A DNA stretch of 62,261 nt, filler included, from Nemertoderma westbladi (lineage: Eukaryota; Animalia; Xenacoelomorpha), in the NCBI GenBank assembly GCA_032718475.1. It is 3 parts of 3 records of this genome, joined end to end, with 100 filler letters (N's around TTAATTAATTAA, not from the genome) between each part and the next. Parts side by side here need not be neighbours in the genome. Positions count along the whole stretch, not along the records: positions 22,670 to 44,477 come from JAUCBJ010002203.1; positions 44,578 to 62,261 come from JAUCBJ010004600.1; 1 more part is not named here. The stretch is one strand, 5' to 3'. Made by a program: the position numbers and the translations under genes. This document shows, one piece after another, positions 1 to 62,261 of this stretch. Below the pieces are notes generated by a model that saw only the letters and a list, made by a program, of their open reading frames with translations, was not told the DNA's origin and did not search any database. Position 1 is the stretch's first letter; each line of letters begins with the position of its first letter.

Positions 1-141
1 GTTAGTTCAAAATACGGTGGTTTATCGTCAGGTTTGGTTACTACAGTACTAGCAGACTACAGGACTACAGGACCAGGCATGCCAGCTCCTTCGTTCTGTC
101 GTTCATTATCTAACAATTGACAGTGGTGCAGTTTCGGAGTG

Positions 142-2766
142 ATGGGTTCTTTAGTAAAGTCAAGTACGGGTAGTGACTCATTCCTAACGGAACTCAAGTC
201 GCGATTGACGGAAACGTCTGTCTGTCTTCCCACCAAACTGTTGGAGACCGCCATCCAGCTGCTCAAGGACTGGGTTGACACTCAGACGGTCTCCATCGAC
301 GCTTCGTGTACCCGACTCATAAACGAACCATTATGGTTCGCCTCTGCTCTCTACTGCTCGGTTACCGAATCTACCGACCACATAGTCAACCATATCCTCC
401 ACTCAACCGACACCAACATCCTCCATTGGTTGCACCACTTCCGTAACCTTAGGGACAGAAACCTTATAGAATCCGTGGCGACTAACCGGTTCAACCGATT
501 ACAACGACGTTTCTGTATCATCTCTGCCGTCTTCCATAAATACAGTAAACTAGTCAGACAGATATTCCGGGAACCCGTTCCGGTATCTCGGATTATATGG
601 GCGTTGTTCCTCGCAGCTGAGGGCTACACCGGCACCACAGCAGACCTGCTCACCGCGATATACGTGCTGCTATGTGCGTTGTCCCATGTGATGGCTTTCG
701 GGAGGAAACAATTCCCCGTAACTGACCCCTATGTAGCCATAGAAACGATGACTGACGATGAAGTATATCTCGGTCAGCTGGTCGACCAACTCAACTGCAG
801 TCTCAGTGAGACGTTAGCGACACGGCAATCCCATTGGCTTCCTTTAGTGCAGTCTGCCGGAATCAGCCAATCGGTTTGTGAGTTTGGCGAGGCTTTGTCG
901 TTAGTTGCTGGGAGACATCGTAGCCAATTGGATGAGATGGGGTTGGTGGATGGCGACTGGGTGCTACTTCCGCCGGAAGTAGAAGCCGGTAATGTACTGG
1001 TACCTCCCACTGGGCTGCTTAACTCTGGTGCCCCTCCGCTGCCCCACACACCCGCTACCGACGACCCTCCTACCACTACTACCGGTGGCCTTCCCACCCT
1101 CACCGCTGCCCCACCCACCCCTACTGGTGGCCCTCCCACCCTCACCGCTGCCCCACGCACCCCAACCGTTGCCCCTCCCACCCTCACCGCTGGCCCTCCC
1201 ACCCCTACCGACGCCCCTCCCACCCTCACCGCTTCCCCTCCCACCCTCACCGCTGCCCCTCTCACCCTCACCGGTGCCCCTCCCACCTCCACCGGCGACC
1301 CTCCTACCCCCGTCCGATCCACCATCACCCTAGTCCGCCATCTCCACCACCTACTCACCAGGGACTCCATCAACTTCCTCCACCCGACCCCCACCCTCCT
1401 CCGGTTCTTCCATCTCTGCGACACCGACCCCACGGACTCCATCGCCTCCCGACTCAACCTCCTCCAGTCCTCCCAAATCCTCCCCTCCTCCCGTTGGCCT
1501 CTCCTCCGCTCCCTCTACCACCATGTCCTCCAGTCGCTCCTCCTAGGAGAGGAGCTTCGACTCCGCTCCCACAACTTCTCCCAACTCCTCCATCACGATG
1601 CCTTCCATCGCGCACTCCTATCAGCCTCCCTGGAAGTCCTCCTCTACTCCTACGGTTCTTCCGACCTCTTTCCCGCCTCCATCGAACACTGCGGGGTCAA
1701 CGTCTACGATTTCTTCAAGGTCATCGAGGGTTTCCTCAAGGCGGAACCAGACCTCCATCGCGACGTGGCCAAACACCTCCAAGTGGTGGAAACCAAGATC
1801 CTGGAGGAGTTGGGATGGCGGGAGGACTCTGGGCTGCACGAGGCGTTGCGTTCCCTAGAGACAGCCAATCAGCGGGCGGAGAAGGCCCGGGGGGGTCCCT
1901 CCGTCTTTATGAACCGCGTGGAACGACTCGCGTTCCGCCGACTACAGATCCTCGGGGGTCTAGTCGACGTTACCGGAGAGACGTTGCGGAAGGTGTGGAC
2001 CTGCGTGCAGCACTGTCTCTCGGAGAAACACAGCACCTTGCTGCGCAACCGACACCTCGACCAGGTGCTTATGTGTTCGCTGTTTGCCATCTGCCTTGTC
2101 GCGGAGAGCGAGATTAAGTTCAAGACGCTGGTGGCCGCGTACCGTTCCGCGTTCCCCTTCACCCCCCAGTCCGTGGTCCGTTCCGTCTACATCGCCCCAG
2201 GTAAGTTCGACTCCATCATCGGTTTCTATAACTCGGTTTTCGTACAGGAAACTAAACCTTTCGTCCTCCAGTTCTCCCCCGGTTCCGCGCTACTCCGACA
2301 GCCGTTGCTCTCCCCCCTCCCCGTCGCCACCCCTGTGAAGCTCCGTAACAACGTCTACCTCTCGCCGCTCAAGGCCTCCCCGCGCGGTTGCCACGGCAAC
2401 ATGGCCTCGGTGAACCTGACCCCTCGCTCAGTCTACTGTCTGGGCGGCTCGAACGAGGCCTTCCAGGAGATCAATGCCCGTCTCAAACAGGCCGTGGGAG
2501 TCTCGAGAACCAGTAAACGGTTGAAGTTCGACACGGTGGTCGCCCCTAGTAACGGAGCGGTCGCCCCTAGTAACGGAGTGGTCGCCCCTAGTAACGGACT
2601 CGTCAGTCCCACCCTGGTCTCGTGGAGCTCCGAGAACTCAAACGATACGTTCTGTTCCAGTTTGAGCGCTGAGTCGGACAGTTCAGACGGCCTTCGCTTA
2701 TTGGCCGAGCAGGCGGCCAGTCTGCCAATGGCGGACACCCCCCGGGCCTGGTCCGACACTCCGTAG
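142..2766 (+). CDS. RB1-like: Retinoblastoma-family pocket protein (RB1-like), single uninterrupted ORF
   Basis: Pocket A (LYHHVLQSLLLGEE...DAFHRALLSASLEVLLYSY...YDFFKVIEGF...KHLQVVETKILEELGW) and pocket B (RNRHLDQVLMCSLFAIC...SIIGFYNSVF) are recognisable. RB1-like C-terminal motifs NVYLSPLK and KRLKFD. The ORF track starts at GTG 139; the first ATG is 142. AATAAA at 2800-2805. Orthology to RB1 versus RBL1/2 is inferred from C-terminal motifs only. Confidence 0.93.
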   Translation: MGSLVKSSTGSDSFLTELKSRLTETSVCLPTKLLETAIQLLKDWVDTQTVSIDASCTRLINEPLWFASALYCSVTESTDHIVNHILHSTDTNILHWLHHFRNLRDRNLIESVATNRFNRLQRRFCIISAVFHKYSKLVRQIFREPVPVSRIIWALFLAAEGYTGTTADLLTAIYVLLCALSHVMAFGRKQFPVTDPYVAIETMTDDEVYLGQLVDQLNCSLSETLATRQSHWLPLVQSAGISQSVCEFGEALSLVAGRHRSQLDEMGLVDGDWVLLPPEVEAGNVLVPPTGLLNSGAPPLPHTPATDDPPTTTTGGLPTLTAAPPTPTGGPPTLTAAPRTPTVAPPTLTAGPPTPTDAPPTLTASPPTLTAAPLTLTGAPPTSTGDPPTPVRSTITLVRHLHHLLTRDSINFLHPTPTLLRFFHLCDTDPTDSIASRLNLLQSSQILPSSRWPLLRSLYHHVLQSLLLGEELRLRSHNFSQLLHHDAFHRALLSASLEVLLYSYGSSDLFPASIEHCGVNVYDFFKVIEGFLKAEPDLHRDVAKHLQVVETKILEELGWREDSGLHEALRSLETANQRAEKARGGPSVFMNRVERLAFRRLQILGGLVDVTGETLRKVWTCVQHCLSEKHSTLLRNRHLDQVLMCSLFAICLVAESEIKFKTLVAAYRSAFPFTPQSVVRSVYIAPGKFDSIIGFYNSVFVQETKPFVLQFSPGSALLRQPLLSPLPVATPVKLRNNVYLSPLKASPRGCHGNMASVNLTPRSVYCLGGSNEAFQEINARLKQAVGVSRTSKRLKFDTVVAPSNGAVAPSNGVVAPSNGLVSPTLVSWSSENSNDTFCSSLSAESDSSDGLRLLAEQAASLPMADTPRAWSDTP
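1040..1320 (+). repeat. In-frame 21-bp C-rich coding minisatellite (PPTLTAA/PPTPTGG units) inside the RB gene
   Basis: Repeated cctcccaccctcaccgctgcc-type units; about 12 degenerate copies. Confidence 0.85.
2536..2602 (+). repeat. Three in-frame 21-bp repeats (VAPSNG[A/V/L]) in the RB C-terminal tail
   Basis: gtcgcccctagtaacgga repeated three times. Confidence 0.85.
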
Positions 2767-3046
2767 GACCTTCAATAAGCCATGGCTATCTTTATTGGCA
2801 ATAAATTACTTTATGTCCCGCCTTAATGTACCAATACTTGTGCCCATATCGCAATATCGTCGTTTTAAGTCACAATTTGTTACGTTGCGTTTTATTTACG
2901 TTTAGTTCAGTTTATCATATTATTAGGTTCATTTATTTGTATAAATTCGTTGTTGGAACAATTTGTTTGTTTTTCTCTATTAATTACTAAGACTAGAATC
3001 AGCTACTTCATCTCCGTATCAGCGTTATTTTTAAACTGTTAGTTCG

Positions 3047-3764
3047 TGTGTTCTAGAGCTTCGAAGTGTTCTAGAGCTTCGAAATGTTCTAGAGCTTCGA
3101 AGTGTTCTAGAGCTTCGAATTGTTCTAGAGCTTCGAAGTGTTCTACTAGAGCTTCGAAGTGTTCTAGAGCTTCAAAGTGTTCTAGAGCTTCGAAGTGTGC
3201 TAGAGCTTCAAAGTGTTCTAGAGCTTCGAAGTGTGCTAGAGCTTCGAAGTGTTCTAGAGTTTCGAAGTGTTCTAGATCTTTGAAGTGTTCTACTAGAGCT
3301 TCGAAGTGTTCTAGAGCTTCGAAGTGTTCTAGAGCTTCGAAGTGTGCTAGAGCTTCAAAGTGTTCTAGAGCTTCGAAGTGTGCTAGAGCTTCAAAGTGTT
3401 CTAGAGCTTCGAAGTGTGCTAGAGCTTCGAAGTGTTCTAGAGTTTCGAAGTGTTCTAGATCTTTGAAGTGTTCTACTAGAGCTTCGAAGTGTTCTAGAGC
3501 TTCGAAGTGTTCTAGAGCTTCGAATTGTTCTAGAGCTTCGAAGTGTTCTACTAGAGCTTCGAAGTGTTCTAGAGCTTCGAAGTGTTCTAGAGCTTCGATG
3601 TGTTCTAGAGCTTCGAAGTGTTCTACTAGAGCTTCGAAGTGTTCTAGAGCTTCGAAGTGTTCTATAGCTTCGAAGTGTTCTAGAGCTTCGAAGTGTTCTA
3701 GAGCTTCGAAGTGTTCTGGAGCTTCGAAGTGTTCTAGAGCTTCGAAGTGTTCTATAGCTTCGAA
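3047..3764. repeat. 18-bp minisatellite (TGTTCTAGAGCTTCGAAG)n, about 39 copies
   Basis: Direct reading. The CSRASK ORF is a by-product of the repeat. Variant blocks (gtttcgaag/atctttgaag/ctactaga) recur. Confidence 0.95.
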
Positions 3765-4630
3765 AAGATTAATAACATAAAATGTATTAATTGCACTGCT
3801 CGTATCAATAATAATAATATGAATTTTTTATGTGTTATTTCTATTATGTTCCGTAGCATTTTACCGTTTTAACTGTCGTTTATTTATTGTTCTTTCATCG
3901 ATATTGGCGCGCGAAGATAACATATCTCATCTCAATCAATTAACATGTATTATAGGAATTTGTTGTCCAGTACAAAATATAGCAACAACCAACAACATAT
4001 AAAATATTTAATTTTTTATTCATCCATTCATCATCTCATCCGGGTTACGCCCCGGCGGCTATATTAGTAAGATGGTCTGGCCGATAAGTAAAATCAAGTG
4101 AATACAGTTGCATTCAAATTGACAATATTAAGTAAGACACTAACTGTACTGTACTGTACCTACATATACATAGAGCGCGGCCCCCAACAACCACCCCGCC
4201 CCACATTTTATTCTACAATCCATTATCATATTGCTTAAAATTTGAAACAATTGTATATTGTACATTATGTCGATGTCAGATAGAAATATTGTGTTCCAAG
4301 GATTGCAAATACATAAAGATGCCTGACTTCAGTTGAGAAATAAATTAGATATGGGCATTCAATTCAAACAACATTCTGGAACTTGTTATTCATTCATCTC
4401 CAGTCGAACTTCTCATCCCCAAAGTTCGCACAACCATTCTGTACGGATTGAGATAAATCTGGCCATTCCTTTCAGTTGCCAACCTTATCGCCGTTGACTG
4501 AATTAAATCTTCCTTCTTAAAAAGGGTCATTGATGCCCCCAATAACCGACAGGCCTTGGACCTCAGTACTGAACCCACCCAGTCACGCCCGGACTAGATA
4601 CTCCATTCACGGCTACCACCATCTGTAATT

Positions 4631-4866
4631 GTGGGGCGAGCCACGAAGTGAGTGAGCCTTAGCGTAGTGGTACCATTAATCAACCTGTCGTTCTGTCGTT
4701 CTGTCGTGTTCAATTTTAAACGTTAATAACTCGGCCAATCTTTGATGAAATCTATCCAAACTTGGTACACATGTTGTTTGGCAAAAGTTTAGAAATTTTC
4801 CAAGTAGAATTTCCGTGTGGCCTTCGAGAAGCTAAGATAATAGCAGTTAATTAGTTAATTAAGTTG
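4631..4866 (+). mobile_element. Dispersed repeat resembling a non-autonomous Helentron/DINE-1-like element, copy 1
   Basis: gtggggcgagccacgaa...ctgtcgttctgtcgtt...aacttggtacacatg...ccttcgagaagctaagataatagc matches 44219-44477. It has an internal (CTGT)-type microsatellite. The class assignment is inference. Confidence 0.55.
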
Positions 4867-5109
4867 ATTGCGGTGAAAACGCCATTTTCAACCTGCCTTT
4901 TAAAGGAAATTAATTGTTTTACAGTATAAGATTTAAATAATTATACTTAAAAATTATACAGATATAATCCCCATACGCCATTCTATTATAGTTTTTAATT
5001 AGTTTAAGTGATTTGCTTTAATAAATGTGTCTTTAATTGATCTAAACGTAATTAAACCGCACAATTATTGAGTACAAATTTAATCCTTCCCATTATTGGT
5101 CAAGTCTCT

Positions 5110-6175
5110 GCTGGTGTGGAGCTAGCTGCTGGGAGTTGTGGCTGTAGACTGAGAGGAATTGTAATAGAGGCAACCAGTATTGCTATTCCAGCCCAATCAC
5201 TGAATTGTGTTTATTATAGGCTGGACGGGCCGCATAACCGTTCGACTATTACTACTATTGCTATCTCAGTTAAATGACAGATATAATAACATAAATACAA
5301 TCCATGGCATGGCTGTTGTAGGCTTCTGAAATAGTTTATTCCACAATGTATATGTCTGGTTATTTTTTAATTGAATTTTTGCAAAGTAGTAAAATTAATG
5401 TTCTTAAAAATAATATTATTATTTTATATGTAACCTAGGAAATTAGCTACATTTTTTCGCTGCAGCTTTAAGAGTGTACATTGATTTAATATTATTTCAA
5501 TACCCATATTACTACATCGGCATAAGATGCGTTGGCGTTGTATCACACATCTCCACATATCACACATCTCCACATAGATGTATCAACAGTTACTCGCACA
5601 GTTTCGAAACTTCGCATAGTTATAACTGTATAAAGATCGTCAGTCTGCGTTTAGGAAAAATATTTTATGACAAAACAGGACAAGCGACGAGCGCAACGAG
5701 GCATATAATGAAGACGAGTACTGCGTTGACTAAATTATTATATAAACCACCTGGCTTCACATATTGATCGCATCCCTAGTTATTATTATTATAAAGATCG
5801 TCCTAGCTTGCGTTTAAGAAATATATTTAAATACAAAACAGGACGAACGCAAAGAGGCTTATAATGAAAACGAGTACTGCGTTTATTATATTCCTATAAA
5901 CCACCTGGCTTTGCATATTTAACGTGCGATTGGAAATAAGTTCGTGCTACCCTTCCGTGGGCGGTAGATGTCGCGGTTATGTATTGGTGGTTGGGAAGGG
6001 TGGGGGGGGGGGGGGGGGAGATTAAAACGGGTGAACACGTACTGTCCACCTTTCTTTGATTGATTGGTGGTGTGGGTATATTTCTCAAAACCTGATTTTG
6101 TGATACAGTCGCTGCATTTGAATTTGTATATAATAACTAGGCCTCGTGCTGCGCGAAGTCCCCACGAACGTGTCG
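5110..6175 (+). repeat. Dispersed ~1-kb repeat, copy 1 (copy 2 at ~60775-61765)
   Basis: Long near-identical stretches, e.g. tgtctggttattttttaattgaatttttgcaaagtagtaaaattaatgttctt...tcacacatctccacatagatg, plus a shared poly-G tract. Confidence 0.85.
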
Positions 6176-7389
6176 TAGTTGTCAACATCATATAACCATC
6201 TGTAATGCTTCACCACGAACCACGGGAGACTTGCACTTGCCCTCTGTGCCTTCAACCCTAAACACGTTATCACATTCTGAAGTGCCCGATTAAACATATA
6301 TCGCAATGCCAGTGATCCAAGGCCCATGTTCCTCTCCACCCCAATTAAACTGCCCCCTGATATTCTGTTATTACTATTATTATTTATCTCATGAATAGCT
6401 CGGCAAAAACCGTTTTCCTATTCATTATCAATATTGTTTAGCTACCCACACATAAACGTTGTCTATTTGTTAAATAAAATATTTGGCCTCCAGCGAACAA
6501 TAATTCTTACAATATTTGAATGCCCATATCTTAACTAAAAGTTGTTGTACGAAATACACACATTGTGACGTAACTGGAGTCCTTACCACGCAAAGTGTCT
6601 TAATGAAAAAGTGCGGTTAATGTAAACAATGGGCCCAATGCGCTTGTTAGAAAAATATTTCAAGGCAAAATCTCAATTTAACGATTTGATTGCTTATTGA
6701 CAGGCTGTATTCGGCAGTTACGTTACGTACGTGTGGTTGGTGTATTGTATGGTGGTGTCTATATTAATAATATAATGATATTTACATACATTTTACCTTA
6801 ATCATTATCAGTTAGTCTTATTGTCAACAATTGTAAGTTTCGTGCATGTTGTTTTATATAAATTTGCATATAATATAATAAATAATAATATAATTAAATA
6901 TAGTATAAGTCCGATTTAATGATAAATAATAAGATAATATTATTCAATTTGTTGAAATTTTTAATTGTTACCTATTAATTTTAACGAAACCATCTTGTAG
7001 TACCTATTCTAGAAGAAATCCTTATAAAATCCTTATTCGATTTGTTAGACTCCTATAGTGGGCTAAGAGACTCATAAGTCGCATAAAACCTTCTCAGTGG
7101 TCACATAAAAAATTATGTTATTAAACTTTCTTAATAAATAGATGTTATTATATTATCGAGGAAATTCAGATATAAAGACGACAACAACAACCTGTATCGT
7201 TATTTTTACATAAAAAATGTTTTTTTATAAAAAAATGTTCTGATATGAATTTACTCTTTAATAACTATAATTGATTTGGTATTTGAATTTTGCCAAGCCG
7301 TAAAGTTTTATCAGCTATTTATGTAATTATTATACAACATAATGTACTGGGTCATTCATTATTCATTAACTAATCAATTGAATTGTGTG

Positions 7390-8752
7390 TACTCAACTAT
7401 TTAATACTCAACTATTTAATACTCAACTATTTAATACTCAACTATTTAATACTCAACTATTTAATACTCAACTATTTAATACTCAACTATTTAATACTCA
7501 ACTATTTAATACTCAACTATTTAATACTCAACTATTTAATACTCAACTATTTAATACTCAACTATTTAATACTCAACTATTTAATACTCAACTATTTAAT
7601 ACTCAACTATTTAATACTCAACTATTTAATACTCAACTATTTAATACTCAACTATTTAATACTCAACTATTTAATACTCAACTATTTAATACTCAACTAT
7701 TTAATACTCAACTATTTAATACTCAACTATTTAATACTCAACTATTTAATACTCAACTATTTAATACTCAACTATTTAATACTCAACTATTTAATACTCA
7801 ACTATTTAATACTCAACTATTTAATACTCAACTATTTAATACTCAACTATTTAATACTCAACTATTTAATACTCAACTATTTAATACTCAACTATTTAAT
7901 ACTCAACTATTTAATACTCAACTATTTAATACTCAACTATTTAATACTCAACTATTTAATACTCAACTATTTAATACTCAACTATTTAATACTCAACTAT
8001 TTAATACTCAACTATTTAATACTCAACTATTTAATACTCAACTATTTAATACTCAACTATTTAATACTCAACTATTTAATACTCAACTATTTAATACTCA
8101 ACTATTTAATACTCAACTATTTAATACTCAACTATTCAACTATTTAATACTCAACTATTTAATACTCAACTATTTAATACTCAACTATTTAATACTCAAC
8201 TATTTAATACTCAACTATTTAATACTCAACTATTTAATACTCAACCATTTAATACTCAACTATTTAATACTCAACTATTTAATACTCAACTATTTAATAC
8301 TCAACTATTTAATACTCAACTATTTAATACTCAACTATTTAATACTCAACTATTTAATACTCAACTATTTAATTCTCAACTATTTAATACTCAACTATTT
8401 AATACTCAACTATTTAATACTCAACTATTTAATACTCAACTATTTAATACTCAACTATTTAATACTCAACTATTTAATACTCAACTATTTAATACTCAAC
8501 TATTTAATACTCAACTATTTAATACTCAACTATTTAATACTCAACTATTTAATACTCAACTATTTAATACTCAACTATTTAATACTCAACTATTTAATAC
8601 TCAACTATTTAATACTCAACTATTTAATACTCAACTATTTAATACTCAACTATTTAATACTCAACTATTTAATACTCAACCATTTAATACTCAACCATTT
8701 AATACTCAACTATTTATACTCAACTATTTAATACTCAACCATTTAATACTCA
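7390..8752. repeat. 15-bp satellite (ACTCAACTATTTAAT)n, about 90 nearly perfect copies
   Basis: Direct reading. The YLILN/TQLFN ORFs are repeat artefacts. Confidence 0.97.
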
Positions 8753-9531
8753 TTAAGCAGTTTAGGTAATTCTTAGCCATACTTAATATTTACCAAGCTG
8801 ATAGATTCAGTGCGTTGTTTCCATTTATTGCCAATTTAGTGTTTTTGTTTCAATTTGGTTAAATTTTAATTTACTTTTAGTTAGTACTGTCAATTTATTG
8901 TTAAGTGCATTTCCTGTTCATTTTTGAGTACATCTTTCTTAAGTAATTTGGAATTTTACTCCTGTGCATTGTAATTTGTAATCTATAACTTTGTAATTAA
9001 TTATTGTTTATAATTTGGATAATCGATTTATTGATCCTGGATTTTTTTTTTCTTGTTATCATTGAACAGCTGTTTTGTACTCCTACAAAACAATTCTGCG
9101 ATGGCATAAATACTGAAGCTAAACATGTATTATTTTTACTTACTTTCGTAAATATATCCACAAATTTTAGGTATTAAATTTTCTATCATCGAACAAATTG
9201 ACGCCATTAATTAATTTGTGTTAACTAGAAAAGGGGAACCCCTTCAACTGTTCGTCCGTGACAACAGAGACAATGACTTACGGAGTTCTCGTCTTAGGAA
9301 ATGTGACTTTTTACAAGTTCCAAATCTGTAAAGAAACCCAAAAGTCTGCATATTTAATGCATTCGTTGAGACACACAGACCACTATGTAACATTGCTTTG
9401 AATCGAAGTCTCCATTTATTATATTACTAAATACACAATATTCTAGAACCAGAACTTCTTATTTATTAAACCAGCTACGCAATGGACATCAACAAGGTGC
9501 TACTCATAATAGTGTAAATATTCTCGCAAGT

Positions 9532-9619
9532 TTAAATGTTCAAGAATGCACACGAGTACGGATAAGTGGGAAAATATCCCAAAAGTCCAACGCAGGCAGA
9601 ATGTGTGTGAAACGTGAAA
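9532..9619 (-). CDS. Putative terminal exon of an orphan Cys-rich secreted-type protein (FTFHTHSACVGLLGYFPTYPYSCAFLNI*)
   Basis: Acceptor actgttag| at 9620. Its phase matches the 11731-11779 exon (CC+T = Pro). Stop TAA at 9532-9534. Confidence 0.5.
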
Positions 9620-10574
9620 CTAACAGTAATTGTTAAATTAAATTATTTTTCATTGATTACAATATTATTTTAACTATTTATTGCATATAAATAAAATCAA
9701 GAATAATTTTAGTTTGCATTGTTAACTTTATTTAATAAGGAGACAGATTAATAGTGACAAAATATGTTCCATATAATACGCGATTTTATTTGTAAATAAA
9801 GTACTTTTTGTTACGTGAATATTTAATATAAAATACAAACTACTGTATGTATTGTGATATAATTTTAACTGCAATATATTGTTTCCATCGTTACTGCGAT
9901 TAAAATTGTTGTACCCTCCAACTCCTGTGCAGGCAGCACAGGATGTTAAAGGACTATTACCCCGAACGAAAATGAAATTTTCTAAAATCTGCTAAATTTT
10001 CAAAAAATATTTTTCATCTATTATAGAAGGGCGATAGAAGGGCTTTCATATGGTGACATCGGTTTTCACGATCGAATTATTTTTTTTGTAATTTTTCGCC
10101 TGGAAAGTGAAATCAATGCCTTTTTGTATATTTTTATAACCATTTATTATTTATAACCTCACCCCACTGAACGATTGGAAATATAAAGTTAACAAGGCAA
10201 AATGTAAATTGGTTAGAATCACTATAATTACGTCACGCAATTAAGTTATTTTTTTATTAATTAAATTAAATTATGGTATTAAATTTAAACAGTTTCGTCA
10301 TCCATACAAGTCTCTTCTATGAATTCCTCTTCACTGCTTTCGTTACTACGACTACAACCAATCGGTGTTGTTGGTGTTAGCACTATGTGGGCATAGCTAG
10401 TGCGACGGTTAGTGGCCCCCACTCCGCTCCATTGGGTTGAAGTACTTGACCTAAATAAATAATGTCGTCGTAATTTTTCTTATTTCCTGTGCTTGTGCTT
10501 ATTTCCGGTAGGTTTATATTTTGCTAATTATTTAACCTAATTAGTGGATAATAAAGAAACAATATGGTTGGTGG

Positions 10575-11253
10575 GGGTGTTTGAAAAGGGTGGACCTAAT
10601 TCCCTAAATTATTCCTTAAAACCCTAATTCAAAGTGGAAATGGAAACCCAAAACCTTAATTAAAACTGTCATGTAACATTAAATATTTTGGGTCCTAAAT
10701 TCCATAAAATGTCTTAGATTAGAGCAACGGGACTTTAAGGTTATAGGGTTACTAATGACAGTTTTAATTAGGGTTTGGGCCTGACCAACTAACCCAACCA
10801 GAAAAATAAACCAATAAATCCAAGTTCAAGTGCTGTACGGTACGCTAGACCTACTATTATTATACTGTAAGTCTATAGGAGGACAATCCGCGCGGGGGGG
10901 GGGGGGGGGGGGGGGGGTTAATACGCCTAGGACACCGGCAGCATTCTTAATATCCAGCATATCCATTATAGATAGATAATTGAAAGTTGAAAAAGGTGGA
11001 CAGTCCAATCACTAATAAATAGCATTGCATTAATACGTTTCTGATTGGTCAGACTATATCTAATGTTTTTTGTGCATGTGTTCAGTCCACCTTTTTCAAA
11101 CACACATCTTATTCCCAATTATGTAACTAAGAAAACGAAAACTTGAAAAAGGTGGACAGACCAATTGTTACAAACTGCTTTGCATAATACGTTTCTGATT
11201 GGTCTGTCCGTTGTCCATGTTTTCTGTGACCAGTCCACCTTTTTCAAACACCC
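10575..11253. mobile_element. Mutator-like (MULE) MITE, 679 bp, with 21-bp TIRs and a 9-bp TSD
   Basis: TIRs gggtgtttgaaaagggtggac (10575-10595) and gtccacctttttcaaacaccc (11233-11253), 1 mismatch. TSD ggttggtgg at 10566-10574 and 11254-11262. Extra internal TIR-like copies near 10987, 11085 and 11143. Confidence 0.85.
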
Positions 11254-11730
11254 GGTTGGTGGTTGGTTCGCCAAAAAATATTTTGGCTACTGGCGGGCTT
11301 TTTATTTATTGAACGCGAAGAAATCACAGTAGTTGACGGTTGAACTTTTGCTCGGAAAGCAAATTTATAAAATCTTCCGACGTTATTGTCTGTTTAAGAA
11401 TTAATTTATCAGTATATTGCCTCATGCGGATTGTGTTATTCAATTATGTTGGTGTGCGAAAAAATTATTTGGTTAGAAATGTTTTAGCGGAAATAAGGTG
11501 GGCTGAATCGTAGGTGGGCTGCGCTTTTTGTAAAAACACGAGGAAAGGTCCGTTTTTTAATTGTTTCTAGCTCATCAATATTAATGGATTTCGTTTAGTT
11601 CTGATGAAATTATGTGGGGAATGGGTGAGGTTTCTTCTTACTCCTGTGCAGTGGCAAGTTGACAAGAAAGTAAAAACTCTAGAACGTAATCGGCGTAAGA
11701 AACCAAAAACATCTGAAACGAGGCACTTAC

Positions 11731-11779
11731 GGCTGCTCGCAATATTTCAATATACATTCATCGGAACAGGTCTGGTCAC
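11731..11779 (-). CDS. Putative 49-bp internal exon (DQTCSDECILKYCEQP)
   Basis: Bounded by ttgttag| and |gtaagt on the minus strand. Only one frame is open. Confidence 0.55.
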
Positions 11780-11996
11780 CTAACAATATAAGTTTTATGA
11801 ATTGAATTAACTTTAGTGTCAAAAGATTTTCAGTTTCAAATGATACAAAGATAAACAACGTTGAAATTATTTCGGATTAATGTATTTGAATGGATTGTAG
11901 GTTATAGCATTAGCAACAACTGTAATTTCAAACAGCTAAATCTTAAGCAGCCAGAATGTCGGCAGATTTTAATGATTTGGTGCAACTGGAACTAAC

Positions 11997-12567
11997 ATCC
12001 TCGGTCTTTGTAACCCGTCCATTGATCTTCTCAAGGACCTAGATTCTCTCACCCCTTGATCCACGTCATGTTCATCTTCCTCTTCAATGTTGAAAAATTC
12101 TGCAACATTCTCACGACCCCCCTCCATCGGTAACTGCTTCGCAACTGAATTCACAATTCTAACCGGTTCTTCTCTGCTGCTCTGTAGACTGGCCGAATCT
12201 ATACCATTTGACAGCGGCCTAACATTAGCGTTCATCTGATGATGGTCGTAAACTGTATCAACAACATCTGTATCACCTTGTCTTTGGAGCGTGTTCTCGG
12301 GACTATAATTAGCGATTCTTTCGGAAATCTTCCGATTATCCTCTCCAAACCCTCGAACATAACTTTTTGTCGGGTTTATTTCGACTTGGAATGATTTCTC
12401 ACGCTTTCTTTCGCGATAGTGTTGGCTAGACGAGTACTGAGTTTTATGCAGCTGGAAACATCTCACACAAAGTACGTCTTTGTCAGATACGTAATAATTC
12501 GTAACACTGGAAGGATAATGATATAATTTAATAGTTCAATATTATATACTTTCCGGTAGAAATCCAT
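11997..12567 (-). CDS. Putative first coding exon of an orphan propeptide-like gene (needs two compensating frameshifts)
   Basis: 165-aa open frame (12466-11969) with RKR and RSLRR sites. ATG at 12567 (MDFYRKVYNIELLNYIIIL) and donor GGAT|gttagt at 11997 share one frame, which is offset from the central open frame. Confidence 0.4.
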
Positions 12568-13463
12568 TTTAAAAGTTGTTAATTTTTTCCTTTCAAGTAT
12601 CTGGAACAAATTGGAAAATAATAAATACATACTGATTATGTTCTAGAACGATTTCTGGATTCAAAGTACCGGTAGCATAATCTAGCAGCTAGCTAGTATT
12701 TAAAGATCACACATGACCTACTATACCAACTAATAGTAGGTCATGGATCACAGTTAAAAAATCATTATTTCATGATTTCTATTAATCACTATTTTTTATT
12801 CGTGATCAATTAAAAATAAAACTGTTTCCAACATCAATTAGATTATAATTATTATGACTAGTTAGTATAAATGTAATACAAACTTGACGTGTTTCCTACA
12901 ATCAGCGCAACAGAAACACTTTTTATGCCATAATTTATCTACCGCCTCGATTTTTTCCAAAAGGTACACGGTTTTATTGCAGGCGGTGCATTTGTCGTTA
13001 CTTTCAGTTTGTCGTTGCCATCTTCTGGTTTGCTGCGAAAGAAAATAAATATTGTATTGTTTTAATTTAATTTAATCGTGGGACTGGTTTTATAAAATGA
13101 TGCCGACACATGGGGGGGGGGGGGCACAGTGGCACGTTTTTATAATCAAAACAATAAACGAACGTCAATAGCACATGGTTCAGTTTAAGTTTTGCGAGTA
13201 ATCAGCTGTTATTGAGTCGAATTTCTCCTAGAAAGGGATGATATATTTTATCAGCAAAATTTTTCTTAGGAAATGACTTGCAGATTAGAAATCCTCGCTA
13301 TGCCACAGTCCAGCGGCACTAACTAACTAACTATCGGCGTCATGTCATTAAATTATTACGTTAGTACCCATGGATACTATAAATATTCAATGAACAAACA
13401 AATTTAATGAAAACAAATTCCGGTAATTGTAACGGGTAGGAAGGCATTTGCTGGAGCTAAAAG

Positions 13464-13947
13464 ATGAATCTAAAAACGGGTAAAAGGAATCTTCAATTGT
13501 GTGTGTTGATTGGCTTCTTAGCTTCAGTATCTACCGACAACAACTTGTTGAATTTGGGGAAACTTGCAAAAGATTCAAACTCGAAAGTTAGTCGAACATA
13601 CCACAGTAATTACAGGGATGTAGGCGGTGACATATTGTCTGTGAGGGGGGAAGATAAACAAGTCAAAGGTGATCAGGAAGCCAAAATCGATATCCAACGC
13701 GACTTATTTAAACATTCTACAAATAAAGATACAGCCGATCGTAGGAAATATAGAAATTACGCTCTACGCCATGGCAGCAAGCGACAACAGCTGTCAGGTC
13801 AGGGCCCAGAACCTGGCCAGTACAGACGTGTACCGCAATTCGGTCAGCGAGGAGGCCCAGGAGGATCCAATGGAGTTCGAGGGATAGACGCCGGTAAATC
13901 ATATATATCGCGAGTGGACGGATCTAATCAACCCTCAGATCAATCAG
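13464..13947 (+). CDS. Exon 1 of an orphan secreted precursor-like protein
   Basis: N-terminal hydrophobic stretch (LQLCVLIGFLASVST). Dibasic sites RRK, KR-Q and RR. Phase-1 donor TCAG|gtgggt at 13947. Confidence 0.6.
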
Positions 13948-14203
13948 GTGGGTAATAATATATAGTGGACTGCTACTGGTATAACTTTAATTCCACGTGA
14001 CTCACAGACGTGCGGGATATAACCGTAATATTTCATTACATCCGAAACAAAAATTGTGTTTTACTCAACACCAAAGTGTAGGCCTACATACATTGCCTAG
14101 CAAACCTTGATAATTATAATCAAAGGTTTATAAGAGAAAAAGCTATAATTTTAATTATAAATATTATAAATAAATTTATTCACAAGTTGTTTATTTCAAG
14201 CAG

Positions 14204-14375
14204 ATGATACCGAGCAAGGGAGGCGATCCATAAACTACGTGCAACATTATTCACCTGGGAGGGGATATTTCTACGTGCCGGAAGTTAAAAAAGAGTTACT
14301 CGGAGAAATAAAAGCGATGGGAAACAACGACGACGACATAGAACGGACCAAGGGAGATTCTTCGAGCAATCTCGA
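14204..14375 (+). CDS. Exon 2 of the same gene (DDTEQGRRSINYVQHYSPGRGYFYVPEVKKELL...DSSSNL)
   Basis: NAGNAG acceptor ttatttcaagcag|. The frame is open and phase-compatible with exon 1. Perfect donor |gtaagt at 14376. Later exons were not found before the contig end. Confidence 0.65.
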
Positions 14376-15189
14376 GTAAGTACCGGTATAGATTTACTTT
14401 CCATCACATCCTTCTATAAGTTACAGTTAGAGTGACGTACCAACGAGTATGTACAGTAGGCCTAACAGTTGTATACAAAAATGATGACATTATGAAACTT
14501 ATACAGTAGATAGTTCGAACAAATGCGTTTATAGGTACAATTGAATTATTTTTAATAATTTGGAATGTTTGTTACAATAACCATGTCAACCTGAAACAAC
14601 GGTGTTGGGCACACCGCATCCAAAAAAATTTATACTAGCTACGATTTAATAGTTTTTAATTTGATAAATGTTCTAGAACATGTTATCTATTTTATTTAAA
14701 TTTATATTTCGTTATAGAACATAAATATTTTTTATAGAACATTTTTTAAAAATTATTTTTAATTATAACTGTTTTTGTCAAAATATTGTTCAATATGTTA
14801 GCCACTATAATTAAAACATGATTTGAATAGCACAGGTACCTGTATATTGTTTTAATATGTAGCCCGATAATGTTAAAATGTGCTCTACAACATACTAACA
14901 CTGTTTTACACTAACATTGTTAAGTAATGTTAAAATTTGGGAATACTAATTATATTACATCGCATGGTAAATAATTATTTATAGGAATACTATTATATGA
15001 ACATTATTTTTACTCGTAATATTTTATATACCGTAGCGAGCTGATTGTTAAACACAATCAAGACTTTTTTCAAAAAATATTCGATAATATAAATATTAAT
15101 TCTATAAGAACTAAAATTTTTGTAGTTAATAGCAACCACTATTGATAACATTTTCACAAATTGCAATATAAATTAGCTAGTATAAAAAA

Positions 15190-18100
15190 GTGATGGGCGG
15201 GAACGTACTGAACTTGTACCATTTTGGGCGGGAACGTACTGAACTAGTACCCTGTTGGACGGAAACGTACTGAACTAGTAGCCTGGATGGGCGGGAACGT
15301 ACTGAACTAGTACCCTGTTGGACCCGAACGTACTGAACTTGTACCATTTTGGACGGGAACGTACTGAACTAGTACCCTGTGGTGGGTGGGAACGTACTGA
15401 ACTAGTACCCTGTGATGGGTGGAAACGTACTGAACTAGTACCCTGTGATGGGTGGGAACGTACTGAACTAGTACCCTGGATGGGTGGGAACGTACTGAAC
15501 TAGTACCCTGTGGTGGGTGGGAACGTACTGAACTAGTACCCTGTGATGGGTGGGAACGTACTGAACTAGTACCCTGGATGGGTGGGAACGTACTGAACTA
15601 GTACCCTGTGGTGGGTGGGAACGTACTGAACTAGTACCCTGTGATGGGTGGGAACGTACTGAACTAGTACCCTGTGATGGGCTGCAACGTACTGAACTAG
15701 TAGACTGGATGGGCGGGAACCTAGTGAACTAGTACCCTGTGATGGGTGGGAACGTACTGAACTAGTACCCTGGATGGGCGGGGACGTACGGAACTAGTAC
15801 CCTGGATGGGCGGGAACCTACTGAACTAGTACCCTGTGATGGGTGGGAACGTACTGAACTAGTACCCTAGATCGGCGGGAACGTACTGGACTAGTAACCT
15901 AGATGGGCGGGTACGTACTGGACTAGTACCCTGTGTTGGGCGGGAACGTACTGAACTTGTACCATTTTGGGCGGGAACGTACTGAACTAGTACCCTGTTA
16001 GGCGGGAACGAACTGAACTAGTACCCTGTAATGGGTGGGAACGTACTGAACTTGTACCATTTTGGGCGGGAACGTACTGAACTAGTACCCTGTGATGGGC
16101 TTGAACGTACTGAACTAGTACCCTGTGTTGGGCGGGAACGTACTGAACTAGTACCCTGGATGGGTGGGAACGTACTGACTGAACTTGTACCATTTTGGGC
16201 GGGAACGTACTGAATTAGTACCCCGTGTTGGGCGGGAACGTACTGGACTAGTACCCTGGATGGGTGGGAACGTACTGGACTAGTACCGTGTGATGGGCGG
16301 GTACGTACTGAACTAGTACCCTGTTGGACCCGAACGTACTGAACTTGTACCATTTTGGGCGGGAACGTACTGAACTAGTACCCTGTTGGACGGGAACGTA
16401 CTGAACTAGTAGCCTGGATGGGCGGGAACGTACTGAACTAGTAACCTGTGATGGGTGCGAACGTACTGAACTAGTACCGTGTGATGGGCGGTAACGTACT
16501 GAACTAGTACCCTGTTGAGCGGGAACGTAATGAACTAGTACCCTGTGATGGATGGGAACGTACTGAACTAGTAGCCTGGATGGGTGGGAACGTACTGAAC
16601 TAGTACCCTGGATGGGTGGGAACGTACTGAACTAGTACCCTGGATGGGCGGGAACGTAATGAACTAGTACCGTGTGATGGGCGGGAACGTACTGAACTAG
16701 TACCCTGTTGAGCGGGAACGTACTGAACTAGTACCCTGTGATGGGTGGGAACGTACTGAACTAGTACCGTGTGATGGGCGGGAACGTACTGAACTAGAAC
16801 CCTGTGTTGGGCGGGAACGTACTGGACTAGTACCCTGGATGGGTGGGAACGTACTGGACTAGTACCCTGGATGGGTGGGAACGTACTGAACTAGTACCCT
16901 GTGAAGGATGGGAACGTACTGAACTAGTACCGTGTGATGGGCGGGAACGTACTGAACTAGTACCCTGTTGAGCGGGAACGTAATGAACTAGAACCCTGTG
17001 ATGGATGGGAACGTACTGAACTAGTAGCCTGGATGGGTGGGAACGTACTGAACTAGTACCCTGGATGGGTGGGAACGTACTGAACTAGTACCCTGTGATG
17101 GGCTGGAACGTACTGAACAAGGATCCTGGATGGGTGGGAACGTACTGAACTAGTACCCTGGATGGGCGGGAACGTACTGAACTAGTACCGTGTGATGGGC
17201 GGGAACGTACTGAACTAGTACCCTGTTGAGCGGGAACGTACTGAACTAGTACCCTGGATGGGTGGGAACGTACTGAACTAGTAGACTGGATGGGTGGGGA
17301 CGTACTGAACTTGTACCCTGGATGGGTGGGAATGTACTAAACTAGTACCCTGTAATGGGCGGGAACGTACTGAACTAGTACCCTGGATGGGCTGGAACGT
17401 ACTGAACTAGTACACTGGATTGGTGGGAACGTACTGAACTAGTACCCTGTGATGGGTGATGGGAGGGAACGTACTGAACTAGTACCCTGTGATGGGCTGG
17501 AACGTACTGAACTAGTAGCCTGGATGAGTGGGAACGTACTGAACTACTAGCGTGGATGGGTGGGAACGTACTGAACTAGTACCCTGTTATGGGCGGGAAC
17601 GTACTGAACTAGTACCCTGTGATTGGCGGGAACGTACTGAACTAGTACCCTGGATGGGTGGGAACGTACTGAACTAGTAGCCTGGATGGGTGGGAACGTA
17701 CTGAACTAGTACCCTGGATGGGCGGGAACGTACTGAACTAGTGCCCTGTGATGGGTGGGAACGTACTGAACTAGTACCCTGTGATGGGGGGAACGTACTG
17801 AACTAGTACCCTGTGATGGGCGGGAACGTACTGAACTAGTAGCCTGTGATGGGCGGGAACGTACTGAACTAGTACTCTGTGATGGGCTGGAACGTACTGA
17901 ACTAGTACCCTGGATGGGTGGGAACGTACTGAACTTGTACCATTTTGGGCGGGAACGTACTGAACTAGTACCCTGGATGGCGGGAACGTACTGAACTAGT
18001 AGCCTGGATGGGCGGGAACCTACTGAACTAGTATCCTGTGATGGGTGGGAACGTACTGAACTAGTACCCTGGATGGGCGGGGACGTACGGAACTAGTACC

Positions 18101-21100
18101 CTGGATGGGCGGGAACCTACTGAACTAGTACCCTGTGATGGGTGGGAACGTACTGAACTAGTACCCTAGATGGGCGAGAACGTACTGGACTAGTAACCTA
18201 GATGGGCGGGTACGTACTGGGCTAGTACCCTGTGTTGGGCGGGAACGTACTGAACTAGTACCCTGTGTTGGGCAGGAACGTACTCAACTTGTACCATTTT
18301 GGGCGGGAACGTACTGAACTAGTAGCCTGGATGGGTGGGAACGTACTGAACTAGTACCCTGTGATGGGTGGGAACGTACTGAACTTGTACCATTTTGGGC
18401 GGGAACGTACTGAACTAGTACCCTGTGATGGGCTGGAACGTACTGAACTAGTACCCTGTCTTGGGCGGGAACGTACTGAACTAGTACCCTGGATGGGTGG
18501 GAACGTACTGAACTTGTACCATTTTGGGCGGGAACGTACTGAACTAGTGCCCTGTGTTGAGCGGGAACGTACTGGACTAGTACCCTGGATGGGTGGGAAC
18601 GTACTGAACTAGTACCGTGTGATGGGCGGGAACGTTCTGAACTAGTACCCTGTTGAGCGAGAACGTACTGAACTAGTACCCTGTGATGGGTGGGAACGTA
18701 CTGAACTAGTACCGTGTGATGGGCGGGAACGTACTGAACTAGTACCCTGTTGAGCGGGAACGTAATGAACTAGTACCCTGTGATGGGTGGGAACGTACTG
18801 AACTAGTAGCCTGGATGGGTGGGAACGTACTGAACTAGTACCCTGGATCGGTGGGAACGTACTGAACTAGTACCCTGGATGGGCAGGAACGTACTGAACT
18901 AGTACCGTGTGATGGGCGGGAACGTACTGAACTAGTACCCTTTTGAGCGGGAACGTACTGAACTAGTACTCTGGATGGGCGGGAACGTACTGAACTAGTA
19001 CGCTGGATGGGCGGGAACGTACTGGACTAGTACCCCGGATGGGAGGGAACGTACTGAACTAGTACCCTGTGATGGGTGGGAACGTACTGAACTAGTAGAC
19101 TGGATGGGTGGGGACGTACTGAACTAGTACCCTGGATGGGCAGGAACGTACTGAACTAGTACCGTGTGATGGGCGGGAACGTACTGAACCAGTACCCTTT
19201 TGAGCGGGAACGTACTGAACTAGTACCCTGGATGGGCGGGAACGTACTGAACTAGTACGCTGGATGGGCGGGAACGTACTGAACTAGTAGCCTGTGATGG
19301 GTGGGAACGTACTGAACTAGTACCCTGTGATGGGCTGGAACGTACTGAACTAGTACCCTGTGATGGGCTGGAACGTACTGAACTAGTACCCTGGATGGGT
19401 GGGAACGTACTGAACTAGTAGCCTGGATGTGTGGGAACGTACTGAACTAGTACCCTGGATGGGCGGGAACGTACTGAACTAGTACCCTGTGATGGGTGGG
19501 AACGTACTGAACTTGTACCATTTTGGGCGGGAACGTACTGAACTAGTACCCTGGATGGGCTGGAACGTACTGAACTAGTACCCTGGATGGGTGGGAACGT
19601 ACTGAACTAGTACCTGTATGGGCGGGAACGTACTGAACTAGTACCCTGTAATGGGCGGGAACGTACTGAACTAGTACCCTGGATGGGCTGGAACGTACTG
19701 AACTAGTACACTGGATGGGTGGGAACGTACTGAACTAGTACCCTGTGATGGGTGATGGGTCGGAACGTACTGAACTAGTACCCTGTGATGGGCTGGAACG
19801 TACTGAACTAGTACCCTGGATGAGTGGGAACGTACTGAACTAGTAGCCTGGATGGGTGGGAACGTACTGAACTAGTACCCTGTGATGGGCGGGAACGTAC
19901 TGAACTAGTACCCTGTGATGGGCGGGAACGTACTGAACTAGTACCCTGGATGGGTGGGAACGTACTGAACTAGTAGCCTGGATGGGTGGGAACGTACTGA
20001 ACTAGTACCCTGGATGGGCGGGAACGTACTGAACTAGTACCCTGTGATGGGTGGGAACGTACTGAACTAGTACCCTGTGATGGGCGGGAACGTACTGAAC
20101 TAGTACCCTGTGATGGGCGGGAACGTACTGAACTAGTAGCCTGTGATGGGCGGGAACGTACTGAACTAGTACTCTGTGATGGGCTGGGAACGTACTGAAC
20201 TAGTACCCTGGATGGGTGGGAACGTACTGAACTTGTACCATTTTGGGCGGGAACGTACTGAACTAGTACCCTGGATGGCGGGAACGTACTGAACTAGTAG
20301 CCTGGATGGGCGGGAACCTACTGAACTAGTATCCTGTGATGGGTGGGAACGTACTGAACTAGTAGCCTGGATGGGCGGGAACCTACTGAACTAGTACCCT
20401 GTGATGGGTGGGAACGTACTGAACTAGTACCCTAGATGGGCGAGAACGTACTGGACTAGTAACCTAGATGGGCGGGTACGTACTGCGCTAGTACCCTGTG
20501 TTGGGCGGGAACGTACTGAACTAGTACCCTGTGTTGGGCAGGAACGTACTGAACTTGTACCATTTTGGGCGGGAACGTACTGAACTAGTAGCCTGGATGG
20601 GTGGGAACGTACTGAACTAGTACCCTGTGATGGGTGGGAACGTACTGAACTTGTACCATTTTGGGCGGGAACGTACTGAACTAGTACCCTGTGATGGGGG
20701 AACGTACTGAACTAGTACCCTGTGATGGGCGGGAACGTACTGAACTAGTACCCTGGATGGGTGGGAACGTACTGAACTTGTACCATTTTGGGCGGGAACG
20801 TACTGAACTAGTACCCTGTGTTGAGCGGGAACGTACTGGACTAGTACCCTGGATGGGTGGGAACGTACTGAACTAGTACCGTGTGATGGGCGGGAACGTT
20901 CTGAACTAGTACCCTGTTGAGCGAGAACGTACTGAACTAGTACCCTGTGATGGGTGGGAACGTACTGAACTAGTACCGTGTGATGGGCGGGAACGTACTG
21001 AACTAGTACCCTGTTGAGCGGGAACGTAATGAACTAGTACCCTGTGATGGGTGGGAACGTACTGAACTAGTAGCCTGGATGGGTGGGAACGTACTGAACT

Positions 21101-22569
21101 AGTACCCTGGATGGGTGGGAACGTACTGAACTAGTACCCTGGATGGGCAGGAACGTACTGAACTAGTACCGTGTGATGGGCGGGAACGTACTGAACTAGT
21201 ACCCTTTTGAGCGGGAACGTACTGAACTAGTACTCTGGATGGGCGGGAACGTACTGAACTAGTACGCTGGATGGGCGGGAACGTACTGGACTAGTACCCC
21301 GGATGGGAGGGAACGTACTGAACTAGTACCCTGTGATGGGTGGGAACGTACTGAACTAGTAGACTGGATGGGTGGGGACGTACTGAACTAGTACCCTGGA
21401 TGGGCAGGAACGTACTGAACTAGTACCGTGTGATGGGCGGGAACGTACTGAACTAGTACCCTTTTGAGCGGGAACGTACTGAACTAGTACCCTGGATGGG
21501 CGGGAACGTACTGAACTAGTACGCTGGATGGGCGGGAACGTACTGAACTAGTAGCCTGGATGGGTGGGAACGTACTGAACTAGTACCCTGTGATGGGCTG
21601 GAACGTACTGAACTAGTACCCTGTGATGGGCTGGAACGTACTGAACTAGTACCCTGGATGGGTGGGAACGTACTGAACTAGTAGCCTGGATGTGTGGGAA
21701 CGTACTGAACTAGTACCCTGGATGGGCGGGAACGTACTGAACTAGTACCCTGTGATGGGTGGGAACGTACTGAACTTGTACCATTTTGGGCGGGAACGTA
21801 CTGAACTAGTACCCTGTGATGGGCTGGAACGTACTGAACTAGTACCCTGGATGGGTGGGAACGTACTGAACTAGTAGCCTGGATGGGTGGGAACGTACTG
21901 AACTAGTACCCTGTGATGGGCGGGAACGTACTGAACTAGTACCCTGGATGGGCTGGAACGTACTGAACTAGTACCCTGGATGGGTGGGAACGTACTGAAC
22001 TAGTACCCTGTGATGGTGTGGGAACGTACTGAACTAGTACCCTGTGATGGGCTGGAACGTACTGAACTAGTACCCTGTGATGAGTGGGAACGTACTGAAC
22101 TACTAGCCTGGATGGGTGGGAACGTACTGAACTAGTACCCTGTGATGGGCTGGAACGTACTGAACTAGTACCGTGTGATGGGCGGGAACGTACTGAACTA
22201 GTACCCTGGTTGGGCGGGAACGTACTGAACTAGTACCCTGGATGGGCGGGAACGTACTGAACTAGTACGCTGGATGGGCGGGAACGTACTGGACTAGTAC
22301 CCCGGATGGGAGGGAACGTACTGAACTAGTACCCTGTGATGGGTGGGAACGTACTGAACTAGTAGACTGGATGGGCTGGAACGTACTGAACTAGTACCGT
22401 GTGATGGGCGGGAACGTACTGAACTAGTACCCTGGATGGGTGGGAACGTACTGAACTAGTAGCCTGGATGGGTGGGAACGTACTGAACTAGTACCCTGTG
22501 ATGGGCTGGAACGTACTGAACTAGTACCCTGTGATGGGCTGGAACGTACTGAACTAGTACCCTGGATGG
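15190..22569. repeat. ~30-bp satellite array (GGGAACGTACTGAACTAGTACC + variable CTG(T)GATGGGY), about 7.4 kb, running to the contig end
   Basis: Direct reading. The variable segments come from a small recurring set, so this is not a CRISPR array. Confidence 0.95.
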
Positions 22570-22669
22570 NNNNNNNNNNNNNNNNNNNNNNNNNNNNNNN
22601 NNNNNNNNNNNNNTTAATTAATTAANNNNNNNNNNNNNNNNNNNNNNNNNNNNNNNNNNNNNNNNNNNN
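22570..22669. other. Assembly gap with artificial TTAATTAATTAA linker
   Basis: N44 + TTAATTAATTAA (22614-22625) + N44; the linker gives stops in all six frames. Confidence 0.97.
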
Positions 22670-23612
22670 CATCAATAACATCAATAATATCTCTAATTCT
22701 TAACTATTTTCTAATTATCACTGCAGAAATGGATTCAGCCTAATTTTAGACCTTAGAACATGTCTTAATTATCGATTATAACCAATTGGTTATTGATTAT
22801 TGACATAATAAATATTAACCAATAGGAGATGGTTTAGCGCGAAATTCAAACTCAAATGTTTACCTGCATTTTTCTCAAATGTGTTTCTCCTCCGCCATTT
22901 CTTAACGGATTTCAATTTTTTTTGTGGGAGGTTGTAGCTGAGGATTGTGTCTACAGAATAATGGGCCGGATTTTCAAAATTTTGCCTCAGTCAGAAGTTA
23001 TGACGTCATCAATCTCATTTTTTCGAAAAAATCAAAATTTTATGAAAAAATGACATTTGTGACGTTATAACTTTTGATTGCAGCAAAACTTTGAAAATCT
23101 GCCCCATTATTCTGTAGACACAATCTTTACCTACAATGTCCAACAAACAGAATCGAAATCCGTTAAGAAATGGCGGAGGAGATAGATTTTTAGTAAAAAA
23201 TAAGCACATTTGAGAAAAATGCAGGTAAACATCTGAGTTTGAATTTCGCGCTAAACCATCTCCTATTGGTTAATATTTATTATGTCAATAATCAATAACC
23301 AATTGGTTATAATCGATAATTAAGACATGTTCTAAGGTCTAAAAATTACGCTGAGTCCATTTCTGCAGTTATAATTAGAAAATAGTTAAGAATTCGAGAT
23401 ATATTTAGTTATTTAAATATAGTCATTATATTAACTAATAATTTTATTAAATTAGTGGAATATTTAAATAGCTGTATCTCAAAAACTAAAAGTCGTATAG
23501 CGATGCAGATTTCACCATTAAAATCACCGTAAAATTCTGTATTAGATAAAATTAAAAAAAAACGTCCAAATTTTACACCTCTCGGTGACCCCCCCCCCCC
23601 CCCCCCCCCCCC
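22670..23612. mobile_element. Palindromic (foldback) non-autonomous DNA transposon ending CCCC-TTAA; left end cut by the gap
   Basis: About 22687-23030 is the reverse complement of about 23040-23404 (e.g. ttagaccttagaacatgtcttaattatcg / cgataattaagacatgttctaaggtctaa). TTAA at 23613-23616 suggests Kolobok/piggyBac-type target preference (inference). Confidence 0.75.
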
Positions 23613-26532
23613 TTAAAGCCCTGGAGAAACCCGTGGGGGTGAAAAGACTGTAGGCGGCAATAACATTTATTTTATAATACATTACGTGGAATTTAACGAC
23701 CTCTTTAAAACTCACATTTCCTCACCTAACTTATTGTTATATCTAGGTATTTGTCGGTATAGGCCGGTGTTAGCTAGGCTTAGCTCGGTATACCTTTTAC
23801 CAGCCATTGTATATGTCAGTACGTTGGTATACTGTAGGTCTGCATTGCAATTGTTATAACGCGGTTTACATTATAGTAGCCATTTAATAGGTCGGTGTAG
23901 GTCGATATACCTTTTAGTACTGTAGGTACCTACCTACTGTACTCATTCACTTGTATTTCTGCCAATTACGAGTCCCGCCCTAATCGATAGGCTGACGTCA
24001 GAAATACTAAATCAATGCAAACTACTATTCCACAGCCTCCCAAATATGGAAAAGGTATAATAACATGTATTTTACAAAATAATGAGATATCTCATGAAAG
24101 TTTTTATTGGCGATGTTATCTTCTCAATTATAAAATTCAAATTACATTTGTTTACTTTCACTATATAGTTAGAAAGCAAAGCGTTGGTAATCACACATAC
24201 AGTAGATCTATTTATATCTATGCGGAAAACAGGCATAATCTTGGCCATTAAATGATTATTGTGATTGCTCTTAGCAATGCGGTGTTGGCTATTTATTTTG
24301 TAACATAGCGTATCAACTCACATTTGGGATGAGCAGCGGCCTCGAGGCGATGCCTGTGTGTGTGCGTCGGCATGAATTTTGTCACGTATTGATTTATGAA
24401 AGCTGCTTATCAATTGGTTAGACAATAATGAGTAATATTGTGTGGTTGGTCGTTATTATCAGATCTTTTGATAGCAGCTTTTGAATGAATAATAAGAAAT
24501 ATAGGGTTTCCCAGTGGGCAGACACGATATGGGATTTCGAACCAACTAATCTATATCATTATCATTCAAACGTTTAATTGAAAAAGACAAAATTTAATAC
24601 GTTAATGAAATTGATTTACAACATCCTCTAAACAAAATTAATTGACAATTGTAATACTGTACTAATAATGTAGTAAAATCGTGGTGTAAAATCAGAAATT
24701 AAATTTATTTGTGTAGATATTTTTATATCTGTTGAATACACCTCGCTTATGATCACTGCTGTAATTACATTGTTAGTTGTAAGTTGGTAAATAAAACGAA
24801 GAGGGCTCTCGCTTTACTATGCACAGCGCCAACTTGTTCGTGGGGCATTCGCGCAGCACGAGGCTCAGTTATGAGATACAAATTTTATTATGATATTAAT
24901 ACGATACATATATTTTAGGCGTGGAGGCGACCCAATTTGTAAGAAATATTAAAACTGCCGATTGTCCCGATATATTAATTTACCATGTCAACGCCTCAAC
25001 GAAATTATTTAGCCACGTTTAAATACTCAGCCAATCATTTCGCGCAGATAAACAATAAGCAACCTGTCTTATTAATCTTTGCTTGAGTAGTGGTGATGTG
25101 GGACTGGTTGAACTGGTTCCCAACTAGAAGGACTAGACCAACTAGAACTTTGCGTATTGCCACTATTAGGAGGGAAGGCCGGATTTAGGATTAAGATGTT
25201 TCTAAGAGAAATTCTACACATAAAAGTGTGTAACGCCATCGTAACAAGAAAATACCTGATTTATTGGATAATTATTATGTGGACTATTATTATATGTAAC
25301 ATGTAAGAACAATGTAAATGTAAACATGTAAGAACAATTTAAATGCAAACATGTAATTGACCCTGAATTGATTTCTTTTTAAATTGATAATAACCATATT
25401 TGAATTGGGAGAATTATTTTAGGATATTTTTTTTTTATTTAGGAGATTATTTTCTCATTACCTAGGGTACAGGTCAATTCATATTCATCTTCAATTCTGT
25501 CATTCAATATATTTCCCATATTTCATTATTTTACAACATTGGGAACACGTAAAATGAATAGGTTTCTAATAATAGTACAATTCACAGTGCAACTTAGTTT
25601 GATGATGTATTTCTCATAGTTGCCCCGGTAACCGGATTTCATAAATACCCCATCGGATTCTCCGATAGTAATTTGGGTGGGGTAGAATTCCGTAGGATTA
25701 TAGGAAAGGGGTGATTTATATGACTTACAGTTCCCATGGTGAAATGGTCTTTTTAACTAAGTTCCAACAACCAAGCTCCTCCAATTGTTCCTTCCATTTT
25801 TATTTATTACAGTAGCCCTACACTACACTACACATTACACGTCTTAATAATGCATTATTTCCTCGCCGTAACCATTTTTGCATTTAACAACATAAATCTT
25901 ATCAATAAACGCAACATAATGAACCAATTTACAACTCAATTATCAATGAATTACGGTCATTAAAGTAATGTGTTGAGTAATCAGTAATACATACAGTAAG
26001 TTAACTGGATTTGGGTAATGTAATACATACATATTATACAAAACGTATGTATAGCATAAATGGCGGTATTTACTTGTCTGTTCACTTTTTTACAGTTATG
26101 GCACATTTATTAATATTGGCCCTCATCAAATATGACTTAATTATTTACAGGAAAACAACATTTTATAATTATTATGACTACAGTATTAAAGCAAAATGTA
26201 GTTAATAGCTTAAAATAAATTTGATATTTTTTTAAGGTTATTAAAATTGATATTATATTATTATTTACTTTATTTATTGCCTGAAGATAACTTTTAGTTT
26301 GAAATGCTTTGAAATTTAACTACATATTTTAATATTAATTTTATTTACATTAATTTTGAGATATCGTACTAATTAATAAATTAACAAACATTATTAACTG
26401 AATTAAAATTATTAACTGAATCTAAGAAACTTTTATTTGTATAGAAAAATAAATAAATTGTCATAAATAAATTAAATTAATTGTATATAATATTTAATAT
26501 AATATTGGGAAAGATATCAAAACTCAAATTAC

Positions 26533-27270
26533 ATGGCCGAGGAAAGAAATATATTTATAATAGAGACAAGGAAGGCCCTATCGGGTATTACACGGAATGA
26601 GGCTATAAAGGTGTACGGCGATGTCGCTAAATTATACAACAAACATCAGTTGGATATGGGTGAAGATTATGTATACGGGATTCAATGCGCTAACTATGTG
26701 AAACGGCGTGTAGCTCATACAAACGGGAACGCTGTGGTGTTGGACCTAGGTTGCGGACCAGGTTGCGTTGGTGATAGGTTATCGGTGATGGGATTCAGTG
26801 GAATGTTGCATGGTATGGATGCGAGTCCGGAGATGATAGAGATAGCAAAAGGGAAATCCGTGTACCGGAAGACATGGGTTGGTATCTTTGACGACAACTA
26901 CAACTGTATCCCGGATAATTTCTATGATATTGTCTTGCTAAGTGGAAGTTTCGTTTACGGTTGTATCGATTGGAAATCATTGCCGCAAATAATACGGATA
27001 ACCAAAGTGAAGGGGTGGGTTGGGATTGTGTCGCCGACTGATCGCATGTTGATGAAAACCATCCAAGGAACACTGCAAGGTCATCTGTATACCCATATAG
27101 CTAACGGGAACTGGACTCAGTTAGAACACATTCTAATCCCGCAAGATAATTGCACTCATAATGAATCGGCTTCTTGTTATTTGTTTGAAATCAATGTGCG
27201 TGAGCCAAGCTATAATGGTGTAGATGACATTCAGAATACGTTAAACCTCCCACATTACGGCCCTCAGTAA
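26533..27270 (+). CDS. METTL27-like: Class I SAM-dependent methyltransferase, METTL27/WBSCR27-like, intronless
   Basis: Motif I VLDLGCGPG. GMDASPEMIEIAKGKSVY and YDIVLLSGSF...LPQIIRITKVKGWV follow the WBSCR27 pattern. Confidence 0.8.
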   Translation: MAEERNIFIIETRKALSGITRNEAIKVYGDVAKLYNKHQLDMGEDYVYGIQCANYVKRRVAHTNGNAVVLDLGCGPGCVGDRLSVMGFSGMLHGMDASPEMIEIAKGKSVYRKTWVGIFDDNYNCIPDNFYDIVLLSGSFVYGCIDWKSLPQIIRITKVKGWVGIVSPTDRMLMKTIQGTLQGHLYTHIANGNWTQLEHILIPQDNCTHNESASCYLFEINVREPSYNGVDDIQNTLNLPHYGPQ

Positions 27271-27649
27271 TTACTTTCATACAACGCAAGGACACACAAG
27301 GACCATAACATAACATAACACAAGGACATTCTTAAATTGTTACAACTTTTTTCGCGAAAATACACAAAAATCGGGAGAAAAATGAGTAATATTTTCCTTT
27401 TGTAAGGAAAAAAATGGGATTGAATGAATTTACTTTTTTCACGGTGAAAAATGTAGAATGATAGATTTTTGGTGGAATTTCTTGAATTTTTTTATTACAT
27501 CGACTTATAAAAGTTCAATCCATGCACGCACTCAAAAGTTATGGCAAATTTAGTGTAGGCAAGACATTCTCCGAAACTGAACACAATATACAATAGTGGT
27601 TTATGTGTTAAGTGGGTCTCTAGTTACCTAATAAATATTCGAGAACACT

Positions 27650-28025
27650 AAATTATTTAACATTGAGTAAGGCAGCATCATGAGTTGAAGAGTTAAATAA
27701 TTTGAATCGCAGTAACTATGGAAGTAGGCCTACAAGTAATGTAGTAAAATACTGCAGTTCATTTCATTTTAAAACGCTATTAACCGATTTTAACTTTTAC
27801 TCCTTTACTTATATCAACTTTGTGTCTGTTTTTATTCGTGCTGTGCACTTTTACTTCATAATTAAATATGTCAATTATATTTGATTATAAACAATGAATA
27901 ATAATAATACTCTAAGATAAAAGAAAAATAACCAACAAAAAGTACCAATTTAAAAATACGTTTACGTATTACATGGAAAAAACATAAAACGTTTCTCAAT
28001 ATACTGTAGACCCTTTATTAACCTT
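27650..28025 (+). repeat. Dispersed repeat fragment, also present at ~50735-51010
   Basis: Shared aaattatttaacattgagtaaggcagcatca, aaaagtaccaattta and gaccctttattaac blocks. Confidence 0.6.
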
Positions 28026-28035
28026 TCTGCATTCC

Positions 28036-28150
28036 ATGTATACATATTTTGCTACACTTCCTGTCTCTACTGCCACAGCTGAACAGAGCTTCTCAGCATT
28101 GAAACTGTTAAAAACATATTTACATAGTACAATGTGCGAAATGACTCTAC
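28036..28150 (+). pseudogene. hAT transposase C-terminal dimerisation-domain fragment
   Basis: FATLPVSTATAEQSFSALKLLKTYLHSTM matches the hAT LP.S.A..ERSFS.LK..KT.LRSTM motif. Confidence 0.8.
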
Positions 28151-28897
28151 AGTGCTTTATTATTATTAATTCCTTTCGTACACATTGCAAAAAAAATAAA
28201 ATGGGTACAGCGATAATAACATAGGATAAGCGATAATAACAATAACATAACATAGCACAAAGAAATATGTAATAGGATAACAGATCGAGTTGGTAGGGCT
28301 GGTTGACACAAATTTCTGATCAAGTTCTTTGATACCAACAAGTGTAATTAAACTGTTTAGAAATCGAATTTGAACTGACATTATTATTATTTTCTATATT
28401 TATTTATTGACTAAATGCGACAAAGACAAATTCGTTACACACAAACAAAACATATTAAATTGACAACAATTAAACAAATTAACAAAATAAACCATGTGCC
28501 GGCGTATTTAAAAATACGGTAGTTAATATTTCTTTTTCTTTTCTTATTTAGTCCATCATAAATTATACTATTCATTGTTTACTGCTGTTAAATGCTTAAT
28601 CAAATTTTTACTTTCGTACAAACTACAAACATAACAAACACCTTAACAAAAACTTAGGGTTTAAAACCAAATATTAATAAACAAATCCAAAATTACAAAA
28701 GTTTTAATTGTTCTAAAACTTTAGTAATAAATTTAGCAATATTTTTTTATAGTTCAGTATTTAGTTTATTATTATTATATATATTATTATTATTTAGTTT
28801 AATAGTTCAGTTTCATAAATTAATTCCGCCATATTATTAGAACTCATAGACGGGCAAGTCAAAAATTCCGTGCGTACTGTATCTGTGTGAGGTGCAT

Positions 28898-29765
28898 TCA
28901 AACGAACATGTGATTCTGTATAGATGTTTTCGTCGCAACAGCTACAGACTCTTTCCTGCGTGGAGTTCTACTCCACCGCCCAATCTCAACTCTTTGTCTA
29001 TGAGAACTTAACCGAAAACGACTAAAATTATCACTTATTACATTACATTTATTACAGATGTGTTTCAGATTTGCCCCTGAACGAGACCTACAATCAAATA
29101 AACACAATGTGGCTAAAAATTTAATAGAGGGCTTATTGCACAGTAAAAGTGAATGGGCAAAATCAATAAAGCGACTAGTCAGCATACTAAAGGGGTGCAC
29201 ATTGGGGGTTAAACCCTCAACTACAAATCGATGGGTATTATTGACAGGCAATCCCCAAGTTAGTCGAACATTAATTAGCTTTAACACCACACCTGACCAT
29301 AAAGCCCATAAAGAACCGCCATAAAAACCAGTAGTGTAAAACGTTGCAATATCGATAATGTATGAGGATGAAGAAAGTAAAATTGTTTACGTAAACTTAC
29401 TAACTTAGCAATAAATTTACTATTTGTAAGAAAAATATCACCACCAACTTTACATTAAAAAATAAAAATGTTACCAAGATGGGAGGACAAGACAATGGAG
29501 CACCATTCAACATGATATTGCACCAAGGAGGGCACCAATTGAAAACAAAAGGGATACATTTATTTTAATCTTACCAGGATCAATATTTGTACTAAACAAC
29601 AAATTTAGCAAAATCACTACATAAACCAACCAAACATTGTAATCCAATAACTGACAGGCATAACAGTAGTATATCATCTGCATAAACCATAACCCCAAAA
29701 TAATAAGATCCATTATGACAGCCTATTCTAGAATTCCTTAGATGCAAAATAATTGAGTTCAGGAT
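28898..29765 (-). mobile_element. Decayed non-LTR retrotransposon RT fragment (L2/CR1 supergroup)
   Basis: GCHNGSYYFGVMVYADDILLL (RT YADD motif) and downstream FYGGSLW; multiple frameshifts. Confidence 0.75.
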
Positions 29766-29779
29766 GACACAGAAGAGCA

Positions 29780-31020
29780 ACGTGGAAGCAACGGACCCAT
29801 GGTGAACACAATTAGAAATCGCAAAGAAATCTGAGATAGATGAATGGCCCCAATAACCAACAGAGTTCTCAAAAATAAAGGAACTTCTAGAAAGAGTTTA
29901 TCCCATTCGAATAAATTAATCAGATAAAACGATGACAAGGTGGCCTCATCTAGAGGATCTGAAGGAACAACTAGACTACCCAGAAGTAGACATTCATCAT
30001 ATTGTAATGATAATTGGCGTGAATGTTCCTATGGCACACTATCGCAAACAGCAACGTCGGGGTAATCCTTTTAAAAACAAACCCTTTGCAATAGAAACCA
30101 TCTTCGGTTGGTGTCTAGCCGGCCCCAAGAAAGCTAATGTAATGCTAGAACGTCGTTGTGCAGCACTATCTAATTAATACAGCCGGACTTTGTAACGAGG
30201 ATGCAGTTATTTACGACTCTATCAATTCTCCATTAGTAACTGAACTGGATAAAGATCTAAACTGTCATCTATATCATTTCTGGTCAGTGGAGGGGCATTT
30301 AACACCCCATCAGAAATTACTCGGAGAACCCCAGAGGATAATCGTGTTGTGGAATTGCAAAAACAGATAGTGTTGTTGCCAGCCCTACCAAGCCCCGTTA
30401 CTATGGAAACTGGAACAACCCATACTAATCAATAACTATTTACTGACCCTAAGTAGACTCAATAGCTTACAGAAACGTTTTTTGAGAAACCAAGTGAAGA
30501 GGAAGGAATATCGAGAAATTCCTACAAACTAGACAAGGGATATGCAAGGGAGATGAACTCTAATGAACTGGTAAATTCTAGAACCACATTCTACCTACCT
30601 CACCACTATATAGTTAACCCCAACAAGGAGAAAATTAGAATCGTATTCGATGCAGCAGCAGTATACAAGGGGCAATCACTGAACTGCCAGTTGCTTGATG
30701 GACCATCTCAGAACAGTCTACTACTTGGAGTTCTAATTCGTTTTCGACTGGAGAAAGTAGCCTTTGACTGCGATATAGAGGCCATGTACTACCAGATAAA
30801 GGTCCCAGAAAATGATGTGGATAGCCTACTTTTTTTATTTTATGATGAGGGTAGGGAGAGTACGCCAGAGATATACCAGATGCTAGTAAATCCCTTCGGG
30901 GCCAAGTCCTCGCCAAGCAGCGTAAGCTAATGGCAATAAAAATATACTTTCAGAGGAGGCAATCAAAACCATACTAAAATACTTCTATGTTGATGATGGA
31001 ATGAAATCCTGCAGATGTTA
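29780..31020 (+). mobile_element. BEL/Pao LTR retrotransposon pol fragment (degenerate)
   Basis: WPHL...IIGVN...PFAIETIFGW; YLPHHYIVNPNKEKIRIVFDAAA...SLN...LLGVLIRFR...DIEAMYYQI...PFGAKSSP; FYVDDG near 30984. Confidence 0.9.
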
Positions 31021-31129
31021 CAAAACCGCACTTTTAATTAAGTCAATTTTGTCAGTCCCAAAACCAGTGCTATTGTAATAAGTAATAGAAAGTTTATTAG
31101 AAGAGTAATAAGAATGCAAATATTATAAA

Positions 31130-32060
31130 AAACTGAATGAGAAAATAATATACAATTGAGCAATAAAGTTACCTGACAAAACATGTACCATGTCTTATCA
31201 ACTACATTAGCCAGCTTTGGATAGTATACCCAAGCTCGCACACAAACACCATGGCCCCATAGGGAAGGATCCAAATACGGCTTCCAGCTGATGCGTGGGA
31301 ATTGCAAACCTAAAACTGGCCGTAGGAGCCTCAGCATGAGATGTCTTCCTAATACAGACCCAGTAACAGAGATACCGGCAGAAGCCAAGTCCTCAACTGT
31401 GTGTGGGTAATGTACTATTATCCATACGGGATACGAAAATATCCTTTGGTGTTGCTCCCGACTTACGAGATCCACTTGATTCTGAGTTCCTCCCCATACC
31501 GATTATGCAATCCCAGCGACACCATTCTTTGTGTCTGATTTCAGTGAAAGGAGTATTTGTACTCTATAGTTCCTTCTTCCTTGATCACATGCACAGGTAC
31601 TTCGTACACTGTATTCAGCCGTCGTCTCTTATTGCTTCCCAGGGTGGTGAGAGCTGTAAGCCAGTTCGCCACAACTGTCTCTGAGGTCTGAGCCGATCTG
31701 TGTATGTGGTGTGGACCCTGAGACTCTCATGCCTGGAAACTGGAAAGTCGAGATTCGTACTTGATCCTCGTGTCTTGGGCAGCGGACCACCAGTGCTTGT
31801 AGCTATAGCATATGCCACTTCGGTAATTTCCAGACTTCTAATGCATGTACAGCTTTCCTCAGTGATATTTCCAAAAACCAATATTTTTGGTTATTTTTTT
31901 GTTTATTTTTGACCCATTAATTAAAATTTCTGGCATTTAGCGGTCCAATATTGCTTTAGTAATGAGACATGTCCTCCATAGACAGTGTGGTAAACCTCCT
32001 TGCTCACGCAGTTTACTGTTCTATTGTGTAGGACAACAGGCCTTGGCCTTTACACTGATT
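31130..32060 (-). mobile_element. Possible decayed Gypsy/Ginger-type integrase remnant
   Basis: Minus-strand EVYHTVYGGH followed by a frameshifted K..KYW...CIRS pattern resembling the integrase HHCC region. Heavily degenerate. Confidence 0.3.
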
Positions 32061-32489
32061 TAATCGGCTGCCATATACTTATCACCTAATCAGGCATTAT
32101 ACATAGCCTCTATCTTTTGGCTTACAACAAGAGGACCCTTATTGTCACCTTATATGCCTTTACTGCAAGCAGGGATAGCCCTACTCTCTACCACCTTCTG
32201 AGCCACCATCACCCCGTGGTAGGTGGCTAATATTGATTTAATCTTCAAAACAGAAGCAATAAATCGTACTGGAAGTGACACAGAATATTCAACTAACCCA
32301 CCCCCACCCCCTCCCAGTTACAATTATAGTAAACCAAGTCATTACGAACCAAACTCCTAACATAGAAAACAAGCAATAACTCAATTAAGCCTTATAAATC
32401 TCTTCATTTATATTTACTATTGAATACTTCTATTGAATATAATATACTATACTATTGAATAATTATAACGTATTACTTAAATATCGAGG

Positions 32490-34270
32490 TTGAACTAACT
32501 AGACCTGTTATAGTAGTTGGGGATTTCAACTCCAGCAATATCGATTGGTCTACTTCTACAGCATCTGCTTCCTGCCCTTCCCGACCCACTGCACCACGTT
32601 TTATCTAGGCTGTATCCGAAAGAGACCTTACTCAACTCACATAGCTGGTGGCATATTGGATCTTCTTTTTGTGAGTAACCCCAAATTGATAGGAAATTTA
32701 GATATAGGAAAACGGTTTGGTATAAATGACACATGTAGTGATCGCTGTCATTACTGCTACCTTACCCTCTATTACCAATCCAAAGAAAGCTTCAAACAGA
32801 AGAAACTGGTCCAAAGCGAACTGGGATGAAATTTGCAGTTCAGCATCACAGATAACCTGACATGAAATTGTGAACCCCAACTTACCACCACAGACAAACC
32901 TTCAATCATTGGAGTTTATTCTTAACTCAGTCATAGAAGATTGTGTTCCCTGTTTTAAACCCCTGAAACCTAAAGAGCATCCCTCAAGCAAAAAACTGCT
33001 TCGGAGATTACACCATACAAAATCTAAATTGGGAAGTACTTCAGATCCCACGCACATAGCTCAACTGCAACATAATCTAACTGTACTGAATTCTGCCCTA
33101 GAGTCTACATATCTTGCAAGTCAGCTCCAGTGGGAAGATAGAATACTTAGACAAAATAATTCTAAACATTTTTGGTGATACACGAAATCACACTTACACA
33201 GTCAGACTACTGTTCTAGCCATGGAAGACTGCAACAATGTACCTATTGTGGGTGATATTGAGCGTGCTTATCTCATAAACAACACACCCAAAGCATCCTT
33301 CACGAATGAAAAATGGTCTGAAACCCCCTCCAGCATCATATCATCCCCCAGGCTCTAAATTATCTTCTGTAGCTTTTCATACTCTGGATGTTTATAAAAT
33401 CCTTTCAAAGCTTCCCACTTCGCAGCTTCGCAGCTGGTCCAGATGGAATCCCTGCAATTCTACTATGTCAATTTTGTATTTGGTTATCTGATCCACTCAC
33501 GTGTTTATTCCAGCAGTTTTTCGACCAAGGTCTCGTCCCATCAAGATGGAGATTAGCTCATATTGTGCCAGCCGATATATGAGAAGAAAGGTTCCAGATC
33601 TGACCAACTTAACTATCACCCCATATCCTTGTTGTCATTGTTAGTTAAACTTATGGAAACAATAATCAGGAACACAATGCTGTCTTCTCTTTTAAGTATC
33701 AAGGCAATTAGTACCCATCAACATGTTTTATTGCAGAAAAGATCAACATTCACACAACTTTTAGATTGTAATCTGGACTGGGCTAACTTTCGAAATAGGG
33801 GCATCCCTGTTGATATAATTTATACAGATTTTAAACGACCATTTGATAAGGTCTCACACCAGAAGCTATTGATAAAACTAAAATTTTATGGTATATCCGA
33901 CAACTTACTGGTTTGATTAACTGCATTTCTCTCTGACTGGTACCAACAAACAGTCATTAACGGTGCATTATCCACCCCCATTCATGATACCAGTGGTGTT
34001 CCTCCAAGGAGCATTATTGCCCCACTCTTATTCATCATGTTTATCAACGACATTTCATCTGGAACTCTGATCAAAATATATGCTGATGATACCAAGCTAT
34101 ACATACCAATACTCAGTTCAAATGATTCTAATATACTGCACCATGATGTAAATTCCATTTTAGAATGGTCGCAAACATGGCAAATGGAATTCAACATCCC
34201 AAAATGTTCAGTGGTATCACTCCAAGCAGCACGGGTTGTAAATAATCGAGTATATCACATCCTTGATTGT
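32490..34270 (+). mobile_element. Decayed CR1-like LINE (end of APE endonuclease plus RT)
   Basis: VVGDFN, LDLLFVSN, GPDGIP, KKGSRSDQLNYHPISLLS, YTDFKRPFDKVSH, IYADDTKLY and WQMEFNIPKC across frameshifts. Confidence 0.9.
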
Positions 34271-35048
34271 GCGAATTTTAACGTGAATTTTAACTGGCAC
34301 TAATCGCTATTTCTTGACTGTTTCTCGATTGATTATAATCTTGTTTGAATCATAATTAGGGCAAATTAATACAGTATATTAGGCTAATTCTATGTAAATC
34401 AGTAGAGTAACTATAGTTAGTGTTACGAATTCTGGAATATAAATTAAATTAGTTAGCAATCTGTATAAATTGATTTAGGGTAGCTCCATACAACTTAGGC
34501 AAGTCATGAACAGTAAGCTGCATAGCGGAGAATAGACTAGATTGGTGTATTTGTAAATAATTATAATGATTAGTCTACGCTAGGCGGTTGTCCGTATAGG
34601 GGGGTGGGTGGAGATTCGCCAGTTTTATAGACCTTTAGAAGTACAATACGCAGTAAACTCACTGACCAAAAGTCAGACACCCAGACAGATTCACCACTCG
34701 TTTTAATTGATTTAATTAAAAATATTCTCCAAACAAATATTGGATTGCCTAGCGAATTACATCGCGTCCTTGACAGTTAGCAGATGGACCGAGTGTTTAT
34801 GATTACCTGCACTCGTGTTTGAAACTTAGGAAGTCGAAACAGGTTACTGTTTTGGTTAGCTTGTGTTCGGCTTCGTTTGTGATAAGAACACGTCGGGTTT
34901 TGATATTGCCGATAAGGATAATTACGCGGATATATTATTATGGTAGTATATTTGTGGATTTATTAACATTATATAACTTCTCAAAAGGTCGAATATATCC
35001 CATCATTGCAATATGATCGAGCAAGGTCGTTTTCTTTTTATATCTATC

Positions 35049-35492
35049 TCACTTTGGTCTTAGAAACATAATGCCTCCCCCCAATTTATCGAGAGTTTTT
35101 GTCCGAAACTTTGAAAGAGCTGGGCAGTTTTTGTCTTCAAGCTGATCTTCATGGCAGTTACGAATAGAGGACAGAGCCCTCTTTGTACCGCGGGGCACTT
35201 GTGGTGTTGTTGGAATTAAACTAGGCCGGATGCACTCAAACACACTTGGGGGTGAGCAGGGTGTTCTTTACCATAAACGAGAACCTCATTTCGAAATTCT
35301 TTGGCCAATGCTTGATGCACACAGCTGTGATGTGTACTTGGTATCCACGGTATTGTCTCTTGGAATAGCTACCAACAAATGGGATTGTTCTACAGCATCC
35401 TTCGGAAGTTTATATACTGCAACAGTTTCTGTTGTCTTTTCTTTCCCAAGGTAATTTGATGTACAGTTCGTAACATAGCACTTCAGAGGCAT
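35049..35492 (-). pseudogene. THAP zinc-finger N-terminus of a P-element/THAP9- or Kolobok-type transposase (frameshifted remnant)
   Basis: MPLKCYVTNCTSNY...YKLPKD...AIPR...C, then PSVFECIRPS in another frame; the C2CH THAP pattern. Confidence 0.7.
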
Positions 35493-36243
35493 TGATTAAA
35501 TGAAAGTGATCGATATGATTATTTATATACATAAACTCAAGAGTTCACAAGACATTGCCACTGCTATCTGACTATACCCAAAATCCGGTGTAACAGATAA
35601 TTTTCATTCCCCACCCATGGTGTATTTTAACTCCCTCCAGCGAAAACTCACCCCTGCATTTATAAATTTTCACTGTGCATATCCACCCCCAGTTAAATTT
35701 CCCAAGTGTATTCTCACTCCCAGTGTATTTTTCCAAATGTGTTTTAGCTCACTCTAGTGAAAATCACATTATTGAATATCTTATATATATATATATATAT
35801 ATACCTTATTGAATATTGGCCATGTGACTTCCTTAAGCCCAGTCTTCTACAGTACTTTACTATATACAAATCTCCAGCCTGTGGTTGTATGTGTACTAGA
35901 GGTATCTGTGGTCGTTTGTTTGCTTAACTGTAGGCTTATATCGAATTTAAATTAATATTGAAATTTAAAATATCAAGGGGGTAAGAATACACTGAGAGGG
36001 TTTAAATTTCACTAAAATATCACCCAGTTTCACCCCCCGGTTAAAATACCATAATTACCTAATAAAAAAATACCCTTATTAATATCACCTGGGAGCAATA
36101 CTCGAGCTGAATATCTATTTATTTGTACTTTCCTCCTGTTTCACTCTAACATACTTGAGGCTGGTAGGTCCGCTGTTAGAGATAGGATATGCAACTTAAG
36201 ACTGCCTGTTCAATAGAAGTGGATTAGGTGAGAGAGTGAATGT

Positions 36244-36360
36244 CAGGGACAAGTGGCTGAACTGGTTAGCGCTACTGATGAGGCCTGATAGGCTGAGGTT
36301 CAACCCCCGGAGACACGCTTTCTCATTTTTTCCATTTCTGAACAAAACCATAATATTACA
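36244..36360 (+). mobile_element. tRNA-like/hammerhead element family 1, copy with a partly deleted ribozyme
   Basis: Near-identical to 39287-39420 but lacks aacgtacgtatagcgct (rest of GAAA, stem III, cleavage site, stem I 3' strand). It retains AGCGCTA-CTGATGA-GGCCTGATAGGCT-GA. Confidence 0.8.
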
Positions 36361-38492
36361 CCGACCATATTATAACAAATATTACTACTGCTACTACAAA
36401 TTCTGGAATCTTAAATACAAAAATTGGAACCTCAGACTACCAGCCAACATTTACAATGTTTATGAACTATAAATGTTACTTTAATATACAAAAAATTACA
36501 CTAAGTTCGATTATTCAAATTTCCCTTACCAAAATTTCATGAAAGACCTACCAACCACTCCTACACTTCTCATAACTTCTCAAATAAAGAAAAATTCGAC
36601 ATATTTTATCAAGATATAGAAAATTTTTTTAACTTAGATGTACCAAAAAAAGTAGTACCGCCAAGAAAAATCCCAAACAAACCCTGGATAAAAAAGTAAA
36701 AAAAAAAAGTAAATTTTCTTCGGCCGCTAGGCCAGGGATTACGCACAAAGTCTGACGACTTATTTCCAGTGCGGTCCCCCCAGAACTTTACTCCCCAGAG
36801 GAAACTCCAGTACTCATTTAGCTACCACTTAAGGATGCAAGGCAGAGATGCGCCCTGGCTGGTCCCTTTAAAGCATTCGTGCCGAAACGAAAACTGCCCT
36901 GGCCCATGTGAGGATCGAACCCACGACCTACAGGAGATGTGAATTCAATGCAACCACTACACCAAGGTGGAACCTTGGATGACTGATGCCCTCTTATATA
37001 GTACCCTAACAAAAAATAAACTCTACCGCTATTACATGAAACATCTGAAGCTAACCTTAAAACATTTAAATCGCATAGAAACAAATTAACTAGTACTCTA
37101 CGAGCCGCTGAACGACAGTACTACACCAAACAATTTCAACTAAACTCTAAAACACAAGAAAAACAAATTTAATAATAATAAAGGTTAATAATTATGTTGA
37201 TATAGGTTAATAATAAATTCAGCACTTAATAACAAAAAATTTACAATTCCCAAACAAATAACCACACGCACTGATGACACTGTACAAACCACTCGGGACC
37301 CAAAAAATATTGCGAACATATTTAACGAGCACTTTTCCACTGTAGGTACAACAATTAAATAACAAAATATCTATGTCTAATCGCTCCCAGCTCCGACACA
37401 TTCCTAACTCTAATCGCAGACCTATCTCATTCTCTCTAACTGAAACTAAACCTGTAGAAGTAGAGTATTTATTATTACTTATAAATCCTAAATCTGCAAC
37501 TTAATGATACTTTTCCGACGAGACTACTTCTATTAGCAGCTAAACCTATATCTATTCGATTAAGCAAACTTATAAACTTATCTATAAACCAAGTATTCTT
37601 CCCCAAGTCACTTCAAATAGCCAAAATTATCCCCTCTTTTAAATCTGAAGATCCGACAGACCCAAATAATTATCGACGCATTTCACTCTTACCTGTATTA
37701 AGCAAAATATTTGAGTAAAATATAAATTCTCAGCAAAATCCTACCTCTAAAAATATACTATCCTTTCAAATTCGCAATATAGTTTTCGCCCCAAAACGTC
37801 AACATCACATGTCCTTATTTCTGTCATTGAAAAAATTCACCAAGCATTAGATAACAAAAACTCGACCTGCGTTATTTATATTGGGGACTTGAGGAAAGCA
37901 TTCGATACTGTCAACCATACAATTTTACTTGACAAGCTCAACTGCTATGGCGTGCGCGGGGTCCCTCTAAAACTAATAGGTAGCTTAATGTCATCTAGAC
38001 TCCAGTACGTTTCCGTAGATAATCACTGTTCCTCTCTCCTCCCCCTCATCTGTGGGCTCCCACAAGTTCTCTTCCCCTTACTGTTTCTACTCTAACGATC
38101 TCCCTAATGCCACTACCCTACTATCCACACTATTCGCTGATGATACGACTTTCTATGAAGCAGCTGGAAACAATATAACTACTCAATCAAATAAAAATAC
38201 AAATTCTGAACTAAATAACGTTGCTGACTGGCTGATAGACAATCGTCTCTCTTTGAATCTAAAAAAACTGAATCAATTATTTTTCTCAAATGTATTAAAA
38301 AATCCTCAGGATACACCTAGATTAATAATAAACCACCAAAACATCAAACGAACAAATTGCACAAAATTTTTAGGAATCTTATGTAGATAACAAGTTAACA
38401 TGGAAATCACACATCAAACACATAATCTTCAAAATATCTAAGTCCACAGGTATATTTTATACATTACGACACATATTTCCACAACATATCCT
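36361..38492 (+). mobile_element. Decayed CR1/L2-like LINE ORF2, 5' part; continues at 41220-41840 after nested insertions
   Basis: PW, HRNKLTSTLRAAERQYY, FPKSLQIAKIIP..K..DPTDPNNYR.ISLLPVLSKIFE, DLRKAFDTVNH, LFADDT and FLGI motifs. Confidence 0.88.
36690..36972 (-). mobile_element. tRNA-derived SINE inserted in the LINE
   Basis: Minus strand has A-box TGGTGTAGTGG, B-box GGTTCGATCC and a (TTTAC)/T-rich tail. Flanking near-direct repeats aaccctggat (36680-36689) and aaccttggat (36971-36980). Confidence 0.75.
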
Positions 38493-39289
38493 TAGTTCCA
38501 ATTTGGGCGAATTTAGTTCCAATTTAGGCGAACTTAGTTCCAATTTAGGCGAACTTAGTTCCAATTTAGGCGAACTTAGTTCCAATAACTAGAAAAAACG
38601 AAAACGAATTTAGTTACAATGCATGCGAATTTAGTTCCAATGGATGCGAATTTAGTTTCAATGGATGCGAATTTAGTTCCAATGCATGCGAATTTAGTTC
38701 CAATGGAAACGAATTTAGTTCCAATTTGGGCGAATTTAGTTCCAATTTAGGCGAACTTAGTTCCAATAACTAGAAAAAACGAAAACGAATTTAGTTACAA
38801 TGCATGCGAATTTAGTTCCAATGGATGCAAATTTAGTTTCAATGGATGCGAATTTAGTTTCAATGGATGCGAATTTAGTTCCAATGGATGCGAATTTAGT
38901 TTCAATGGATGCGAATTTTGTTCCAATGCATGCGAATTTAGTTCCAATGGAAGCGAATTTAGTTCCAATGGAAGTGAATTTAGTTCCAATGGGTGCGAAC
39001 TTAGTTGCAATGGAAGCGAATTTAGTTCCAATGTTTCAGGTGTGGGGCGAGCCATGTAGTTGGCGAAGAATCTGTTTAATGATATAATTAGGTGGATGAT
39101 TAAATAATAATTGTAAATAACTAACCCAAAACGCCCACACAACCTCCTAAGTAAAACAATCTTATCCCAAACAACGCCCAACCTCTTAATCCAAACAACG
39201 CCCATCTATTTAAACAGAAACAACTGGTAAATATTGTATTTGGTGTGAAAATGGCACAATGTGCATGAATTGAATATATAATACTACAG

Positions 39290-39422
39290 GGGCAAGTGGC
39301 TGAACTGGATAGCCCTACTGATGAGGCCTGATAGGCTGAAACGTACGTATAGCGCTGGTTCAACCCTCGGTAACGCGCTTTCTCATTTTTTCCATTTCTG
39401 AACAAAACCATAATATTACATC
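39290..39422 (+). mobile_element. tRNA-like/hammerhead element family 1, intact insertion with a 13-bp TSD
   Basis: TSD tataatactacag (39277-39289) and tataacactacag (39423-39435). A-box-like GTGGCTGAACTGG, B-box GGTTCAACCC (39357-39366), T6 at 39386-39391. Confidence 0.8.
39311..39356 (+). ncRNA. Minimal type I hammerhead ribozyme
   Basis: Stem I AGCCCTA/TAGCGCT (1 mismatch; the 36268 copy has the perfect AGCGCTA). Core CTGATGA 39318-24, stem II GGCCT-gat-AGGCT, GAAA 39338-41, palindromic stem III ACGTACGT. Predicted cleavage after GTA at 39349. Confidence 0.85.
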
Positions 39423-40113
39423 TATAACACTACAGACTCAAGTCAGTCAGTATCAGTATACACGTATATTAATATATGTTTCAAAATGTGTAATTATACA
39501 TTTACAGTAATTCATTAATAATAATTCGTTTGTTATAAATGACAGAAGGGTTTTACAATTATTGTTGACCCTGGCAATACGCAATAGGCTTCGCCTACTA
39601 CCTACGTGGCTATCCCAACGATTGAAACATTGGAACTAAGTTCGTACCCATTGGAACTAAATTCGCAAGCATTGGAACTAAGTTCGTACCTATTGGAACT
39701 AAATTCGCCGCCATTGGAACTAAATTCACATGCATTGGAACTATATTCTCATGCATTGGAACTAAATTCGCATCCATTGGAACTAAGTTCGTTTTGATAT
39801 TCTGGGATTGGAACTAAGTTCGCCTCGACTGGAACTAAGTTCGCCTCGCTTTGTAAAATTTATTTTGGAACTAAATTCGTTTCAATTGGAACTAAGTTCG
39901 CCTTTGGAAATGTGCGATTGGAACTAAGTTCGTGCTACCCTATAGGGTAGTGCGCATTCTACTACACTAAATCCCTTAAAAACTAAAATAAATAAAATAG
40001 TTAGGTGTATTACCTTTAGTCACTATAGATCTCCAGCTCTCCCTATCTACAAATCACTATCTATACTCCCTCTAGACTCACTATATAAGCTCCAAGTAGC
40101 TAGCTACCTTCAT

Positions 40114-41220
40114 GGGTAACGAACTTAGTTCCAATCGCACATTTTCAAATGCGAACTCCAATTGAAACGAATTTAGTTCCAAAATAAATTTTACAAAGCG
40201 GACTTAGTTCCAGTCGAGGCGAACTTAGTTCCAATCCCAGAATATCAAAACGAACTTAGTTCCAATGCATGCGAATTTAGTTCCAATGGAAGCGAATTTA
40301 GTTCCAATGCATGCGAATTTAGTTCCAATGGAGGCGAATTTAGTTCCAATGGATGCGAACTTAGTTCCAATGCAAGCGAATTTAGTTCCAATGGATGCGA
40401 ATTTAGTTCCAATGGAGGCGAATTTAGTTCCAATGGATGCGAACTTAGTTCCAATGGAAGCGAATTTAGTTCCAATGGATGCGAATTTAGTTCCAATGGA
40501 AGCGAATTTAGTTCCAATGGATGCGAACTTAGTTCAAATGTTTCAATCGTGGGGATAGCCACGTAATAAGCGAAGCCTATTGCGTATTGCCACTATTTGT
40601 GGTGGGTCAGGGTCAACAATAATTGTAAATAATTGTAAAACCCTTCCGTCATTTATAAAAAACGAATTATTATTAATGAATTAAATGTATAATTACACAT
40701 TTTGAAATATATATTAATCACGAGTATAGGCCTAATGACTGACTGAGTCTGTAGTATTTATATACTCAAGTCATGCACATTGTGCCATTTTCACACCTAA
40801 TACAATATTTACCAGTTGTTTCGGTTTAGGTGGATGGGCGTTGTTTGGGTTAGGAGGTTGGGCGTAGTTTGGGTTAAGAGCTTCGGCGTTGTTTGGGATA
40901 ATATTGTTTTGGTTAGGGAGGTTGGGCGTTTTGGGTTAGTTATTTACAATTATTATATAATAATCCATTTAATAGTGTAATTAAACAGATTCTTTGTCAA
41001 CTACGTGGCTCGCCCCATACCTGAAACATTGGAACTAAATTCGCTTCCATTGGAACTAAATTCGCTTGCATTGGAACTAAGTTCGTTTTCGTTTTTCTCT
41101 AGTTATTGGAAATAAGTTCGCCTAAATTGGAACTAAATTCGCCAAAATTGGAACTAAATTCGTTTCCATTGGAACTAAATTCGCAGTAGGCTTAAATTGG
41201 AACTAAGTACGGGGAATCAC
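40114..41220 (-). mobile_element. Second, inverted copy of the 21-bp-array element (no hammerhead insertion)
   Basis: Core 40541-41025 is the reverse complement of 39033-39625. Terminus gggtaacgaacttagttcc. Confidence 0.75.
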
Positions 41221-41840
41221 CTTGATGTACGTACAATATAAATAACATCTCAATACTAAACGATACACTGCAAAATTAATTTAGGAAATCCTACTCCATA
41301 CATAGATACAATACACGCTCATCGGCTCGTGGAGACTTTTATATAGACACAGTAAGACTAGATTATTCACAACGATCCGTGAGTTTTCAAGGTCCTATGG
41401 TTTGGAATGAACTACCCCTGGAAATTCGAAAATGAAATCAAAGGTTTATTTACTAAAAAACTAAAAAAACATATCTTAGCTCTATAATAAAATTAAAGAA
41501 ATTCTAATAATACAAATTACTAACTCAACACAGTATCTCCCATAAGTTTGCGCCCAGCAGCGTATTGTATCGTGGCGGAGTGGAATGGAACTGCTAATAA
41601 ACTAACAAATTACTTCACAATTAAATTCAATCGAATCCTGAGTACTCCACAAAACCACACCCCCACCCCATCACCACCCCCCCATAAAAATTCAAGCAGG
41701 TAAGCAGTCGAGCTACACTAGCTATGCTATTGCTCGACTGCAGTTGTAAGACTAATATCTTATACAAAGCAATTTCATGTGCTATTTATAATTGATGTAT
41801 TATGAAAGAAATAAATAAACTAAACTAAACTGAACTGAAC
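41220..41840 (+). mobile_element. 3' end of the CR1/L2-like LINE with a microsatellite tail
   Basis: YSQRSVSFQGPMVWNELPLEIR...FTKKLKKHIL; tail aataaataaactaaactaaactgaactgaact. Confidence 0.7.
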
Positions 41841-41879
41841 TTCCACCCATAATTAGGAAAGTTGGACATAGGTTTATAA

Positions 41880-42545
41880 GAGCAATGCGTTTGTTTGTGG
41901 TGTTTCCTATGAGTGTGTCAAGCTTTCCAGAGTACCAGACTTTATAATTTGGCATTGATTAACTTAAGTCCATGTTTCAACTCACTCCTCCCAATACTTA
42001 AATTGATACTTACTCTGAATAATTAAAATTGTAGAGACGCATAACTCTATGTGATCAACCGAAGTTTTATTAAATATGGACGAGCCAAGAAGTCGAAGAG
42101 CCTTAATGAAAAATGAAGAGAAAACTTTGCCTTCTTGAATTACAGGCACGTAAATATGGAACTTACACATTTTTTTAGAGTTGTCATCCAGCGGCGTTTC
42201 GATACAGGGAATGTTGCTTCTATAACTTCAGAAAATATGTTGGATATATAGAATATATGGAATGCCGTTGTTTGTGGTGTCTCCTATGAGTGTGTCACGC
42301 TTTCCAGTACCAGAGACTTTATAAGTTGGCATTGACATGTTTTTCAGAGGGTTGTATTAGGCCTATTATCGTTTGTATCCTAACTCCTCCCCAATACTTA
42401 TATTGATACTTACTGCTAATAACTCTATGTAACAAACCGAAGTTAAATTAAATATGGATGAGCCAAGAGGTCGAAGAGCCTTTGAAAAATGAATAAAAAC
42501 TTCGCCTTCTTGAATTACAGGCAAGTAAATATGCAACTTACACCT
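41880..42545. repeat. Local ~380-bp tandem duplication of unidentified sequence
   Basis: gtttgtggtgt.tcctatgagtgtgtca...ccttcttgaattacaggca occurs at ~41890-42150 and ~42270-42525. Confidence 0.75.
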
Positions 42546-43589
42546 GGTTACTATTACTACTAAAATCCGCTGCTGCATTGAAGCTGCACATTGAGATGTT
42601 ATGCTGGCTTAACAAAATTATTTTTGCCAGCACCATTAATTTTGCATTAAAATGCTAAATTAAAAATTGGTAACCCTATACCAGATATTTATTGCATTTT
42701 TATATTTTTAAAATGTTCTAGAACACTTGGCAGACCCTAAAATCAATTTTGTACCACATATATATCCTTAATATACCTTAGTATACCTATAACATTAATA
42801 TGACATTATCTTTCCACAACCTATAAAATGTGACCACAACCTATGAAATGTGAACCCTCCCACCCTTATATGCGCGAAATTATTATCATGGAATCATAGC
42901 TTGATCATTGATGGGTTAAAATTTGACATGTGTAGAATTTTTTAACAGAACTACCGACTTCATCTTCTTTAAAATAAAATATAGCTAGTGTTTTCATGGA
43001 AATTGCTAATGGACGTGTTAATCTTCCATTTTAATGAATGTAATTATCGCACTCAAGGACACCATATGTTTGTTAGTTAATTAATGACATATTAGCAAGA
43101 ATGTCATTCAGCAATCATTATTTCTTTAAAAGTACTTAATACTAATAATTTAGTTGTGTACAAATTTTTATATTTCTGGTACATAATTTACTTTTTTTGA
43201 CACTTTATTTTTGGCCAAACACTTCCTCTGATACATGCTTCTACACCAGTTTTATCTGTTTCTCAGATATCAACAAAAAATATCACAGATTAATATAATT
43301 TTCAATAATTTTCCCACAGGTGATTTTGGTTGAGTGGCTTCATCTTATTTCTTTGGTGGCTATAATAATATAATAATAATATACATCGCCTTTCTGGGTG
43401 TTTTTCAAGGCACTACTGTACCCTACTGTAGGGACTACATATATATATATATATATTTGTAACAATAAAATGTATCAAAAATAAATTTCAGTAAAAACAA
43501 TCTAAAAAATATTCACTAACAAACAATTAGATTACAATGAATGCGAGATGAAATAAAAACAGTGTTATACAGTAATGAAAATAGCAATA

Positions 43590-43900
43590 TTTCTGTGTAA
43601 AAAGGTGGGTTTTCAGTTGGGATTTGAATAAAGTCAATGTTCCAGCGTGCTGTACATCTCTTGGGATGGAGTTCCACATAGTTAGAGTAGCGATCAAGAA
43701 AGAACGTCGTACTGCTCTAATTTTTCAACTAAATTTTTTATTGTTACGTAACCTTTAATTTAATTTACAATGCGAATTATATAGGTATACACTACCTTAA
43801 CAATAATATATATTTTTCAAATAAATAATCAGGTGCACCCCCGTTGATACATTTAAATGTTAGCGTGGCAATCTGAAATTCTATTCTATGCTTAATTACG
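43590..43900 (-). mobile_element. L2-type LINE 3' fragment
   Basis: Minus strand RIEFQIATLTFKCINGGAPDY and WNSIPRDVQHAGTLTLFKSQLKTHLF. Confidence 0.75.
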
Positions 43901-44218
43901 ATTCAACACCTGTGTTAGGTTGTCTTGTTTCTTCACGTACACTAATATAGTCGCGATTTTATATATTTGTCCATAATGAGCATAAAGCGATTCTGACCAG
44001 GTTTCCACACAAGCTCTTGTATGATAGATTATCTTGAGTACCCAATCAAAAGAACTAGAACTCTAAAACTCTATAAGAACTCTATAAGTAATATTGTCGC
44101 AGATGAAGCACTATGTTGTAGGATTGGCTTCTGTGTTACTCCTGCACATGAATCATAGTCACCTTTTCTGATTCTGATTTCCCCAGTGTCTTCATCCAGA
44201 ATTCATCGAAACTATAGT

Positions 44219-44477
44219 GTGGGGCGAGCCACGAAAGTAAACGAGCTTAGGATACAGGTACCTCTAACTCGGTGGGTCACTCAATCGGTGTGTCTGTTGT
44301 TCTGTCGCTCTGTTGTGTCCAATTTTAAACGTTAATGACTCAGCCAAATGTTAATGAAATTTAACCAAACTTGCTACACATGTAGTCTGGCCAAAGTTTT
44401 GAAATTTTCCAAGTTGAATTTCCGTGTGTCCTTCGAGAAGCTAAGATAATAGCAATTCATTAGTTAATTAAGTTTAT
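44219..44477 (+). mobile_element. Helentron/DINE-1-like dispersed repeat, copy 2 (cut by the gap)
   Basis: Similar to 4631-4866. Confidence 0.55.
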
Positions 44478-44577
44478 NNNNNNNNNNNNNNNNNNNNNNN
44501 NNNNNNNNNNNNNNNNNNNNNTTAATTAATTAANNNNNNNNNNNNNNNNNNNNNNNNNNNNNNNNNNNNNNNNNNNN
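44478..44577. other. Assembly gap with artificial TTAATTAATTAA linker
   Basis: N44 + linker (44522-44533) + N44. Confidence 0.97.
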
Positions 44578-45874
44578 ATTTTGCAACCTTATTGCCTACT
44601 GCAATAAGATTATAAACTGTTACTGTTCGCGCTTTTGAAGACCTTTAGCAGTTTAACCTGCCAAAATTTATATGTCTTTTAGTTAATTAAAACCACTTTA
44701 GCATACGACAATAATTTATGCTAATACGCAAAACACTAGCCGAAGTCAGCCCATGCGCGATCATTCACCCGATGGATCTACACCCGGGAGACTGAATTCG
44801 GATGCTTGAATTTTATTATTGCAGTGTAAGGTTGCAGTGTATACCTACTGTATTATTCAATAGATCGTTAATAATTAATCTCTGACAGATATTATTGGCT
44901 TTCGGGAAATATTAACAGTTCCTTTAGGACGTGGCGCTTTATCTATTTAAACAGAACTAAGACTTATACTAAAACGCAACGATACTGCTTATGATTAAAG
45001 TATAAAGCGTATTCTTTAGGAAATACTTTGTTACCAATCACGATCGTACACACTATTCTGCCGACAGTCAGTATATTTGATCACACATAAAGAGAGCAGT
45101 AATTGACTCACGTAGGGTCTGCTAAATAACATTGGATTCAATACACACCACATTAATATAAATCGCAATTGTTATGTATAGCCGGTCTCTCTAACCTGTA
45201 GTGTTATCAAGAAAATTGGGAATTTGGGTGATTTATCCGTATTATCCAAAGAGCAATATTTCCATCAACAAATAGGTACAATTAATAACTGACGGTAAAA
45301 TAACAATACCAACAATATGATTAATGCAATTAAATTAAGTAAGTATGTTAAGATGCGTTAAGGTTCGATTCGTTAAGGTAACAGTTTATACTTTCGATAA
45401 TTCAAGCAGTTTACTAGAGTTCTTACCGAAAAGCCGGTGTTTCTGGCTTAGACAGCAATAACAACAAAGTATCAAGTAAAAACAGTAAGACTGAACACTC
45501 TCCTTATGATCGACTGAAAAGCTACACGTCGACAGGAAAAATCGCTCCGATTGGCTCAAGCCAAACAAAGAACCGTGCGTCCAATGGCTGTTTCCATGTC
45601 AGCAACCAGCTGTTAGATGTCGTAATATGAATTATCACGGCTAAGCTGTGAAAGGTAGTTGGTGCATTACAGGTTTTTTGCCTTACCATGTCCGCCAAAA
45701 CACGTATATAGCAGAATGATTTTTATGTCCGTTAAAACACCTGTAAAGGTACCTTGTGGGCGAGGGGAATATATATACAGTCAGAGAACCCTTTTAGAGT
45801 ATTCCAGCGCTTGGGGGGGAACTGGCCAGCAAAGGCAAACGTATCAGTTATCCCACAAAAGCTTTTACACTATT

Positions 45875-47541
45875 CATACACCTGAGGTTCTCACTTTGAC
45901 ACGTGCCCTTGGCTGCAACCGAGTGGTTGTGGAAGCCTGGTTCACCCTGCTCAAAAATAAGTTAACCGAACTAGGTATAGAGGATCGGCCAGGGCAAATA
46001 TTTAACTGCGGCGAGAGTGGGTTGGGAACAAATCCGAAGGTAAAGCGAATAATCACTAAGAGAGGCGCCAAAAATCCAGTAAATATTATTCCTGGATCAG
46101 GAAAAGAACAGTATACAATCTTGGCAACTGTTAGCGCTGCTGGTAGAAAGTGTCCACCCATGGTAATATTTAAAGGAAAGAATTTATACGCTGAATGGAC
46201 AAAAGGTGGACCCGATAATACGATATATGGTGTATCGGAAAATGGATGGATGGACACAGCCAACTTTGCTGATTTCTTTCGATATTTTGCTACAGTTTGG
46301 TTAGTGGGTGTGCCAAGACCTGTTCTTCTAATATACGACGGCCACTTGAGCCATGTCTCATTGCAGGTTGTCTTGATGGCAATAGAACATAAAATCCATA
46401 TATTATGCCTCCCTAGCCATTGTTCTCATCTTCTTCAACCGTTGGATGTCGGTTTATTCAAACAAACCAAGGAGGAGTGGCGGTGCATCCTTCAAACGTT
46501 CTAAAAGGAATCTAGGCTGAAAGCGGTTGGAAAGGCAAACTTTCCACCACTGCTAAAGAAGCTATATGATAAATCGTTCAAGCCTACCCATATAGTAAGT
46601 TCTTTCTCTAAGTCAGGAATAGGCCTATTCCCATTTGACCCCCAAGCAATACCAAGGGAAAAACTGTCACCAGGAGATGTATTTGATCGGCCTTTACTAT
46701 TACCAACACCCACTGCTTGCAGTTGCAATACAGCTCAGATACAATGTCTTACACCCACCGCTTCCAATACAGCTCAGATACAACAAAGTCTTACAACCAC
46801 CGCTTCCAATACAGCTCAGATACAATGTCTTACACCCACCGCTTCCAATACAGCTCAGATACAAAGTCTTATACCCACCACTTCCAATACAGCTCAGATA
46901 CAAAGTCTAATACCCACCACTTCCAATCCAGCTCAGATACAAAGTCTTACACCCACCACTTCCAATACAGCTCAGATACAAAGTCTTACACCCACCACTT
47001 CCAATCCAGCTCAGATACAAAGTCTTACACCCACCCCTACCGCTTTCAATCTACCTCAGCAACAAACTCCACTCATTACACTGCCATGTAGCTCAGTCAT
47101 TGTCAGCTCACCGACTTCCGCAATTAAACAAGCGGTTACACATTTGCGAATACAACACAATGATGTTCGATCTAAGAGGGCATCAAAGGTTATTATGGGG
47201 GGGAGTGTCTGACGGAGGTTGAAGCACTAAATCGGTTAAGTGAGGAGACGGCGGCAAAGAAAGTTGCCTTGGAAAAGAAAAAAGATAAAAGAAGTAAGAA
47301 TAAAAAGTCTGCCAAGGCTAATTCTGTATCCAGCACTGTCAGCACTTCAACATCTAATGTCTCAATTAACAGTGATGACAATTTCTGCTACAACTGCCAG
47401 AAGAACTGGCATGATGATGCTTCGAATCAACAAGATATATGGGTGATTTGTGATATGTGTGACAACTCATGGAGTTGCACCGATTGCTTACCTGATGATT
47501 TTGACTATGCTGGGGAATTCATCTGTAACCTTTGTGAATAA
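45875..47541 (+). pseudogene. Pogo/Tigger-type (DDE_1, CENP-B-related) transposase with a C-terminal PHD-like finger; inactivated
   Basis: IFNCGESG (first catalytic Asp replaced by Gly), SENGWM, LLIYDGHLSH and QPLDVG. Premature TAA at 46502-46504 with coding similarity continuing (SFSKSGIGLFPFDPQAI). Terminal CYNC...WVICDMCDNSWSCTDC...FICNLC. Confidence 0.88.
46725..47040 (+). repeat. 42-bp minisatellite inside the transposase (ccaatacagctcagatacaaagtcttacacccaccacttc-type), about 7 copies
   Basis: Direct reading. Confidence 0.85.
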
Positions 47542-47889
47542 TAATTGGATGCGGGGGATTATTTGATATTATGACTATTATTGGCTTCAACTTTGAACAT
47601 TTATGTATCTGAACTTGGAACGCTTATGTATCCAAACTTTGAACATTTATATGTCTGAAACCTATGTATCCAAACTTTGAACATTTATGTTTCTGAAACC
47701 TGGTTATTTACCTACTTCATAGTGTACCACTATTTCAATTTGTATTATAGGCCTATTAATTGCAACAATTACATATGCAATACTTAGCTATGCTTGAAGT
47801 GCAATATTATAATTTGTTGTTATTTGTATGTACGATTCAAGATAATAATTGGTATATGTTTATCTGATGTTTTTTTAAAACATTAAAAA

Positions 47890-48322
47890 TGGTTCACTTT
47901 ACCCCCTGAAAATTACTGATTGGGGTAAAATGGTTTTGAACCTTATTTGAAAGAAAGCTCACTTTGCCTCATGAGCTATTCGAGAGGTCAAAAAAAAATA
48001 CATAATCTGCCTATTTAATAGGCAAATTATGTATTAATTCTATCATAGCAATTACTGACTGGGGTTAAACGGTTTTGCAAATGATTTTAGAGATAGCTCA
48101 CTTTGCCCCATGAGTGGGGTAAATTGAGCTACTTGTGTGCTCTAAACAAAAGATATAATTTTCCTATTTAATAGGCAAATTATGTTTTAATTTTTGTGAG
48201 GTGGATTAGAGCAATAATGTAGTGCACAAAGGAATGCATTGGTATTTCCTCAATGTGATATTAACTATTTTTAAAACACGAAAAACTGCAAAAGTAGCTC
48301 ACTTCACCCTAGTTTATTAGTA
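47890..48322. mobile_element. Right end/TIR region of the pogo-like element
   Basis: Repeated (g)ctcacttt(g/a)cccc-type motifs near 47893, 47957, 48096 and 48297, ending ...cttcaccctagtttattagta. The left end was not found. Confidence 0.5.
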
Positions 48323-48557
48323 ATATTATTTTTTTTATATTTATGTGTGGGAAGGGCGTCTCGCCCTCAATCCCACCCCCCTCAGCCTAATTAAATAAAA
48401 TTGAATTAAATAATAATAATTAATGTAATTAATTAACTAATTTACGTGTTATAATGATTATTACTTACTATGGTACGTGGTACGGTATTGAATTATACCC
48501 TAGGCCTAATTAATTAATTTAACGTGTTTTAATAAAAGAGGTCTATTAATTAATTAC

Positions 48558-49408
48558 CTGTAATAATATGCCGGTCATCTTTACAGAAATCGACAGCAAA
48601 GATGCGGCTCCCCGTTCCTCCAATCCGGTTGATAACCTCCCCAGTTACAGAATTTAGAATATAAATCAACCCGGTCTTCCACCCAACAACAGCGATTCTG
48701 GATCCGTTCGGACTCAATACGATCGTCAGGGCCTCATGAGTTGCTTTCTGTCTCCACAAGGTCTCCCCTGTATCAACAACGAAGCGATGGATCCCTCCTA
48801 CCCTATCTACCGACACCACTGACTCCCCATCCGGACCCCAACCCAGACTCCAGACCCCCCCAATGTGATCCCAGTGTTGGTACAACATCCCCTGGGTTTC
48901 GGTCGCCCAAACTTTTACTGTTCCATCACTCGAACCGCTGGCCAACCGGGACCCGTTCGAGTCGAACCGAATACAGTAAACTGGCCCAGAATGCCCCACC
49001 CAGTTCGTAACCTTATATTTCCTCCCAGTTATTGATATAATAGAAATCCACCCGTCGTCCCCACAAGTTGCAATAACGTCCCGGTTGGAGGGATTTATAT
49101 CTATTCCCAACCTCCATTCATGCTCCCCCCCACCAAACACAAACTCCCCCCCCCGGTACCTCCACTACGACCCTCCAACCGGTCGTTTCCCGCTCCCAGA
49201 CCGTCACCGACCCCGCCCAGGTTCCCGAGGCAACGCGGTTCCCGTCCGTAGAAACCGCGACTGTAATGTAATCGATAGAACCTCCGGATTCCGGTAGATC
49301 TTCCTTTTCGTAGAGAGTTGTAGAGTTTATGATACAGGGGGGGTTGCGAGACACAAAGACAACCTCCTCGGTACCCGGGATCATTTTGAGTTCCAGGATC
49401 GCCGCCAT
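48558..49408 (-). CDS. WD40-repeat protein, probably the first exon; apparent frameshift in a C homopolymer near 49146-49153
   Basis: Repeats such as GHSGPVYCIRFDSNGSRLASGSSDGTVKVW and VAVSTDGNRVASGTWAGSVTVW. ATG at 49408 (MAAILE). ACAG|gtaatt at 48558 is a likely donor rather than the stop at 48550. Confidence 0.8.
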
Positions 49409-51119
49409 TGTTAGGGGGATTATTGAGTCTAAAAGATAAAATAACATTTAACTTTCATTTTTTCTTCTTATTCGAATATAATTTAATATAATAAGGGGGG
49501 GGGGGGGGGGGGGGGGGGGAGTTTAACGGTTAATCCAACAGTGTTTATGTTGTAGTCACCACGAGCCGCCGAGAGTTTATTCTGTGTGAATAACAGATGT
49601 TGTCCTCACGTAAGTTTGAAGATGATATTTGGTTAGTATTTATTTTGAACAAGAATATAATACCTACTTAGTATTTATATATTAATTTGAAATATTTCAA
49701 CTTAATATATTAATAGAACTAGACGGCTGCATCAGTGGACTGTTGGTGTTTGCAATTAGATGGAATTCATATAAATTAATTTAGAAATTTCAAACTTGTT
49801 TTCCTCTGTGGGCCAAATTTTGGTGCTCCACCAAATTTTGGTGCCGCACCAAATTTTGAAATCCTTTCAATAGTTCAATCGCTTGTGACAACTTATTTCT
49901 CGCATTTTACAGTTACGTTTATTTTAATACAAACTTTGTTTTTTTTCTCGGGAAAAGAAAGTTTTTATAATTAAATATTTGTTCTAGAATATAATTTTTT
50001 CGATAACAAATAGCTGAAATTTTTCTTGAACATTTAAAAAAATATTATCAAAAATTAATTAGTGTTCATTTCGATGGTTTATTTGATTCAATTGCCGACT
50101 TGTTTTGTTTTATTTGAACATAATATTATAATTGTTCTACAGCAGCTACCATTTAAAATCTCTAAAAAATTTATTGAAAAAATGCTGCAAAATTAAACAA
50201 AAAAAACGCCTCACACATCGGGCTATGTAAAAGTGCCCCTTCAATATTACCCCTGTTTTATTGTTAACAACTGTTCTATTCCTATTAGCTATAAAAGTAC
50301 AATTTTATTTGTTACACATTTATTAGCGGGATTATAACTATCTCTAATGCTGGGCTACGGCCATAAAAGTTATTTTGCTCTAGTAGGGCAAAATAACCAT
50401 GTTATTCCCTCTTAGAAGTAGTGAAGTGTTACATACTGACATACAAACATAGGAACCGGTAATGCTGCTGTACTCGTCTTAGGTCTGTTGTGTGTCACAT
50501 CAGGTGCAAATCAGGCATTCAGACCACCAACTAGTTTTGTATTTCATGTGAAAATATTTTTCGTGGAATTTCTTATATTTTATTACATGTGTTGAAAGAG
50601 CATCGAAGTAGAAAATGTTTGCAGCTTTGTATGTAATTTGAGCAAAATCCACGCTCAATAGTAAACTCAATATATTTACTCAATAGTAAATAACTTAATA
50701 TATTCTTAATAAACTTAATATATTCCAGAACCATTAAATTATTTAACATTGAGTAAGGCAGCATCAGGAGGATGAGTACAGTAATTTGAACCCCAGAACT
50801 ACGATAGCAATATAGTTTGCTAATAATTTACTTTAATAACTATTACAACAATCCGGTTAAGGATATTCTTGGTATAAATTGAATTGCACTAGAACAGAAA
50901 TATAAGTAAAAAAAGTACCAATTTAAGAATAAAATTACGTATTATATGGCAAAAAACGTAGGGCCTAGCACATTTATTTTCAATTATTCTCTCGACCCTT
51001 TATTAACTTCGCTGGCGCTCGGGAAATAAAAAAAGTATAGTGTAGTGGAAATAAGTATAGTGGAAAAAAGTTGTAACTTTTATTTTCCTAAGTACTAAAT
51101 ACTTAAGTTAATTACAGTC

Positions 51120-51163
51120 ACACGGCTGATGATAACCAGAAGTTTGAAACCTAGGTACCGGGT
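51120..51163 (+). ncRNA. Minimal type I hammerhead ribozyme (copy 1)
   Basis: ACACGG-CTGATGA-TAAC-cagaa-GTTT-GAAA-CCTAGG-TA-CCGGGT. One stem I mismatch. Predicted cleavage after 51157. Confidence 0.75.
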
Positions 51164-51486
51164 TCGAGCCCCAATAGGGCCGGTTGATATTTTTCGCTAT
51201 GGAGAGCATTATCATATTGTCCTATCTACATTATATATTTAATTCACCGTCACTCACCCCACAACAATTCATTTATTATTATTAATTAGCAGCCTGGGCC
51301 AGGCATTACGGGGTTACAGTGGTTTCTACAACACTGTATAATAGTTATTCTTTGAGGCATGGTTGCCATTTCTGGCAGAGCACGGGAATAACGAACTTGT
51401 TCTTTCCTTTGAGTGATTAGTTGTCCTAAATATGATCTCCCACTCCACAGCGAAATATTCATCCGGTCTGGTAGCTCAGTACAGTC

Positions 51487-51530
51487 ACCCGGCTGATGAT
51501 AACCAGAAGTTTGAAACCTAGGTACCGGGT
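51487..51530 (+). ncRNA. Minimal type I hammerhead ribozyme (copy 2)
   Basis: Perfect stem I ACCCGG/CCGGGT, core CTGATGA 51493-99, stem II AAC/GTT closed by U-U, GAAA 51513-16, palindromic ACCTAGGT. Predicted cleavage after GTA at 51524. Confidence 0.82.
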
Positions 51531-52231
51531 TCGAGCCCCAATAGTGCCGGTTGATATTTTTCGCTATGGAGAGCATTATCATATTGTCCTATCTACATTA
51601 TATATTTAATTCACCGTCACTCACCCCACAACAATTCATTTATTATTATTAAATACTTAATTATACTAATAAAATGTATTTAATGTGAACAATACCGTCT
51701 GTGGGTAATGGATACATGACTTGTCCACCAAATATACTATTCAATTAATTCAGCCAATTTAGTTATATATCCAATTTGAAGTTTATGCAATATGTTACCC
51801 CTAGCGGCCAACATAAGGAAAATATAGAAATTTTAGAAAGTAAACCATTTAAATAAGTTTGACATCAATTTTTACAAACAAATTCGGGTGATTTTTGATG
51901 ATCGAATCTTACGGCGATTGGATGAATTAAGCCTAGAGCTATACAACACACATGACACAGTAATGTTTTACCTTGGAACTTGGGTGTTATTATTCCCTTG
52001 GGCAAAATAACACCTATGCAATTAATGAATTAAAGTGAAACACACCGAAAATTTTCCAATTCCCTTGGGAAAAATAAATATAAACACCCCCAAAACTTTC
52101 CAAGCCCCATTTTGTAAACTCTTCCCCCAAACAATGCCCTTTTAGAATCTGTAAATAGTTGTTAAGGGACAAAAATAATCGAAATGCATACCATAATAAA
52201 TGTGTAACAACTTACTTATTCCCCAGAAGTT

Positions 52232-52312
52232 AGTTATTTTCCCAGTTATTTAACCCGCGGGCAGGAAACAACCCGAGGGCGAAGCCCGAGGGTGTTCCTG
52301 CCCAAGGGTTAA
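52232..52312. repeat. GC-rich palindromic dispersed repeat (inverted copy of 59741-59841)
   Basis: taacccgcgggcaggaa...cccgagggcgaagcccgaggg...ttcctgccc..gggttaa. Confidence 0.75.
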
Positions 52313-52624
52313 GCATAGAGCAATATAAATTTGTTATTAATAGAAATTGTTTCCAACTTTATAACTACATGTAAAAATGGAAGCAGGACAATTCGGTCCC
52401 GGACAATTCGGTCCCATTTATTTTGTGTTATGGGACCGAATTGTCCTGAACCAAATTAAATTGGTACTATAATGGTGAATGTTCTCAACCTTAGTATATA
52501 TTTTTCTACGGTAACTAGTGTTTTTTTACTAGTTAATCATTTAAAAAATTCACTTTTTATCCGCAAAATGCGGACATAAAATACTTTTTTGTCCGCATAA
52601 GCGGACAAACCCGGATGCGGATAC

Positions 52625-55600
52625 ACCCCTTCTACAGATCCCCCCATACCTCCCACCCCGTCTCCTACACCATCCACAGATCCCCCATACTTCCCGCACC
52701 GCCTCCCACACCCTCCACAGATCCTCCTGTACTTCCCACTCCGTCTCCCACGCCGTCCACAGATCCCCCCATACTTCCCACTTCGCCTCCCACACCCTCC
52801 ACAGATCCCCCCATACCTCCCACTCCGTCTCCTACACCATCCACAGATCCCCCCATACTTCCCACACCGCCCCCCACACCCTCCAAAGACCCTCATGTAC
52901 TTCCCACTCCGTCTCCTACACCCTCCAAAGATCCTCCTGTACTTCCCACTCCGTCTCCTACACCATCAACAGATCCCCCCATACTTCCGACTCCGCCTCC
53001 CACACCCTCCAAAGATCCTCCTGTATTTCCCACTCCGTCTCCTACACCCTTCACAGATCCCCCCATACCTCCCACTCCGTCTCCTACACCATCCACAGAT
53101 CCTCATGTACTTCTCACTCTGCCTCCCACATCATCCGCAGATCCTCCTGTACTCCCCACTCAGTCTTCCACACCCTCCACAGATCCTCATGTACTTCCGA
53201 CTTCGTCTCCTACACCCTCCACAAATCCCCCCATACTTACCACTCCGTCTCCTACACCGTCCACAAATCCCCCCATACTTACCACTCCGTCTCCTACACC
53301 CTCCACAGATCCCCCCATACCTCCCACACCCTCCACAGATCCCCCCATACCTCCCACACCCTCCACAGATCCCCCCATACCTCCCACGCCGTCTCCTACA
53401 CCATCCACAGATCCCCCCATACTTCCCACTCCGTCTCCTACACCATCCACAGATCCCCCCATACTTCCCACTCCGTCTCCTACACCCTCCACAGATCCCC
53501 CCATACTTCCCACTCCGTCTCCTACACCCTCCACAGATCCCACCATACTTCCCATTCCGTCTCCCATACCCTCCACAGATCCTCCCATACTTCCCACTCC
53601 GTCTCCCACACCCTCCACAGATCCCCCCATACCTCCCACTCCGTCTCCTACACCCTCCACAAATCCCGCCATACTTACCACTCCGTCTCCTACACCCTCC
53701 ACAGATCCCCCCATACCTCCCACTCCGTCTCCCACACCCTCCACAGATCCACCCATACCTCCCACTCTCCCACTCCGTCTCCTACACCATCCACAGATCC
53801 CCCCATACTTCCCACTCCGTCTCCTACACTATCCACAGATCCCCCCATACCTCCCACTCCGTCTCCTACATCCTCCACAAATCCCCCCATACTTACCACT
53901 CCGTCTCCTACACCCTCCACAGATCTCCCCATACCTCCTACTCCGTCTCCCACACCCTCCGCAGATCCCCCAATACCTCCCACTCTCCCACTCCTTCTCC
54001 TACACCATCCACAGATCCCCCCATACTTCCCATTCCGTCTCCTACACCCTCCAAAGATCCCCCAATACCTCCCACTCTCCCACTCCGTCTGCTACACCAT
54101 CCACAGATCCCCCCATACTTCCCACTCCGTCTCCTACACCATCCACAGATCCCCCATACTTCCCATTCCGTCTCCTACACCCTCCAAAGATCCCCCAATA
54201 CCTCCCACTCTCCCACTCCGTCTGCTACACCATCCACAGATCCCCCCATACTTACCACTCCGTCTCCTACACCCTCCACAGATCTCCCCATACCTCCTAC
54301 TCCGTCTCCCACACCCTCCGCAGATCCCCCAAAACCTCCCACTCTCCCACTCCTTCTCCTACACCATCCACAGATCCCCCCATACTTCCCATTCCGTCTC
54401 CTACACCCTCCAAAGATCCCCCAATACCTCCCACTCTCCCACTCCGTCTGCTACACCATCCACAGATCCCCCCATACTTCCCACTCCGTCTCCTACTCCC
54501 TCCACAGATCCCCCATACTTCCCACTCCGTCTCCTACACCCTCCACAGATCCCCCCACACTTCCCACTCCGTCTCCTACACCATCCACAGATCCCCCCAT
54601 ACTTCCCACTCCGTCTCCTACACCCTCCACAGATCCCCCCATACTTCCCACTCCGTCTCCTACACCATCCACAGATCCCCCCATACTTTCCACTCCGTCT
54701 CCTACACTATCCACAGATCCCCCCATACCTCCCACTCCGTCTCCTACACCCTCCACAAATCCCCCCATACTTCCCACTCCGTCTCCTACACTATCCACAG
54801 ATCCCCCCATACCTCCCACTCCGTCTCCTACACCCTCCACAGATCTCCCCATACCTCCTACTCCGTCTCCCACACCCTCCACAGATCCCCCAATACCTCC
54901 CACTCTCCTACTCCGTCTCCCACACCGTCCACAGATCCCCCCATACTTCCGACTCCGCCTCCCACACCCTCCACAGATCCCCACATACTTCCGACTCCGC
55001 CTCCCACACCCTCCACAGATCCTCCTGTACTTCCCACTCCACCTCCCACACCCTCCACAAATCCCCCCATACTTACCACTCCGTCTCCTACACCCTCCAC
55101 AGATCTCCCCATACCTCCTACTCCGTCTCCCACACCCTCCACAGATCCCCCAATACCTCCCACTCTCCTACTCCGTCTCCCACACCGTCCACAGATCCCC
55201 CCATACTTCCGACTCCGCCTCCTACACCCTCCAAAGATCCCCCAATACCTCCCACTCTCCCACTCCGTCTGCTACACCCTCCACAGATCCCCCCATACCT
55301 CCCACTCCGTCTCCCACACCCTCCACAGATCCTCCTGTACTTCCCACTCCACCTCCCACACCCTCCACAAATCCCCCCATACTTACCACTCCGTCTCCCA
55401 CACCCTCCACAGATCCCCCCATACCTCCCACTCCGTCTCCCACACCCTCCACAGATCCTCCTGTACTTCCCACTCCACCTCCCACACCCTCCACAAATCC
55501 CCCCATACTTCCCATTCCGTCTCCTACACCCTCCAAAGATCCCCCAATACCTCCCACACTCCCACTCCGTCTCCTACACCATCCACAGATCCCCCCATAC

Positions 55601-56062
55601 TTCCCACTCCGTCTCCTACACCATCCACAGATCCTCCTGTACTTCCCACTCCACCTCCCACACCCTCCACAAATCCCCCCATACTTACCACTCCGTCTCC
55701 TACACCATCCACAGATCCCCCCATACTTCCCATTCCGTCTCCTACACCCTCCAAAGATCCCCCAATACCTCCCACACTCCCACTCCGTCTCCTACACCAT
55801 CCACAGATCCCCCCATTCTTCCCACTCCGTCTCCTACACCATCCACAGATCCCCCCATACTTCCCACTCCGTCTCCTACACCATCCACAGATCCCCCCTA
55901 CCTCCCACTCCGTCTCCCACACCCTCCACAGATCCCCCCATACCTCCCACTCCGCCTCCTACACCCTCCATAGATCCCCCCATAACTCCCACTCCGTCTC
56001 CTACACCATCCACAGATCCCCCATACTTCCCACTCCGCCTCCCACACCCTGCACAGATCCTC
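52625..56062. repeat. 42-bp C-rich minisatellite (ccactccgtctcctacaccctccacagatccccccatacttc)n, about 3.4 kb
   Basis: Direct reading. The [14 protein letters not shown] reading switches between frames, so the 1183- and 1063-aa ORFs are probably not genes. Confidence 0.92.
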
Positions 56063-56421
56063 CTAATATATTCAGCAACAGTTTAGGCCTAATTCTGAAA
56101 TATCAATGTTTTCACAAAATTTGTTATAATTTGAAAAAACTACTACCTAGTAAAAAAAAACACTAGCTACCTTAATAAATCATATCTAGTAGTGTTCTCG
56201 AACACTTACCAATAACAAATATAAAAATAATACCGGTACCGTATTTTTAAAATTTCAAACAATAATAGCTAGTAAAAAAACAGTAGCTACCTTAAAAAAA
56301 TATATCTACTAATGTTCTAGAACATTCACCATTATCAAAAAAAGCATTAAAAAAACGCTAAAAACTGACAGGTATACATTTATTATATAATATATTATAC
56401 ATATTAATATATGCTAAATAA

Positions 56422-58147
56422 GGGGGCGTTCATTAAGTATGTCACGCAAATTTTCCTGTGTTTTGACCCCCTACCCCCGCCCTCTGTCACAAAAACGTTT
56501 TTTCGTAAATTTATACCCCTCCTCCCAGACGAATATATTGTATTTCATTAATTTAATAACAGTTAGAAAGCACAATAGAAAGTGAAACATTTTGACTGAA
56601 GTAGTTCTTACTAAAAGCCTATACATACTTTAGCAGCTGCAAACTACTACAGTGCTGTACATGTACAAGGCAGACTAGACAGGGGTGCCCTGTTAATGTT
56701 AGGGATTAAATTCAATGTTATTGAGTTTATTGTTTTTTCCCACTCATCTACAAATGTGTTAGTCAAAGTCAAGCTAACATTAAAGCATACCGTAGAACGT
56801 CGCCGTGACCGTCACAAAAGTCAACCCCCCCCCCCCCCCCCCCCCCCCTGTCACAAAATGTCACGGAGCCCATGTCAATGGAGCCCATTTTGGCACTTAG
56901 AAGGATAATTGAATAATTATCAAAAAAGAAAGACAGGCATCTATCTGGCTGTTATCTTTGTTGACTTCTTCAAGGCCTTTGATTCAGTCTCTCGCTCACG
57001 TATGTTCAGCATACTTTCATTATATGGGATTCCTGATGAAATTATTGCAGCAATCAGATCAGTATACGATGGTTCGACAACATTTGTGTCTACTGTTGAC
57101 GGTGACACAGAACCATTTTAAGTGTTATGGGGCGTCCTCCAAGGAGACACACTTGCACCATTCTTGTTCATTGTTGTGGTTGACTATGTTCTACGCATGT
57201 CCTTAGATCATCATAATGATGATGGGGTGATGATAACTCCACCTACTGGCTCCAGAAGTCGAGGAAATCCTGCCAAGTACCTAACTGATCTAGACTTTGC
57301 TGATGACTTAGGTGTACTCTCAGAATCATTAGAGGGAGCCCAACGGCTCCTCAGCTCATTAGAACATGCTGCTTCTAGTGTTGGTCTTTTTATTAACTCC
57401 AGAAAGACCAAAATTTTGACAGTTAACTTTGAAAGTCCTCAGCAAGTCTCTGATCGGATGAGCATAAGCTCAAAGGATGGTATGCTTGAGCATGTGGACG
57501 ACTTCTGTTACCTGGGATCATGGATCCGGAAGTCAGGTGAGGACCTTCAAATACGTAAGGGAAAGGCATGGGCAGCCTTGAATAGGCTTTCCAGGATTTG
57601 GAAGTCACCGAGAATTAATCGGAAACTTAAGGTCCGATTATTTAGAGCAGCAGTAGTTCCAGTACTCCTCTACGGGAGTCCATGCTGGGCTCTAACTGCT
57701 GAGGACACCAAATCTCTGGATGGCACATTCACAAGAATGCTACGCCGGGTTCATTGTGTTAAGTACAATGCACACATCTCCAACCAGACACTATATAACA
57801 TTGGAGGTGTCTCATTGGTTCCCCCAAGCTTGACACTAGAACAAAATCGTCTCCGCTTTGCAGGACATTGCTTTCGCCGTGAGGACCAGCCAGTGCATAA
57901 TCTTGTACTTTGGCAGCCTCGTGGAGTGAATAAGCATGGTGGACAGCCCATGACTTTCTTGAGACGCATCTTAAAGGACACTGGCCTTGAAGATGCGGAT
58001 GATCTAGCAAATGTCATGGGTGATAGGGAGTTGTGGCGGTGCAATTTTGTTGACAAGCCGGCACAGCATTCTTAAAAATGCAGCTGCAATGCAGCATGCC
58101 GATCCTAGTAGAAGTAGTAGAGCGTGACATACTTTATTACCGCCCCC
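56422..58147. mobile_element. PIF/Harbinger-type MITE with a TAA TSD, carrying a nested RTE LINE
   Basis: 26-bp TIRs gggggcgttcattaagtatgtcacgc / gcgtgacatactttattaccgccccc (3 mismatches). TAA at 56419-56421 and 58148-58150. Confidence 0.8.
56880..58120 (+). mobile_element. 5'-truncated RTE-clade LINE (RT plus C-terminus)
   Basis: FVDFFKAFDSVSR, GVLQGDTLAPFLF, DLDFADD, LLYGSPCW and RLRFAGHCFRR. One in-frame stop at 57119-57121. Short (AGT)-type tail. Confidence 0.9.
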
Positions 58148-58460
58148 TAAAGTAGCTAAATACATTATTTGTTATTCAATTTTCATAGTATTTTATATTT
58201 GCATCGAATTATGTTTCTATCAGGAACTGGACAATTTGGTCCGGGACAATTCGGTCCCGGACAATTCGGTCCTAAAACAAATTTGGTCCCATATTTATTT
58301 AGTGTTTGGGTTCAGATAGTTTCAGATATGATTTTTTCCAGTTTAATTTATGGTATACCTGCAGTATTCCAACACCGATCACCTTAATTAATATTACTTT
58401 TTACACTTTAACTATTTACATACTTTAATTTACTTTACATACTTTATTACTTTAACTATT

Positions 58461-58597
58461 TACATACTTGTGTGTAAAGTAGCACTTTACAGTGTGATGA
58501 TCCGAGTGGATTTGTTACACAAACGAACGTTAGTGAGTGAGTGAAAATAAAGCCACGAGGATCAGAACACTGTAAAGTACTTTGCAACAAGTATGTA
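58461..58597. repeat. Imperfect palindrome (MITE-like)
   Basis: tacatacttg...tttacagtgt...tgatcc pairs with ggatca...acactgtaaag...caagtatgta. Confidence 0.6.
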
Positions 58598-59740
58598 TGT
58601 AATTCTATTCCAAAATGTTAACATTACGAAATGATTGTACATATACATTATAAGTGATAGAAACTGCACAAATTATATTAGTTGCTGTATAAATAATTGT
58701 AAAATTGATATAAATTATGTAATAAATAAGTTAGCTTATATTTATGGTGGCGTTGGAGCCATGGTATAATAATATAGCTGGGCCCTACTGGTTATTAATA
58801 GCTATACCCCGCCTACCGGTAGGTAATGCCCCCTTAGTGGACATTACTTAACGCCGTCATGGGTTACCACGTAAACAATAACACCAAATACAATAATAAA
58901 TGTACAGGCCAATACATTGTTGTAATGGCCTCTAAAGTTGTAAAGTGCTAAATAACAACTCGCTGTTAATACTAACGGCGTTGAGTAATGTTACAATTTT
59001 GGAATTAAATCTATTACCTCGCACATCTAAAATACAAGTAACATTATAAAATATAAAACAAAATTACAACTTACATTGGGTTGATTTACAGTTGTTAAGT
59101 TCTGGAACAGAAGGTTATTAGATGGAACAACACGGAACGTTGGTAACTGGAGGAGGAATGTTTATAAACACTTTGTATCCGATCTTGATTAGTCTGAAAC
59201 TTCTTGTAGGTGTTTAGATTGCCACCCTGCATAAAAGTATCAGACAACTTTTCGAAATTTTTTGTTAAGAAAATTTAATACTATTTATAAAAAACATAAA
59301 AATTAGCATAAATTTGCAGCGCCACCTAGCGGTGCAGAATTACTTTTACAAAATTTCGCCTGATAGTTATGTTGCCCCATCTTTGATCTATCATACAGTA
59401 ACGCTTTCAAATAACGTCCTATTGGATCCTAATAGGATCCTAATAGGAACCTAATAGGAAATAAATAACCTTTAGGAAATCACTTGGAATTTGCCTAATG
59501 TAAGTCTACCTAGAGCGGCTAAATATCAAAGCTTAGAAGTGTCTGTCAATCAACCTCCCAGGATAGCTGAATGTAGTAAAGAGAACCACTTTGTCTAGTG
59601 GTTGAGTTGTATTTCCCTTCCCCTGACTTATCTTACAACAACAATACTCCCCATAGGCTAATGTTAAATATGCAAAGAACACACTACTGGCTGTAACTCA
59701 ACATCTGGAATTACAATTTGGTAAAGGTATCGCTGCTTGT

Positions 59741-59841
59741 GAGTTATTTTCCCGGTTATTTAACCCGCGGGCAGGAACACCCTCGGGCTTCGCCCTCGGG
59801 TTGTTTCCTGCCCGCGGGTCAAATAACCGGGAAAATAACTC
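59741..59841. repeat. Near-perfect ~100-bp hairpin/palindromic element
   Basis: gagttattttcccggttatttaacccgcgggcaggaa...ttcctgcccgcgggtcaaataaccgggaaaataactc. Confidence 0.8.
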
Positions 59842-60155
59842 AATAATAGGGTAATAAATATAGATAATGAAATGATGTAAACACTCACTATAAAAAAATA
59901 AATTTAACATTTATATTTGTTATTTCAGGCACCCTTAGGGGCCACATACCCTTTATCAGAGCGCCTGCATTATTTTTTCCCCAGCAAAGCCAGGTTCCCA
60001 TTATACTGCTGGGTTGGCGTAGCACTAAGTCTAAAGTGCCTTGCCTAGTAACACCACGGTGCAAAATTTCTACAGCCTTAAGTCGGATTTGAACATGCGC
60101 CGCAAACACTATTGTGAAAGCAGTCAGGCGCTGTATCCACTCGGACACTGGGACA

Positions 60156-60700
60156 TATGCCACGCACACACACACTATGCCACGCACACACACACACCAT
60201 GCCACCAACACACACACTATGCCACGAACACACACACTATGCCACCCACAACACATCATGCCACGCACACACTCACTATGCCACCTACACACTCACTATG
60301 CCACCTACACACTCACTATGCCACCTACACACTCACTATGCCACCTACACACACACTATGCCACGCACACACACACACCATGCCACCAACACACACACTA
60401 TGCCACGCACACACACACTATGCCACGCACACACTCACTATGCCACCACACACACACTATGCCACGCACACACACACTATGCCACGCACACACACACTAT
60501 GCCACCCACACACACACTATGCCACGCACACACACACTATGCCACCCACACACACACTATGCCACGCACACACACACTATGCCACCCACACACACACTAT
60601 GCCACGCACACACACACTATGCCACCCACACACACACTATGCCACGCACACACACACTATGCCACCTACACACACACTATGCCACGCACACACACACTAT
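60156..60700. repeat. ~20-bp minisatellite (ATGCCACGCACACACACACT)n
   Basis: Direct reading. The His/Thr-rich ORFs are artefacts. Confidence 0.92.
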
Positions 60701-60774
60701 AAAATTAAGAATGATGTTTGTGTGGGTGACCTGTGTGTGAGAGGAGCGGTGGCCGTTATGGGCCACCGTACTGC

Positions 60775-61765
60775 GGGGGTGTAGAGCTGCTAGCTGGCAC
60801 CAGGGCAGAGGGGAATTGTACTGTAATAGGCAGCCACTTGTATTGCTATAGCAACACAGACATAACTCCAACCACACTGCCTGTATTTCAATTCCTATTG
60901 ACTCTATACTATAAATGTTGTATTACTTACTATCTCAGGTGACAGAAGATAATAATGACATAAATACTCATTGCTGTTGTAGGCTTATATCTGAAATAGT
61001 TTATTCCGCAATATATTTGTCTGGTTATTTTTTAATTGAATTTTTGCAAAGTAGTAAAATTAATGTTCTTAATAATAATATTATTATTTTATATGTAACC
61101 TAGGAAATTAGCTACATTTTTTCGCTGCAGCTTTAAGAGTGTACATTGATTTAATATTATTTCAATACCCATATTACTACATCGGCATACGATGCGTTGG
61201 CGTTGTATCACACATCTCCACATAGATGTATCAGCAGTTACTCGCACAGTTTCGAAACTTCGCATAGTTATAACTGTATAAAGATCGTCAGTCTTGGTTT
61301 AGGAAAAATATTTTAATGCAAAACAGGACGAGCGACGAGCGCAACGAGGCATATAATGAAGACCAGTACTGCGTAGACTATGTTCCTATAAACCATACCT
61401 GGCTTCACCTATTGAAGGCATCGGTAGTTATAATGATCGTCCGTCAGTTTGCGTTTAGGAAATATGTTTAAATACAAAACAGGACGAGCACAACGACGTT
61501 TATAATAATGAAGACGAGTACTGCCTACTGCGTTGAAGGCATCGGTAGTTATAAATTACTGGTGGGTGGGAAGGGTGGGGGGGGGGGGGGGGGGGGTGGT
61601 GCAGATTAAAAGGGGTGAACACGTACTGTCCCTCTTTCTTTGATTGATTGGTGGTGTGGGTAAATTTCTCAAAACCTAATTTTGTGATACAGTCGCTGTC
61701 GCTCAATTTTAATCTGTATCTGATAACTGAGCCTCGTCCTGCACGATGGCCCCGCGAACGTGTAT
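60775..61765 (+). repeat. Dispersed ~1-kb repeat, copy 2 (see 5110-6175)
   Basis: Long shared blocks with 5320-6175. Confidence 0.85.
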
Positions 61766-62261
61766 ACTGGTTAGTGTAGTCGTAGTTCTTCCAGGTGTCT
61801 CAGTTTGCAGATGAGTGGTGGTGTGGTGGACAACTTGCACAAAACTTATCAATAAACATTAATGAAAGTAATTTAATAATGATTATTATAAACTATATCA
61901 CAGATTTGTGTTGATTCTGGAAACTACTAACCTTTTTGTTCTAGTTTGTTGAGCTGTTATATTGGTTGCGTTATACAGTAGTATGGTTGTTGTTAATTAA
62001 ATAATTAATTAAATTAATAATTAGAATGCAAAACTGAATTGGCAATAAGTAATAAACTCTGTATTAAGGGGCGTTTCACTCTATATTATAATAATATGTA
62101 ATAATTGTTGGCTATATTGGAATGTTTACTTTGCCTACCTAGCTACAGTATACACAATGTATTCATATCACGTTTGGTATCTGTGAAACGATGGGAGATG
62201 CCAAAAAATTGATTGTTTATATAATCCAGCTACGGCGATCCAATGTATTAGAGATGTCATA

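Follow-up and report, generated by a model that had tools for sequence, protein, structure and literature searches.

Retrozyme-like repeats of Nemertoderma westbladi with a hammerhead ribozyme placed between putative Pol III promoter boxes

Two families of mobile repeats are found in the window, the whole stretch of 62,261 nt from Nemertoderma westbladi that was analyzed. As the sequence-only reading had stated, they lie on separate contigs, with the N spacer 44478–44577 between them. The features are as follows.

39290–39422, plus strand: family 1 insertion, single unit of 133 bp (from motif matches and a 13-bp duplication)
39277–39289 and 39423–39435, strand not applicable: family 1 target-site duplication, 13 bp, one mismatch
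39297–39308, plus strand: A box of the 39290 copy
39310–39317 and 39350–39357, plus strand: helix I arms
From 39318, plus strand: CTGATGA
39325–39337, plus strand: helix II
From 39338, plus strand: GAAA
39341–39348, plus strand: 8-nt palindrome, predicted cut 3' of 39349
39357–39366, plus strand: B box
39386–39391, plus strand: T6
36230–36360, plus strand: second family 1 copy, 17-nt deletion, dead ribozyme
36254–36265, plus strand: A box of the second copy
36297–36306, plus strand: B box
36326–36331, plus strand: T6
36230–36244 and 36312–36324: outer inverted repeat
51107–51649, plus strand: family 2 insertion of 543 bp, spanning 1.48 repeat units of 367 bp
51096–51106 and 51650–51660, strand not applicable: family 2 target-site duplication, 11 bp, perfect
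51158–51524, plus strand: predicted cut-to-cut monomer of family 2, 367 nt, 42% G+C
51119–51170, plus strand: first hammerhead of family 2, in a 5'-truncated unit, predicted cut 3' of 51157
51449–51565, plus strand: the sole complete family 2 unit in the window
51449–51469 and 51544–51565: outer inverted repeat or stem of this unit
51465–51471 and 51542–51548: acceptor-like stem
51472–51480, plus strand: A box
51487–51492 and 51525–51530, plus strand: helix I arms
From 51493, plus strand: CTGATGA
51500–51512, plus strand: helix II
From 51513, plus strand: GAAA
51516–51523, plus strand: palindrome, predicted cut 3' of 51524
51528–51537, plus strand: B box
51557–51561, plus strand: T5
26281–26304, plus strand: decayed core and helix II resembling those of family 2, on the contig of family 1

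The 39290 copy begins at tRNA position +1, 7 nt ahead of its A box, and its 5' end overlaps the target site by 3 nt. The second copy is 82% identical to it, has no clear target-site duplication and has no definable 5' boundary. Its 17-nt deletion removes the end of GAAA, helix III, the cut site and the 3' arm of helix I, and with helix III and the cut site gone it cannot be a ribozyme. The evidence for family 1 consists of this dead copy and the 39290 copy, whose helix I has a mismatch. A candidate decayed unit upstream, near 36025, was rejected (p ~0.1), and a tandem unit is known for family 2 alone. In family 2, 51113–51288 matches 51480–51655 at 98%. The first hammerhead is without an A box, carries one helix I mismatch and has its B box at 51161–51170; the predicted monomer runs from the B box at its start to the A box and ribozyme core at its end and contains a single T5 run (51190–51194). 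The elements are non-coding, with no Pfam match in the three overlapping ORFs scanned; elsewhere in the window the Pfam scan of ORFs found RB, LIM, THAP and LINE fragments. The remnant at 26281–26304 matches 18 fixed letters, expected 3e-6 times per window with a pattern chosen post hoc, and has neither helix III nor a B box.

The full motif order claimed earlier, from A box through T-run, was found at 39297–39391 and 51472–51561, with the starts of the A and B boxes separated by 56–60 nt and the T-run another 19 nt on in both families. Every part of the design is present in only one of the four copies (51449–51565). For family 1 that design had been pieced together from two copies, each incomplete: outer inverted repeats are present in the 36230–36360 copy and in 51449–51565, but the 39290 copy lacks the 5' arm and has a C.C mismatch within helix I. 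The family 2 A box matches at its first nine positions, with GG absent, and its helix II has U.U at the base, as has an active axolotl retrozyme. The 5'-OH ends predicted at 39350, 51158 and 51525 are correctly placed on the sequence. The pattern of core plus B box has three matches in the window, a number reached in 0 of 100 shuffles (mean 0.00). Background rates in the window were 0.19% for a strict A box within 40 nt, 1.3% for a 9-nt relaxed A box, 0.12% for a B box within 25 nt and 6.7% for T5 within 30 nt. The motifs are genuine and far exceed what chance would give. Local Rfam scans matched Hammerhead_1 at 39312–39355 (E 0.0016, 22.6 bits, gathering 34) and HH9 at 51487–51531 (E 0.01, 19.7 bits, gathering 52), although both scores are below gathering and a scan of the whole window returned neither hammerhead nor tRNA.

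The ribozymes had been likened to the minimal hammerheads of Penelope-like elements and animal retrozymes. In the minimal Penelope type helix II has 7–8 bp with a bulged base and helix III is slight or absent. They are instead canonical metazoan type I hammerheads (helix I of about 6 bp, helix II of about 4 bp, helix III of 1–2 bp with a palindromic loop), having a palindromic 2-bp helix III and a helix II of 4–5 bp. For the core only, the double-hammerhead fold was calculated at −28.4 and −27.8 kcal/mol, against −19.2 and −18.2 for two core monomers. With the boxes included, competing dimers were stabler (−41.6 and −46.4 vs. −28.4 and −27.8 for the double hammerhead). In the folded family 2 monomer the hammerhead helices had a mean pair probability of 0.0, and of at most 0.02 with common variants.

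The earlier proposal of a self-cleaving type of retroelement, in which the ribozyme takes the place of the anticodon and variable arm of a tRNA and a hammerhead of dimer type is flanked by Pol III-type boxes, agrees with the layout seen here, as far as sequence can tell. A tRNA-like fold was borne out in part, by partial acceptor, T and D stems but no whole cloverleaf, and ARAGORN found 0 tRNA genes. In family 2 the acceptor stem, in exact tRNA register, has 5/7 pairs in copy B; across the junction between monomers it has 6/7, with a chance of 0.014. Of the T-stem pairs of family 2, 3/5 are kept; in family 1 a 4-pair D stem is kept with just 1–2 of 7 acceptor pairs. Comparison with 42 called tRNAs, mostly from phage loci, gave no source tRNA type, the best scores being about the shuffled maxima. 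Contrary to the view that the families share no sequence beyond the motifs, 24 of 50 tail bases are identical in register (p 0.0004–0.0008). In both, CTGATGA also follows the start of the A box by 21 nt, and the T-run follows the B box by 19 nt. Because of these spacings and the tail identity the two families are probably not independent, which makes the argument from two independent instances doubtful. A 12-nt motif upstream of both (36123, 51397) was dropped as not significant (63–172 of 300 shuffles).

Family 2 is present in high copy in public DNA runs, with 1971 contigs in X1, 1132 in X3 and 139 in X4, and 3 contigs came from X5, perhaps an RNA run. The runs listed as carrying it included none known to be RNA, which has no bearing on its expression. 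Summed depth in X1 was 18,647–215,934 on the element against 577–2,479 on most flank bins, and 5.7–40 for the single pieces listed. Contigs of an empty site, in which 51095 joins 51650 and 11 letters fit either side, were found in X1 and X3. Their reading as an allele was abandoned, as their depth (616, 399) is far above that of single pieces and the flank itself is repeated; the empty site probably derives from further copies of a repeated host sequence. Among the variants listed, 40 of 80 rows, none of 26 variable monomer positions fell within the 51 positions of boxes, core, helices I and III and T-run (p 0.018), and the ribozyme was changed only in N7, in loop II and at 51500, where T>A closes the helix II base pair. 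Two of these variants, 51466 G>A at 15% and 19% and 51180 C>T at 14% and 16%, have matching rates and would be compensatory if linked, and 51180 C>G, at 26% of depth there, breaks the pair with 51466.

It is suggested, with a probability of about 0.6, that these are non-LTR retrozyme-like elements in which Pol III A and B boxes flank the cut site. Family 2 is considered retrozyme-like because of its target-site duplications and 367-bp tandem unit, which were absent from the sequence-only reading. The metazoan non-LTR retrozymes are described, in the available text of PMC7229834, as having a type I hammerhead of canonical form whose palindromic helix III is weak, a tandem unit of 150–450 bp (here 367 bp), G+C below 50% (here 42%) and duplications of more than 4 bp (here 11 and 13 bp); they are likewise non-coding, and a circle intermediate was proposed. 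The Schistosoma repeats Sm-alpha and Sj-alpha are also alike, combining tRNA-type Pol III boxes with a type I hammerhead in high-copy tandem form (available text of PMC6765202, PMC2770079, PMC2576457). As these sources describe Sm-alpha, the promoter is followed by the ribozyme, at the 3' end of cut monomers, and the head is called as tRNA-Gln by tRNAscan-SE, whereas here the ribozyme lies between the boxes, the predicted cut separates A from B, and ARAGORN sees no tRNA. No ribozyme between A and B boxes was found in the searched portions of the literature, although the supplement of PMC7229834 may hold similar cases. What appears to be new is the nesting of a ribozyme within a tRNA-type promoter; retrozymes and hammerhead repeats with Pol III boxes are known.

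From the observed motifs and their order, the duplications, the 367-bp unit, the copy number of family 2 and the conservation of boxes and core, the following pathway may be proposed. Pol III would start just 5' of the A box; many transcripts would end at the T-run (~100 nt) and some would read through. As T5 or T6 should halt Pol III 19 nt past the B box, formation of the monomer needs such read-through. A lone ribozyme would be weak, having a 2-bp helix III, and a single-unit transcript may stay uncut and insert like a SINE, as at 39290. In tandem transcripts two ribozymes could pair through the 8-nt palindrome and free a monomer of 367 nt that has the B box 5'-most and the A box 3'-most, and a host ligase might circularize it, by analogy with other animal retrozymes. 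Reverse transcription by a LINE or Penelope enzyme could then go round more than once and produce insertions of 1.5 units, 51107–51649 among them, in which the A–ribozyme–B junction, and hence the promoter, would be restored whole. Self-cutting would divide the promoter in two, and a copy would likely recover it only when made across a junction that was uncut or had been rejoined.

It is unlikely that the elements are instead promoterless retrozymes transcribed by host read-through, the box letters being remnants of a captured tRNA kept for RNA structure, as distal helix I or as a ligase or reverse transcriptase signal. Between the letters of the two boxes a distal helix I can indeed form, with 5 pairs for family 1 and 4 for family 2, the B box overlaps helix I and the T-run blocks production of a monomer by Pol III. 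A start at 51486, internal to the unit and beyond the A box, is also common among family 2 copies (23 and 17 contigs), and the available text of PMC7761336 reports animal retrozymes as without a promoter, or a conserved motif indicating their partner. The elements here have A and B boxes and a T-run, apparently conserved, which departs from that description: the strict A box, exact B box, 56–60-nt spacing and T-run form a tRNA-gene-like layout, the boxes and T-run are free of change among the variants listed, and the 39290 insertion begins at tRNA +1.

Rather improbable is a second account, of tRNA-derived SINEs moved as uncut linear Pol III transcripts, with a hammerhead that is vestigial or only a binding fold and a tandem form that arose by read-through or template jumping. 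Shared with such SINEs and with the small-RNA-derived LTR elements Helenus and Ajax (PMC10886601, in the available text) are internal A and B boxes, duplications and, putatively, a borrowed reverse transcriptase. The 39290 insertion is SINE-like (one unit, +1 start, 13-bp duplication), the predicted minimum-energy fold is not the active one, and a Penelope element is reported in the consulted portion of PMC11167929 to insert in vitro without need for ribozyme cutting. Those elements are described without a ribozyme, whereas here there is one, with no intact cloverleaf and with a T-run after the head. Further, among the variants listed the core and helices I and III are unchanged while N7 and loop II vary, the 367-nt unit is bounded at both ends by ribozyme cut sites, and the elements lack a poly-A tail, their own tail having no counterpart, LINE-like or other, in the rest of the window.

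Non-autonomous Penelope derivatives, or solo pseudo-LTRs with acquired tRNA-like letters, seem very improbable. Penelope-like pLTR hammerheads have in common with these repeats the palindromic helix III region, dimer action and partial tandems (PMC4209133, PMC8557442, PMC11167929, in the text available). Among the joints listed, 7 of 15, mostly of low depth, are opposite-strand, and inverted 5' pieces are described as typical of Penelope in that of PMC8557442, but the elements' own inverted repeats can yield such joints. Penelope insertions also carry a tail of 30–40 bp. In the text available from the three sources an ORF and a minimal ribozyme are described and no tRNA-type boxes reported, while the repeats here are ORF-less, with a helix II of 4–5 bp and a helix III. 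The Penelope-like reverse transcriptase earlier named as mobilizer found no support in the window, with no GIY-YIG match in 89 scanned ORFs (the RB-like ORF and 88 out of the 125 listed). Chance coincidence or assembly artefact, despite the sub-gathering Rfam scores, is hardly credible given the shuffles, the duplications, the same order in many variant contigs of three DNA runs and the failure of most metagenome pattern matches (35/39) in a helix test that the window matches pass, and for family 2 it is refuted.

In a metagenome scan, a hammerhead of type III was detected within the same tRNA frame in a repeat (L012, L015, L017, L035) that is unrelated to families 1 and 2 and probably fungal. 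This repeat, rather than family 1 against family 2, is the independent instance of the layout. Of the 39 loci, the other 35 were left out of the hammerhead count: neither helix reaches 4 pairs in 34, and one (L037) has 4 pairs in helix II and 2 in helix I; no relatives of family 1 or 2 were among the 39. In viral contigs the strict pattern had 0 matches and the relaxed pattern at least 120 loci; a weak helix filter left 2 of the 120 listed, with 3 and 4 pairs. A phage blastn with the family 2 head gave no match. Only tentatively can a recurring class of mobile RNA be suggested, in which a hammerhead replacing the anticodon arm cuts its own Pol III promoter, which arose at least twice (type I in this genome, type III in the probably fungal repeat), in which only circles or uncut RNA give copies that can be transcribed again, and in which one set of letters acts as promoter in DNA and as ribozyme helix in RNA.

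Animal retrozymes are described, in the literature as available, as very abundant circular RNAs whose promoter and mobilizing partner are unknown. The fixed A and B boxes and conserved 3' tail make both questions testable in an element of 100–370 nt. A promoter split by its own ribozyme, if true, would account for insertions of more than one unit and would link SINEs and retrozymes, and the repeats may represent a compact natural design for producing RNA circles from a Pol III promoter.

The motif order proposed in the sequence-only reading, namely A box, helix I, CTGATGA, helix II, GAAA, a palindrome (helix III), GTA cut site, B box and T-run, was found at 39297–39391 (family 1) and 51472–51561 (family 2), and this layout is a real feature. 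A pattern of hammerhead core plus B box had three matches in the window, a number reached in none of 100 shuffles. With the usual consensus patterns for both boxes, background rates over window positions are 0.19% for a strict A box within 40 nt, 1.3% for a relaxed A box of the family 2 kind and 0.12% for a B box no more than 25 nt away. In local Rfam scans family 1 matched Hammerhead_1 (E 0.0016) and family 2 matched HH9 (E 0.01), both below the gathering score; the scan over the whole window recovered neither hammerhead. The full design is complete in one of the four units: the 36244 copy (36230–36360) has lost 17 nt, the cut site among them, the 39290 copy is without the 5′ arm of the outer stem and the first family 2 unit (51107) is without an A box.

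Both families have a helix I of 6–8 pairs, a helix II of 4–5 positions and a helix III of 2 pairs with a palindromic tetraloop. These sizes match not the minimal hammerhead of Penelope retroelements but the canonical metazoan type I hammerhead, which acts as a dimer and differs from the Penelope form in the excerpts of PMC4209133. In predicted folding of the core alone, the double hammerhead lies ~9 kcal/mol below two monomers; with the boxes in the folded sequence, competing dimers are more stable than the double hammerhead, and predicted folds of family 2 monomers do not include the active hammerhead. The hammerheads are therefore putative ribozymes.

The proposed tRNA-like fold was borne out in part. 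Numbered from the boxes, family 2 retains 5–6 of the 7 acceptor pairs and, in the T stem, 3 of 5, with its predicted cut at the 48/49 step in tRNA numbering, and family 1 retains a 4-pair D stem but no acceptor stem; ARAGORN reported no tRNA. From A-box start to CTGATGA is 21 nt in both families, versus 25–26 nt to the anticodon loop in three tRNAs measured. Engineered ribozymes in tRNA anticodon loops are older work, of which the literature search turned up none. The chief alternative to promoter function is that the A and B boxes can base-pair to form a distal helix I.

The mode of working may be like that of the non-LTR retrozymes (hammerhead-bearing retroelements; excerpts of PMC7229834), which are described as promoterless in the excerpts of PMC7761336, whereas both families here have A and B boxes. 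The promoter-plus-ribozyme idea is common to Sm-alpha, a schistosome SINE-like repeat, but its part order differs, judged from partial descriptions (PMC6765202, PMC2770079, PMC2576457). No natural element with a ribozyme between A and B boxes appeared in the literature searched, a result that the repeat databases, the original Sm-alpha description and the PMC7229834 supplement, all outside the comparison, could alter.

The two families had been taken as independent instances, against which their joint spacing and tail identity argue. They align ungapped 3′ of the B box: each has its T-run 19 nt on, and of the 50 other tail bases 24 are identical (p 0.0004–0.0008, global and local shuffles, best of 25 registers), the p values having been computed after the likeness was spotted; scores this high occur at 91 of 124,410 positions in the window. 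In the dead copy of family 1, 20 of 48 tail bases agree with family 2 (p 0.008–0.02), and a family 2-like relic lies at 26281 on the contig carrying family 1. Descent from one ancestor, or a tail signal that both families share, is more likely than two separate inventions.

A metagenome pattern scan gave 39 loci, 35 of which were not counted as hammerheads. The following share a repeat whose end alone is represented, the contigs beginning within it.

Metagenome repeat
L012:1–125, L015:1–124, L017:1–127, L035:1–126: near-identical repeat end, ~125 bp; one assembly, differing flanks

Its order is a D-arm-like A box, a hammerhead (Rfam type III match, E 0.00028, below gathering) and a B box within a T-arm (4 of 5 pairs), with the predicted cut in or at the A box. 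One flank matches DUF6535, presumably a marker of mushroom-forming fungi. The repeat is probably fungal and is an instance separate from families 1 and 2.

Both families are mobile elements: a 13-bp target duplication with one mismatch borders 39290–39422 and a perfect 11-bp duplication borders 51107–51649. The latter comprises 1.48 units of 367 bp, a period equal to the spacing of its two predicted cut sites. Family 2 matched 1971, 1132, 139 and 3 records in DNA contigs of four public sequencing runs (X1, X3, X4 and X5, respectively). In X1 summed depth was 18,647–215,934 over the element; flank bins mostly had 577–2,479, the first of them 6,084, and single pieces among those listed 5.7–40. 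Summed depth is not itself a copy number, but these values suggest copies in the hundreds or thousands. Either X1 or X3 may come from the organism that supplied the window. Contigs linking 51095 directly to 51650, probably other copies of a repeated target, bear out the insertion boundaries. Further copies span the joints between tail and spacer and between spacer and ribozyme in unchanged order. A cluster of 5′ ends falls at 51486, the helix I start (23 and 17 contigs). In X4 spacer depth is far below ribozyme and tail depth, and spacers therefore vary between subfamilies.

Among the 40 family 2 variants listed of 80, 34 lay within the element, at 26 monomer positions. None of these 26 fell in the 51 positions that make up the two boxes, the T-run, the core and helices I and III (p 0.018); listed ribozyme variants occur only at N7, loop II and the helix II base, where an X4 variant creates a pair. 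Both sides of one outer-stem pair vary at like rates (15–19% and 14–16%), changes that would be compensatory if linked, and the same pair is broken by a 26% variant.

The window, three eukaryotic contigs with N spacers between, also encodes LIM, WD40 and methyltransferase ORFs and LINE, DDE, hAT and THAP fragments, besides the features below; together with the retinoblastoma-family ORF this content suggests an animal.

Other features of the window
121–2766, +: divergent intronless retinoblastoma-family ORF (RB_A, RB_B, DUF3452), internal 21-bp proline/threonine repeat; just two relatives found (28–34% identity)
36360–38490, +: degenerate LINE, endonuclease-like region end placed by eye; RVT_1 match 37751–38092
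36720–36970, −: ordinary-looking tRNA-headed SINE, ~250 bp, A and B boxes, inside the LINE; one copy in the window
5643 and 61291, −: hammerhead-like core CTGACGA ... GAAAC ... GTA, poor helices
38491–41211: several 21-bp repeat arrays, both orientations, common flanks; inverted matches 38868–39289 versus 40749–41185 and 39426–39933 versus 40250–40758
15190–22569, 52622–56068, 7390–8752, 3048–3764: long tandem arrays, units 32, 42, 15 and 18 bp, respectively
22674–23413: self-inverted stretch, 740 bp, contig 2 start; probably a foldback element
45659–47541, 57122–58075, 33557–34303, 29595–29897, 30466–30930: transposon remains (DDE_1 transposase, three more RVT_1 fragments, unassigned retrotransposon-like ORF)

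The LINE starts directly after the dead family 1 copy, and the 39290 insertion lies inside the repeated region 38491–41211. The cores at 5643 and 61291 sit in a repeat common to contigs 1 and 3 (5258–5880, 60927–61524) and are probably not ribozymes.

A scheme of Pol III start, dimer cutting, ligation and multi-round copying is, as a whole, given a probability of about 0.6. Pol III would initiate at the element head, and single-unit transcripts would remain uncut and able to insert as one unit, as apparently at 39290. Tandem read-through transcripts would cleave as double hammerheads to a 367-nt monomer that begins with the B box and ends with the A box. The scheme is weakest at the T-run, because most transcripts should stop there, at ~100 nt. 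That a host enzyme ligates the monomer and a LINE or Penelope enzyme copies it is taken from the published retrozyme model (excerpts of PMC7229834), and ligation with reverse transcription beyond one round would rebuild the junction, as may be represented by 51107–51649.
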